Of a stretch of DNA of 64,000 nt, positions 1 to 64,000 are shown piece after piece. Source of the stretch: Nemertoderma westbladi (Eukaryota; Animalia; Xenacoelomorpha). The notes under the pieces are model-generated. The model had not been told where the DNA came from. It was given only the letters and a program-made list of their open reading frames with translations, and ran no database searches. Position 1 is the stretch's first letter; every line of letters begins with the position of its first letter. Location of the stretch: NCBI GenBank assembly GCA_032718475.1, contig JAUCBJ010000788.1:143188-207187 (forward strand), written 5' to 3'. A program made the position numbers and the translations under genes.

Positions 1-882
1 AAGGGTTCGATCATCGAGAACCAGTACGGCTTGGCTAGGGGTCCGTCGGTTCATCGCAGAGACCCAACCACCTAGGCTTTCTGAGTCCTTATTCAGGCTC
101 GTAGTCGCTTCGGCAGCCGAGAAACTGCTCCGAACAGTCGGTAGGCCAGTAGAGTCCAGTCCTTTGTCTTTCGACCCCGTCGCGTGTCCATCCCACCCCT
201 CACGAACCCCGAAGGGAACGATCATCGAGAACCAGTACGGCTTGGCTAAGGGGTCTGTCGTCGGTTCCCGTCGCAAATCCCTAGTACAAGCAGCCGGCGT
301 TCCGATGTCCTTTTCAGGCTCGTAATAACTGCTGTTGACCAGAGACCGCTAAGTGCAGTCCTCGTCAAACCCTTCCTCTGTAAGTCGGCCGCCCTTTCGC
401 GTGTCCGTCCCACCCCTCGCGAACCCCGAAGGGATCGGTCATCGAGAACCAGTACGGCTTGGCTAAGGGGGCTGTCATTTCCCGTCGCAAATCCCTGACA
501 CAAGCAGCTGGCGTTCCGATGTCCTTTTCAGGCTCGTAATAACTGCTGTTGGCCAGGGACCGCTAAGGGCAGTCCTTGTCCTTTAGGCCTGGCGCGTTAC
601 CAAATCTACCTCTACAGGCAGCAGGAAGTTGGCCAGGGCCTAATAGTACTCAGGCTAACCTGAATACTGCTAAATTTTGTCTCCCACCCCTGGCCCTTAT
701 AAACATGAAATTATTCCCGTACCCTGTAAGTCGCCCCAATATTCGCCCATAAATCGCCCCCAGTTCATAGAGTGTGCCCAAAACCCATGGTCCCGCACCC
801 AGTAGTGATATCGGAATAATCATTTTAAATAAATACAAAAAATATTCAACTCGCGTTATGAAAAGTTGAAATACCGGAAACA
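1..882 (-). repeat. 3' LTR (partial) of the BEL/Pao element
   Basis: Begins TGTTTCCGG on the minus strand right after the PPT. Matches the 5' LTR except for one fewer internal repeat unit and small indels. Confidence 0.93.
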
Positions 883-893
883 GTCCCCCCCAA
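883..893 (-). other. Polypurine tract
   Basis: Minus strand reads TTGGGGGGGAC immediately before the TG start of the 3' LTR. Confidence 0.8.
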
Positions 894-1058
894 TGACCTT
901 CGTGAGGTCTATCGGTAGATTGAGTTTGCGTAGGTCATTCCCAATATAAAAAACCCAAATTTAATATTGCATAGTCTTGATTAATTTGGCCTAGAGTTTA
1001 TATATATATATGTATAAAAATAAATGTTCAATAAATGTTCCTGGAATATCCCGATCCA

Positions 1059-3655
1059 CTATTTCTTTCTCTGATACGCCTTTCGCCTCTTCGCCCATCG
1101 GCTCTCGTCGATTGCTATAGCTGGTAGAGGAGCGTCAACATCCATCGTGAGCAACGCTTCGGCTTGTCTCCTGCCGGCTCTTCCTTTCGATGGCATCGGG
1201 ATCATATCGGTTCATCGTTCCAACTCGGAGTTGCGAGCCTCAAGGAACCACTCTCCGTCACTGAACTCCTCTTTATACAAGTATAAGCGTCTAAGGACTT
1301 TGAATGGGCCGAATAATCCGGCGCTCAGCAACAGATCCACGTAATGGAAAGGCAGCGTGGCCGTCGTGTGGAGGCGTTCCGGGAATGAGAAATACCCGCA
1401 CACCATCTCCTGCGCGATATTCCGAGCGTTTCTCCGAACCTTGGTCTTTATGTGGCTGTTTGCGTATGTTTCAAACATGACCATATTTCCCATAGCGGTA
1501 ACGTCTTTGGTAGGACATTTGATATAGCAGCGGGGGCTAGCGGAATGTCCACGGAAACCGCACGTGGTGCAGAGGTTATATAGGATCGGACAGACGGAAA
1601 CGTCGTGGCCCGATGTCGCGCAGTATGGGCAATAAAGTATCCCGAGGAGCTGGAGGCATGAATCGGTAACCCGATTCCTTCTACCGCATGGGCACTGCTC
1701 CGAACCGCAGTTACCGCACACCTCCAACTGCATCTCTCGACCGGGGAATATCGGAATCGGGACGCCGACGTAATACTCGAGTCGTCGGTCGCTCTTCTGA
1801 ATATTCGCGGTGGTCGGTAGCCCGCGGAAGGCTGGGCTTTGGCGTAGTAGTTCTTCGCTCCGATAACCTTCTTTGTGTCCCGTCGGTCTCAACTCGGACG
1901 ACCGTTTCTGGCGGTGGATCCATTCGGTTTGCTCGGCGTACCAACGGGTTAGTCGCATAGGATCCTGAGGAACGGAGGGTGTAGTAGCCACCGCTGGTCG
2001 GTGAAGAGGTGCCGGGGTTTTCGACCGAGGGATACCGAGGAGATCGTCGGGAGTCGGCGCAGCGCTGGGACCCTTTTCAACCAGTATCGCTGAGCAGGGC
2101 CGTTGGTTGCTGGTACTTGGAATCTCCGAAGACCAGTCTTCGCCACCCAGGGAAAAGATATGGTGATAACCTTTGGCATATATCGCCGAAGTCGCTCAAC
2201 GCGGAGGTGGTGATTAACTCCCTCGCAGGGCTACCGGAGCCGAGTGGGGATAATACGCCTGCTTCCGTCATAGGTTCGGCCGAAGCAATCCGTTTGGCGG
2301 CCGGTTGGTAAGCGGCCTCCGGCTCGAGTTGTCGCTTCGGGGTGGAGAGTAGAACACCCTCATGTAGCCATAGTTCTTCCCCTTCCGAAGAAATCAGAGG
2401 CTCCTCCGCACCGAGAAGATCGGTAATCGTAGGGATGTCATAAGGTCCGCTCTCGTCCCAGGAATCGATAACGGCGAGCGTTTTCGTCTCTCCCGGTGTA
2501 ATGTTCTCGACCGCTTTGAATGCGTGGTTTATAACCTCGTTCCAGTCGTAGTCGACGAAGGAAAGGGGAACCGCCGTAATGAGGTTATCAAGAGTTTTAC
2601 AGATAAACTTAGCGACGGTGTAGCACTCCATAGCGACGTAGATGTAGTTCCGTCGATCGGGATTCTCCCACCTTTGGTGTATCGTCCACTTCCGGTCAAC
2701 GTCCTTCCATCGACCCTCTTGCTCGCTCTTTATTTCTAATCCCGGGTATCATATATTTTATTATAATCCCGGAATTTCTGGGGTTTGAAGTCGATGCCGC
2801 CGTTTAGCACGGCGAGGTAGCCGATCCCGGATTTCGTCAGTCTCACCTCTCGGAATCCTCGCATGAACTTGGCGAATCGTAACCAGGCTAATAGCGTTTG
2901 AGTGTCGACGCAATGGCTAAGGGCGTTGAGGTCGTCTCGTCAGTTTCTTCCTGAAGGAGCGTTCGCGTAGTCGTTCCGGACGTCCACCTTTATATCCAAC
3001 CCGATTTTAATGACGTCGAAGTCGAAGAGGATCTTTTGGATTTCTGGAGGTAGCAACCAGATCGCTCCGGCTGCCTGCACTTCCTGTCTGGGTGTCGGAA
3101 ATATTCGATACACCAATACCAAACCGTCCAGGGTTCCGAGGACGACGACCAAGGATCGACCGTATTCTTTCGCCCCGTATTTTTCTTGGTAGTCGTCGCG
3201 ATTCTGGATGATCGATATACGTTCCTCTCGAAGCGTCGCCGTACACTCCGACAGGTTTCCCCAGTGGGCGAGGTACGTACTCTTGTCGTCGACGAAACTT
3301 TGACATCTCGCCAACGTAATCGCTTTCGAGGTGGGCGTCGCGTTTCCCTCGTTGTCGTAGATCAAACATCGGATCTGTAGACACTTTGCCGGAACGTTTC
3401 CCAGTACGACAACTCGTCCCCTCCGGTAGCCTTTGCGTTCCGAGTTCTTTTCAGTCTCGTACTAGCATTGGCCAACTGGAGGGCTCGTAGATTCCGGGAA
3501 TCCGGTCCCTCTCGCCCGGTGAATTTAACGACTCGCACGTTCTCATTTATCAGGGCGTTCCAATTCGTATCAAAGTTAGGGGATCCAGGTTGCGGATATT
3601 CCAGTAGATCTATCGTATTACGTAATTCGCCGATAATTTGGCGATTTGGGTCCAT
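1059..3655 (-). pseudogene. Disrupted accessory ORF of the retrotransposon: DEDD-type 3'-5' exonuclease-like domain plus CCHC zinc knuckles
   Basis: The ORF pieces tile without gaps. ExoI-like LIYDNEG; LLPPEIQKILFDFDVIKIGLDIKVDVRND (ExoII-like); CVDTQTL; W..YIYVAMECY (ExoIII-like). Later CPYCATSGHDVSVC and CTTCGFRGHSASPRC, ending in basic KRRKAYQRKK. In-frame TGA at 2940 and 1212; frameshifts near 3363, 2750 and 2077-2195. Confidence 0.75.
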
Positions 3656-4207
3656 ATTTACAATTATGTCCGTTGCAAATTATATCAGTTAATTATAAAT
3701 CCAGAAAGTCTGAAACTATAGTGATTGCAGAATAATTCAGTTTATTTTTAGTTCAGTTTATTAAATAACATTGCTATATAGGCATCTATCATCTTATTGC
3801 TAATACATTCAGCATTTACAGTTACTATAGCTATACATTAATATCCAACCAGTTTTTATGACTTTTTATGTCCTTTCTTTTTTCCAATTCTTTTCTTTAG
3901 ACCTTTTTATACCTTTTTTTTGTCTTTTTTCATTTCTCATTATTATTTCATCTCATTTCATTTATTTCAACATATTTCAACACATTTAGTTCCACCATTT
4001 ATTTCACATTTATTTCCACATTTCATTGGGGTTATAGCCCCCCGGCTATCATCATTTGTTATAAGCGCAGCACCAGGGTACGCATCATTACATTTTCATC
4101 ATCATACGTGTCATCATTCAGGTTTATAGTAGAGTTGTCTGATTCTTTTCATCATTTCCAACTATATTCAATCATCTTCTTTGGGAAATCTTTGTCGTGG
4201 AAGGGGT

Positions 4208-4618
4208 GTTACGCGGCAATCTGGGATCTACAGCTGGGCTAGTTACACCGCCTATGCCCCAAACTGCGCACGTAACGGACAATGAAGACGCTGGAAGTGA
4301 AGTCACGTGGATGCACCAGGGACCCACCAGAATAACACTCCCAACAACATAAAGCTCAGTCGACGAAGTCATGTGGGATGGGGTTACGCAACATTCTGGG
4401 ATCTACAGCTGGACTAGTTACACCGCCTACGCCCCAAAATCCACGCAACGGTCCCACCAGAATAATGCGACTGAGAAACATAAAACCCTCTATCGTCGAA
4501 GTCACGTGGATGCACCATGGACCCACCAGAATAACGGGATAGAGGGGGTGTTGCGCGGCAATCCGGGATCTACAGCTGGACTAGTTACACCGCCTACGCC
4601 CCGAACTGCGCACGCAAC
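4208..4618 (-). repeat. Three copies of a ~68-nt hairpin motif, plus a second shorter repeated motif, between pol and the accessory ORF
   Basis: Copies at 4208-4276, 4383-4449 and 4550-4618 share a nearly invariant core (plus strand GGGATCTACAGCTGGRCTAGTTACACCGCCTAYGCCCC) with self-complementary flanks. Confidence 0.85.
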
Positions 4619-4938
4619 GGACAACATAACATACTGCGATGAATACAATGAATTCCACTTCAAATCTTTTCCATTTCCAATAATCCAATAGCGTTGGTCC
4701 CGATGACCAAAATCAGGGTAAACTATACATAAACGACCCTGCGTCAGTCGAAACATCTGCAGGGTGACGCTGGACTCCACATAACACACGAGGAAACACA
4801 AATACCATTGCGTGGTTACAGTTGGTTTAAGGGGGGTCCATTTTCATTGTCGATAAATCACAGTTTAAAAGAGTTTGTCAACATGATGAGAAGGGTTTAC
4901 ACGGGTTTATAATTGTCACCAATGTCTGCAGCAGGATC

Positions 4939-5316
4939 TTAAGTAGGGAACTTATCACCTCTCGTAGAGTCAACACTGTCATTGCCTTCGAGAAGGCACA
5001 GCCTCTGGATAGGGCGTTGGTAGTGGCCCTTTGCCATTCGTATCGTCACAGTCCTCGCAAGTCCGTCTTTGCTCGGGTGTATTGTCACAACTCGCGCCAC
5101 AGGCCAGTGGACGCGGTCTTTAAGGTCTTCTTTTACTAGTACCATGTCGCCAACTTCGACATTCCTGTAGGTGTTGTTCCACTTCCTCCTGGTCCGGAGG
5201 GTTATGAGGTACTCCTGGGCCCAGATTCTCCACCAATGCGCTGCCAACGCTTGGGCCTTCTTCCAGTTTGTATGTCTCGCGATATCGTTGGGATAATGAC
5301 ATGCGGATAGGGACAA
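4939..5316 (-). CDS. pol: Frameshifted C-terminal segment of BEL/Pao pol (DUF5641-like region after integrase)
   Basis: WKKAQALAAHWWRIWAQEYL..VGDMVLVKED..WPVARV..DGLAR..RPIQRLCLL is the typical BEL C-terminus. It is out of frame with the main ORF after an apparent deletion near 5300. Confidence 0.85.
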   Translation of the reverse strand: MSLSACHYPNDIARHTNWKKAQALAAHWWRIWAQEYLITLRTRRKWNNTYRNVEVGDMVLVKEDLKDRVHWPVARVVTIHPSKDGLARTVTIRMAKGHYQRPIQRLCLLEGNDSVDSTRGDKFPT

Positions 5317-8300
5317 TGGGTCGGTTGTTCAGGGTAGCCGTGATCTCGCAGAATGTTGTGCGGAGGGTGTCATGGGTTACCCGGATGTCTCCTAGAGCGA
5401 CGCGCATGGATCGTTTCACTAGGTCGATCAGTTTCTCCCATACCCCGCTCGTATGGGCTGCTAAGGGGGTCTGGAAGTGCCACTGTATCTGGTGTTCCTT
5501 CCAGACTTGGGATGCGGTGTTATCGGTAAACCATCCCTCGATCGCCTCTCTAAGTTCTCTTTCTCCTCCCACAAAGTTTGTGCCATTATCGGAATACATG
5601 TGACGACATGTCCCATTGCTTGCCACGAACCGACGCAGAGCGTTGATGAATGCGTGTTGCGTAAGGTTCACCACAATGTCTAGATAGATTGCCCTAGACC
5701 TAAGGCACGTAAATATGGCCCACCAGCATTTGATGTTGGATCGTCGTTCGATGACCGTAAACGGTCCGAAACAGTCCACTCCGGTGATGTAGAACGGTGG
5801 GGAATCGGGCTGTAGACGGGTGGCTGGTAAGTCGGCCATCTTTTGTGTGAGTGGTGGCGCTAAATATCTTCTGCAGGTAAAGCAACGTTTCAACACTTTC
5901 CGGATCAGTGGCTGGATGTGTGTGATCCAATATCTTTGTCTTATATTAGCTATAATCCAGTTTTGTCCTGCGTGATGGTTTTCCTCGTGACATTGTTGAA
6001 TTAATAGCTTGGCTAGTGTCGAAGTTCCAGGCAGAAGCGCCGGGTATTTAACCTCATATTCGACCGGGGCATTTGCCATCCGGGTATTCAGTCGGATCAG
6101 TCCGTCCTCTCCCATCATTGGTCTCAGTTGGTAGACTGGGCTGTCCGGTTTCAAGGTCTTGCCCGCACTGAGTTGTTCCCACTCATCGGGGAAACTTTCT
6201 CTCTGGACATATCCAACGATACACCTCTCCGCGATAATGAGTTCTTGTATACTCCGTTGAACTATCGGCTTGTTGTCTTTCCACCGTAGGAAGTTGCGAA
6301 GGGTTATAACGTGGTGGATGAGCCGTCTCATTGATGAAGTTCGCTCGATCAACAGATGTAAAGACGCCGCTGGTTGAATGATCGTCGCAACGTTATAGTG
6401 CCTGCCCGAGTCCTTTGCAGGCTCAGTCAGACAACTATAAATTTCCACTGCGTTGCTTCTATGGACTTTACGGATCTCTTTATCGTCCTCGGAGTATTTT
6501 CCGCTATCGAGTTCAGGGTCGAATCGGGTACTCCATGTTAATTGTGGCTGCTGTAGGAATTCCGGGCCTGTAAGCCAGAGTTTACTTTTACCGAGTTGTT
6601 TTGGGGTGGCGCCTCGGCTTGATAAGTCCGCTGGATTTTCTTTCCCGTTTATGTGGTGCCACTGTTCTCGGCCGGTACACTGTTTTATCTCCGTGGCTCG
6701 GTTCTCTACAAACGTAGTGTGACGTCGGGATGGAGAGTGGAGATAGTAGAGAACGATACTCGAATCGACCCAGAAGTGTTGAGATTCGATGGGGATTCGT
6801 AGGTTCCGCATGACCATGCGGTTCTGTCTCACTGCCCAAACTGTAGCCTGTAGCTCGAGTCTTGGAATCGTTGCTACGAATTCCCCGGATACTGTCTTGG
6901 CTTTAGAAAATAAAAAGCTCGTATCGCCGTTTCCGTCGTTGCTTAGTCTTCGTAAGAAGGTGACTACGCCGATTCCGGTATTCGAAGCATCCGAGAAGGT
7001 ATGGAGCTGGAAGATATTGGTGGGTAGTTTATCGAGGAAGAACGGTCGAGGGATCCGCATAAGATGTAGGTGTTCGAGCTGGTCCGTCCATTTTCTCCAT
7101 TTGACGCTGAGGTGTGGGGGGAGTTCTTCATCCCATCCCAGTCCTTCTATCCACATTTCTTTAATCAGGTTCATTCTGGCCAAGGTTACCGGAGATATGA
7201 AATTTAGTGGGTCAAAGATTGTGCTTTTTATCGACAAACATCCCCTTTTCATCATAGGCTTGGGTAGGGGTTTATATTTGAAAATAAATTCGTTTGATTC
7301 TATGTCCCATTCAATACCGAGTACACGGTGTTCCACATCCTCTGAGTACATTTTGTTGTTGTCCAGTCGGATGTCCTCCGGAAACTTTTCCATAAGTTTC
7401 TTGTCGTGGGATCTGAACTTCACGAGTGGGAAACCTCCTTTCTTTAAACATTCTACCATCCCCATTGCTAGCCGATATGCCTCATCCACATTGTCTGCGC
7501 CAGCGCATCCGTCATCCACGTAGAAGCATCGTCGGATGGTTTCTATGACGGTAGGAGGGAACTCGTTTTCGCACATGGTTGCCGTCTTTTTCAGCATGTC
7601 ACTACATGCTACCGGCGAGTCCTTAGTGCCGAAGATCCTGACGATCATACGCATTACGTCTACATCCTTCATTGTAAGTTGACTAATCTCCTGTTGAGTT
7701 AGTATTTTATCCGTCCATAGGATACGTAGACAATCTGAGTCTCTTGGTAGCGTACGAACTTGGTAAAACATGGCTTTGATGTCGCAGGTGAATGCTATCC
7801 GGTTTTCCCTGAACCTGATCAATACGCCAATGAGTGTACTATATATGTTGGGCCCCGTATAAAGCTGACTATTCAGGGATTTGCCTTGATACATAGCAGC
7901 GGCATCATTAACTACTCGGATTTTACCACCCTTCCGGGCTTCTACCACGTAGTGGGTTGGAAGATAATATGTTCTTTTACCCCCTTGCAGTTCATTCCGT
8001 GGTACCATTTCTGCTAATCCGTCGTCGAGATATCCTTGGATTACGGTATTATATTTCTCCTTTATCTCAGGTTGGTCATTCAGCCGGCGTAGAATCCCCT
8101 TAAGTCGCCTAAGGGCCATGTTGGCGTTGTTTGCCATTGGTTTATTTGGGTCCTTCCACAACATGGGGGAACACCAGTGTCCGTCGTTGAACGTGGCCTG
8201 GTCCAGGACGTCCATACAATATCGATCCTCCTCGGACGGGTTTTCGTCCTTTTCAGCGAACTCTTGGGTCTCTAGATTAAAGTATTTAGTCATCTCTTGC

Positions 8301-8932
8301 TGGGTTTTTTCGGTCTCAAGAAATAAATCCTCATCGAGGTCTGTAGCTGAGCAATAACCCACGGATGTTGCATTTTCTTTAATCTGACATTTAGGAAGGT
8401 ATGTATAGGTGTCAGTAGTCTCTTCCTTGATGCCGCAGAGGGTCCATCCCATTATTGTTCGTTCAGCGTAAAAGCCGTCATCCTTCTTTATGGATCGGGC
8501 GACATCTCCGGTTGGTATGTGTAATTCCGGTGTATCAAGTCCGATCAGTAGGGTGATGCGGTTTACGTCCAACTGCGGACACCTCAGATCTACATCGTCT
8601 CGGTCCAATTGTATGAGGGGGGCGTACTCGGCTGATTGTCGGAACCGCACTCGGAGGTCTGTGTGTACCAAGGCGTTCTTGATGGTTAGCTTAACCGTTT
8701 CGTAGCCCTTCATTACTCCTTCCATCTGGAGTTGCACCTCCCCGGACTCTACCTCTCTGTTATTGGTGATGGTTTGTATGGGCCGTTTACAAGGTTCATA
8801 TTCTAGGCCGAGTTGCTCGAGGAAATCCCGGTCGATGATGGTTCCGTCAGACCCGTTATCAAGGAACGCGAGCGTCGTCAGGGATTTGCCGACTCCTTGA
8901 ATCCTTACTGGGATTACCTTTGCGAAGACCAT
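5120..8932 (-). CDS. pol: BEL/Pao Pol polyprotein (protease, RT, RNase H, integrase); frame open upstream to 9067
   Basis: LDNGSD protease; DIKAMFYQ and YVDD RT motifs; FSDAS..RLELQA..VDS..NPADLSSRG RNase H; HHCC zinc finger; integrase D-D-E in GVDCFGP, SDNGTNF and WEKL. Confidence 0.96.
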   Translation of the reverse strand: MVFAKVIPVRIQGVGKSLTTLAFLDNGSDGTIIDRDFLEQLGLEYEPCKRPIQTITNNREVESGEVQLQMEGVMKGYETVKLTIKNALVHTDLRVRFRQSAEYAPLIQLDRDDVDLRCPQLDVNRITLLIGLDTPELHIPTGDVARSIKKDDGFYAERTIMGWTLCGIKEETTDTYTYLPKCQIKENATSVGYCSATDLDEDLFLETEKTQQEMTKYFNLETQEFAEKDENPSEEDRYCMDVLDQATFNDGHWCSPMLWKDPNKPMANNANMALRRLKGILRRLNDQPEIKEKYNTVIQGYLDDGLAEMVPRNELQGGKRTYYLPTHYVVEARKGGKIRVVNDAAAMYQGKSLNSQLYTGPNIYSTLIGVLIRFRENRIAFTCDIKAMFYQVRTLPRDSDCLRILWTDKILTQQEISQLTMKDVDVMRMIVRIFGTKDSPVACSDMLKKTATMCENEFPPTVIETIRRCFYVDDGCAGADNVDEAYRLAMGMVECLKKGGFPLVKFRSHDKKLMEKFPEDIRLDNNKMYSEDVEHRVLGIEWDIESNEFIFKYKPLPKPMMKRGCLSIKSTIFDPLNFISPVTLARMNLIKEMWIEGLGWDEELPPHLSVKWRKWTDQLEHLHLMRIPRPFFLDKLPTNIFQLHTFSDASNTGIGVVTFLRRLSNDGNGDTSFLFSKAKTVSGEFVATIPRLELQATVWAVRQNRMVMRNLRIPIESQHFWVDSSIVLYYLHSPSRRHTTFVENRATEIKQCTGREQWHHINGKENPADLSSRGATPKQLGKSKLWLTGPEFLQQPQLTWSTRFDPELDSGKYSEDDKEIRKVHRSNAVEIYSCLTEPAKDSGRHYNVATIIQPAASLHLLIERTSSMRRLIHHVITLRNFLRWKDNKPIVQRSIQELIIAERCIVGYVQRESFPDEWEQLSAGKTLKPDSPVYQLRPMMGEDGLIRLNTRMANAPVEYEVKYPALLPGTSTLAKLLIQQCHEENHHAGQNWIIANIRQRYWITHIQPLIRKVLKRCFTCRRYLAPPLTQKMADLPATRLQPDSPPFYITGVDCFGPFTVIERRSNIKCWWAIFTCLRSRAIYLDIVVNLTQHAFINALRRFVASNGTCRHMYSDNGTNFVGGERELREAIEGWFTDNTASQVWKEHQIQWHFQTPLAAHTSGVWEKLIDLVKRSMRVALGDIRVTHDTLRTTFCEITATLNNRPIVPIRMSLSQRYRETYKLEEGPSVGSALVENLGPGVPHNPPDQEEVEQHLQECRSWRHGTSKRRP

Positions 8933-8973
8933 GTAACGGCGATTTATAAGATTAATCGTGGCTGAAATATTTG

Positions 8974-11475
8974 TTACTTGTGGTGTATCGGTGGAGATTT
9001 TAAATGGGTTGGTTTCTCTCCGTTGGGTTGTCCGGGTTCCTTTAAAAACGTGGTTTGTTTCTCCTCTTCACTTGGCTTCGATCCGAAAGGGGAGGGTGTA
9101 GTGAAATCGAAGTTTGTGGGGATGTGGAGGAGCGTGTGATGACGTAGGTCATTACAGACCGCACAGCACGATCTTTGGTCACAATCCCGAACATAGTGAC
9201 CTGTTCCAAGACACCGGAAGCATCCTCGGTGTTTCATTATCGCCTCGAAGCGTGGGACGAGTTCGGCGAACTGGAACTTCCTGCAGAATTCCACTTTATG
9301 TTTCTCTCCACAGAAGAGACAGAGGAGGGAGTTTGTGATGCCTTCCCTCTCGCGTGCCCAATTCGCAAGGTAACACGCCCATTCCTCGGCTGATGTCGGT
9401 TCCTCGTAGTCTTCGTCGTCGGAATCCTCGGCCATGGTGGTGGCCATCGTAATCACCGGAGGAGGGCAAAATCTCGGTTTCTGAGTGGGTGTCTTACTCC
9501 TGGAGTTGTTCTCTATTCCGTCCAACTTGGCGAGACTCTGTTTCGAGAACATCGAGTCATTCATGGCTTCAGAGATATCGTCCAGGAATGCTGACATTTC
9601 GAGGAAGCTGGGATCTCGATCTGGGTGTCTGCGCCAGAGATCTACGCATTTATACGCCCACTTACTTTGTAACCATCCGGGGAATTTCCGGGCGATCTGT
9701 CGGAGGTTTAGAATGTTGTTCACTTGTTCCTCCTTATTTAATGGTTTCAGAGTGTAGTAGGCATCCTTCATCGAGTCCGAGAAATCTTGGATATTCTGTG
9801 GGTCCCCTAGGGATCCCGCATCCTGGATCAGTTTCTCGAGGGTTTTATTAATTATAGTCCCGATATTTCCGTATCTTTTATCTAGAGTCTTCCATGCGTC
9901 ATAGTATGCTTCATGAGCTCCTCCTTCAAAGCATGCGATAATTCGGCGTGGTTTGTCACCCAGGTATTGTGATAAATATACCAGTTTCTGTGCGTCGGCT
10001 ATGTCCGTTGATCCAATCTGCGCAAAGAACCGTTTCTTGAATCTGAGGTAATCGACGGGATCTCCTTCGAAGGTGCGGATCTCCATCTTGGGCATGGAGA
10101 GGCGGTTTTCCAATGCCCGGATAATGCCGACGTCGTCAGAACTGGAATGACTAGGGGGGTTATAATTATCGGCACTCTCTCCCATACACGATGGATCGAT
10201 GATAGGTGGAGTTTTAATGATGACGCGGCTACGGCTTTGTGGTGTGGACGTAAACAGGTTGTTGGATCGGGGAGTGGCGATCCGTTCCGAGTCCTTTTCA
10301 GGCTCGTACTTGGGGACGCTCGGGACCGTAGAAGTGGCTGGGATATAAGGTTCCTCATTCTTTAGCGTAGCCGGTGGGAGATGGAACACCAGTGCTTGTG
10401 CCGATAACGTAGACTGTATGGTAGGCGGGAACTCGGGTTTCGGGGGTTTCACCGCCGGTGTCGTTAATGACTTTTCTAATTCCGGTACCGGTATTGGTTC
10501 ATAATTCTGATCTATATCCCTTTCCCAGTCCTCGTAGAGTTGAATATCTCGTTCTATAAGTGCGGCTTCGTACTCCGCGAGTTTCGCGATATCCGCATTC
10601 TTTTTGTGTATAAAAATCGCTTGGGCCTCGGCGTGTTGTTTACGCATTTCAGCTTCCCATTTACGTTGTTCGATCTCTTGTTGGGCCTCTCGTTCACGTT
10701 GTTTAGCTTCCTGATCACGTTGCTCGGCCTGTCGTTTGGCCTCTCGTTCATGTTGTTCAGCTTCCTGTTCACGTTGTTTAGCTTCCTGTTCACGTTGCTC
10801 GGCCTGTCGTTTGGCCGCTTGCTCGGCCTCTTGTTTTTGCATTTCGGTGGCCATTACATCTTGCTCGGTTCGCAGTTGAACATACTCATCTTCCATCCGA
10901 GCTTTGAGGGCTAATGCCTTCTGTTCTCGTAGCTGATCTCGGAGTGGCGGCCCCCCTTGAGAACTGCGCGCTGAGCAGGATATCTCGCTCCTAGCGCTGG
11001 AGCGCTGGTGTCTTGAGGACCCCGTTTTCTTTCGATGAATTGTGGTCCTGGTGTTGGAGGTTCGCACCGATTCTGCGTCTGTTCTTTCAGTTCTCTTGTA
11101 GTACTGTTCTTCGTAGCCTCTCACGAGGCTAAGGGTCCTCCGGTGTTGTTTGCGGAATTCGTCTAGGCGTGCAACGTGTTCTTCCAATTTGGGATAATTT
11201 ACCTGGTCAGTGGCGGGGATGAGTTCTTGGTACGCCTGTATCATTCTCTCATATCTTTGTAAGATACTTTGAATACTCTGAAGCTGAGTTTGTATCTCGT
11301 TGAGGGGGGTTTCGACTCCCTTGAGTTGTTTCTCTATACGTTGATACGCTCGTGTGACTCCGCCTTTGAGAGCACCTAGTCGACGAGCCATGTTCTTGAT
11401 GTTCTGTACCTCGTCGGTTTCCGAGTCTGTGTGGTGATCCATCTCATCGGTATCGGATACGTTATTTGTCGTCAT
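8974..11475 (-). CDS. gag: BEL/Pao Gag (coiled coil, DUF1759-like core, three Cys-His motifs)
   Basis: TFEGDPVDYLRF..KLVYLSQYL..AWKTLDKRYG; CLFCGEKHKVEFC, CFRCLGTGHYVRDC, CAVCNDLRHHTLLH. Confidence 0.95.
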   Translation of the reverse strand: MTTNNVSDTDEMDHHTDSETDEVQNIKNMARRLGALKGGVTRAYQRIEKQLKGVETPLNEIQTQLQSIQSILQRYERMIQAYQELIPATDQVNYPKLEEHVARLDEFRKQHRRTLSLVRGYEEQYYKRTERTDAESVRTSNTRTTIHRKKTGSSRHQRSSARSEISCSARSSQGGPPLRDQLREQKALALKARMEDEYVQLRTEQDVMATEMQKQEAEQAAKRQAEQREQEAKQREQEAEQHEREAKRQAEQRDQEAKQREREAQQEIEQRKWEAEMRKQHAEAQAIFIHKKNADIAKLAEYEAALIERDIQLYEDWERDIDQNYEPIPVPELEKSLTTPAVKPPKPEFPPTIQSTLSAQALVFHLPPATLKNEEPYIPATSTVPSVPKYEPEKDSERIATPRSNNLFTSTPQSRSRVIIKTPPIIDPSCMGESADNYNPPSHSSSDDVGIIRALENRLSMPKMEIRTFEGDPVDYLRFKKRFFAQIGSTDIADAQKLVYLSQYLGDKPRRIIACFEGGAHEAYYDAWKTLDKRYGNIGTIINKTLEKLIQDAGSLGDPQNIQDFSDSMKDAYYTLKPLNKEEQVNNILNLRQIARKFPGWLQSKWAYKCVDLWRRHPDRDPSFLEMSAFLDDISEAMNDSMFSKQSLAKLDGIENNSRSKTPTQKPRFCPPPVITMATTMAEDSDDEDYEEPTSAEEWACYLANWAREREGITNSLLCLFCGEKHKVEFCRKFQFAELVPRFEAIMKHRGCFRCLGTGHYVRDCDQRSCCAVCNDLRHHTLLHIPTNFDFTTPSPFGSKPSEEEKQTTFLKEPGQPNGEKPTHLKSPPIHHK

Positions 11476-11663
11476 TGTAGCACCTCGTCGATAGCTAGAT
11501 ATGCGATGTCGTAAAACAGTTCCTCGTAGGTATTGTACTCAGCTTGGACCACCCGAACGGTAATCCTGAATCGTCCGACGTTCGTTCCTTGTACTTCAAC
11601 CTCGACGTGCCAGATTCCTGGCTCAACTTGGATTATATCAATGGGTGTGATCGATACTTCCAT
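11472..11663 (-). CDS. Small ORF (63 aa) upstream of gag, its stop overlapping the gag start (ATGA)
   Basis: ATG-initiated with protein-like composition; its TGA overlaps the gag ATG. No recognisable motif. Confidence 0.4.
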   Translation of the reverse strand: MEVSITPIDIIQVEPGIWHVEVEVQGTNVGRFRITVRVVQAEYNTYEELFYDIAYLAIDEVLQ

Positions 11664-12266
11664 TCCCTGTTAACAACTCTCCAAATATGTGATCTGTCGA
11701 CTACGAGTTGGTTAGATTGAGTTTGTTGATTAATTAAACCACGACTTAGTCTTAACTCAAATACCAGAGTTTCCTCGTAGTGGGTGCTGGCAAGCATGTA
11801 GAGAGTTTTGAAGAGTATTGTAGGATTCTCAACTTCCACCATTTGCAGTTGGCCGCGTTTTATTCTCAATTTTGACACCCTGTCAAAATTGACCGTATTA
11901 ATTCTCAATTTTGACACCCTATCAAAATTGACCGTTTAATTCTCAATTTTGTTGCCGTTATCCCGACACCAGGGGGGAAAAACGCCGATGCTGGAGGCGG
12001 GGCTTTACAGACCACGGAGTCCCGGCCAGTCACCGGATATTGATTGTGGAGAAGGAGGAATTTCTTAGATGCAGGATTGCGGTTAAGGAAAAGTTGCATT
12101 GGTTGGATATACTCTTTAATGTAACTTCCTATAGTTGAACCCTGTTCAACATCATTGAACCCTGATTGAGAATTAATTGGGCTTCCCCAAATCAATATAC
12201 ACCAAATATTCACAATAATTATACACGACAATATAAATCCCTACAGTATATTATTTAATTACCCAC

Positions 12267-13635
12267 TGTTCGCTCAGATTTTAGCCTAACTAATGTTCCC
12301 CAGATTTTCCCTCGGTCCAAGTCTTGATGCCGTAGTGTCGGATGTCGGTCGACCCTGTCGCGTGTCCGTTCCACCCCTCCCGAACCCCGAAGGGATCGAT
12401 CATCGAGAACCAGCACGGCTTGGCTAAGGGTCGGTCCAGTCGGTAGACTCTGTCGCGTATCCGTACCACCCCTCTCGAACCCCGAAGGGATCGGTCATCG
12501 AGAACCAGTACGGCTTGGCTAAGAGTCTGTCGTGTCGGTGGACCCATTCGCGTGTCCGTCCCACCCCTCCCGAACCCTGAAGGGTTCGATCATCGAGAAC
12601 CCGGCTTGGCTAGGGGTCCGTCGGTTCATCGCAGAGACCCAACCACCTAGGCTTTCCGAGTCCTTATTCAGGCTCGTAGTCGCTTCGGCAGCCGAGAAAC
12701 TGCTCCGAACTGTCGGTAGGCCAGTAGAGTCCAGTCCTTTGTCTTTCAACCCTGTCGCGTGTCCGTCCCACCCCTCACGAACCCTGAAGGGAACGATCAT
12801 CGAGAACCAGTACGGCTTGGCTAAGGGGTCTGTCGTCGGTTCCCGTCGCAAATCCCTAGTACAAGCAGCCGGCGTTACGATGTCCTTTTCAGGCTCGTAA
12901 TAACTGCTGTTGACCAGAGACCGCTAAGGGCAGTCCTCGTCAAACCCTTCCGCCCTTTCGCGTGTCCGTCCCACCCCTCGCAAACCCCGAAGGGATCGGT
13001 CATCGAGAACCAGTACGGCTTGGCTAAGGGGTCTGTCGTCGGTTCCCGTCGCAAATCCCTAGTACAAGCAGCCGGCGTTACGATGTCCTTTTCAGGCTCG
13101 TAATAACTGCTGTTGACCAGAGACCGCTAAGGGCAGTCCTCGTCAAACCCTTCCGCCCTTTCGCGTGTCCGTCCCACCCCTCGCAAACCCCGAAGGGATC
13201 GGTCATCGAGAACCAGTACGGCTTGGCTAAGGGGGCTGTCGTTTCCCGTCGCAAATCCCTGACACAAGCAGCTGGCGTTTTCAGGCTCGTAATAACTGCT
13301 GTTTGCCAGGGACCGCTAAGGGCAGTCCTTGTCCTTTAGGCCTGGCGCGTTACCAAATCTACCTCTACAGGCAGCAGGAAGTTGGCCAGGGCCTAATAGT
13401 ACTCAGGCTAACCTGAATACTGCTTAATTTTGTCTCCCACCCCTGGCCCTTATAAACATGAAATTATTCCCGTACCCTGTAAGTCGCCCCAATATTCGCC
13501 CATAAATCGCCCCCAGTTCATAGAGTGTGCCCAAAACCCATGGTCCCGCACCCAGTAGTGATATCGGAATAATCATTTTAAATAAATACAAAAAATATTC
13601 AACTCGTGTTATGAAAAGTTGAAATACCGCGAACA
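12267..13635 (-). repeat. 5' LTR with six copies of a ~70-nt hairpin core; inner boundary uncertain
   Basis: Matches 1-882. Minus-strand start is TGTTCGC and a matching inverted terminus GCGAACA ends at 12267. TATAA-like box near 13451-13456. Confidence 0.85.
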
Positions 13636-15001
13636 ATCTTCGCAACCTTAACCTTGCAGATGACTTTCGCAGTTCGCATAAAGAGATTGGTGTTCTCATT
13701 GGGGCAGATTTGTACAACAATCTTGTTGATGCTGGAAATGTCCGCAAGGGGCATCTATAAGTGATCAGCCTGTTGCTACAAACTCTGTCTTTGGTTGGTT
13801 GTTAACAGGACCAATAGAAGAATCCGAAAATATGTCGACAGAAAATACACCTTAGTTGCTAGCAATGATACCTGTGATTGTGCAAGAGAATTAACAAAGA
13901 TTCTCAAGACATTTTGGGAATTGGAATTAGCTGGAGTTTCAACTCCTGATCATGTTCATAGCAATTTTTGTAAGGAAATCATGTTTGAAAATGGGCGATA
14001 CTCAATAAACTTGCCATGGAAAGACAATGTAGCGCCACTTCAAAATCATTACTCACTTTCACTTGGACGTTTCCAATCATTGGTTAAACGTTTCTTACGC
14101 AACCCCACACGTTATCATCGTTACAGTGAGGTTCTGAGTGACTACTGTTAACGCGGTTTTTTTGAAGAAGTTAATGACCCAAGTGAATCATGTGGCATCA
14201 CTCATTATATCTCTCATCATTGTGTTATAAGGGAAGATCACAACACAACAAAGCTGCGAATAGTATTTGATGGTTGTGCCAGAGACTCAAAACAAGATTT
14301 ATCACTCAATGTCACATTGTATACTGGCCCTTCTCTGGTATCAAATATTGTTTCGATTATGATTCGCTTTCGCTTGTATCAGTATGTACTGTTGGCAGAT
14401 ATTGAAAAAGCATTTCTTATGGTTTCAGTAAACTCTGAACATCGTGATGCTTTAAGGTTTTTATGGATGCAGAATCCTTTAGATCAAGCCAATGATACTG
14501 TCAAGGTTTATCGGTGGTGCAGAGTTCCATTTGGATTAAACCCATCCCCTTTCTTATTACATGGTACTGTTAGTCATCATTTATCTGAGGAAAACAAATC
14601 ACCACATGTCAATGATGCTCCTAGTACTGCAATCAATGTACTAGGCAATGATTTGTATGTTCACAACTTGCAAACAGGGGCAGACACAGTCAACAAAATA
14701 TTATCATTGTATTATTATACAAAGACTATGCTCTTGAGAGGTGGATTTAATCTTAGGTCCTGGGAATCAAATTCTCTCCCAGCAAAACACATTATACATG
14801 AGTGTGAACAATCGATTGATAGCGTCCACAAGCCACCTCAAGTCCCAATAAATTCACTTTCCTCCCATTCGTTTACACTCAATCAAATGAACACTGACAA
14901 TAGCTACATAAAGGTATTCGGCATTGAGTGGTCACCAATGCAAGATGATTTCAAATACTCATTTAGATATATCCTTCAGTTAATTGACACACTCCCACCT
15001 A

Positions 15002-16017
15002 CAGTACCGCTTTCAAATAACGTCGTATTGGATCCTAATAGGATCCTATTAGGATCCAAGTCACTGATTCACTACTATTGGAGTTAGGATTTAATTGGAA
15101 ATGAAATTTAGCCCAAATTCCAGACTTGGAGGCACTTAGGATTTGACTTGGATTTCATTAGGAATTTACTTGGAAATCGGCGCTTACTTTGATGGCTGGA
15201 AGGTGGACTGACTCAGACTATGCTTGTGCTGGTCCACTTCTTCTCTATCCTGTCAATCATTAAGTTGTATAGAATGGAGTAGACTCAGCCAAAAGTTTGC
15301 GTAGTGTTCAGTTCTTTACATTGAGGTATGGTTGTCGATGGAAGATTACACTCCTACTGTACCTTGTATTGCCAGCCTCTGACATAAATAATATTTAAAA
15401 TATAAACTCTAATAGATGAAATCCACACATCCGCACATAGTTAACGTCCGTAGGCTGCTGCTGGTGGGCTCTGGAATAATTTAAAATCGTATTGAACTTA
15501 CAAATAAATGTAGGATCACACACTGTATTTATTACTATTGAACATATTTTGAGTAATAAAGAGTAAAACACGATGCTTGTGTAATTATTAATAGAATAAA
15601 TATTAGTTTATTTCATAATTAGACAGGGGCTAAAACTGGGCGACTAAATAAATGTATGTTATCCACGGGAAATTTTCATTCCAATATAACAAGTTCCGTA
15701 TTTAAACATAACACCCACAAAGCACATTACACTCTCCAAGCAGATTCCGCAACATGTCACAATCCGTATCGCTACCACTACGAAAAATAAAGCGGACAAA
15801 GTAAGCGGATAAAGTAGACAAAGCGGCTCTCTTTACTACTTTCAGCTATCCCGGGAGGTTGATTGACAAGACACTTCTAAGCTTTGATATTTAGCCGCTC
15901 TAGGTAGACTTACATTAGGCAAATTCCAAGTGATTTCCTAAAGGCTATTTATTTCCTATTAGGATCCTATTAGGATCCTATTAGGATCCAATAGGACGTT
16001 ATTTGAAAGCGTTACTA
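15002..16017. mobile_element. Non-autonomous TIR element (Tc1/mariner-like MITE), TA target duplication
   Basis: TIRs CAGTACCGCTTTCAAATAACGTC..GGATCCTA and TAGGATCC..GACGTTATTTGAAAGCGTTACTA, flanked by TA. Removing it restores the BEL frame PPTKRSILKITGRIFDP. Confidence 0.88.
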
Positions 16018-16260
16018 TACTAAACGTAGTATACTCAAGATAACTGGCCGCATCTTTGATCCAATGGTTTTTTTTAGCCCCATTGTCACCCAGTTAAAGG
16101 TATTATTTCAAGAACTTATTGAATTCAACTGGGACAGTGTATTGTCACCAGATTTAAACAAAAGGTGGAAATCTTTCATTTAAAACCTGGCATCATTAAA
16201 TGATATTACCATTCCAAGGATTTACTTTCCAGATTCAAATGCATTTGTTTCTCATTTAGT

Positions 16261-18480
16261 ATTATTATTATTATTATTCCTTTGGTACCCATAGTGATTG
16301 CACGAATGGGGAAGTCTCTTTCTCTACACAAGGTAGGGACTTATAATTAAGGAAATTATATGTAAAGGTGTCTACAGTATTTCACCGGTAACCAACAAAA
16401 TTAAACACTATATCATCGCTAAAGTACGCGACGATATTAGTAAATGTCTACATACATAACCGGTAAATAATTAAAATATAAAAAATGCAGCGTCGCCAGA
16501 TTGAAAGTTTGTTTTCCTTTACAGTACGCAGTTGTGATAGTTCCGGTGTGAGCCATTGCACGTCGTTACCACGGTATGTTTGTTTATTACTTACAGTTTT
16601 ATACTTAATTGGTGCGTGTTTGTTTAAAATTGTTTCTAACTGATTTTCAAAGAAATTAATTTTTGTATTCGTATCATTTTCATTATATAAGGGATCCCAA
16701 TTTATTTGTGAAATATCAAATAGAAATTTAGATTCGGAAAAAATTGAAAAGTCCCTATAGGATATTTTTTCGTTAATTTTTAATTTGGAATTAATTTTCA
16801 GGTTCAAAGAGGTAAGCGTGTACTCATGGTCTGAGAAATCACAGAAGAAGACCAGACTTTCAATGATGTGTGCGCTGGGGATATTTGACAGTACTAAATC
16901 TATTAATGTTTCAGATGATTTTGTGTAACGAGTAGGTATAGTGTTGTTTAATGATTTTATGTCGTATGTATTTAGTATTTCGTGGATATCGCGTGTAGTT
17001 TTATTTTTTGTGTCTAATAAGTTAATGTTGAAATCACCTTGTAAGATAATACTATGATTTGGTTCGAGCAATAGTGCGTTTTCTATTTCGCTACTTATTT
17101 CATCTAAGTATTTGATTTTTGCACGTGGAGGTCTATATACTGTAGAGATTAGTAAGTTATCTACTTCTACCCAGATAGACTCGATGCTGCTGTTCTTTTC
17201 TTTTATATCAGTACGTAGTTTACTGTTCATTGTATCGGGGACATATATCATTACACCTCCACCACGACGCTTTTTTCTGTCAAGTCTGTATGTTTTAAAT
17301 CCAGCAATATGTAAAGCTGAGTCTGGTATGTTTCTCTTAAGCCAGGTTTCACTAACTGATGCAATAACATTCCTCGACCCCAGCAAGACCTCTTTAAACT
17401 CATCTATATTCTTAAAGAGACTGCGAGCGTTTATATGGATACATTTTAGGTGATCCGGATGGTCTTTTATATAGTTTTTTATATCTGTAATAGAGTTAGG
17501 TAATTTAGATTTGCTATCTGGAAAATAAAAATTTGGTAAATTATTAATATTTATTTTAGTCTTATGTTTATTTTTTTGGTAGTTTCGTTTCGGTCCTGGG
17601 TTGGGGTGTACGGTACCTGAGATTATGAGTAACATATGCACAGTGAGAGCGATTATGTTGAGTATGTCAAGGACGGAGGAACGATAAATGTTAAAGGCTT
17701 GAATAGTTGCATAAAATATTAGAGTCATCTTATTTCTAAGTTGTTTGCTTTTTGTTGATATATGCCATTTTGTACTTTGTTTTACATAAATTAAATTTCC
17801 ATTAGTAATTAAATAGATGAATAGTGTTTGTAAAATGGGGTATTGTGGAAAACGAGGTTTACGGTTAAAGCCTGGAAGTTTGTAGAGTGAAAGTGATGAT
17901 ATAGTAGTCAGTATAACTAATGTAGGATTAATAGTAAAGAGAGTTATCAGGGTGGTACTCAATACACCTGAGTATAAATTCAATGAGATAGGAAATAACA
18001 CAAGACACACTAACAGTACAATACTCACGATGCGGGAGATAAGGCGCCATTTAGTTTTCTTAATTAATTTATGTTTGGCGAAGTTTGACCTTACACGCCA
18101 CCAGTGTATGGAATGAGTTTGCTGGTATATATAATCGATTACGATAATTACCGGTAAATAAAGTAAACTCACGAAAAATATGATCCCGTGTAATATAAGG
18201 GATATAATAAAGTAGTTGCAATATATTATTAGTAAAAACAATAATCTCTTAAATATTGAGGTTTGGGACATAATATATCCAATTGGCAGAAGCCAGACTG
18301 TCGGACAGATAAAAATTATACCGTTTATATCGACCTGGTTAGGCAAATATGTGAATAATGAATTAACGGTAAAAGTTAGCATACTGGTTCTAATATTAGT
18401 ATTAAGGACATCACTAAGATTCATCAATAATATTAGCCATACTGTGAAATTCAATCTGGGTAGTGCAAAAAACTTATAAA
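16261..18480 (-). mobile_element. CR1/L2-group LINE with hydrophobic leader, 2A-like motif and APE endonuclease; RT absent; (TAA)n tail
   Basis: HINARSL, SVSETWL, RRGGGV, YRPP, GDFN, LIDL and FSDH endonuclease motifs; LLIISGTVHPNPGP; (ATT)6 at 16261; AGTA on both flanks; the BEL frame resumes at 18481. Confidence 0.88.
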
Positions 18481-20759
18481 GTAGAGTATGGAGAGTTACA
18501 TGCATTCGGGGATGCATCTAAAAAGGCATATGCAGCATGTATTTACTTGTGTTTGCGGAAACCAAATCAAACTAGTGGTTGCAAAGTCTCGTGTCGCACC
18601 TTTGAAGGAACAATCTTCATCGAAGTCTTCATCTAAGCCCCCATCAATGCCCCGTCTAGAACTATTGGCTGCAGTTTTGGCAGCTCGCTTGCTGAACACA
18701 GTTCTTGATTCTTTGCTACCACTGAAACTCACGCCTAAGTTTTTTTGTTGGTCTGACTCTCAAAATGTAATTTGTTGTATTCGCAATACAACCAAGGAGT
18801 TCAAACCATTTATCGAAAATAAGGTCCGCGAAATCCGATCCTTAACTCAACCAAATATTTGGAATCATGTTCCTGGAACTAGTAATACAGCAGATGTGGC
18901 AACTCGTCCAATTTCACACGAAAAATTTCGTGATTGTAGTATGTGGTGGTATGGCCCATCATGGATACTAAACCCAGTTTCTGAATGGCCTTCCACTAAT
19001 AAGATAGAAATACAAGAACAACATCTACTTCAAACAACACTAGTTGTTGCAACAAACGACATTATAGAACCTACAAAACCATAAATTAATTCAGTGATAA
19101 ATTCAGAGAAGTTCAACTCTTACATGAAACTACTTCGCTGTACATGCTATGTAATTCGATTTATTAATAATTTGAAGTCAAAGGTTAAGGGTATAATACT
19201 AAAGAAACATATGGCCCAATAACCACATCTGAAATTCGATCTTTCGAGAAACTTTGGATTCGAGAAAATCAATCTATCGAATTTAAGACTAAACTAATCT
19301 ACATGAAATCAAAAGAAGGGAAACGTCCATCTCTTCTAAATAGTCTAAAGTTATTCTTGGATAAAGATGATATTCTGCGGTATGAAACTCGTCTTCAAAA
19401 TGCTCAATTGAAATATGATCAGATATTTCCTATTATTTTGCCCAAAAATTCACACCTTAGCTCATTAATCATCAGTGATGCTCACAATCAAGTTATTCAT
19501 GGTGGTGTTCAAGATACTCTAATACAACTACGGACACGTTTCTGGATACCACAGGGTAGACAACGTGTTAAGTCAATTTTGCTTCGCTGCGTACCTTGTA
19601 GAAGGATACAAGGATACCCTTACAGACTACCTCAAGTTCCACCCCTGCCTCCATTTCGTGTTGATCAGTCATATCCATTCGCCAATGTTGGAATTGACAT
19701 GGCTGGTCTACTTTATGTAAAGTCAGAAGTGTCTACTGACAGTACGTGGAAGGTTTACATTTGCCTTTATACATGCCCCAGCACAAGAGCAATTCATCTG
19801 AATTTACTTAACAATCTCACAAGTGAAACATTCATAAATTCGTTGAGGCAATTCATAGCTCGAAGAGGAGTCCAAATTCGCAATTTAATGTGGCTTTAGC
19901 CCCATGGTGGGGAGGCCTGTGGGAAAGGCTTGTTCAGTCAACCAAGAAATGTCTCCGCAAAGTCATTGGACGTGCCATTTTGTCATCTGATGATCTGAGA
20001 ACAATCCGTAGAAGTCGAAGGAGTTCTCAATTCAACACCACTTACCTATGTCGACACTGAAGATAACGTTGACATATTAACTCCAACTCATCTTCTTTGT
20101 GGCCGTCGCCTAGGTTCACTACCTGATGAGACTGAAGTATCTGAACAATTGAGTGCAACTCAAAACAGTCGTAGACAATCTTACAAACTACGAAAGAGTT
20201 TGATAGCTCAATTTTGGAAATCTTGGTTAGATGAATATCATTGTTTCATGAAAAGTCAACATTGGACTAACACTAAAGACAACAAATCCAATATCAAGAT
20301 TGGAGATATTGTTATTATACATCAAGCTCAAAACCTCGTGCTTTCTGGAAGTTTGGTCGGATAGCAAAACTTATCCATGGCCGAGATGAGCGTGTCCGTG
20401 CAGCTGATGTCACAGTAGGACTAAAAAAGGTCGGAAACCATATTATACAGCGACCAATAAGTATACTATATCCCCTTGAAGTTCAATCATAAAATGCAGG
20501 TGGATTAGTACTAAAAATGTTGAACTCAGAACCAAATGCACTACCTACTTAGACATGTTTGTTATTAATATTGATTGATATATTTCATAGTTTATACAGT
20601 ATAATTTTAGAATACCATTACATAGTGGAATATAATTATTTTTTGCATATTGTCAAACTCATGTATGAATATTACATATTCATGGTGGGGAGATGTTGGA
20701 GATTTATATTAGCTTTTATAAACATTCTTCCGTAGTTTTTCGAAACATTATAATATCAT

Positions 20760-20790
<31 letters not shown>

Positions 20791-21189
20791 TTGCTTTTGC
20801 CACAAGTAAAATACAATCATGACCGATGGTAATAAATATATACCTGGGACACGGAATTTACACCAATAGCCCCCCCCCCCCCCCCCCTCAATATATTACC
20901 ACGTTATAAACAGTATATTATGTAAATTTGAATTGCTCTATTGTTTTGTACAAATCCCCTGTTCCTGTTATATGTTAACTCTTTTTATGACATTTCTGGA
21001 GAGCATAATATTATAGAAGTTATATGGAAGAATATACTGTATATATATATATATACAGTATATTTAGAAGAATAGTTCTGCAAAGAATTTAATTTACCCA
21101 AACTGTATATTATTTGATAAAGTTACTGATAAATTTATTTTCTGATTACAATGGTGCTTGTTGTTTAATTATCGTTATATTAACTAAGG

Positions 21190-21777
21190 AAATCAAAGGC
21201 ATGGGTAGCTCTATCAAAAATGGATACCATCTGGAAATCAGATCTCTCCAGGCACCTGAAGACTAAAGTTCTTTCGAGCCACAGTGGAAAGGGTACTTTA
21301 TACGGGGGTGAGACCTGGACACTGACTAAATCACTTGAACAACGAATTGATGGTTGCTACACAAGACTACTAAGGGCAGCCCTAAACATCAGCTGGAGAC
21401 AACACATGACAAACGCCGAGCTTTATGGTACAATACTACAGTACATGTATCAACCACCCTCCGTGAACGCAGATTAAGATTCAGTGGGCACTGCTGGCAA
21501 AGTAAAGACGAGGTCATACCAGATCTACTTCTCTGGCAACCAACTCATGGAAAGCGTAGTCGTGGACGACCGGCCATAACATATATAGATCAACTTGAAA
21601 GGGATACTGAACTTGGGAGAAACGAAATTGCGACAACTATGGAGAATCGGGAAGCCTGGAAGGATCTCATTTCCACTGTCCGAGTTCGCTCGACCTAGTA
21701 GTAGTAGTAGAATCGGGAAGCCTGGAAGGATCTCATTTCCACTGTCCGAGTTCGTTCGACCTAAAGTAGTAGTAGTA
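21190..21777 (+). mobile_element. RTE-clade LINE 3' fragment with duplicated 3' end and (TAG)n tail
   Basis: YGGETWTLTK..LLRAALNISW, RRLRFSGHCW, RSRGRP; the last ~65 nt plus TAG repeats occur twice. Confidence 0.85.
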
Positions 21778-22687
21778 CTGTATATTAACTTATGTAATTG
21801 TCGTTATATTAAAATCATTTTACTTTGCAACAGGCCTCTTCAATGGTGACTTCGAAAATGTCGAAGTCTGTTGTGAGTTCTTTGGAAAAGGCACGTTTAA
21901 TGATACAGGTTATTTCGGTTTACAGTTTTGTGTGCGATTAGTTTTTGTTATACTGTACACAACCCCTGACCTAACCTCGAAACATAATGGGCCTATTATA
22001 CGACATTTTTGCGATACTTTCGGCCCACCGGCCTTCCTCAGACTTCAAGACATGAAGCAAAGAAAATAATAAAATGTGTAAAATTATAAATCGAATTCTG
22101 TCTTAAAGGTTGTCAACAAGAATAAAAACTACAGTAAAGTTCATTTTGTTAATTTAGGCATCAGCTTATATTTTTGCCCATAACTTCGCGAGTTTTCATC
22201 GTATCGACCTGATTTTGGGCTTGTTCTGTTTGGGATATGAATATTTTATTCAAATTCACCTAAAATTTTATGATTTTATTAAGTTTTCTCATTCAAAACG
22301 CTGTGAAAAAAATACAACTTTATTAAATTTATGTTTCAACATTCTAGATTTTCCAATCTAATAGAGCAATAATAATTATTCTTGGTTTCAAAAATATATC
22401 AATTTAAGGGTTTTTATGCGGCATTGCAATAATTACGTCTCAAATGCACCCAAATCGTTGTTTTTCTGTAATTATTTTTATAGGAATCGATTAATGTTTA
22501 GTAAGGTGTGATGATATAATTATATCAGATATTTATTGTTTTTTTATTTGGTCTGTTGCTATGGCAACATGGACTGTAATGTCACCCGAATGTGTACAAT
22601 ATGACGGGAAGTATCACCATGCTACAACTGAGCTGTAGTGATATTTTCAAATAATTACAAATATGAAAGCAAATAGTTGAGTAAAGG

Positions 22688-22862
22688 CAGAGGCGTAGCG
22701 ACCGCGTCTGGCGCCCAGGGGAATGAAGCTGAGATGGCGCCCCCCTGTATCACAGTATCACCTGTATCACAATCCCTGACTTTTCACTGATTTGTCTTAT
22801 TTTTACAAGAATACCCTGGTGAGTGCGCCCGGGGGAACATTCCCCCCCTCGCTACGCCTCTG
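22688..22862. mobile_element. hAT-type MITE
   Basis: TIR CAGAGGCGTAGCGA / TCGCTACGCCTCTG with 8-bp TSD AGTAAAGG. Confidence 0.9.
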
Positions 22863-23599
22863 AGTAAAGGACACGAATTCTCCACTTAAACTTACTATTT
22901 TGATACTTGCGTAAATTACTCGGGTCCAAATAAATTGGCCTGTGTCTGCGACATTGGACGCTATTTGATTTTATATTGCCTTAATGTGTTTCCAAGATGT
23001 TATATAAGTTGTGTGATGGAATTGTGGTGGAGTTGTGTGAAACATTTGAAGCCCAAAAAAAGGCATTAAATCAAAAATGCAGAGGTGGCATCCAGCCTAG
23101 CTGGATTCGCCATGTCTTGAAGTACAAAAATCAGGTGGATGCCAACCATTAACAAAAAATGCCATCTAAACTTAATTTTAGGAGGTTGGCATGTAGACTA
23201 TTAATATTAATTACTTCCACTTTTAAACTAATGAATGTGAATAACCCGAGAATATTGGATGATCAATAGGAAGCATGTGGATAAATATATAACTATTATA
23301 ATAATCTTAAACAATGAGTTTAATAGATGCCACAGCACTATTCGTGCTGTTTATTATAATATATATAACTGCACAGGGCACCTGATACATGGGGGATACA
23401 ATATGGAACTCCAAAAACACATTTACAGTTGGGAACTCCAGCGCCGAAAAAAATAATGATTGTCTAAATGGTTGTAAAGTAAGGATAACAGTGATTGTAT
23501 TATTATATTAATTTACAGAAATTGAAAAGATATAGAAAATAAAATATATATGGGAAAATAGATAGATTTTTTATTTCAAGTCTGGACTGAGATAAAAGT

Positions 23600-24400
23600 A
23601 GTTTACGAAATTTGTATTCGGTCGGGATTATGTGGAAGTACCCATTTTGTTCTAAGTTCTCTGTAAGCCGGACATATCAATAAAAAATGTAGTTCATCTT
23701 CGATTGCCCCTGAATTACAAACCCAACACCAAGATCTCAAAACCCGACACAAAGATCTCCAAACCCGACAACAAGATCTCCAACACCGACCAAGATCTCT
23801 CCGAAGCCGCTTGTTGTTCACACCGTCGCGTCCAACCTCAATCTGCAAACCGTGACTAGTACACCAAGCGAGCAAGGGCCAACTTTAAAGGCCATGATAC
23901 ACCACAGGAGCGGCGAGCGGCAGCGGCGAGCGGCCGCGGCAAGCGGACACTTTTAAAAATAGAACACATAAATATTTTCTATGGGTGATGATACACCACA
24001 AATGGCTGCTGCCGCTCGCCGCTCCTATAGTGTATCATACTAAAAGTCGCCGCTCACATCATATAGAGAAAAAAGTGCCTTCTTTGCTTTCATTGCCAGC
24101 GCCTTCTGCGCTACAACAAAATTTCCGGAGGAGGGATAACTCATCCCTAGATATGTGTATGAAGTTACAACTTTTTAAGTTTAACCCTTGTACTGTAAGT
24201 CCACTTATCAGCTACTGAAGTGGAATCACCTCTTCGGAAAATTACGATATTAGTTTTATCTAATTTGACTGTCAGCGCCCGGTAGTCAGCATAGTGTCCG
24301 AGTGTATCAAAAGCATATTGTAGACTCTCTCTGGGTATTGCAACCAAGACAACGTCGTCAGCGTATAAAGATTTTTCTAAAATGACCCCCCCCCCCTCCC
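23600..24400 (-). mobile_element. Degenerate LINE RT and C-terminal fragments, interrupted by a small palindromic element (about 23890-24040)
   Basis: LYADDVVL..KTNIVIFRRG and HGLQIEVGR..CWVCNSGAIEDELHFLLICPAY. Confidence 0.7.
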
Positions 24401-24534
24401 CGGACCAGATAGTTTTAAAACCATAAGTACTGGTAAATGACCCAGTGTCCTGTACCATATGTAATATTGAATTATTAATCAAGAATATATAAATAATTGC
24501 AACATAATTTTATCCACTGTATTATAATTATACT

Positions 24535-24612
24535 TTGAGATACTTTATATCAACAATCGCTTTGTTTTTAATAAAACTTTATAGAGATTGTATCATTAAC
24601 GCAACAAAAGAA
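24535..24612 (-). promoter_or_regulatory. SECIS element (type II-like) in the deiodinase 3' UTR
   Basis: Minus strand ATGA-T-ACAATCTCTAT-AAA-GTTTT-ATTA-AAAAC-AAAGCGATTGT-TGAT: AUGA/GA core, helix II, unpaired AAA and an apical ministem, about 80 nt after the stop. Confidence 0.85.
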
Positions 24613-24678
24613 ATATAATTATTTCAGTGAATGAAATTATAACATACAAATAAAGTCACTAAGTAGATAACTGATCGA

Positions 24679-27600
24679 TCATTGGATCTTCTGTTGTGTG
24701 ACGTAATTCGCCAACCAATCAGACACTTCCTGGGGTCTATAATAGTGAGGCCCAATACCTCCTTCGTAGACACAGATTCCGTTTTGGATAATGAATAGTC
24801 TTTCATTGGCTGCGCCGAAAGCCTAAAATGTGTAAAGTAAATAAGTAAATTAAAGTATAAAAGATGGATAACAAAAAGTTGATAAATGTATGATTATACA
24901 ATGTGATGTTTTGATATCTTGATATTCAAAAAACAATTGAATATTTTTTATTTATTTTCATGCTATATAAAATATGAATTCTCAAATATTGGAAGCTTTT
25001 AAATATGTATTTTGTATCATTTGACAGCATTACAATTATTATTAAAAACATTAAAATTTTATTAAAAACATTAAAATTTTGACAGTAAAAAAAACAATAA
25101 AATATTAATTGCAATTGAAAAAAAATCGATGTTTCTAAAACTAAATTTCAATGAAAACTTGCAGAATTTTGAAAATATTCCAATTAAAAGAAAATAAATA
25201 ACTATTTACATCATCGTATGCAAAGTAGCACTTTGCAGCGTTATGACCCTAGTTTATTTATGTACCGAGCGAGAGCAGCGAGGGGGGGTTTACATAAATA
25301 AACAGGGGCTTTATTAACGCTGAAAAGTGACCTTTGCAAGCAATGATGTATGTAATTTTGTTACATTCATGTCAACTTATCAGCGTTCGGTATGTGAAGA
25401 AAGGATTTTATGGATGCTCTTTTATACATTTTAATCATGTACTATATCGAATATAAGTGAAAGTTATTAACAGACACACAGTATTAATTATACATTTAAA
25501 TCTAATTAAAGTTCATTGTTGATATCTCCTGCATGGATGTGATAATCATTAATCCATCTTGTAATGATAATTAAAGGTTGCAGACGACATACTGACTAAC
25601 AGGGGGATTGTATGTATATTTATAAAAATAAATAAACAGGTAACAATAGAGTCTTACACCCCCGCAAACATTATAGCCCAAAAGATTATTCATCCACTAG
25701 GGCCACCAAAAACCTCAAACAACACAAACAAAAAAACGTCATAAACAAAAGCAAATATATTAAATCTGCTCAACATACAGGTATGTGTCGCACCCTAACC
25801 CTAACCTAACCGCCATACAGTAAATGATACCGGTATTGACTCTATTGTTACCTGTTTATTTATAATTTATATACATACAATACCCCTCTGTTAGTCAGTA
25901 TGTCGCGCAAAACCTTTAATTACACTTCATGAAGGAGAGCAGAATTTACGAGATCGCTGCAAGTTATAAAATCTAATGTTTCGTACTGCGTGTGTCTGTC
26001 CTTAGCTACATACCAGTTTTCCATTGGGTAATAGATTCACTTACCATATTGGTTTCATTGTTCTGCGGTCTGATGTCTGTTTGGGAGAGTGGTAACAGAT
26101 TTTGGTGCGATTATAGTAGGTCATTATCGGTGCAATATAAATAGGCCTTGGGTAATCCTTTGTCCAGCTGATGAGGTGTCGAGATTACCGCGTGTTATTA
26201 AGTAACTAGTACTAGTAATTATTAATTGCCCTAGTTCTACCCCTTTTACGCCGACACAATGTTATATATTTTCTTATAGAATATAGGCTAAGTTTTTGTG
26301 CAGTTATTAACGGTATCATTTAGTGCATGGCGGTTAGGCTTAGGGTGCGAGACATACGTAATATATTTGTTTTTTGTGTTTTGTTTATGTCGTTTTTTTT
26401 GTTTGTATTTTTGAGGTTTTTGATGGCCCTAGCGGCTGAATATTATTTTGGGCTTTAATGTCCTAATTCTATGTTTTTTTGTTAGTTTGCGGGGGTCTAA
26501 GACTTTTTTATTTAGACTTTTTTTTTATTTTGTTTATTTATTTTTATATTAATCCATCTTGACTATAGTCGACTGAAGCAAACTGAATCATGGTCATCTG
26601 TCGCCATTTTCTTTGCCCACTACATATCTCTAAAGTGTCGTCTATTGGACGTCTCGACATAATGGATTACAGTACATATGTTAAACAATTATTTACATAC
26701 AGTAATTAGCTAGTATCGTCACTGCAAACTGGATAATAAAGCAGCACGCATTAATATAAATGGAAATAATACATTCTGGAATACGGTAATTGAAGTTGTT
26801 TCCATGTTATTGATTACTTTGCAGCGTTCCGTCATATAGGCCGCAACGCGGCAAAGTAGTACTTTGCAGCGTTACGAGTAATTCACCAGAATGCTGTTAA
26901 GTTGACATAATGTAACAATAATACTCTATTAACTTACTATACTCATGGCGTCATTAATATCGTCAGCGACTACAGGAAATGTTTCCCACGTATCGGGATC
27001 TAGACTAATGAAATACTCTGCGGCTAGAACTCTATCCTCTAAGGATTTATGTTCTGGAATCTTCGAGAAACCTTGGATATTCCATCTGTTAGTAGCGTGG
27101 GCTTCCTGTGAAGTATTAAACATTGTAAACAGTAGGTTGAGGGGAGAGCCACGTTGTTGGGCATGGAAACAAGGACCGACGCACTATTACTTGTCCATTT
27201 CCAGTATAACCACCACAATGTCATACGAACACATTGAATGAGAACTGCCCTCCAAATCTCTTAATTTAAAACAATGATAAGTTATTAACTACTGGAGTAG
27301 GGCTGTCCAGACAACAGAACTACTATATTTATTAACAATTTATTTCTTAAGTAAAAAATAACAAAATTTCAACAACATTATCCAACTCATAATTATTTAT
27401 GATAATTATTAATTATTATCCCACGCTGTTTATTTTATAATTCGAAACAGAGCTACTTTTAAAGAGCAGTGTACGGGGAGGTACTGTAGGTACCTAAATC
27501 TAGATTCCTCTCTAAATTAGTCAATCTTATCTCTATTATTAGTTGTTGCTATTACCAACCTGAATATAAATACAGATAAAGTCTGCCACACCCCTGTAGC

Positions 27601-28033
27601 TCCTCTCAATTACTTTCAGTTTCTCCAAGGAGTACATGAACGGGGGTCATGTGCAACTACCGAATGCAATCACTAGAGGGCGACCCGACCTCATAAAATC
27701 GAAGAGAGACGTTCTGATTGGCTGTTGCTCGGAAACGGGATTGACCGGGAAGTTTTCTACTAGGGAACCGAGATAAACAGTCTTCTGCAGGTCAAATATT
27801 TTTTCAATATAAACTCGTTTCACGGTGTGCCAGTTAATACTCGTATTGATCAACGTGTTGATTTTGTCTCCACGTTTCTCTAACTGGGTTTCAATATGAT
27901 TCCTTATTGATTCGCCAATAGAGTTGGGTGTATAAGGAATCAGTTTGTAGCCAACCTGTAAGACCGCCATCATAAATATAAAAAACATAGATCGAAGAGC
28001 TGTAACAATCCTCACATACAGACTGACTCGCAT
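24679..28033 (-). CDS. DIO: Iodothyronine deiodinase, selenoprotein, 261 aa; exons 28033-27560, 27105-26938, 24822-24679
   Basis: RPLVIAFGSCT-TGA(Sec, 27647-27649)-PPF; DFICIYIQ|EAH; VVADDINDAMSI|AFGAANERLFIIQNG..YEGGIGP..EVSDWL. Both introns are GT-AG phase 0; N-terminal hydrophobic segment; SECIS downstream. Confidence 0.95.
25575..25915. mobile_element. TTAA-flanked MITE (Kolobok-like) in deiodinase intron 2
   Basis: About 80-bp imperfect TIRs (AGGTTG..GACATACTGACTAACAG / CTGTTAGTCAGTATGTC..AACCT) with TTAA on both sides. A partial inverted copy of the interior lies at about 26310-26505. Confidence 0.75.
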
Positions 28034-28291
28034 CGTCGGTTTTATTAATGTGTATTTGTCGAGAAAAAAATAAAAACACTCTACTTATAAACTATTTTAA
28101 GCTTTCAGGTTGTTTTTACTGAGGTAAATACGGAAGTGGGTCCGTGGTAGTTGAGAGAAGGTATCAGACTAGGGATGTCAGATGTTGGCACATTCTGTAT
28201 TAATTAAGTGTAATTAAGCTAAATACAAAAGCACTGTTAACCTTTCAAACGCATTAATTGTAATGGTTACTAAATCAACTAATATAATATA

Positions 28292-29114
28292 CACCATACC
28301 CGTAATATAGTGTCCTTTTCTGATGACAAAGACCCCCCCCCCCCCCAAATTTTTCTACAAATCTTTATCATATTGCTTGAAATTTGAAACACAACTAGTT
28401 CAACTCACCGTGGTTGTTACCATGAAGACGTAATTTTCGATTTCGCCTTTAAATTTTATTTATAAGCGTTGTAATAAAGTGTCTTTTGCGAAAACGCACC
28501 CTCTGTATCATTGCCATTCTTCACTTTAGTCGTAATTTTTTTCACATCAATAGAAAGCTTGCGTTGAAAGGATTCCAAATATGTAACAATATCTGAATTT
28601 CGTTGAGAAACAGCTGAGAAATAGGCGTTTAAAGATTGCCAGAATTATTGTTCGCTGCAAGCCATTTATTCTATTTAATAAATACACAAATTTCTAGAAC
28701 GAGTTATTTATTTTATGAGTTGGTAGGCAACAGCGGAATGCCTATACGATATCTATATTGCATAGCTAATCATACATAAACAAATTGTTCCAGATTATTG
28801 TGTATTTGTTATGTTTTTTTATTATTATTATATTTATTATATTTGTTATTTGTTATTAATATTGTGTGAAGAATGGCAATGATACAGAGGGTGCGATTTC
28901 GCAAAAGACACTTTTTTAAAACGCTTATAAATAAAATTTAAAGGCGAAATCGAAAATTCCGGCTTCATGGTAACAACCACGGTGAGTTGAACTAGTTGTG
29001 TTTCAAATTTCAAGCACTTTGATAAAGATTGGTAGAAACATTTGGGGGGGGGGGGGGGGGGGGGGGGTCCGTGTCTTCAGATAATGACACTACTGTATAT
29101 TACGGGTCATGGTG
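28292..29114. mobile_element. Foldback MITE with ~230-bp TIRs, TA flanks
   Basis: TA-CACCAT..ATGGTG-TA; 28292-28522 is an inverted copy of about 28870-29114. A related right end lies at about 55000-55386. Confidence 0.85.
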
Positions 29115-29409
29115 TATAATTTCTCCACTAATATATATTAATTATCACTAAAATGTATTTCTCATAATAAAAAGAATAACTGTAACCAGTGCTATTGAAC
29201 TGAGTTTTTTGTTTTGGTTAGAATAATGTGCCACCAGTTACATGCCCGTTTCCATTACTTGGAGATATTCAATAGATTTTAGTGAAGAATATTATTATTT
29301 AGTGAAAACTTAGGCCTAATGACTTTTTCCTGTCAAAATATAGTGAAAAATGACTATTTTTAGAAGAACGATATATGAATGGCATTTTGAAATGAGGTTT
29401 AATCAATCC

Positions 29410-29647
29410 TAGATTAAGCAAGCAAACAGTCGGCCGAAGCCGGAGGCGACCCGAAGGCTCCTCTTTCGATAGCTGCTACCCGATGGTAGGGGTGGGCGCT
29501 ACTCCTATCCCAAGATTTGCTCCCAGTTATTTAACTGGTACTCATTTTATCGACCCCAGTGGATGAAAGGCTGAGTGGACCCTGGCGGGGCTGAACTTAG
29601 AACCATTAGATTGCAGGCCCGGCGCTCAACCAACTGAGGTACCCGCC
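29410..29647 (-). mobile_element. tRNA-derived SINE with Deu/Nin-type central domain
   Basis: tRNA-like head (CCTCAGTTGGTTGAGCG..GTTCAGCCCC) followed by CTCAGCCTTTCATCC..GGGGTCGATAAAATGAGTACCAG. Confidence 0.75.
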
Positions 29648-30128
29648 TTCTGGATTACATCCTGGATTACATACACATTAAACACAAATGCTTCTGTTTT
29701 ATCGAAAACTAAACTTTAAACGCCGATACAGGATGTGTAACCTGCTCCTCTCCTATAAGCCTACGCTGTAATAGAACAAAAATAAAATAAAAACAAAATC
29801 ACGTTTTTTGTGTGACCATTCTACAAAAAAGCGAATCAGCAATCCACTCACATTGCCCGAAACCTATCAAGGGCAAACGCGGGAGTTTAGGCTTTAGGGG
29901 CGCTGTTTGACCTCCGTTGGGGTTTATTATCGAGGATTCCACCATTTCGTTGTGTCTATAGGTCGCCATTTTTGCATTAACCCACATCCTGCCGTATCCC
30001 ACTGGAGGTTTCAGTCCATCAGATACAACAATAGGCCTATTCAAGTTTATTTACAGCCAGAAAATCGCCGTGCAGCCACTAATTTGTCCTTTACCTCTCA
30101 CACAGTCACAGGCTGAGATTATGGTAGC

Positions 30129-30407
30129 ACGAACTTAGTTCCAATCGCACATATTCAAATGCGAACTTGGTTCCAATTGAAACGAATGTAGTTCCAAAAT
30201 AAATTTACAAAGCGAACTTAGTTCCAATCGAGGCGAACTAAGTTCCAATCCCAGAATATCAAAACCCACTTAGTTCCAATGGATGCGAATTTAGTTCCAA
30301 TGCATGCGAGTTTAGTTCCAATGGAAGCGAATTTAGTTCCAATGCATGCGAATTTAGTTCCAATGGAAGCGAATTTATTTCCAATCGGTACGAACTTAGT
30401 TCCAATG
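30129..30407 (+). repeat. Tandem/interspersed ~21-bp repeat (GCGAAYTTAGTTCCAAT core)
   Basis: About 12 copies of the core; cut off where the CRE element begins. Confidence 0.85.
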
Positions 30408-30419
30408 TTTCATGCGATT

Positions 30420-33180
30420 TTTGAGAACCCGTCGGACGTCCACGGCTGGATCAGGCTTCTTCTTGTGGGCCACTGCTGCATCCCGGCACCGGGGCGAGGT
30501 GGGAAGAAGCATCAGTGATCCCTCGCCTCACAGGTTAACCGCCTGATCTCGGACTTCCGTTCCACCTCCCTAGTGGGTTCTGGGGTCCCTACACCTCCGC
30601 GTCGCCTCTCCGGACCCCGTCGCCAGAAGCTTGAAGAAGAATCCGTCCGGTTCGCCTCGGCAGTGGCTGAGAAGATCGAGGACGGGGACGTGAAGGGAGC
30701 CATCCGTTTGCCCACCTCCAAGGACTCCATTGCTCCCGATACCCCTGAGATGTTGGAGATGCTCCGCAGTAAGCACCCGTCCAAACCCATCGATAGACGA
30801 GTCGCATCACCGCCAGTTGCACCGTCAGCGAGGCCGTCTACACCAGCAACCCTCTGGAAGATGATCGCCTCCTTCCCCTGCGGGAGTGCAGGTGGCCCTG
30901 ATGGGGTGAGGCCCCAGATCTACAAGGATCTGGTCGCACCAACCAGCGGCGTAGCGGGTGAGCGCTTCCTGGCGGCCCTCGCGAGGTTTGTGGACACCAC
31001 GGTGGCAGGCGAGGTGCCAGTAGTCATCCGGCCAATCTTCTTTGGGGCTAACTTGTTTGCCTTCTCTAAGGTGGGCGGGGGCATCAGGCCCATAGCGGTG
31101 GGGGTCACACTCCGGCGCCTGTGCGGCAAGTACGTTGGACACCTGGTGGCGGAGCAGCGGTCAGAGTCGTATGGGATGGTTCAGCTGGGAATCGGCTGTA
31201 AGCTGGGAGTGGAAGCTGCCGCCCATGCAGTTAGGGCACTAGTGGGAGAAGAGAACCGGCCGGGTACCGTGTTGCTGAAGGTCAACTTCAGCAACGCGTT
31301 CAACTCCATTCGGCAGGATTCGATGCTGGAAGTTGTCTATGACCAGTACCCGGGCATATACAACTACACCCTCGCGGCCTATGGGGATGCAACCTTCCTC
31401 ATGCATGGCGACGACACCATTCTCTCCGACGAGGGTGTTCAGCAGGGGGACACTGACGGCCCTCGTCTCGTCGGGGACATCGCTAACCCCGTCATCCAGA
31501 CAATAGTCTGCCTTCAACGTCTGGTACCTGGACGATGGGAACCTCTCCGACAACTCCCAGGTGGTACTGCGGGACCTGGTGCGGTTGATCGAGGAGGGGG
31601 GGGGGGGAGTGCGGTTTAACGATAAACCCCAGGAAGAGTGACGTGTTCTTCCTGGGGCCAGAGACACGCCCAGATACGTCGCGAGTTTGATACCATTTGC
31701 GCTGGCATCCAGTACCCGCCTTTGGACGAGCTGATGATGCTGGGTGCGCCTATTGGAGAGTCCGCCATCAAGTCCTGCCTCGCCTCCAAGGTAGGAAACC
31801 TCTCGACTCTCGCTAGCCGCCTGCCGCTTCTCGATGCCCACCATGGGTTCTTCCTCCTGAAGAACTCATTTGCCATGCTGCGGTTGACCTACTTCCTGCG
31901 GACGGCACCCTGCTTCCAGTTTCCAGCCCTACTATAGGACTTTGATCGCGTCCAGTGTAGCACACTCCAGGAGTTCGCCAACACCCACTTTGACGACACG
32001 GTCTGACCCAGGCTTGCCTCCTGGCAAGGGTTGGTGGTCTAGGACTGAGTTCTGCAGCACAGCTCGCACCCTCCTCCGCCTTCTAGGCTTCCGCGGCTGA
32101 ATGCGCTACTCTCTCCAACTGCCTTTACCCGTCTGCAGAGGTCCCCCCTAGCCCAGCAGTAGAGTTGGCACACGCAGTGCGCAACACCTCCCTTCCAGCC
32201 GGTTCGGCACTACCCACCGTGCCTGTCCAGCGCGCATGGGTGGCCCCGGTGCACAAGGAGTCCCTCGCCAGCATCCGTTGCGCAGCATCGCAACTGAACC
32301 TCGCACAGCTGAACTCGCTCGACAACCCCACAGCGGGCTGCTGGCTCGATGCCCTGCCCCGCGCCTCATTGGGGCTGAAACTAACTGACACCCAGTTCCG
32401 GATCGCCATTGCCACCCGGCTTGGGTGCAAGGTGGTGGAACCCCACACCTGTGACCATTGCGGTAGTCCAGTCGCTGCAGACGGCCTTCACGGTCTCTCC
32501 TGCTGGAGTAGTGCGGGCCGGCACCCCCACCACACCATGATAAACAACTTGGTGAGGCGGGCACTGGTCAGCTGCGACATCCTGTCAGTCCTGGAACCCC
32601 CGGGTCTCTTCAGGAACGACGGGAAACAAGTGGACGGGGTGAGCCTCGCCCCTTGGAGCGGGGGAAGAAGCCTTACTTGGGACGCTACGGTAGTCGACCC
32701 CCTCGTCCCCAGCCACCCCCCTCGTCCCCAGCCACCTCCAATCCAATAGACCGTCATCGCCGGCGGGCGCACAGCTGAGGAGGCAGAGCGGAGGAAACGC
32801 GCGACGTACGCCGAGCTGGAGCAGCGGGGCCTCCAAATTTTTCATCCTGTGGCCTTTGAGACCCTCGGCCGCCCGGCCCGGAGACTGCGGCCTTCCTCCG
32901 GGAGGTTGGCTCCTGAATGAACGCGTTCACCCACAGACCCCACTCACTCTGCTTCCTCCTGCAGCAGATTCTGGTGGCCATTCTAGTGGACAACGCGGCT
33001 TCTGTTATGGCGACGGGCGGTCCCTCTCCGGGTGACCTTTTTGATGGACCCTGAACTCTATTCCTAACTTAATTAATTAATTCATTTTATAAAATCTGCG
33101 TCTAATTTATAAATTTAAATACCAATATTCTGTTATCAGTAATTTTGATTAAATATTGCTTATTATTTTGAAAATAAAAA
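30420..33180 (+). mobile_element. CRE-clade non-LTR retrotransposon (RT plus restriction-like endonuclease), 5'-truncated and degenerate
   Basis: SAGGPDG, IRPIAVGVTLRRL, FSNAFNSI, GVQQGD and WYLDDG (frameshifted); CDHC..H..SC zinc motif; DGVSLAPWSGGRSLTWDATV; GC-rich block in AT-rich flanks. Confidence 0.88.
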
Positions 33181-36100
33181 TGTAATGAATAATAAGGTTA
33201 TCCCAACGATGAGATTCTAATTTGGAAAAAATTTCACCAGCTTTAAAATGAAATTTAGCATTGTTTTCTATGGAGAAATTTCACTATGAGAGCGTTTTCC
33301 GCGGACATATTTTGCCTATAAAATGGACAAATGTGACCAGGGTTCCTGACCGAAGGGTGAATGGGGAGGCAGGATGAGCATGTTATTCTAACCAACGTTT
33401 ACCACATTTAAGTAGTTTATGTAGGGTTCATTAAACATAAGTTGAAACCAAGTAGGCCTATGGTGAGACATGACCAACTACAGTAACTCTAACCAAAATG
33501 ATCACAGCCACAGTATGCCCTACAGTAGTCAACTGTATAGGCCTACCCACACCAGTCCACACAGTACAGTTTGAAGTACCGCAGTACAGCTACCGGTTGT
33601 GCGGTAGTTCGTTGTACAGTGTACAGCTTTATATAGGCCTACTACAGTATATTGCATGTTGCACCTTTGCCAGAATGTTAATGTTATTCTTTTTTGTTTG
33701 TTGCTTAGGTAAGTAATACAATACTGTATAATCAGCTGGTGATGTGAAGGTTTTTAGTCTTTGTAATGTCTTTGTGTCTTTGTATTTAATTGCGATTAAA
33801 TTGGTTCACAGAATTAAATCATTAAATTAATTAATTAACCGCTTATAAAGAGCAAACTAAACTAACATAAAATTTGTTGAAATTTGTCGAAATTTGGATT
33901 ATGAATTCAGATCCTTGCATTCAATTCTTCCTAAAGTTTTCCGCTACAAATGGACTGGGGCCACTTTACAACAAAAGGACCCAAAAGGGTTATTTTTGGG
34001 CCTGTTTGATCTAAAAAGCTGCAGAGTATTTTTCGCAAAATTTGTTGAGAAGATATATTGAAAAAGGGTCCCGCTATTTTAGATAATACCATTTTTCTTT
34101 GTTCAACAATAACTTTGTCAAAAAATAATGAAATTTCTCAAAGAAATTTATCATACTTGCTAAAAAATATAACTATAATAAAACACCTTTTTTGCAATTT
34201 TATTTGTATCTGTATCGTGACAGTTTTCATGAAAATGGTCTTTGTAAAATATCGTGCTGCTCATAGGCTTGTCAAAAAATAGACTACATGTAGCTCTTAT
34301 GTTTTGGCTAATAACTCGAGTTTGAGAAAATATATGTAAAATGAATTCTTCGAAATGATTTGAAATCTTCATTAAATTCGGCACATGAATGAATTTAAAT
34401 ACAGTATTTTTGACAATTTACAAAGGAGGAGGGGGGTGCTTCCAACCCCCACCCCCACCCCCTTAAAAAATAAGTGCCTTTGAATAATGATATTTTTATG
34501 AAGGGTGGGGACGCCAAAAAAAACTGTGCTTGCACCCAGCGCCAATACATCTCGCTACGCCTCTAGCTAAACAGTTGTTCAATTCAAATACATAAATTTA
34601 GAATTTGAAGCACAAGGGACCAACACTCTACAACTCATTATATCAATTATTATGCATCCGATATACGTTGTTCTATTTTTTAGTTCCCCTGACAACCTCT
34701 TGAAACACAAACATGAATTTCGGTATATGTCATCATCTTAACCTAAATCTCGATATTTTATTAAAGATGAAACAAACATTTCCAAAAAACTCTAGTTTCC
34801 AATGCAAAAGGAGTTGAATAAAGGCCCATGCCCTTTAACTAGTCATAGCAACTAACTAGAGAGTCAAAGATTGTTAAATTTTCCTTGGCTTTGTGGTTGC
34901 ATTTTCTTTAGGAAGTTCCATTCTAATTAGGAACCGAGAGGTTACTTACTGTAATAATTGCTTAAGACTGGCTGGTTGGCTGGCTAACTGACTGATCTCC
35001 AGCTAAAAATACTCTTAACGATTTCGATGAAAAATGCGTATAAAAAATGCGTACAGCTGAATGTTTTTTAGTTATGCTGCTCTATAATTAATTAGGTGTT
35101 GTATGTATTTAATTTAAATCTTATTCGTAAAGAGAAGTTAATTATGTTTTGCCAACACAATGACATGATATGCTCATGGGTACTTCGACTTGTTACATGG
35201 TGCTTGGATTTATTACTGGTTACATGGATTTGGAATTGGGCAGTTCAATTTGTAACTGGGTGCTCAGATTTGCAACCATTTGTAACAAATCATAACCAGG
35301 GACATCAGGTTGCGACAGGGTGTTCATATTTGAAACCAAACATAATGATTTGTATTGAGGAACACAGATTTGTAACCGGGAACTCCAATTTGTTACAGAA
35401 CTCTCAGATTTGTAACTTAGAATAACTCAGATTTGTAACCAGGAACCACTACCAGGAATTCGTAACCGCTACCAGTTGACTGTTTTTTATGAAATAAAAA
35501 GGCCTTATCTGGCCGCCAGGCCCGTCACTAGTAATATATAGTATATTAGTTTCATATAGTATGGCATTATTATGGTGATGTTTATTTCTTGGGTTAGAAT
35601 AACGTGCCCCTGTAATCATCTGTAATAATCATCTGATCATTCCCCTTAATTGATAATTATCGTCGTTAATTCACCCATTCGAGATATAAATTCGCAGAAA
35701 TAGGGTTTGAGCCAAGTTCCCAAGCATAACAAAGTAGGCCTACCGTTCTACAAATTTGGGTATTCGAACAAAACATGTTTTGAGCCCGCTTTTCTAAGAA
35801 ATAATTAGCTATAATTGTACTGTGTTTCAAAATTCACTTAAAACCAAGCTGTTAATGAATATCATGAAATTATTCAGAAATTCCACAATAAAAAGGATTC
35901 CTATATCAATGTAGGCATACTCTGTTATACAACAATGTAAAGATTATCACTAAATAATATGGTGACCAATCACAGGCGTTGATTGGGCAATTTACCAATT
36001 CCTGTCTCAATGCCGTGGTTGCTAGACAACATTAATAAACAATTCCCTTTTATGATAATATAACTCCAATACGTGCAATATCCTGAATATTGATGTTCAT

Positions 36101-36982
36101 CATATAAACAACACTGTGAATATTTGTATTTAAATTTTGAATTAAATCTTATTGAATATTAACGGTTTTGTTATTTTTTTTATTTGTTATTTATTAATGA
36201 ATTAATTACTAATGAATGTCTTAAGATTTTGTGTAAAATGTCTTTACAATTTTTCATAAAAACCTAATTGTAAAATAATATCACCATTATTATTTATTCC
36301 ATTGCATTATATATACAGTAGTAGAATATTATTTTCATTATATATGTGCTATACTACACTATAATATTCTAGTATTTTGCGTATGGGTATAAGTATGTCG
36401 TTCTTGGTAATGTTTCAACGCTAATAATAAGTCAAATAAGCCAATGTTTGAGTAAATGGAAACAGATTTGTTACACACGTAGTCAATCAAAATTTTAGAA
36501 ATTCTAGACATAGATAGACTTATATAATACCTATGTCGACAGCTAGTGGTCTAATGACTATGTCCACTAATTGAATTCTACGCAAAGGCTTATCTGGACT
36601 TACGTGTACGCGATGCCCACACGTGTGTGAACTAATGCAATCTTAAATCTGAAACATCTCCTAGCGATATAGTAAAGTTACTTAAAAAATAATTTTTTCC
36701 AATAAATTATGTAGGTGATTACGTAAGTAGGTGATTCCTTAATTAGATGAATTACGTAAGAGTTGATCATTATGACAAACTAGCTTCACTATCCCTTTAT
36801 TGCACCGAGCAGGCGATTTTCATAGAAAAAAACAATTTATGTTCTTTGGTAATAAAAAGCTGTCAATACTGTGAAATATAACAAAAAAAGCCAAATTTTT
36901 TGATATTGTGTTTTCACAAAACGTTGCTTAAAAGCAACACAGTGCGATAAAAAATCGTAATATTGAAAAATTATGCAGTTAA

Positions 36983-37706
36983 GAGGGGGGCTACACCATT
37001 TTGGTCCAAAATATGTCGAAATATTTTTTATGGTATATTGTAATGCACCATTGAGTGGCGTTTCCAATTCTGAAAACTGCTACTGTATTTAATAGCTATT
37101 TTAGTTTTCAGGTTATAACAATTTCCATTTAGGGAATCCTATTGAAATTACTATTACTATGTATAATGAAAGGTCGATTATCTCCAAATATTTTTTTTAT
37201 GAAATTGTCAACTTCGAAACCCTACTACTTCTACAATTTTTGAGTAATTAGTCTGAAACTTTCTGTGGCTGTCTACATAGCCACCCTGCATAAAAGTATC
37301 AGACAACTTTTCGAAATTTTTTGTTAATAAACTTTAATACTATTTATAACAAACCTAAAAATTTAGCATAAATTTGCAGCGCCACATAGCGGTGCAGAAT
37401 TATTTTCACAAAATTTCGCCTGATAGTTATGTTGCCCCATCCTTGGTCTATCATATAAAAAAACTTTCATGTGATTAGGTTCAAAACTGTAAAAGCCTTA
37501 GGGTTTTAAGCGCAACCAAGTTTTTTTTATTTTTAACTAGTATTAACTAATATTAAATAGCGAAAAAAAAATTTTTCTGACCTGTCATCTAGAATAGAAT
37601 CTTAGGCACCTATATGCCAAATTTTAGCCAAAACCAAACAATTTTGAAACGCTGAGAGTAATAAATCGAAGTGTTGTCCAAAAATGGTGCACCCCCCCCC
37701 CCCCCC
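36983..37706. mobile_element. TTAA-flanked non-autonomous DNA transposon (Kolobok-like)
   Basis: TTAA-GAGGGGGGCTACACCATTTTGG ... CCAAAAATGGTGCACCCCCC-TTAA. Confidence 0.75.
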
Positions 37707-37799
37707 TTAATTGTTTTTATGTCGGTTTTCTTCCAGTTTGAATACAACTGTTTCGACTAACTCATTTCAACTGTTTGTTTGTCCATCTCCCTGTGTTCT

Positions 37800-38430
37800 G
37801 TGGCTGCCTCACATCTACTCCCCAATGGTGGCTGCCTCACATCTACTCCCCCAATGGTGGCTGCCTCATATTTACTCCCCAATGGTGGCTGCCTCATATC
37901 TACTCCCCAATGGTGGCTGCACCACATCTACTCCCCAATGGTGGCTGCACCACATCTACTCTCCAATGGTGGCTGCACCACAGCTACACCCCAACGGTGG
38001 CTGCTCAACATATTCAGCGTAAAGGTGGCTTCACCACACCTACTCCCCAACGGTAGCTGCACCACATCTACTCCCAATGGTGGCTGCACCACATCTACTC
38101 CCCAACGGTAGCTGCACCACATATACTCCCAACGGTAGCTGCACCACATCTAATCCCCAACGGTGGCTGCACCACATCTACTCACCAACGGTGGCTGCAC
38201 CACATATACTCCCCAACGGTGGCTGCACCACATCTACTCCCCAACGGTGGCTGCACCTCATTTTCTCCCCAACGGTGGCTGCACCACATCTACTCTCCAA
38301 AGGTGGCTGCACCACATCTACTCCCCAACGGTGGCTGCACCACATCTACTCCCCAAAGGTGGCTGCACCACATCTACTCCCCAACGGTGGATGCACCACA
38401 TCTACTCCCCAACGGTGGTTGCACCACATT
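37800..38430 (+). repeat. 28-bp minisatellite (GGTGGCTGCACCACATCTACTCCCCAAY), about 22 copies
   Basis: Head-to-tail repeats without spacers; this explains the overlapping ORFs in all three frames. Confidence 0.95.
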
Positions 38431-39385
38431 ATATTCTGCATACTACTATTTAGACTACCTTCATTGACCTATAAATAAGTTTGTTTGCTTTAGGAAATTA
38501 ATATACTAAATAAATAATTAGCAATATCATTTTAATTAATAAATTCACCTAATTAACTAATAACCAATAATTTGAATCCCAAATAATTAACTCAAATTAT
38601 CGATAGACCCTTCTATGCACTTATAAATTGCCTGTGAAACTGTATTTCCCTTAGTAATCTAATTACCAAATCTAATAATTAGCCTATTCACTTATTAAAT
38701 AAATAATTAGCTCTAAAATACTCTAAGTTCCTGTCTTTCTATAACCTTAAAAAATGTATTTAGTGTCATTAAGTGACAAACAAAAAGGCTTTTACATGCT
38801 AAAAATGGAAATCCTAAAATTGCATTGTTCTCATCCGTTTCCCAGTACCGGTACCTTTACTTTACTATGTTCCTTAAAAGTAACACATCTCATTTTGTGT
38901 CTCATAATTACAAACTAACCGCTAAATTTGCAACAATACATGTAATAGGTGGAGGTTTTACAAAAACAATACGTTATTATTTTTTTGGCACCATAAAATT
39001 ATTACAGGTATAAAAAAAAACCGACCTAAAGTCACCCCATAAACTAAAAATCACAATTTTACAATCAGCATTGAACGTTAAAACTCACAACATAATTTAA
39101 ACCTCCTACCCAAGCTTCTTCGATTTTATTAGATAATTTAATTATCTTACTACTGTATAAGCTACAAGGTACAGTAATGGATAGGTGATGGTTTTTCTTT
39201 GAGATAAGACTAATAATATAATTGTTGCTTAAAAGCAACAAGTGCAACAAACGGTTTTATTACGTTTTTATTGTGGTTTGCTTCGATTATTACTCAATTA
39301 AATAATAAAACAATTATTACTATTATCTATTATTTCAAAATTATTATTTCAGCTAATTAATAATATTATATTATTAGCCGACGCA

Positions 39386-40021
39386 ATGAGTAGTGTAACA
39401 GCTAAACAGCGGAAAGCCAAACTGGCGGAGAGAATCTACAGAGATACTCACTTCACAAAGAAAGAAGTCGAGAGATTACTAAATATATTCAGTCGTCTTA
39501 CCAAAACCGAGAAAATGGACAGAACCACCTTCAGGGACTTTCTACATGATAAGTTCGATATGACAGACGATACAATGATGGAAAGAGTGTTTAGAATATT
39601 CGATAAGGACACAGACGGGGCGATCAACATGATGGAATGGGTTTCCGGATTGTCGGTTTTCCTTTTAGGAACCCCGGCAGAGTTGATGGATTTCTGCTTC
39701 AAAGTTTACGATATAAATTCCGACGGTCACATAAGCCGTGAAGAGATCTTCGGTTTCCTGAAGAACAGTTTGGTGAAGCAACCGATTGAGGAGGACCCTG
39801 ATGAAGGAGCCAAGGATCTAGTAGAGTTGATTATAAGGATGATGGACGCCGATCATGACGGAAGGTTGTCTGCGGAAGATTACACAGAGGCTGTGCAACG
39901 GGAACCCTTACTGTTGGAAGTTCTAGGTCCTTGCATGCCGGATCCGATGAGCAAAGTTTCCTTCCTTGTCACCTTTCAAGAAGCAGCTCATTCTGTAGGC
40001 GTGTTTTTCTGGTACACGTGA
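39386..40021 (+). CDS. EFCAB1: Calaxin / EF-hand calcium-binding domain protein 1, intronless, 211 aa
   Basis: THFTKKEVERL, DRTTFRDFLHDKFDMTDD, EF-hands DKDTDG, DINSDG and DADHDG, and the calaxin-typical LKNSLVKQPIEEDPDEGAKDLVE and LLLEVLGPCMP. Confidence 0.93.
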   Translation: MSSVTAKQRKAKLAERIYRDTHFTKKEVERLLNIFSRLTKTEKMDRTTFRDFLHDKFDMTDDTMMERVFRIFDKDTDGAINMMEWVSGLSVFLLGTPAELMDFCFKVYDINSDGHISREEIFGFLKNSLVKQPIEEDPDEGAKDLVELIIRMMDADHDGRLSAEDYTEAVQREPLLLEVLGPCMPDPMSKVSFLVTFQEAAHSVGVFFWYT

Positions 40022-40379
40022 ATTATCTCCTATATTAAATAACTATTTGGTAACCAAAAAAACTAAAGATAAACAATTAAATTTTATGTATAATTGTGCA
40101 CTTCTAACTGTTTAGTCTATAAGAAAGTATTAATAATAATAATGAAATGTAAAATTAATAATATTTCGCGTTATTTAAATTTAATCTTCAGTCTTTAAAG
40201 TTACCCTTGCGCAGTACGGTATGCCATTTCAAACGTTGTTAAGCTGTGCCTTCCAAAAATTACGCTCACTTATTCAACTTTTGGCTCATTTGATAAAAAC
40301 CGACAAAATGAATTATTCATTGAAATTGTAAATAAAATATACAAATCCCAATACGACAAGGCGAGCTAACTTCCTTGGC

Positions 40380-40850
40380 AGATAAGCTTTGTCTTAGAAC
40401 AGTTCGTGTTCTCAAGAGCACCGAATGAGGACTGGACATACTGATGAGGTTCTGATTAAGGACATGGTGGGCGGTTGGCGACTCGCCCTTGCGTCAGCAG
40501 ATGATAGTGGCAATGGTGAAATTTAATTTGCCTATAAATGAATCCAACTGCACATGCAGCATTGGACAAAATAGACCAAATCTCTAACCGCATCATCCGT
40601 TGCCACTTCTCATGTTCTGGAAGACTGGCTAAGAAGTTTCCTAAGGTGGTTCTGATTGTGTGCTACTCTCCAACTAGTGTTGCCCCTGTAGAGGAGGTGG
40701 AAAATTTCTACCTGAATTTACAAGCAGCTACTGATGGTGTGGATCTGCAAGAATTCTTATCTTTCCTGGGTGACTTCAATGTAAGTCTCCATCGCTCATC
40801 CACATCTCCATGGGTTTACAGCGATAGTGCCAACCGAAATTCAGTCCAGA
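40380..40850 (+). mobile_element. LINE APE endonuclease fragment (RTE-like)
   Basis: ISNRIIRCHF..IVCYSPT..EEVENFYLNLQ..LGDFN. Confidence 0.7.
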
Positions 40851-41487
40851 CTGATTCAGGAAATCAATCCGTCATGGAAATGAAGGGCAACCTAACACTA
40901 CATGGATCTTTTCGGGGAATCTCGTTGATCTCGCGAAAGTTATGGGGGATATGGAGATGTGGAGGTGCAGTTTTTTTTTTTATAAACCGGCATTGCATTC
41001 ATAATGCACAATACATTAGGCTTGCAAGTTGTGTATTGCATGTTGGTCAGTCAACATTTTTTGTCAAGCCAGCATAGCCTCTTAATGTGCCGTTGGTTTT
41101 TTGGTTTGGGGTGCAAATTAAAAGGGGATGAACACTTAAAATTTTGATTCAAATATGAATTAATATGTATAATTTTGACTATGATCAATTAACACCTAGA
41201 CTTTACTCATTTTAATATAACTGAGAAAGCTAAGCCATTCAATCTAATTGAGTATTGAGTTACATTTGGGGGAGTTATTACATAATAATGAATAATTGTT
41301 TATTATCAATGCAGATTTATTTATTATCCATGTAGATTACACATATAAAATGTACTTTTCTGCTTTTCTATGCATACACAGTTACACTAGACACAAAACC
41401 TAATTATACACTTTATGATAAATCTATTTCCTTCACAACAATACAAAGTAGTACTCATGCGAACAAATTTCATTGGGAATAGTTTAT

Positions 41488-44400
41488 TTAGTTGCAAAGG
41501 TCTTCAGAGCAGAATTGGTAGTGGCAGTTGTCTTTGCCTTCACAAAGAACGCGTTCTATTGCATCGTAATCATTCGTATCAACATCTGGTGGTAGGTCGT
41601 CTAGATCATCGGCTGTGGCGCAATAAGCTGCTGTTTCATCTCCTAGTTTAGAAGTCTGAAATAAGAATATTATATTTACCGTTAGTGTAGGCCTAGCCAT
41701 GGAATTATAATTGTATGTATCAGCAAGGCGACGATGGTCAGCTGATTAGTAGGTTTCGTACAACACAAGGTCTCAAGTCTCAAGTCTCAAGTGCCAAACC
41801 CGGAAAATGAAAATATAATTTATTTATTAAGTCCTAAAGTGAGACATAGAATCAGGGGTAATCAATTGAAATTCGTCAAACGCGTTACTAAATGTTAATA
41901 TTATTAAGGGGCCGTCCAAGTATGACGTCAGCACTTTAGGGGGGGTTGGGAAAATCTGATGACGTGCTGATGAGGGGAGGGGAGGGGGTCAGCCAAAATC
42001 TGACGTCAGCATGTTCATTTATAGGTGCTAGAAGAGATATAGCACAAGAGTAAATACTGTAGCTTGCTATTTTAATTGTTCGAAGCCCCCGAAGGCCCCT
42101 AGCAAAACCTTCTGTTTCAGTTACCAGTCACCATGTTTCAGTGATTAGGACGCGTGCTACTGGGGTACTGCGGTACTGGGGTTCGCCTGAAAATGAAACA
42201 TTTTTTTTTATCTGATTTAGGGGGGGGGGGGGGGGGGGGGGGGTCAACGCCTATCTGATGACATCTGATTTAGGGGAGGGAGGGGGTCAACATTTTGGGG
42301 AAAAGTGCAGACGTCATACTTGGAACGGCCCCTAACTGGGGTGAGTTTGTGTATATAGGTTAATACATTTCAGGTATTAGCAGAATCGGTAACTCTGGGT
42401 GTATACTATATATTCCTTTGCAGTACAGATGTACTGTACCGTACTGTGTGCTCACTTACTGTACCAATATATTCCTTTACAGCACAGCACACCGTGCCTG
42501 AAGTAGCTCAATGACTTTGAGCTCAAAAATACTCATGGACAATTTTTGTTTTAGATTATTTGTTTTTTATTTTTTATAATATAGATAAATACTGTAGGCA
42601 TATTAATATTAGAGACGATAAAATAATAAAGTGAATTTATTAATTTAAAGTAAATTAACAGACAAATAATTATTAGGACCGTATAAAATAATGTAAAGTA
42701 ATTCAACTACTGTAATACTGTATACCGCAATGAAGTGAATGAAGCAATAATGATGGATCCAATAACGAGTTTAAAGTAAACAGGTAGAATGTGGGAACGT
42801 GCAATACAATAGCATATCAAGAGAAATAACAAAAAATAAGTTACCTAAAGAAGGGGTGCTTTAATAGTGAAGATTATGATGGGGGCCCAGATCTGGAATA
42901 AGCCGCGGGTCATCAATAGAAGATGGTGGCATAGCTTAAAGAGATCTATGTCCTCTCAGACATATGCCTGCTGATCTCACCAGACTAAATGAGATCCTGC
43001 AACGCAGCCAGTGCGATACAGCTGCATAAGTGGAGCCTCTCTTCTCCGAAAGGAGACCTGCCAGATATGCCATGAAACGGCTGCACTCCGGTCCTGCTGC
43101 ACCACCAGTCGAAAACACTAAAGGAGTAAAGGAGGCACGCTCGACATTTATAATTCTATCATTGTAGGACCGGCGCTTCTCCCCTTCGTGGCTCTTAAGA
43201 ATAGAGTCTATAGGAGAGGAGAGATATGATGTTGCATTAGGGTAAAATACACGAACATCGAAAAAAAAAGATTTGGAGAAGCGTCCCCAAAACCCCCTTG
43301 CCGAAATATCCAGACGAGCTTCACTGGATGTGTTAGTGTTGCTTTAGATTATTGCTTATATCAATAGAAGTGAAAAAAATTATAATTTAAAATCGGTCGG
43401 GGTCGGGGTCTTCAAATTTATAAAGTTTTAAAAGAATGTAAATTAAACGTATTATTGTTCGGTTCGGTATCTTCGATTTATTTATTTATTTTTAAGAATA
43501 AAAATATTTCTATTCCCACACATTTTCTGTTGATGAAATGTTTATGTCAACAGAAGAAGTGAAAAATCGTCTTTAATCACAAAAAACCTTTAACCAAATT
43601 ACCAGTGAAACAAATTACCATGGTATGGGGAATATTGAATCCTTGCCTTATAATGACTGTGGATTGGATTGGATATTCTTTACTTAATTAATTCATATTG
43701 TTTTTAAGTGGGAAATTTGAAAGTTTAAAAACATAATTCATTCGTAAATAACGAATGACGTAGATTTTATCAATTTTCAACCAAATTTTGTATGGCTATA
43801 CTAAAGAAAAAGTTCCAATATTTTTTAAAGTTACGGGTTAATCCCTCACGAACTTTTCACTCCAGATCAAATTGATTTTTTTGCCAATTTTTGCCAAAGT
43901 TCGCGGGCTGCACGACGCCTCACGAACGTGTTGCAGGTGTAGGGAGATAGCTGCTGTACTTTACTGCAGTAATCTCACCACACTCGTTTAGTAGTCCAAC
44001 AGTGTTGAGAATTCAATTATCAAAACCTACCTTGGGTATTTATAAAAATGTTTGGCACAGCCAGTATTTTTCAAAAAATGTGAAAGTCTCTGGGGGGTAT
44101 AGCGCATTTTCTGACCAAAAACCGAGAGCCGTTTTTCCATCTGGCTCTGATATATCGCGATATCGGTAAATGCGATGAAGTTTGGGATTTGCATTTTCTA
44201 CAAGTTTCTGTGCTCAGTGGAGACAATTGGATGTCTCCACGAGAAAGAGCACAAAATTTTAATTGAGAAGGTAATTTTTTATGATTATTGGAAATACTGG
44301 TCAGTTTATAAGACAACTTTATAAGGCGACTCTGCGGTCTTTGTGGGATTACGCGGAATAGACTTATCGGTCAACGGAGATTTTCAAAATGAATAATCTC

Positions 44401-45338
44401 CAGTTCTAGTGGTCGTACGAAGTTCGTTTTAGGCTCAATCGAAAGCACCTTTCTCAGATAACAAAGTTACCATTTGATATTTAAGATGAAATACTATAGA
44501 TGCGATGCAACATAACATAAATTTGGTTCAAATATGGCTTGCAAATTTTGTTCAAGTCATGATTGTTCAGGCAGCGTTCAAGAGTTTGTCAAACCAAATA
44601 GTAACTTTGTTATCGGAGAAAAGTTATCACTAGAACTGGAGATTATACATATTAAAGATCCCCAATGACCAATAAGTCTATTCCGTATAATCCCGCATAG
44701 ACCGCGGAGTCGCTTAATCGAGTCCCGTCATTGTTGAAGTTGTACTTGAACTGGAATTGAAATTGTCTTATAATAATAAATCATAAAAAATACATTTGAA
44801 ATTAAAATTGTGTGACCTCTCTCGTGGAGACATCCAATTGGCACCACTGAGCATAGAAATTTGAAGAAATTGAATGCAAACCCCAAACTTCATCGCATTT
44901 ACCGATATCGCAATTTATCGGAGCCAGTATCTTCTACTCCAGATATCTTGAAAACTAAATAAGGTATGGGAAAACGGTTTCCATATTTGGATTCAGCATG
45001 AAATTCTCCCTCGGAAAGGATATGTTTCAAAAATTCGACTTTTTGGTCAGATAAAATTTTAAGACCCCGACCAAATATTTTAAATTTAATTTTTTTCACT
45101 TCTAATGATATAAGCAATAGGCCTACTCTAAAATAAAAATTGGCCATGGGTATTTTTCAAAGTCATTGAGCTACTTCAGGCACGGTGTGACAGACATGCT
45201 GTGTGCTCTTACAGTACTTACCATGCAAACTAGGCAATCTTCTCTAACATCATTGCTTCCTTCGAGCCTGTCTAACTCGTTGCACCTCAAACTGTATCCA
45301 ACTACAACAAATGTTGCTAATACCAACAATCTCAACAT
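41488..45338 (-). CDS. Small secreted three-finger (Ly6/uPAR-like) protein, 94 aa; exons 45338-45222 and 41655-41488
   Basis: MLRLLVLATFVVVGYS-LRC..DCLVCM|TSK..YC..LCEGKDNCHYQFCSEDLCN*. Signal peptide, 8 Cys and terminal CxxDLCN; GTAAGT donor and TTTCAG acceptor in phase 0. Confidence 0.8.
41908..42332. mobile_element. PIF/Harbinger-like MITE
   Basis: TIR GGGGCCGTCCAAGTATGACGTC / GACGTCATACTTGGAACGGCCCC, TAA on both sides. Confidence 0.85.
42488..45189. mobile_element. Non-autonomous foldback DNA transposon, CAC..GTG ends, 4-bp TSD (Chapaev-like)
   Basis: Perfect 33-bp TIR CACACCGTGCCTGAAGTAGCTCAATGACTTTGA with ACAG on both flanks; further inverted arms at about 43350-43410/45060-45120 and 44150-44475/44595-44915. 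Confidence 0.8.
42900..43340 (-). mobile_element. CRE-like non-LTR element 3' fragment (RLE region)
   Basis: ARLDISARGFW upstream, then FTPLVFSTGGAAGPEC..WLRCRISFSLVRSAGICLRG. Confidence 0.75.
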
Positions 45339-46478
45339 TTTCACAGAATTTATTTATTAATTTATTTGTAACCAAACAATAATTAAAATCAAAATAATTT
45401 TTTTCAACAAAAGATGAAGGACGTTTTTAAAAAATCCAAATTTTGAAATAAACCCTATCTGAATCCTTCTCACAGTTTTACAGAAGAATATTTCAGACAC
45501 TAGGCACACTGAAAGCAATAAGTTATGCAATATTGCACACGTTCGTGGGGCCTTCGCGCAGCACGAGGCCCAGTTATGAGATACAAATTAAAATTGTGCG
45601 ACTGTATCACAAAATCAGGTTATGAGAGATTAACCAACACCACCAATTAATCAAAGAAAGGGGGACAGTACGTGTTCACCCCTTTTAATCTGCACCCCCC
45701 CCCCCCTCCCTTCCCACCCACCAATACATAACCGCGACATCTACCACCCACGGAAGGGTAGCACGAACTTATTTCCAAACGCACGTTCAATATGCAAAGC
45801 CAGGTGGTTTATAGGAATATAATCAATGCAGTACTCGTCTTCATTATAAGCCTCTTTGCGTTCGACCTGTTTTGTATTAAAATATATTTATTAAACGCAG
45901 GCTGACGCTCTTTATAATAATAATACCTAGGGATGCCAGCTTCCAGACTTTCAATCTTTACTGCCGCGCAAACCCCGCAGAGGAAGTTTTGGTTTGAGAG
46001 ATCAAGCCCATCGGGCGATTATTGAAAAATGGTCACACTTCACATCAAAAAATTAACATCCCCATCACCAAAAATGGTTTCAATATCCTAAAAGTATGGT
46101 ATCTAAAGTGTAGGAAATGGGTATGGATGAGTAAATATTTGATCGCTTAGAAAAAATACTGGGATGTAAAGTCTGCTGAAAATTGATAACATAATTATCC
46201 TAATAATTTACGTTTTTAAAAGTAATTTAAAAATATTATGGTATACATTACCATGCAAAATGCATGCATATTTTGGAAGCACCACTGCAGTAAACCATTT
46301 TACAAAAATAATTATTGGATTTCAGTAAGCCATCTTACGGAAACAAATGATTTGCTCACTAGTGCTGGAAATTCCGTCAGTCACAGAAATTAGCAGTAAA
46401 GTTTAGTTATTCTGAAACAGAAAGGCTTTCTGGCAAACTTTCTTATCCACAAATTCTGATATTCTCCTGACCACAATG

Positions 46479-47245
46479 CATGACAAGGACTTTGCTGTGA
46501 AATTAGCGTAGGCTGACTGGTGACTGATGAATTATCAAATATTATATTTTCCATGAATGCAGGGTCCATATTTAAAAGAAGATGACTAGATTTTCGTAAA
46601 GAATTTAATTGAAACAGTATTTAATAATAAATAAATTAATTATCGCTCGAGTTCCTGCAGCTTTTATTCGTGGCAGGAATGTTTGAACGCTAATAAGTCG
46701 GTCAATCATGGATGAAATGGAACCAAACTTGGTACACTTGTAGTCTTAAAAAAATTTAGAAATTCTACACACAGACAGACTTCTACAGTTCCCCGGTCTG
46801 CCGCTAGGGGGCGAATTAACAGAAACGTAAAAATAGCTGTAATTATAGAACCAACGATCAGATTCATCTGAAATTTAGTAGTAGTTACCTAAGAGCATTG
46901 CTTAATTAGAAATTCTACAGAGACTTTTACAGTTCCTGTCTGCCGCTAGTGGGGAATTGTTAGAGCTCCAGTTCAACGTGCTTAGCACGGTTTAATAAAC
47001 AATCAATTAATTATTTTATTCAATACAGTAATTATAACAGTAAAATGCAATGTATTCTATTTTTTAGTGAAATCAAGAGATAGGAGGGGGGTGGGACTGG
47101 ACGCAAATCCCATCTTGGCGAATTAATATCCCGCCTCAATATTAATTTCTAAATTTTGGGAAAGGAGCAGGTTACAGTGGCACGTTATTTTAACCAAAAC
47201 AATAAAGTAAACACAATAGAACAGGTTACAGTTTTATTTTTGAGA
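46479..47245. repeat. 767-bp segment present as an apparently identical inverted copy at 63057-63823
   Basis: Reverse-complement match read at both ends and through the interior. Confidence 0.92.
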
Positions 47246-48243
47246 GTATTAAGCAATAAGTGTTTTGTTTAGGGACACAACAGTGTGAAATTTATACAGC
47301 CTTCAGTCGGATTTGAACCTGCGCCGCCAAACAACACTATTGTGGAAGGAATGTAAAAATGTAATCGGCCTCTAATTCACACATCTGTTTCTAGAGGTCG
47401 TGGGTTCGATCCCCGCATGGGTGCTAGGGTAGTTTTCGTTTCGGCACGAATGCTGTAAAGGACTTCTGCTAGCACGAATTCTAGCCAGGGCCCATATCTG
47501 CTTTGCATCCTTTATGGGAGCTAAATTAGTACCAGTTTCGTTTGGGGAGTATACTACTACAAAAATAAGTCGTTAGACTTCGCGTGCAATTCCTAAAGAA
47601 AGAAGAAAAAAAATTACTTTACTATTCATACAACCTCAAAATGCATGATAAACAATGAATGTAAGTATGGAATGACATGGACTGCAGTGGTCATTTATAA
47701 GACACTCGCTCACTTCGTGGGGCCTTCGCGCAGCACGAGATCCTAAATTAGAAAGTACAGTATACTAATCTCTATTAGATATAAGAAAACTGTGTTTCCT
47801 AAAATATATATGAGTGAAGGAGATGCTATCAGTTTGTGATAAACTAGTTGTAAAAATAGAGATCCATTTCAGTTTGCCCTTACACACTTTAACTGTCATT
47901 TGTAAACCTTCTAACTAGGGCTATTTAAGTTAAGTATGACATTTTTAGTTTTACAATACTCTTCTCCTTCATTAGCCTCATTGCGCTCGTCCTGTTTTGT
48001 CTTAAAATAATTTCCCTAAACGGAGACTAACGACCTTTATAACTGTGCAAAGTCTCGAAACTGTGAGAGTAACTGCTGATTTATGGCAGATGGATACTCG
48101 TATCCATTGTAAACTCGTTGCGTTCGTTCGTTTTTACCAAATTTCCTATTCTTTCAAAACTTTTGCCAGATTACATACATACCAAGTTTCGTTTTATTTC
48201 ATCGATGAATAACCAAGTTATTAGCGTTCAAAAAATTACGAGA
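47246..48243 (+). repeat. About 1-kb direct duplication of 52253-53250 (offset 5007)
   Basis: Apparently identical sequence leading into each microsatellite; both copies give the same ORF starts in the track. Confidence 0.95.
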
Positions 48244-49592
<1,349 letters not shown>

Positions 49593-49598
49593 TTGTCA

Positions 49599-51283
49599 AT
49601 GACAACACCAATAGAGGAATATGGACTGAGTGCCGTTGTGTTCCGGACACTTTTCATCACGGCCACGGCGCTGCTGTGTATCCTAGGTAACATAATAAAT
49701 ATGTTGGTGGTCTGGCAATGGCGCAGTCTGCGGAATACAACGCGTGCTTTCCTGCTGAGTCTAGCGGCGACAGACTTAGGTGTCGGTGTGTTTGTCTGTC
49801 TTTGGGCAATTATACCTAGTGTCACGGGAACTTGGCCTTTCGGTGGATTTTGGTGTATAGTTGTTGGGTCTGCGTCTAATCACTTTTGTTGCGTCAGGGA
49901 AGTGGCACTATATGTATTTCGCACAATAAACCGATACATTTAGTACCTACCTACTTTTATGGCCTTATTAACAGCTTCTTATTCTAATTAATTGCGAATC
50001 TGAAGTATATATCACGTTGGAGTGATGGTTAGATCATTAATAATAGGCATATTTCATATCACCTGGGCGAATAAATAAAATAGTCTATTCGACAATAAAA
50101 ACGTGTCTGAAAGAACTCCTTGTCACTAATTTCGTATTGAGTAATGCACTATCGGTGGAATGTTAGACCCAAAAATTCCTGACAACTCGTGCAAAACTTC
50201 ATACTCTCGGACGGAATAATTGAATTTCGCCCAATTAAAATTTATGACAAAAAGTGCTTCTTTCCGATACTTTTTCATAGATTTTTTTTATATTTATTAT
50301 TCTTATCGTTACTCTCACAAAGAAACTATTAAAAATACTATCTTCTAAATTTCTGTAATTCAAATTGTAGTTCTCAAATCGCTGTTTTCATACTTGAATG
50401 TGATTGATTGCTTGCTTTAACATTTTTTAAATAAAATGAATGTCCGTTAATCCTTCTTAATCAGCAACAATTAATTTATAATTATTTTATGACATTATGA
50501 AGCAAATTATTTATAGATTTCAGTTGTAATTTTCGATAGTGCGACTACCCTATTTGGCAACTTTACAGTATCCTGATGTTACTAGAAGTATCACTTGAAC
50601 GATGGCTGAGTATCGAATATACTTTCACTTTCGAAAGGATATCTACACGCAATAAAACAATAGCTATAATAATTTCCACTTGGATATTCGTATCCATGGA
50701 AACTTTAATTTCATTTTTTATTGCCAATCCTAACGGTGAAATGGGAATGATTTATTTCCACCCGACCATGTGTAACTGCTACCCAAAGTTCTACCAACGC
50801 CAATACGTATACTTCACGGGCGTAGCATTCGGGGTCTTTATTGCCGCGCCCAGTCTCATAATGATTGTTATTTACACGCGTTTGTTCGTGATTAGTCGTC
50901 GCCACGCCAACGTTATCCGCGAGCAACAAGCTGCGACCGACCGCTTTCACCATGGGAGGCCTTCTCAGGTGTCCGTGCGATCTAACCCACGTATGATTCT
51001 AGTTCTAGGCGTTGTTGTTGGTGGGTATCTGGTTGCTTGGTTACCGTTTGGTGTGTTTCAAGTGATTGGGCTAATACTTAACGAGGAGATGCCAGTTGTG
51101 TTGAACTTTGTGTTTTTGTGGTTGGGTTATAGCAACAGTTTCTGGAACGTTTTAATATACGCCGCGTCATCAAAGTGCTATCGAGACATTCTGGTTAGAG
51201 GCATACGAGTCGCGTTTTATAGTAACAGAATCGATGCTATATCCAATGGAAACGTTTGTGAACTAGTAGCTACAAGTAGATAG
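49599..51283 (+). CDS. Class A (rhodopsin-family) GPCR, amine-receptor-like orphan, about 337 aa; exons 49599-49897 and 50569-51283; donor reads GG
   Basis: GN (TM1), LAATD (TM2), WPFG..C, SLERW, W in TM4, P..I..IY (TM5), AWLPF (TM6), NSFWNVLIY (TM7). Confidence 0.85.
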
Positions 51284-51419
51284 GGCTACAGTTGTAGTAA
51301 GAAAGTCCTAAGTTCACTGCAAATTTTTTAAAATATAGATATTATAATATATATTTTTATATATATATTTTTAAATATAAACACTGTGCCCTAAAATAAC
51401 TTCTAAACTAATTACTAAA

Positions 51420-51620
51420 CTAAAATAAAGTTCGGCGTTTTTCATGTGTTGTCTCCAGCTGATGTTTAGTGCTGCCGTTAGTTGTAATCTTGTGTAACAA
51501 CCCCCCATTCTTTGTTCAAATGATTTCGTCAGAGTCCAGGTCCTGAAGTCTGTAAGTACTCTTTCCAAGTAGCTTGAAATAACTCGGTCTTCAGGGGACA
51601 GAAGAGGTCTGATTTCAAGG
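51420..51620 (-). mobile_element. RTE LINE fragment, same family as 21190-21777
   Basis: TWTLTKSFEQRMGGCYTRL..AALNISWRQHMKNAELY. Confidence 0.75.
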
Positions 51621-52046
51621 ACAGAATATATGTAGTACTGTATAATTGGAATGGCGTAGAAATACAGAACGAATAGGAATGTTTTATTGACAAACTATCA
51701 TTGGGTGGGAGGAGAATGATATTTGATGTTTGATGGATATGACAAGTCTGGCATGTATTGGCAATCGCAATATTTGAGGTATATTTTTATTACCACCCTC
51801 ACACCCCCCTCATTAGTAGCCTACAGTAGCAGCGGTGTACAGAATATACAGTATGGCAAAGTGGAAACAGAAGGGCAGAGAACTGACCCATATGGAGTGC
51901 TGAGACCGACTCTACAAGTGGTTTGATAGTTTCAGACAGCCATGAAGTGATGGATGGGGCAAATTTAACCCATACGTGCTAGCTTCTGTTAATAATTTGA
52001 ACAACGCCCATTCGAAATTCTAGGGTAGATAATATTGGTTCTATTT

Positions 52047-52333
52047 AAAAGTAAAGTAAAGTGATTGGTGAGAGTGTGAAATACAGTAGGGAACCCGAAT
52101 GCTCATCTCTCTTGGCTGTTACCTATAAGACTGTTAGTGCGCCACGCTTACTCCCAAGGGTAAATAGTCCGTAAATAACCAATCCCTTCTATACTACCCC
52201 CAGCAGAGAAGCCAAGTTCACATTGTACAGCTGGGTTATCGTAAGCACTAATGTATTAAGCAATAAGTGTTTTGTTTAGGGACACAACAGTGTGAAATTT
52301 ATACAGCCTTCAGTCGGATTTGAACCTGCGCCG
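52047..52333 (-). mobile_element. SINE with B box and (CTTTA)n tail; truncated copy at 47246-47326
   Basis: Minus strand GGTTCAAATCC, then TGTTGTGTCCCTAAACAAAACACTTA..AACCCAGCTGTACAATG, ending in CACTTTACTTTACTTT. Confidence 0.6.
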
Positions 52334-53250
52334 CCAAACAACACTATTGTGGAAGGAATGTAAAAATGTAATCGGCCTCTAATTCACACATCTGTTTCTA
52401 GAGGTCGTGGGTTCGATCCCCGCATGGGTGCTAGGGTAGTTTTCGTTTCGGCACGAATGCTGTAAAGGACTTCTGCTAGCACGAATTCTAGCCAGGGCCC
52501 ATATCTGCTTTGCATCCTTTATGGGAGCTAAATTAGTACCAGTTTCGTTTGGGGAGTATACTACTACAAAAATAAGTCGTTAGACTTCGCGTGCAATTCC
52601 TAAAGAAAGAAGAAAAAAAATTACTTTACTATTCATACAACCTCAAAATGCATGATAAACAATGAATGTAAGTATGGAATGACATGGACTGCAGTGGTCA
52701 TTTATAAGACACTCGCTCACTTCGTGGGGCCTTCGCGCAGCACGAGATCCTAAATTAGAAAGTACAGTATACTAATCTCTATTAGATATAAGAAAACTGT
52801 GTTTCCTAAAATATATATGAGTGAAGGAGATGCTATCAGTTTGTGATAAACTAGTTGTAAAAATAGAGATCCATTTCAGTTTGCCCTTACACACTTTAAC
52901 TGTCATTTGTAAACCTTCTAACTAGGGCTATTTAAGTTAAGTATGACATTTTTAGTTTTACAATACTCTTCTCCTTCATTAGCCTCATTGCGCTCGTCCT
53001 GTTTTGTCTTAAAATAATTTCCCTAAACGGAGACTAACGACCTTTATAACTGTGCAAAGTCTCGAAACTGTGAGAGTAACTGCTGATTTATGGCAGATGG
53101 ATACTCGTATCCATTGTAAACTCGTTGCGTTCGTTCGTTTTTACCAAATTTCCTATTCTTTCAAAACTTTTGCCAGATTACATACATACCAAGTTTCGTT
53201 TTATTTCATCGATGAATAACCAAGTTATTAGCGTTCAAAAAATTACGAGA

Positions 53251-54969
<1,719 letters not shown>

Positions 54970-56059
54970 TAAACAAAATATTCCAGAATATGATGCATTT
55001 ATTAAATAGAATAAAATGGCCTCGCGCTGGTGCATAACCATGCAACATTTGAACGCTCATATCTCAGCTATTTTTCAACGAAATTCAAATTGTGTTAAAT
55101 ATTTGGAATCCTTGCATGACCAGCTTTCCATTGGTACCAACTAACAGCTATAAGGTAGAAGAATAACTGCCGTGTAACTGGTGCAATATCGCTGGAGACA
55201 CTTTTTTTAAACGCTTGTAGCTAAAGATTGAAAGCAAAAATAAAAATTCTGGCTCACCCAGTCAGTGGTCGGGAGGTGAAACTATCTCTGTTTCAAATTT
55301 CATGCGATCTCATTAAGATTTGTAGAAAATTTAGGGGGGGGGGGGCGTGTCACTGAATTACGACACTATGTTCTGGGACATGGTGTAATATGTATAATAT
55401 GTACATGTATATACTGTATGTTCAGCAATAAAGCCAACATTTAACTCGAGCATAAATAAAACGATAGATTAATTATAATTTTAACGAACATTGTTTCCCA
55501 TTTGCGTAAAATTAACCTTGTGTTTGCATTGTTCGTTTTTGACCCTCAAGTTATCTAGGAATTCACCAAAACTGCCGATTTCGTTAAGGATAAGAGTTGG
55601 GTAAACAAACGTAAAGACAGTCCGAGGCACACATATTGACACACAGTGTGATTCGACAAACATAATTGTGCAAATATTCTACAGAGCATACTATCACATA
55701 CAGTAGGGAAAGGGACCTATAGTATAAGCCTACAGGTGTTGTAGGCCTACTGTGTAGGCCTACCGTTAGCTTCCTACGTGTGAGATTGTAAAAACAATCC
55801 CAAAGGAATGTACCCACTTCATGCAGTCACGAATTGGTAAATAAAACCCCGCTTCGGAAATACATTGTACATTGTGTTTTAGGTAAATTTGAAAGCATTT
55901 TGCAGAGCGCCTGTCAGGCATATTTGAAATGTATTATCCATTTACAATGCACTCTCAGAGTCAGCCACAAATAGTGAAAGATACAGTAGTTGTAGTAGTA
56001 CGGGGGGGGGGGGGGGGGACTGGGCGCAAATCCCATCTCGGCGAATAAATATTTCACCG

Positions 56060-57127
56060 CACGGCTGTTCCATGCCGAAACCCAGTAAGTGAAAAAACAC
56101 CATTTTGAGAAAATCGTATTTGAAGTATTTCGTATTGAAACTGATGCCATTTAGTCATATTTAATGGTATTTATTGTCTTGGTATTTACAATGTAGGCCT
56201 TATTTAATATGTATTATTTATATAATTAATTATGTATAATTTAGTATGTATTTAATATCAGTTAGTCATAACGTATATAAAATTCAAAAATTTAAAAATA
56301 AACATATCTATTAAAAATGCATATATACACGGTTTTGTCATGAAAAAATTTATAAATATAACGTCATATTGCTACTGTACTGTAGTTTTAAAACCCAGTA
56401 ACATACAGTACAGTCTTTCAGAAACAGTGTTTCAAAACCCAGTATCTGCGTAAAATTTATTATTAGCAAACAATACCACTTTCAAAATTGAGGTGGTTGG
56501 CAGGCCGAACTACATCTTATTTTAATGTAATATTTGTTAACACAAATTGGGAGGAGGGGGAATATTCCAAATTCAGCGTTTAAAGTTGCACCTTTTGTAT
56601 GTCTACTCCAGTCAGTATATCTAAATCAACTGCAAATAACAGCTGGATGCCATATAAAATTAAACTGTATAACAAATGTATAACAGTGTTCAATTTTGTA
56701 TTCCAATATCGGCAATATGAGTTAAATTAAATTAAATATAATACTGATTGATTATTCACTATCCATTTGCGTCATTCATACAGTAGAATCATAACAATCT
56801 CATAGTCTCAAAGTACCTAAATAGAGAATAGTCACAAAATAATAACTCCTGTTGCTGAAGATACTGGGTTTTGAAAGTTAAAAAAGTGACAGTGAAATAG
56901 TCAATCTCAAATTTGAAACCGAGTAAGTGGAAGTTTATGTGTTTTGTAATGGTATATTCCGTGAAATGTAATATAATTGACGTAGTTATTGGGTTTTGGA
57001 ACAGTGATATCTTCATCATGGTACTTTGAGACTTTCACAGATAAATTCTACACCCTCGAAAACCCCAATGATCTAATAAAAAAATTGCGAAAAATTTAAG
57101 TTACTGGGTTTTGGTATGGAGCAGCCG
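56060..57127. mobile_element. TIR element nested inside a copy of the local ~260-bp MITE family
   Basis: CGGCTGTTCCATGCCGAAACCCAGTAA and TTACTGGGTTTTGGTATGGAGCAGCCG; the flanks rejoin into the MITE seen at 47080-47245. Confidence 0.65.
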
Positions 57128-60100
57128 CTCATGTTAATTTACCAATTTAGGGAAAGGAGCTGGTACGTATAGTGGTACGTTATTCTAACCAAAACAATAA
57201 ACGAAAGTCAATAGATCAGGTTACAGTTTTATTTTCTGTTATTTGATGTGTTACAGTGTTCAGCTGTAACCATGTTTGCAGGTAACCATATCCATATGGC
57301 GCCTATTGTAGTGATACTTAAGAAGAATATAAGCCGTTTCGTTTTCTTATTTGGATGTTGTTTGACTCGACGCATATGCGCTGTCGTCATCGGTTCGAAA
57401 TCAAGAATAATAAGATTGTCACTGTTTGTAATATTATTACAATTAACGCCCAATAATTGGCATGCATCTATTTTGCATTTCAATGAAGCTGCTGTTATTA
57501 TTCCACGAGCATTTAGTTGGTATTTGATAAATAATAATAGCTGAATTTTGAGTTACAGCCAGGAAGGGATATTAAACATTTAAGGCTTAATGTAACTGCA
57601 CCCATCACAATACCCAATATATGCTACATTTAATCTAGATAGACCTTCTTACAGTATGATCACAGACGAGTGAAGATTATTGAAGAATATCCGATCTCGG
57701 CGAATTAAGACATGTCTTTGCTAATTAAAAATGATAATTATCAATTAAGGGAAAGGACGCGAACAGATGATAATGGAACGTCATTAAAAAAAATAATAAA
57801 AGAAAGTCAATAGCACATGTTATAGGTTTAATTTTGGTGTTAATCATCTGTTAAATTCGAGTATACATATTTTCCGGTAGTAAAAATTCACTTGATTGCA
57901 TCAAATGTCTCCACTCCATATCTGACAACTGTCTTAAAGACGGCCAAGTATATTATGGTTAATTAAAGTGGCTGCAATGAAGTGGTGTTATGCCTATTGG
58001 GAGGCCGTAATGAAGGAGCTGAATTGGAGACAGACATGACATACTGTACAGCACGAGGTTGTCCCAAATGGAAGTCAATGCCGATTTTGCTAAGCTGCGC
58101 CCAACGGAAATTTAGATATTAATAATATTTTTTATTTTACAAGTTAATTGAGCGTGCGGGTGACATCTGACATGTAGTTCGGCAAAGATTCTACGAACGA
58201 GAACAATGAAATTGCTGTTTTTGTATCAGTTGTGTCTGTCGTAAAGACTGGACTGGACGCAATAAAAATTAATCCCTCTCCTCTGGGGGAAATTGAACGC
58301 AAATAACAGCTGATTACTCTCAAAAATAAAACTGTAACCTGTTTTATTGTATTTAGTTTATTGTTTTGGTTAAAATAACGTGCCACTGCAACCTGCTCCT
58401 TTCCCTAAATTGTGAATTTAACATTGGGGCGGGATATTAGAGAAATAGAGATATAGAGAAAGAGACTAACTGTTACCGGTACATACTGTATATTGTTATC
58501 GCAATGCCATTTACATGCACTGAGTGCGGAAGGATTTTCAACCGCAGTGGTTTTTTAAAGGGTAATGATAGTGAATGGCAATAATGATGTAACTATCCAT
58601 AACCAAGACAATAAACTATATAATGTACAAAGTATATGTACAGTACATTAGTATAAGAGGTCATATTAGACTTCGCAATTGTGATCGCATTTAGTTATTT
58701 TAGTTTTTATCTTCCCAATAATATAATGTAATGCAAAATATTTTTGTTAATACATTGGTAATATGCATTCATCGGCATTAATATCAATAGTAATCCACAA
58801 TCACAATACAACTCAGAGATGGAGGGGGGGGGTGACATATAATCGATTATACCCGTGAGATAAAACAAGTATATTTCCTTTCATCCCCTCCAATGTTTTA
58901 TCAATGACCATATGACCAACGTTATCTTTGTTTTTTTCGACGAAATATAGTGTTTGAAGGCCTATTACACTTCTTTATTTATTCTTTAGTGTAGGCCTAT
59001 CATCCACGCACCATTCCACGAATAACTGTTATTATCTAAGTTGTCAATAGTTTATTATCGATGTCACGTCTTGACGTCTTGGTTTCCCGTCCTATTATTC
59101 CCCTTGTGTCCACCGCGGCAGGCCTAAACAGGCGACATATACTGTATTACTGTAGTACACGGTAGTCCTATATTTCGCTTCATTGTTCTGTAAATATCGA
59201 TTGAAACAGGAAGTGCTGTATATTAGGTATTCCGTCAGCTATTCCTTTATTTGCGACAACTGTGCGTTCAGTAGCTGTGGGATTTTGAAGTTTATGGTGA
59301 CAAATAAAAGCAGTAATAATGCTTCACAAGGCCAGGTTCGTACTTACATTCAACTTTCAAATCTTGAGTAGGGTACTGTACAGTAAATCCGGGTAGGCCT
59401 TCACAACATTCGACTCGCCACTTGCACCTCATGAAATTGTCTGGAAAATTTCTCTGAATTTACATAAAAATTCAGGATGAACATGGTGTGAAATTCTGAC
59501 TTAAGGGGGGGGGGGGGGGGGGGGGGCAACCAACGTGGATGGTTAATAATTAAAACAGCTGCGTCAAGCGGACGTGTTAGGCTGAAATTAACCTGTCCCA
59601 TATGGATCTTGATTAGCTTAAGTAATTTCAGAGTGTATAGTAATTACCTTTAATGCGTGACGCGTCCGCCTGTGTTGGGGCTCCCTTGACCTAAGGTCAT
59701 GGGGCTCCTCTCATAAACATCATTAATCATCCACCACGCATGTGGTGCACATCCGGTAAGAGTGGTATACAATTAGTAAAAAAAAAACGAGTAGCATCAT
59801 AAGACTCGCACAGCACAAGACAATATCAAAATAATGTGACCCATTAAAATTGCACTTATAAATTAAATCATTGATAAAAATAAAAATCAATGATTTCTGT
59901 AATTTGTCCACCAAATAGGAGAAAATTCGTGGAGGTCAGAGCTGCCGCTCACTCATAGGGTCGTATTATGTTATCTGCTTCATATAACGTCGTTCTAATT
60001 TAAAATTTAGTCTAGCCAATGTTTAATAATATTGTACTGTATGTGCTCTCGTATGCTCTCGTAATACTGTAAGAGTTCGATCTGGGGAGGTATGTCGCAG

Positions 60101-60383
60101 ATTAGAACGCTAGTCTATGCCTGTTGATTTACTGTAGAAGTCAGTCTACGTCTGTGTAGTTAGTTAGGTATTAAACTACGTCAACGAATTCAAGGGGTTT
60201 ACACAACGAATACAAAATTAATTAGTTTTTGCAGACCGCCATTTCACCCTGACAGTGAGCCACTTCAGACGGCAGTTTCTAAAGTAGGCCCCTACTGTAC
60301 AATTTCGCTTTGCTTGGGTTAGGCCTCGGCTAAATAATATAATACATACTGTTTTTTTTACTCGTACTATTTTTAAGGAGATT

Positions 60384-60720
60384 TCATCCTGAGGAGCTCA
60401 TACGGATGCCGAGCCAATAGCAATAGCACATTGAATGGCGATACTCGGCGTCGAGGAAATGGAGGCCTTGGCTTTGATTGTGTGTAGCCAGCCAGTCTCC
60501 TGTATGTGGCAGGGAGGTGGAGTTGGCAAGTACCTTAGACTTGGGGTCGGAGACCTTGGAGATTAGATCTTCAAACAAGGCTAGATCGATGGAGTGGGAG
60601 AGTTGGCGAGGAGTGACTGGAGAAAGTAGTGTTTCTAGGATAGACCAGTCAGGTTCTATGGCAACCTGCGCCAGGGAAATCAGGGTCGGGGTGAGGTGAG
60701 GCATGAGGGTCGAAAGCAGG
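60384..60720 (-). mobile_element. CRE-like non-LTR fragment
   Basis: QLSHSIDL..SLPHTGDWL..GLHFLDAEYR..WLG resembles the CRE region before the zinc finger (compare AGCWLDALP..LGLKLTDTQFR at about 32330). Confidence 0.6.
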
Positions 60721-62964
60721 GTTGGCAACCAATTGTTTTTCTCACCATTGGTTTTTTATGGTTTTTTTGGTTTAACCAACTTTAAAAAAAAGGCGAAAAA
60801 ATTGGTTTTTTATGGTTTTTCATAAAATTTTACAATTAACGCTGTAAATAATATAAAGCAGACTGGTAGTCGCGTTTCTTTTTCATTTTGCACTGTTACA
60901 TGTAGAATGAAAACGCTCACTTTGAGTTTTGCTCTCGTTTCTTTTTCATTTTGCACTGTTAGAATGAAAAAATTTCGAACACTTTGAGTTTTGCTCGCGT
61001 TTCTTTATCTTATCATTTTGCACTGTTCAGCTGTTAGAACTACATAGAAAGCCAGCAAGCTGGCTGGAAGGAGCCCGTGGGAAGAATTCTAGCCAAGACT
61101 ATTACAAATGAACTATGTCAGTCAGCTGTGGGGCGAGCCACGAAGTGAGAGAGCCTTAGCGTAGGGGTACCATTAATCAACCTGTCGTTCTGTCGTTCTG
61201 TCGCGTTTTTTTTCAGTATTTTATTTTAAACGTTAATAACTCGGCCAATCCTTGATGAAATCTATCCAAACTTGGTACACATGTTGTTTGGCAAAAGTTT
61301 GAAAATTTTCCAAGTAGAATTTGCGTGGGGCCTTCGTGCAGCATCAGTGTAACTGTTATTGTAGTTATAATATATTTATTTATCCAAAATTAACATGCGT
61401 TAAATTATTATTACTGTAGGATAAATCAGCTGGTTTTCTGACAAATTTTGCAAAACATAGGGGCTGTCTGCCAATCTGCATGTACCATTTGTACCGGTAC
61501 TGTCAGGCTGTGCTCAATTCCTGAATCGAGAATTCTGCAATCAGTCAATACTGCAATACAGGTCAGCCGGTACCATACACTGCAGACATGCCATATCATG
61601 TAATCTAAACATGGCCCCGGAAACCCTTGCGGTGATTATAGTTTAGGCCTAATTAGCCTAGTACCGGTAATAATAATATAATAGTTTAGATAGTTCAGTA
61701 GTTACCGCTAATCATTCAGTCATTGGCACGGTACACCGTATTGCTGTACTGCCGTTGTAGTGCGCACCGTAGGTACCACCCATGCGTAGGCTGACTGTGC
61801 TGATTATGGTTTGATTGATTGATTGTTTTTTACACATAATTAAACCTTTTAAAATTCACAATAATACATTTATAAAGATTACGTTACGATATTAGGCCTA
61901 CAGTACAAGTAATAACACTAGATATTTAGGAGCACCAATACTGATTATGTAGATAGTCAACTTATAAAATGTTTATTTACTTAAATAAAAGGTTCTGGTG
62001 TAAGGATAGCCTCATGAGGTATATACCTCGTTTCCATGAGGGTCCTATAATAATTTTCATACTCTAATATTTAAAGCTAGTCAGACTGTGGTACCTAAGC
62101 TATATACTGCTGTACTGTTAGGTATATTGCTGTATTGGGGTGGGGTTAGGAATAATCCATTTGTTTTAGCATTGAACTGTTGAATCCCCTTATTTATTAT
62201 AAAACCATTGGAAATATTCGCAAATGCCGCTCCATTACTGTCTGAAACGCTCCCGACAGTCCGATGTATCTGGACCCGAGCAGCCGAGTTGCTTCAAGAG
62301 GTGATTAACGGGGGAATACTACGGAATTGCTTGTTTGTCAGTACGATTCTATTTGGGTATTTACTACACTCAGACACTGGGAATACGGCGGTCGGTCAGA
62401 TCGTAATGCGGGCCACTGCCAAGTTCATCATGCCTCACTCCGGTCACCCACCTTGGAGTGCGGTGGGAAGAGTCCCACTTACTGACTTACGTCGACGACT
62501 GGACGAATCGACGAGGATTGCGATCTGGGTTTAGCGGCGGCCCGGATCCTGGGATCGCCTGGGGGAAATGGTTGAACGTTGGGCAGACGTTATCGCACTG
62601 GATTACGTTCTCTGTGACGCGAAAGTGTGAAGCGAATTCGTTGTCGAATTGGGTCGGAAGCTGCGGGAATTCTACTGTTCTACGGGAGTAAACCGCAGCG
62701 GTCCGGTGACTAGACTACGGACGGATACTACTGGGATAAGCAGGTATTTCGATCGAGTTTCTCGTATTCTCGATGCTCGAGGCGGATAGAGAGTTGGTTG
62801 TGTTGGGCGGTGTTGTTCAATTCTATCAAACATATTAAATAATTGGTAAAATAATAAAAACACACCAGATAAAGATACTGAGCTTATGGTAAAGAGATAG
62901 GCCGAACTTACAATTTCCAAATAGATTGTTCATATAATAAATATATTTTTGGTATTTGATTTCA

Positions 62965-63225
62965 AGATAGGGGGGGGGGGGGGGGGGGGGACTGGACGCA
63001 ATAAAAATTCATCCCTCTCCAGGGGAAATTGGACGCAAATAACAACAGCTGATTATTCTCAAAAATAAAACTGTAACCTGTTCTATTGTGTTTACTTTAT
63101 TGTTTTGGTTAAAATAACGTGCCACTGTAACCTGCTCCTTTCCCAAAATTTAGAAATTAATATTGAGGCGGGATATTAATTCGCCAAGATGGGATTTGCG
63201 TCCAGTCCCACCCCCCTCCTATCTC
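62965..63225. mobile_element. About 260-bp MITE; family has partial copies near 29170, 35580, 47080, 56010/57150 and 58250
   Basis: TIR AGATAGG..GGACTGGACGCA / TGCGTCCAGTCC..CCTATCT; shared core AAAACTGTAACC..GGTTAAAATAACGTGCCAC. Confidence 0.75.
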
Positions 63226-64000
63226 TTGATTTCACTAAAAAATAGAATACATTGCATTTTACTGTTATAATTACTGTATTGAATAAAATAATTAATTGAT
63301 TGTTTATTAAACCGTGCTAAGCACGTTGAACTGGAGCTCTAACAATTCCCCACTAGCGGCAGACAGGAACTGTAAAAGTCTCTGTAGAATTTCTAATTAA
63401 GCAATGCTCTTAGGTAACTACTACTAAATTTCAGATGAATCTGATCGTTGGTTCTATAATTACAGCTATTTTTACGTTTCTGTTAATTCGCCCCCTAGCG
63501 GCAGACCGGGGAACTGTAGAAGTCTGTCTGTGTGTAGAATTTCTAAATTTTTTTAAGACTACAAGTGTACCAAGTTTGGTTCCATTTCATCCATGATTGA
63601 CCGACTTATTAGCGTTCAAACATTCCTGCCACGAATAAAAGCTGCAGGAACTCGAGCGATAATTAATTTATTTATTATTAAATACTGTTTCAATTAAATT
63701 CTTTACGAAAATCTAGTCATCTTCTTTTAAATATGGACCCTGCATTCATGGAAAATATAATATTTGATAATTCATCAGTCACCAGTCAGCCTACGCTAAT
63801 TTCACAGCAAAGTCCTTGTCATGGCCTGTGTGTAGTAGGCCATGGTACCACCCTACTACCGGTACCGGCTGACCGGTGGCAACTAGCACTTGCACAGCAA
63901 CAGCCCTACCGGCGATACACAGGTTGAAATTTATGTAGAGTTTGTTCGCGCTTTCAGACCTTTGGCAGTTTAACCCGCCAAATTAGAATGTCTTCTAGAT

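Follow-up and report, generated by a model that had tools for sequence, protein, structure and literature searches.

A selected accessory gene with a probable DEDDy-like exonuclease fold and zinc knuckles in an animal BEL/Pao retrotransposon

Exonuclease genes carried by retrotransposons have been reported from bdelloid rotifers. In the available part of their paper, Rodriguez, Kenefick and Arkhipova (2017) described third open reading frames (ORF3s) encoding DEDDy exonucleases with a DEED motif in the Juno and Vesta LTR elements and in the Penelope-like Athena/Terminon elements (PMC5408684); by their account such exonucleases had previously been unreported in retrotransposons, and their function was left open. 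The finding has been repeated in two reviews (PMC5718144, PMC6431247), and the DEDDy domain is listed as a known LTR accessory in a third (PMC6338049), as far as the accessible text of each goes. A DEDDy domain is also present in the Dada DNA transposons found in Laccaria and Ectocarpus (PMC3706591, accessible text), and the CERV protein of the C. elegans element Cer1, which is G-protein-like in fold, has been shown to act in gRNA export (PMC10309623, accessible text). For the BEL/Pao class, the word "nuclease" is absent from the main text of the published survey as available, the supplement 1 element sequences of which may hold relatives (PMC3118150), and the C. elegans transposon catalogue gives, in its available portion, no exonuclease for Cer13 (PMC11662393). 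Neither a BEL/Pao exonuclease nor an exonuclease-knuckle ORF3 was found in the openly accessible literature searched. A sequence-only reading of the locus described here had pointed to similar exonucleases in a few rotifer and nematode LTR elements; the rotifer precedent is the one cited above, and the nematode one was not found in the literature searched.

The locus lies in a 64,000-nt stretch of DNA (the window), the first 13.6 kb of which is filled by one LTR retrotransposon on the minus strand, composed of the following parts:

1..882, minus strand: 3' LTR, incomplete and running past the window start, with its TG at 882 and tandem repeats of about 214 bp inside
883..891, minus strand: polypurine-tract-like G run immediately before the 3' LTR, recognized by sequence
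1059..3655, minus strand: ORF3, a broken copy, with a probable DEDDy-type exonuclease, a linker, two CCHC knuckles, a conserved C-terminal domain and a basic tail
3656..4938, minus strand: spacer from pol to ORF3, described by its motifs only
4939..9067, minus strand: pol, with protease, RT (YVDD), RNase H, integrase (D-D-E) and a DUF5641 tail
8974..11475, minus strand: gag, with DUF1759 and three Cys/His knuckles, open
12266..13635, minus strand: 5' LTR, roughly 1.37 kb long and containing tandem repeats of 95 bp and 203 bp; inner end approximate

The element belongs to BEL/Pao (Belpaoviridae), as had been proposed earlier: its pol and gag give matches to Peptidase_A17 (E 1e-36), DUF1759 (2e-13), DUF5641 (4e-30) and Integrase_H2C2, the pol motifs follow the order PR-RT-RNase H-IN that the class requires, and two direct LTRs beginning with TG are present together with a polypurine tract before the 3' LTR. 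The Gag of BEL/Pao elements ends in three Cys/His knuckles, a feature that this Gag also has. The two LTRs show 14 mismatches over 863 aligned bases, repeat-number gaps aside. One frameshift interrupts pol near 5330, and the spacer holds three direct repeats of about 83 nt, spaced about 170 nt apart, plus an A-rich tract. In a primer-site test, for which the inner LTR end is approximate, the longest leader-LTR pairing was 8 nt, with no self-priming match beyond that length. No tRNA gene was found within the window, no Rfam family rose above chance in its positions 1-14000, and a superfamily placement by peptide look-up in the supplement of the BEL/Pao survey was not obtained. A second BEL/Pao element, a plus-strand remnant at about 13640-19900, adjoins the minus-strand element, and matches to EF-hand, GPCR and deiodinase sequences, which suggest that the host is an animal, lie nearby in the window.

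Between pol and the 3' LTR, where env would sit, three-frame translation of the element-sense strand gives a frame of about 864 codons, from an ATG at 3655 to a final stop at 1061-1059, which is interrupted by three frameshifts (near 3370, near 2750 and within 2195-2080) and two in-frame TGAs (2942-2940 and 1214-1212). The sequence-only reading had described this broken frame, with the same breaks, at about 865 codons; all the motifs that it quoted are present in the translation, as are its two knuckles (CX2CX4HX4C at 1631 and CX2CX4HX5C at 1571) and its basic tail (8 K/R among the last 14 residues). Third-position G+C is 0.60-0.64 in the three tiled ORF3 segments measured, against 0.53 in pol, which fits the expectation for real frames. 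Within ORF3, the following parts can be told apart:

3371..3655, minus strand: initial segment, which opens with the ATG and runs up to the first frameshift, with a helix predicted at its end, before ExoI
3345..3368, minus strand: putative ExoI motif with Asp 3356 and Glu 3350, placed by a post hoc register test
2943..3158, minus strand: predicted exonuclease strands 2-4 and ExoII, with Asp 2984
2751..2939, minus strand: predicted exonuclease strand 5 (DTQ motif) and the next helices, after the TGA at 2942-2940; score reached by 0 of 1000 shuffles
2600..2748, minus strand: putative ExoIII region, with Tyr 2640 and with Glu 2628 replacing the usual Asp, placed by order and by alignment to P0004, the alignment of this piece alone being not significant
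1527..1631, minus strand: two CCHC zinc knuckles
1325..1526, minus strand: C-terminal domain conserved with P0004

Pieces of the window were compared exhaustively with 1.84 billion protein representatives, and of the three hits one is real: P0004, a singleton of 648 amino acids from ENA, known here from the protein alone, in which exonuclease, linker, two CCHC knuckles and conserved C-terminal domain follow one another as in ORF3. The other two hits, P0003 and P0005, were discarded because repeats explain their matches as chance. Three window pieces align to P0004 in order (pairwise E 3e-8), and for two of them the score was reached by none of 1000 shuffles. In addition, the knuckle piece and the domain that follows it match P0004 with a pairwise E of 5e-11 and 33% identity, a match that lay outside the query by which P0004 was found. 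Aligned alone, neither the ExoIII piece (112 of 1000 shuffles reach its score) nor the upstream pieces give a significant result. Window ORF3 and P0004 are about 30% identical, and the alignment of three pieces, in order, to one natural protein indicates that ORF3 is more than a product of chance. Further relatives were sought in collections that are mostly prokaryotic and viral. A word-based protein search with a window piece gave none among 735 candidates, and word-based searches with P0004 retrieved only P0004 itself, among 7,989 and among 10 candidates; no related locus was found in the viral and metagenome contigs searched, the phages and plasmids searched gave no match, and of 201 genomes of prokaryotes two showed a weak match each (E 0.001 and 0.007). 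For the C-terminal domain of ORF3, family, Atlas and PDB sequence searches found no known family.

The first domain of ORF3 very probably has a DEDDy-like fold. A query profile holding P0004 and three window pieces as separate rows was compared by HHalign with a reference set of 70 bacterial PF01612 domains, and the match reached a probability of 92.8% (E 3.9e-7, 144 columns), against 0.15% for the reversed alignment and 2.8% for the best of 30 block shuffles; with a 34-sequence subset of the reference it was 15%. The DnaQ/DEDDy assignment that had been made from motifs is supported by this match. Among 663 targets searched with an HMM of the 70 domains, P0004 came out on top (E 7e-4), whereas a window piece by itself gave a non-significant E of 2.7, and the HMM of the 34-sequence subset was likewise not significant against P0004 (E 1.7). 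In Pfam, P0004 matches PF01612 with an E of 0.2 and 11.9 bits, below the gathering cut-off of 23.6; no Pfam or NCBIfam exonuclease family hit any window piece, and PDB sequence searches found no exonuclease. In the Atlas, the P0004 domain scored 0.95-0.94 to unnamed eukaryotic clusters, the top ones mostly from Basidiomycota where a phylum is recorded, and 0.94 to a PF01612 cluster, where the family is annotated in 34% of the members, and 25 of the 30 hits fall in that set; any link between these top clusters and Dada would be a guess. In a MAFFT alignment, D, E, K, D, K, L, Q and Y of P0004 fall in columns that are invariant over 55 sequences.

An unguided two-sequence AlphaFold model had a pLDDT of 36 and no structural matches, and guidance by 54 of the 70 bacterial domains gave a P0004 domain with a pLDDT of 80.6 and a pTM of 0.78. 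The guided model matches NrnC-type nucleases (Z 16.8, rmsd 2.7, 178 aligned), Nibbler (Z 16.5), RNase D (16.0), RRP6 (15.5), WRN (15.3), Exd1 (15.2) and Egalitarian (14.5), with identities of 13-18% to the five top-named structures; Foldseek placed EXD2 first, Pol I exonucleases were also among the fold matches, and viral 3'-5' exonucleases were matched in BFVD. Because the model was given a DEDDy alignment these matches are partly circular, and the model shows compatibility with the fold, being neither independent proof nor a guide to the subfamily. DNA exonucleases and inactive RNA binders share this fold as well.

In P0004 the active site can be written as ExoI D62-x-E64, an ExoII Asp and Y229-x3-E233, and the corresponding window residues are D3356 with E3350 (ExoI), D2984 (ExoII) and Y2640 with E2628 (ExoIII). 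Motif scans alone found neither ExoI nor ExoIII in the window. The ExoI assignment was at first in doubt because YDNE, which the sequence-only reading had proposed as the motif, lies about 55 residues farther from strand 2 than ExoI does in P0004; relative to P0004, the window would carry an insertion of about 55 residues after ExoI. A register test designed after the match had been seen, in which the residues leading up to the first frameshift were scored against P0004 together with the motif that follows, gave YDNE a score of 17, reached by 0.04% of 34,067 background windows, and this post hoc result supports its placement as ExoI. A degenerate ExoI near 3218, with P0004-like spacing to strand 2, scored -2 and was rejected. 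At ExoIII both proteins depart from the canonical Tyr-x3-Asp in the same way: the tyrosine is present and Glu replaces Asp, as had been noted earlier for the window, whereas the Asp is kept in 69 of the 70 bacterial sequences. Both proteins thus appear to read D-E-D-E plus the DEDDy tyrosine, the window ExoIII register resting on order and motif, and this also sets them apart from the rotifer DEED variant, the third acid here being Asp and the fourth Glu. Judged by these residues, ORF3 and P0004 are a DEDDy-like variant and not canonical members.

The five active-site residues are unchanged by any listed variant, at 35% of depth or more, in three runs. The four carboxylates (D, E, D, E) and the tyrosine are predicted to be able to bind metal, and the Glu at ExoIII may impair catalysis. 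The ORF3 family is, on balance, probably catalytically active. The first half of the earlier wording "nuclease or pseudonuclease" is therefore the one retained; the second is less likely, because the ExoIII Glu is common to the intact P0004 and most copies and neither protein lacks an acidic residue at any of the four positions, and a dead enzyme would not be the default reading.

The element or part of it is present in four of six DNA runs of one organism. The three richest runs contain 2,399-4,755 contigs with about 80-99% identity along 900-5200, all of them short and none spanning ORF3, and thousands of contigs along this interval indicate that the family has many copies and that ORF3 belongs to it as a standing component. 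A letter other than the window's accounts for 99-100% of contig depth at both TGAs, and high-depth contigs show an indel at the first and second frameshifts; other copies therefore differ from the window copy at four of the five ORF3 breaks. In the nuclease region, 37 variable sites were listed in 2540-3420, and with one at a frameshift excluded, 22 of 36 are third-position (p 6e-4). When variants were split at a threshold of our own choosing (98% of depth in run X1), those shared by a subset of copies fell at codon position 3 in 21 of 29 cases (p 2e-5) and near-fixed differences from the window copy in 1 of 7, a pattern consistent with a family under purifying selection and a window copy in decay; high third-position G+C could inflate the codon-position signal somewhat. 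In the rest of ORF3, 11 of 27 sites, taken from the best 40 of 405 rows, are third-position (p 0.27), and the selection signal is limited to the nuclease region, none being detected for the knuckle half. Five lesions were counted in the 2,597 bases of ORF3 and one in the 6,538 bases of gag-pol (p 0.009), or two in gag-pol when the gag/pol shift is counted as a lesion (p 0.023); this excess suggests that ORF3 is dispensable in cis, the numbers being small and assembly error possible. ORF3 is a real, selected accessory gene, broken in the window copy.

CCHC knuckles of the HIV-1 nucleocapsid and Air2 type are binders of single-stranded nucleic acid; Air2 passes RNA on to Rrp6, which is a DEDDy enzyme. 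The knuckle pair of P0004 matches HIV-1 nucleocapsid (E 1e-4) and, weakly, Air2 (E 0.064), and the Atlas search with the C-terminal part gave zf-CCHC leads below 0.9; the added knuckles would point to an RNA substrate. Scanning from genomic RNA to ORF3 is unlikely, because the spacer 3656..4938 contains 45 ATGs and five AATAAA, and with this many ATGs between pol and the ORF3 start the gene would be read from its own subgenomic message, spliced or internally promoted. An acceptor-like motif, TTTCAG at 3715-3710, ends 55 bases before the ORF3 start with no ATG between. The knuckles may capture single-stranded RNA and keep it in place for the nuclease, whose target may be small RNAs or their precursors, and intact copies may supply ORF3 protein to broken ones. 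We tentatively propose that ORF3 is a conserved third gene whose product is a trans-acting, knuckle-tethered RNA 3'-5' exonuclease that aids the family against host small-RNA silencing; action on silencing RNAs is a plausible role, and one that we would stop short of calling probable. It is, to our knowledge, an open question whether any retrotransposon of animals codes for a suppressor of silencing by piRNAs or siRNAs. It is rather unlikely, and is put forward as speculation, that this is an animal BEL/Pao family of single-chain RNA-degrading machines, each uniting a D-E-D-E nuclease with knuckles like those of Air2 or nucleocapsid and with a new C-terminal domain, which would act as an enzymatic silencing suppressor by destroying piRNAs or siRNAs or trimming them wrongly.

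The same fold evidence, which includes matches to WRN, EXD2 and Pol I exonucleases, would also suit an active exonuclease that serves the element's own replication intermediates, trimming the 3' end of genomic RNA or primer or, in strand transfer, polishing cDNA ends, with knuckles that resemble HIV-1 NC acting as a nucleocapsid-like chaperone, and 3'-end processing is what Rodriguez et al. propose for the rotifer DEDDy ORF3s in the accessible text (PMC5408684). We regard this reading as doubtful, since the lesion excess of ORF3 over gag-pol suggests no need in cis and the BEL/Pao survey describes, where available, gag, pol and occasionally env only (PMC3118150). Also on the unlikely side is a pseudonuclease that works as an RNA adaptor, its exonuclease fold and knuckles binding element RNA for export, transport or shielding. 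Egalitarian and Exd1, both among the fold matches, use the DEDDy fold in this way, and the Glu at an ExoIII position held by Asp in nearly all the bacterial domains, the putative insertion after the window ExoI, and the example of CERV, an accessory protein of an LTR element whose enzyme-like domain, of unrelated fold, is probably inactive (PMC10309623, accessible text), would all be in keeping with it; however, two proteins of such low identity, and most copies, retain the tyrosine and each of the four acidic positions, and rotifer ORF3s also have a D-to-E change, at another position (PMC5408684, available part).

If ORF3 were a gene once captured but now of no benefit to the family and in decay, this would account for a window copy with more lesions than gag-pol, for near-fixed differences of which only one falls at the third position, and for a selection signal confined to the nuclease region. 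That ORF3 is such a passenger is nevertheless improbable, since other copies differ from the window at most of the breaks, the variants that they share are mainly third-position, and P0004, a distant relative, is intact and keeps the whole layout. A divergent envelope or other membrane protein is disfavoured and highly improbable: its position between pol and the 3' LTR is the one point for it, whereas a hydropathy scan revealed neither a C-terminal membrane anchor nor an N-terminal signal-like stretch, and the sole hydrophobic window (KD19 1.88) aligns to exonuclease strands 2-3.

Read tentatively as a trans-acting exonuclease directed at silencing RNAs, or in any of the other ways set out above, ORF3 extends to a BEL/Pao family a cargo whose role in rotifers was left unresolved in the available text (PMC5408684), and the naturally intact P0004 makes it assayable, the shared D-E-D-E site being a testable active-site variant. 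Compared with the cellular DEDDy exonucleases (RNase D, Rrp6, Nibbler/Mut-7, WRN, EXD2 and NrnC; PF01612), it is alike in predicted fold, in ExoI-II-III order, in the DTQ strand and in the tyrosine, and differs in the ExoIII Glu, in insertions before ExoIII and, as inferred for the window, after ExoI, and in having knuckles in place of HRDC or helicase domains. The DEDDy domain of Dada is also transposon-borne, but it lies inside a DDE transposase and keeps all four DEDD residues, according to the accessible text (PMC3706591). CERV, in its accessible description, is like ORF3 a multi-domain LTR accessory with a Cys-rich module and acts on element RNA, but its fold differs and homology is not implied (PMC10309623). 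Env-bearing BEL/Pao elements have an extra ORF in the same class, as far as the survey is available (PMC3118150), whereas ORF3 is without glycoprotein features. The closest counterparts are the rotifer ORF3s, which share with the window an RNase D-like DEDDy ORF3 after pol, in the env position, with one acid changed from D to E; in those the change is at the third acid (DEED), here it is at the fourth (D-E-D-E), the host here is BEL/Pao, and a fusion to knuckles and a C-terminal domain is not described for the rotifer proteins in the available part of that paper (PMC5408684). The arrangement of an exonuclease as ORF3 was thus already known, and its novelty here lies in a host of the BEL/Pao class, in the joining of the nuclease to knuckles and a C-terminal domain, and in the D-E-D-E site.

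The gag and pol frames of the main BEL/Pao element, which lies on the minus strand, overlap in different frames at 9052-9040, where a heptamer of the slippery type is found. The change of frame may represent a programmed -1 shift or a private lesion; folding of the 87 nt from the heptamer was no stronger than that of shuffles (z -0.15). This site and the other features considered here are the following.

Features of the element and of the rest of the window
4200-4624: three direct repeats of ~83 nt each, spaced 167-175 nt, between pol and ORF3
9052-9040, minus strand: slippery-type heptamer T TTA AAG (gag frame), close to the start of the pol frame
13640-19900, plus strand: decayed BEL/Pao element, adjoining the 5' LTR of the main element
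15000-16019: element of ~1 kb with 58-nt inverted ends, interrupting the plus-strand BEL/Pao element
16448-18517, minus strand: ORF with an endonuclease domain, also interrupting it
27647-28084: fragment of an iodothyronine deiodinase (PF00837, E 5e-8)
30519-32749 and 42936-43343: GC-rich ORF pieces
39302-40021: uninterrupted ORF of 239 codons with three EF-hands
48073-51283 and 53080-55063: duplicated block containing low-complexity arrays of great length, built of GAC-type and hexamer units

Over the ~83-nt repeats, contig depth exceeds that of the flanks, the excess being largest in X4, one of the DNA sequencing runs. LTR-like loose ends fall within the start of ORF3, the third gene of the element, in one run.

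The arrangement at 13640-19900 is one of nested insertions. The EF-hand ORF resembles calaxin/EFCAB1 and could represent either a retrocopy or a gene that lacks introns. By eye, the GC-rich pieces look like remnants of the reverse transcriptase and endonuclease of a non-LTR retroelement, and a Pfam search of both gave no match. The duplicated block is adjoined by a rhodopsin-family GPCR ORF, and its arrays are possibly an assembly expansion.

As to priming of the main element, no clear tRNA primer-binding site was found 3' of the 5' LTR (12150-12345, the inner LTR end being approximate), nor any pairing longer than 8 nt between this leader and the LTR. The LTRs contain tandem repeats of ~95 bp and ~203-214 bp (180-580 and 12344-13333), in copy numbers that are unequal between the 5' and 3' LTRs. 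At ~1.37 kb, the LTR is longer than the 0.2-1.2 kb given for BEL/Pao elements in PMC3118150.
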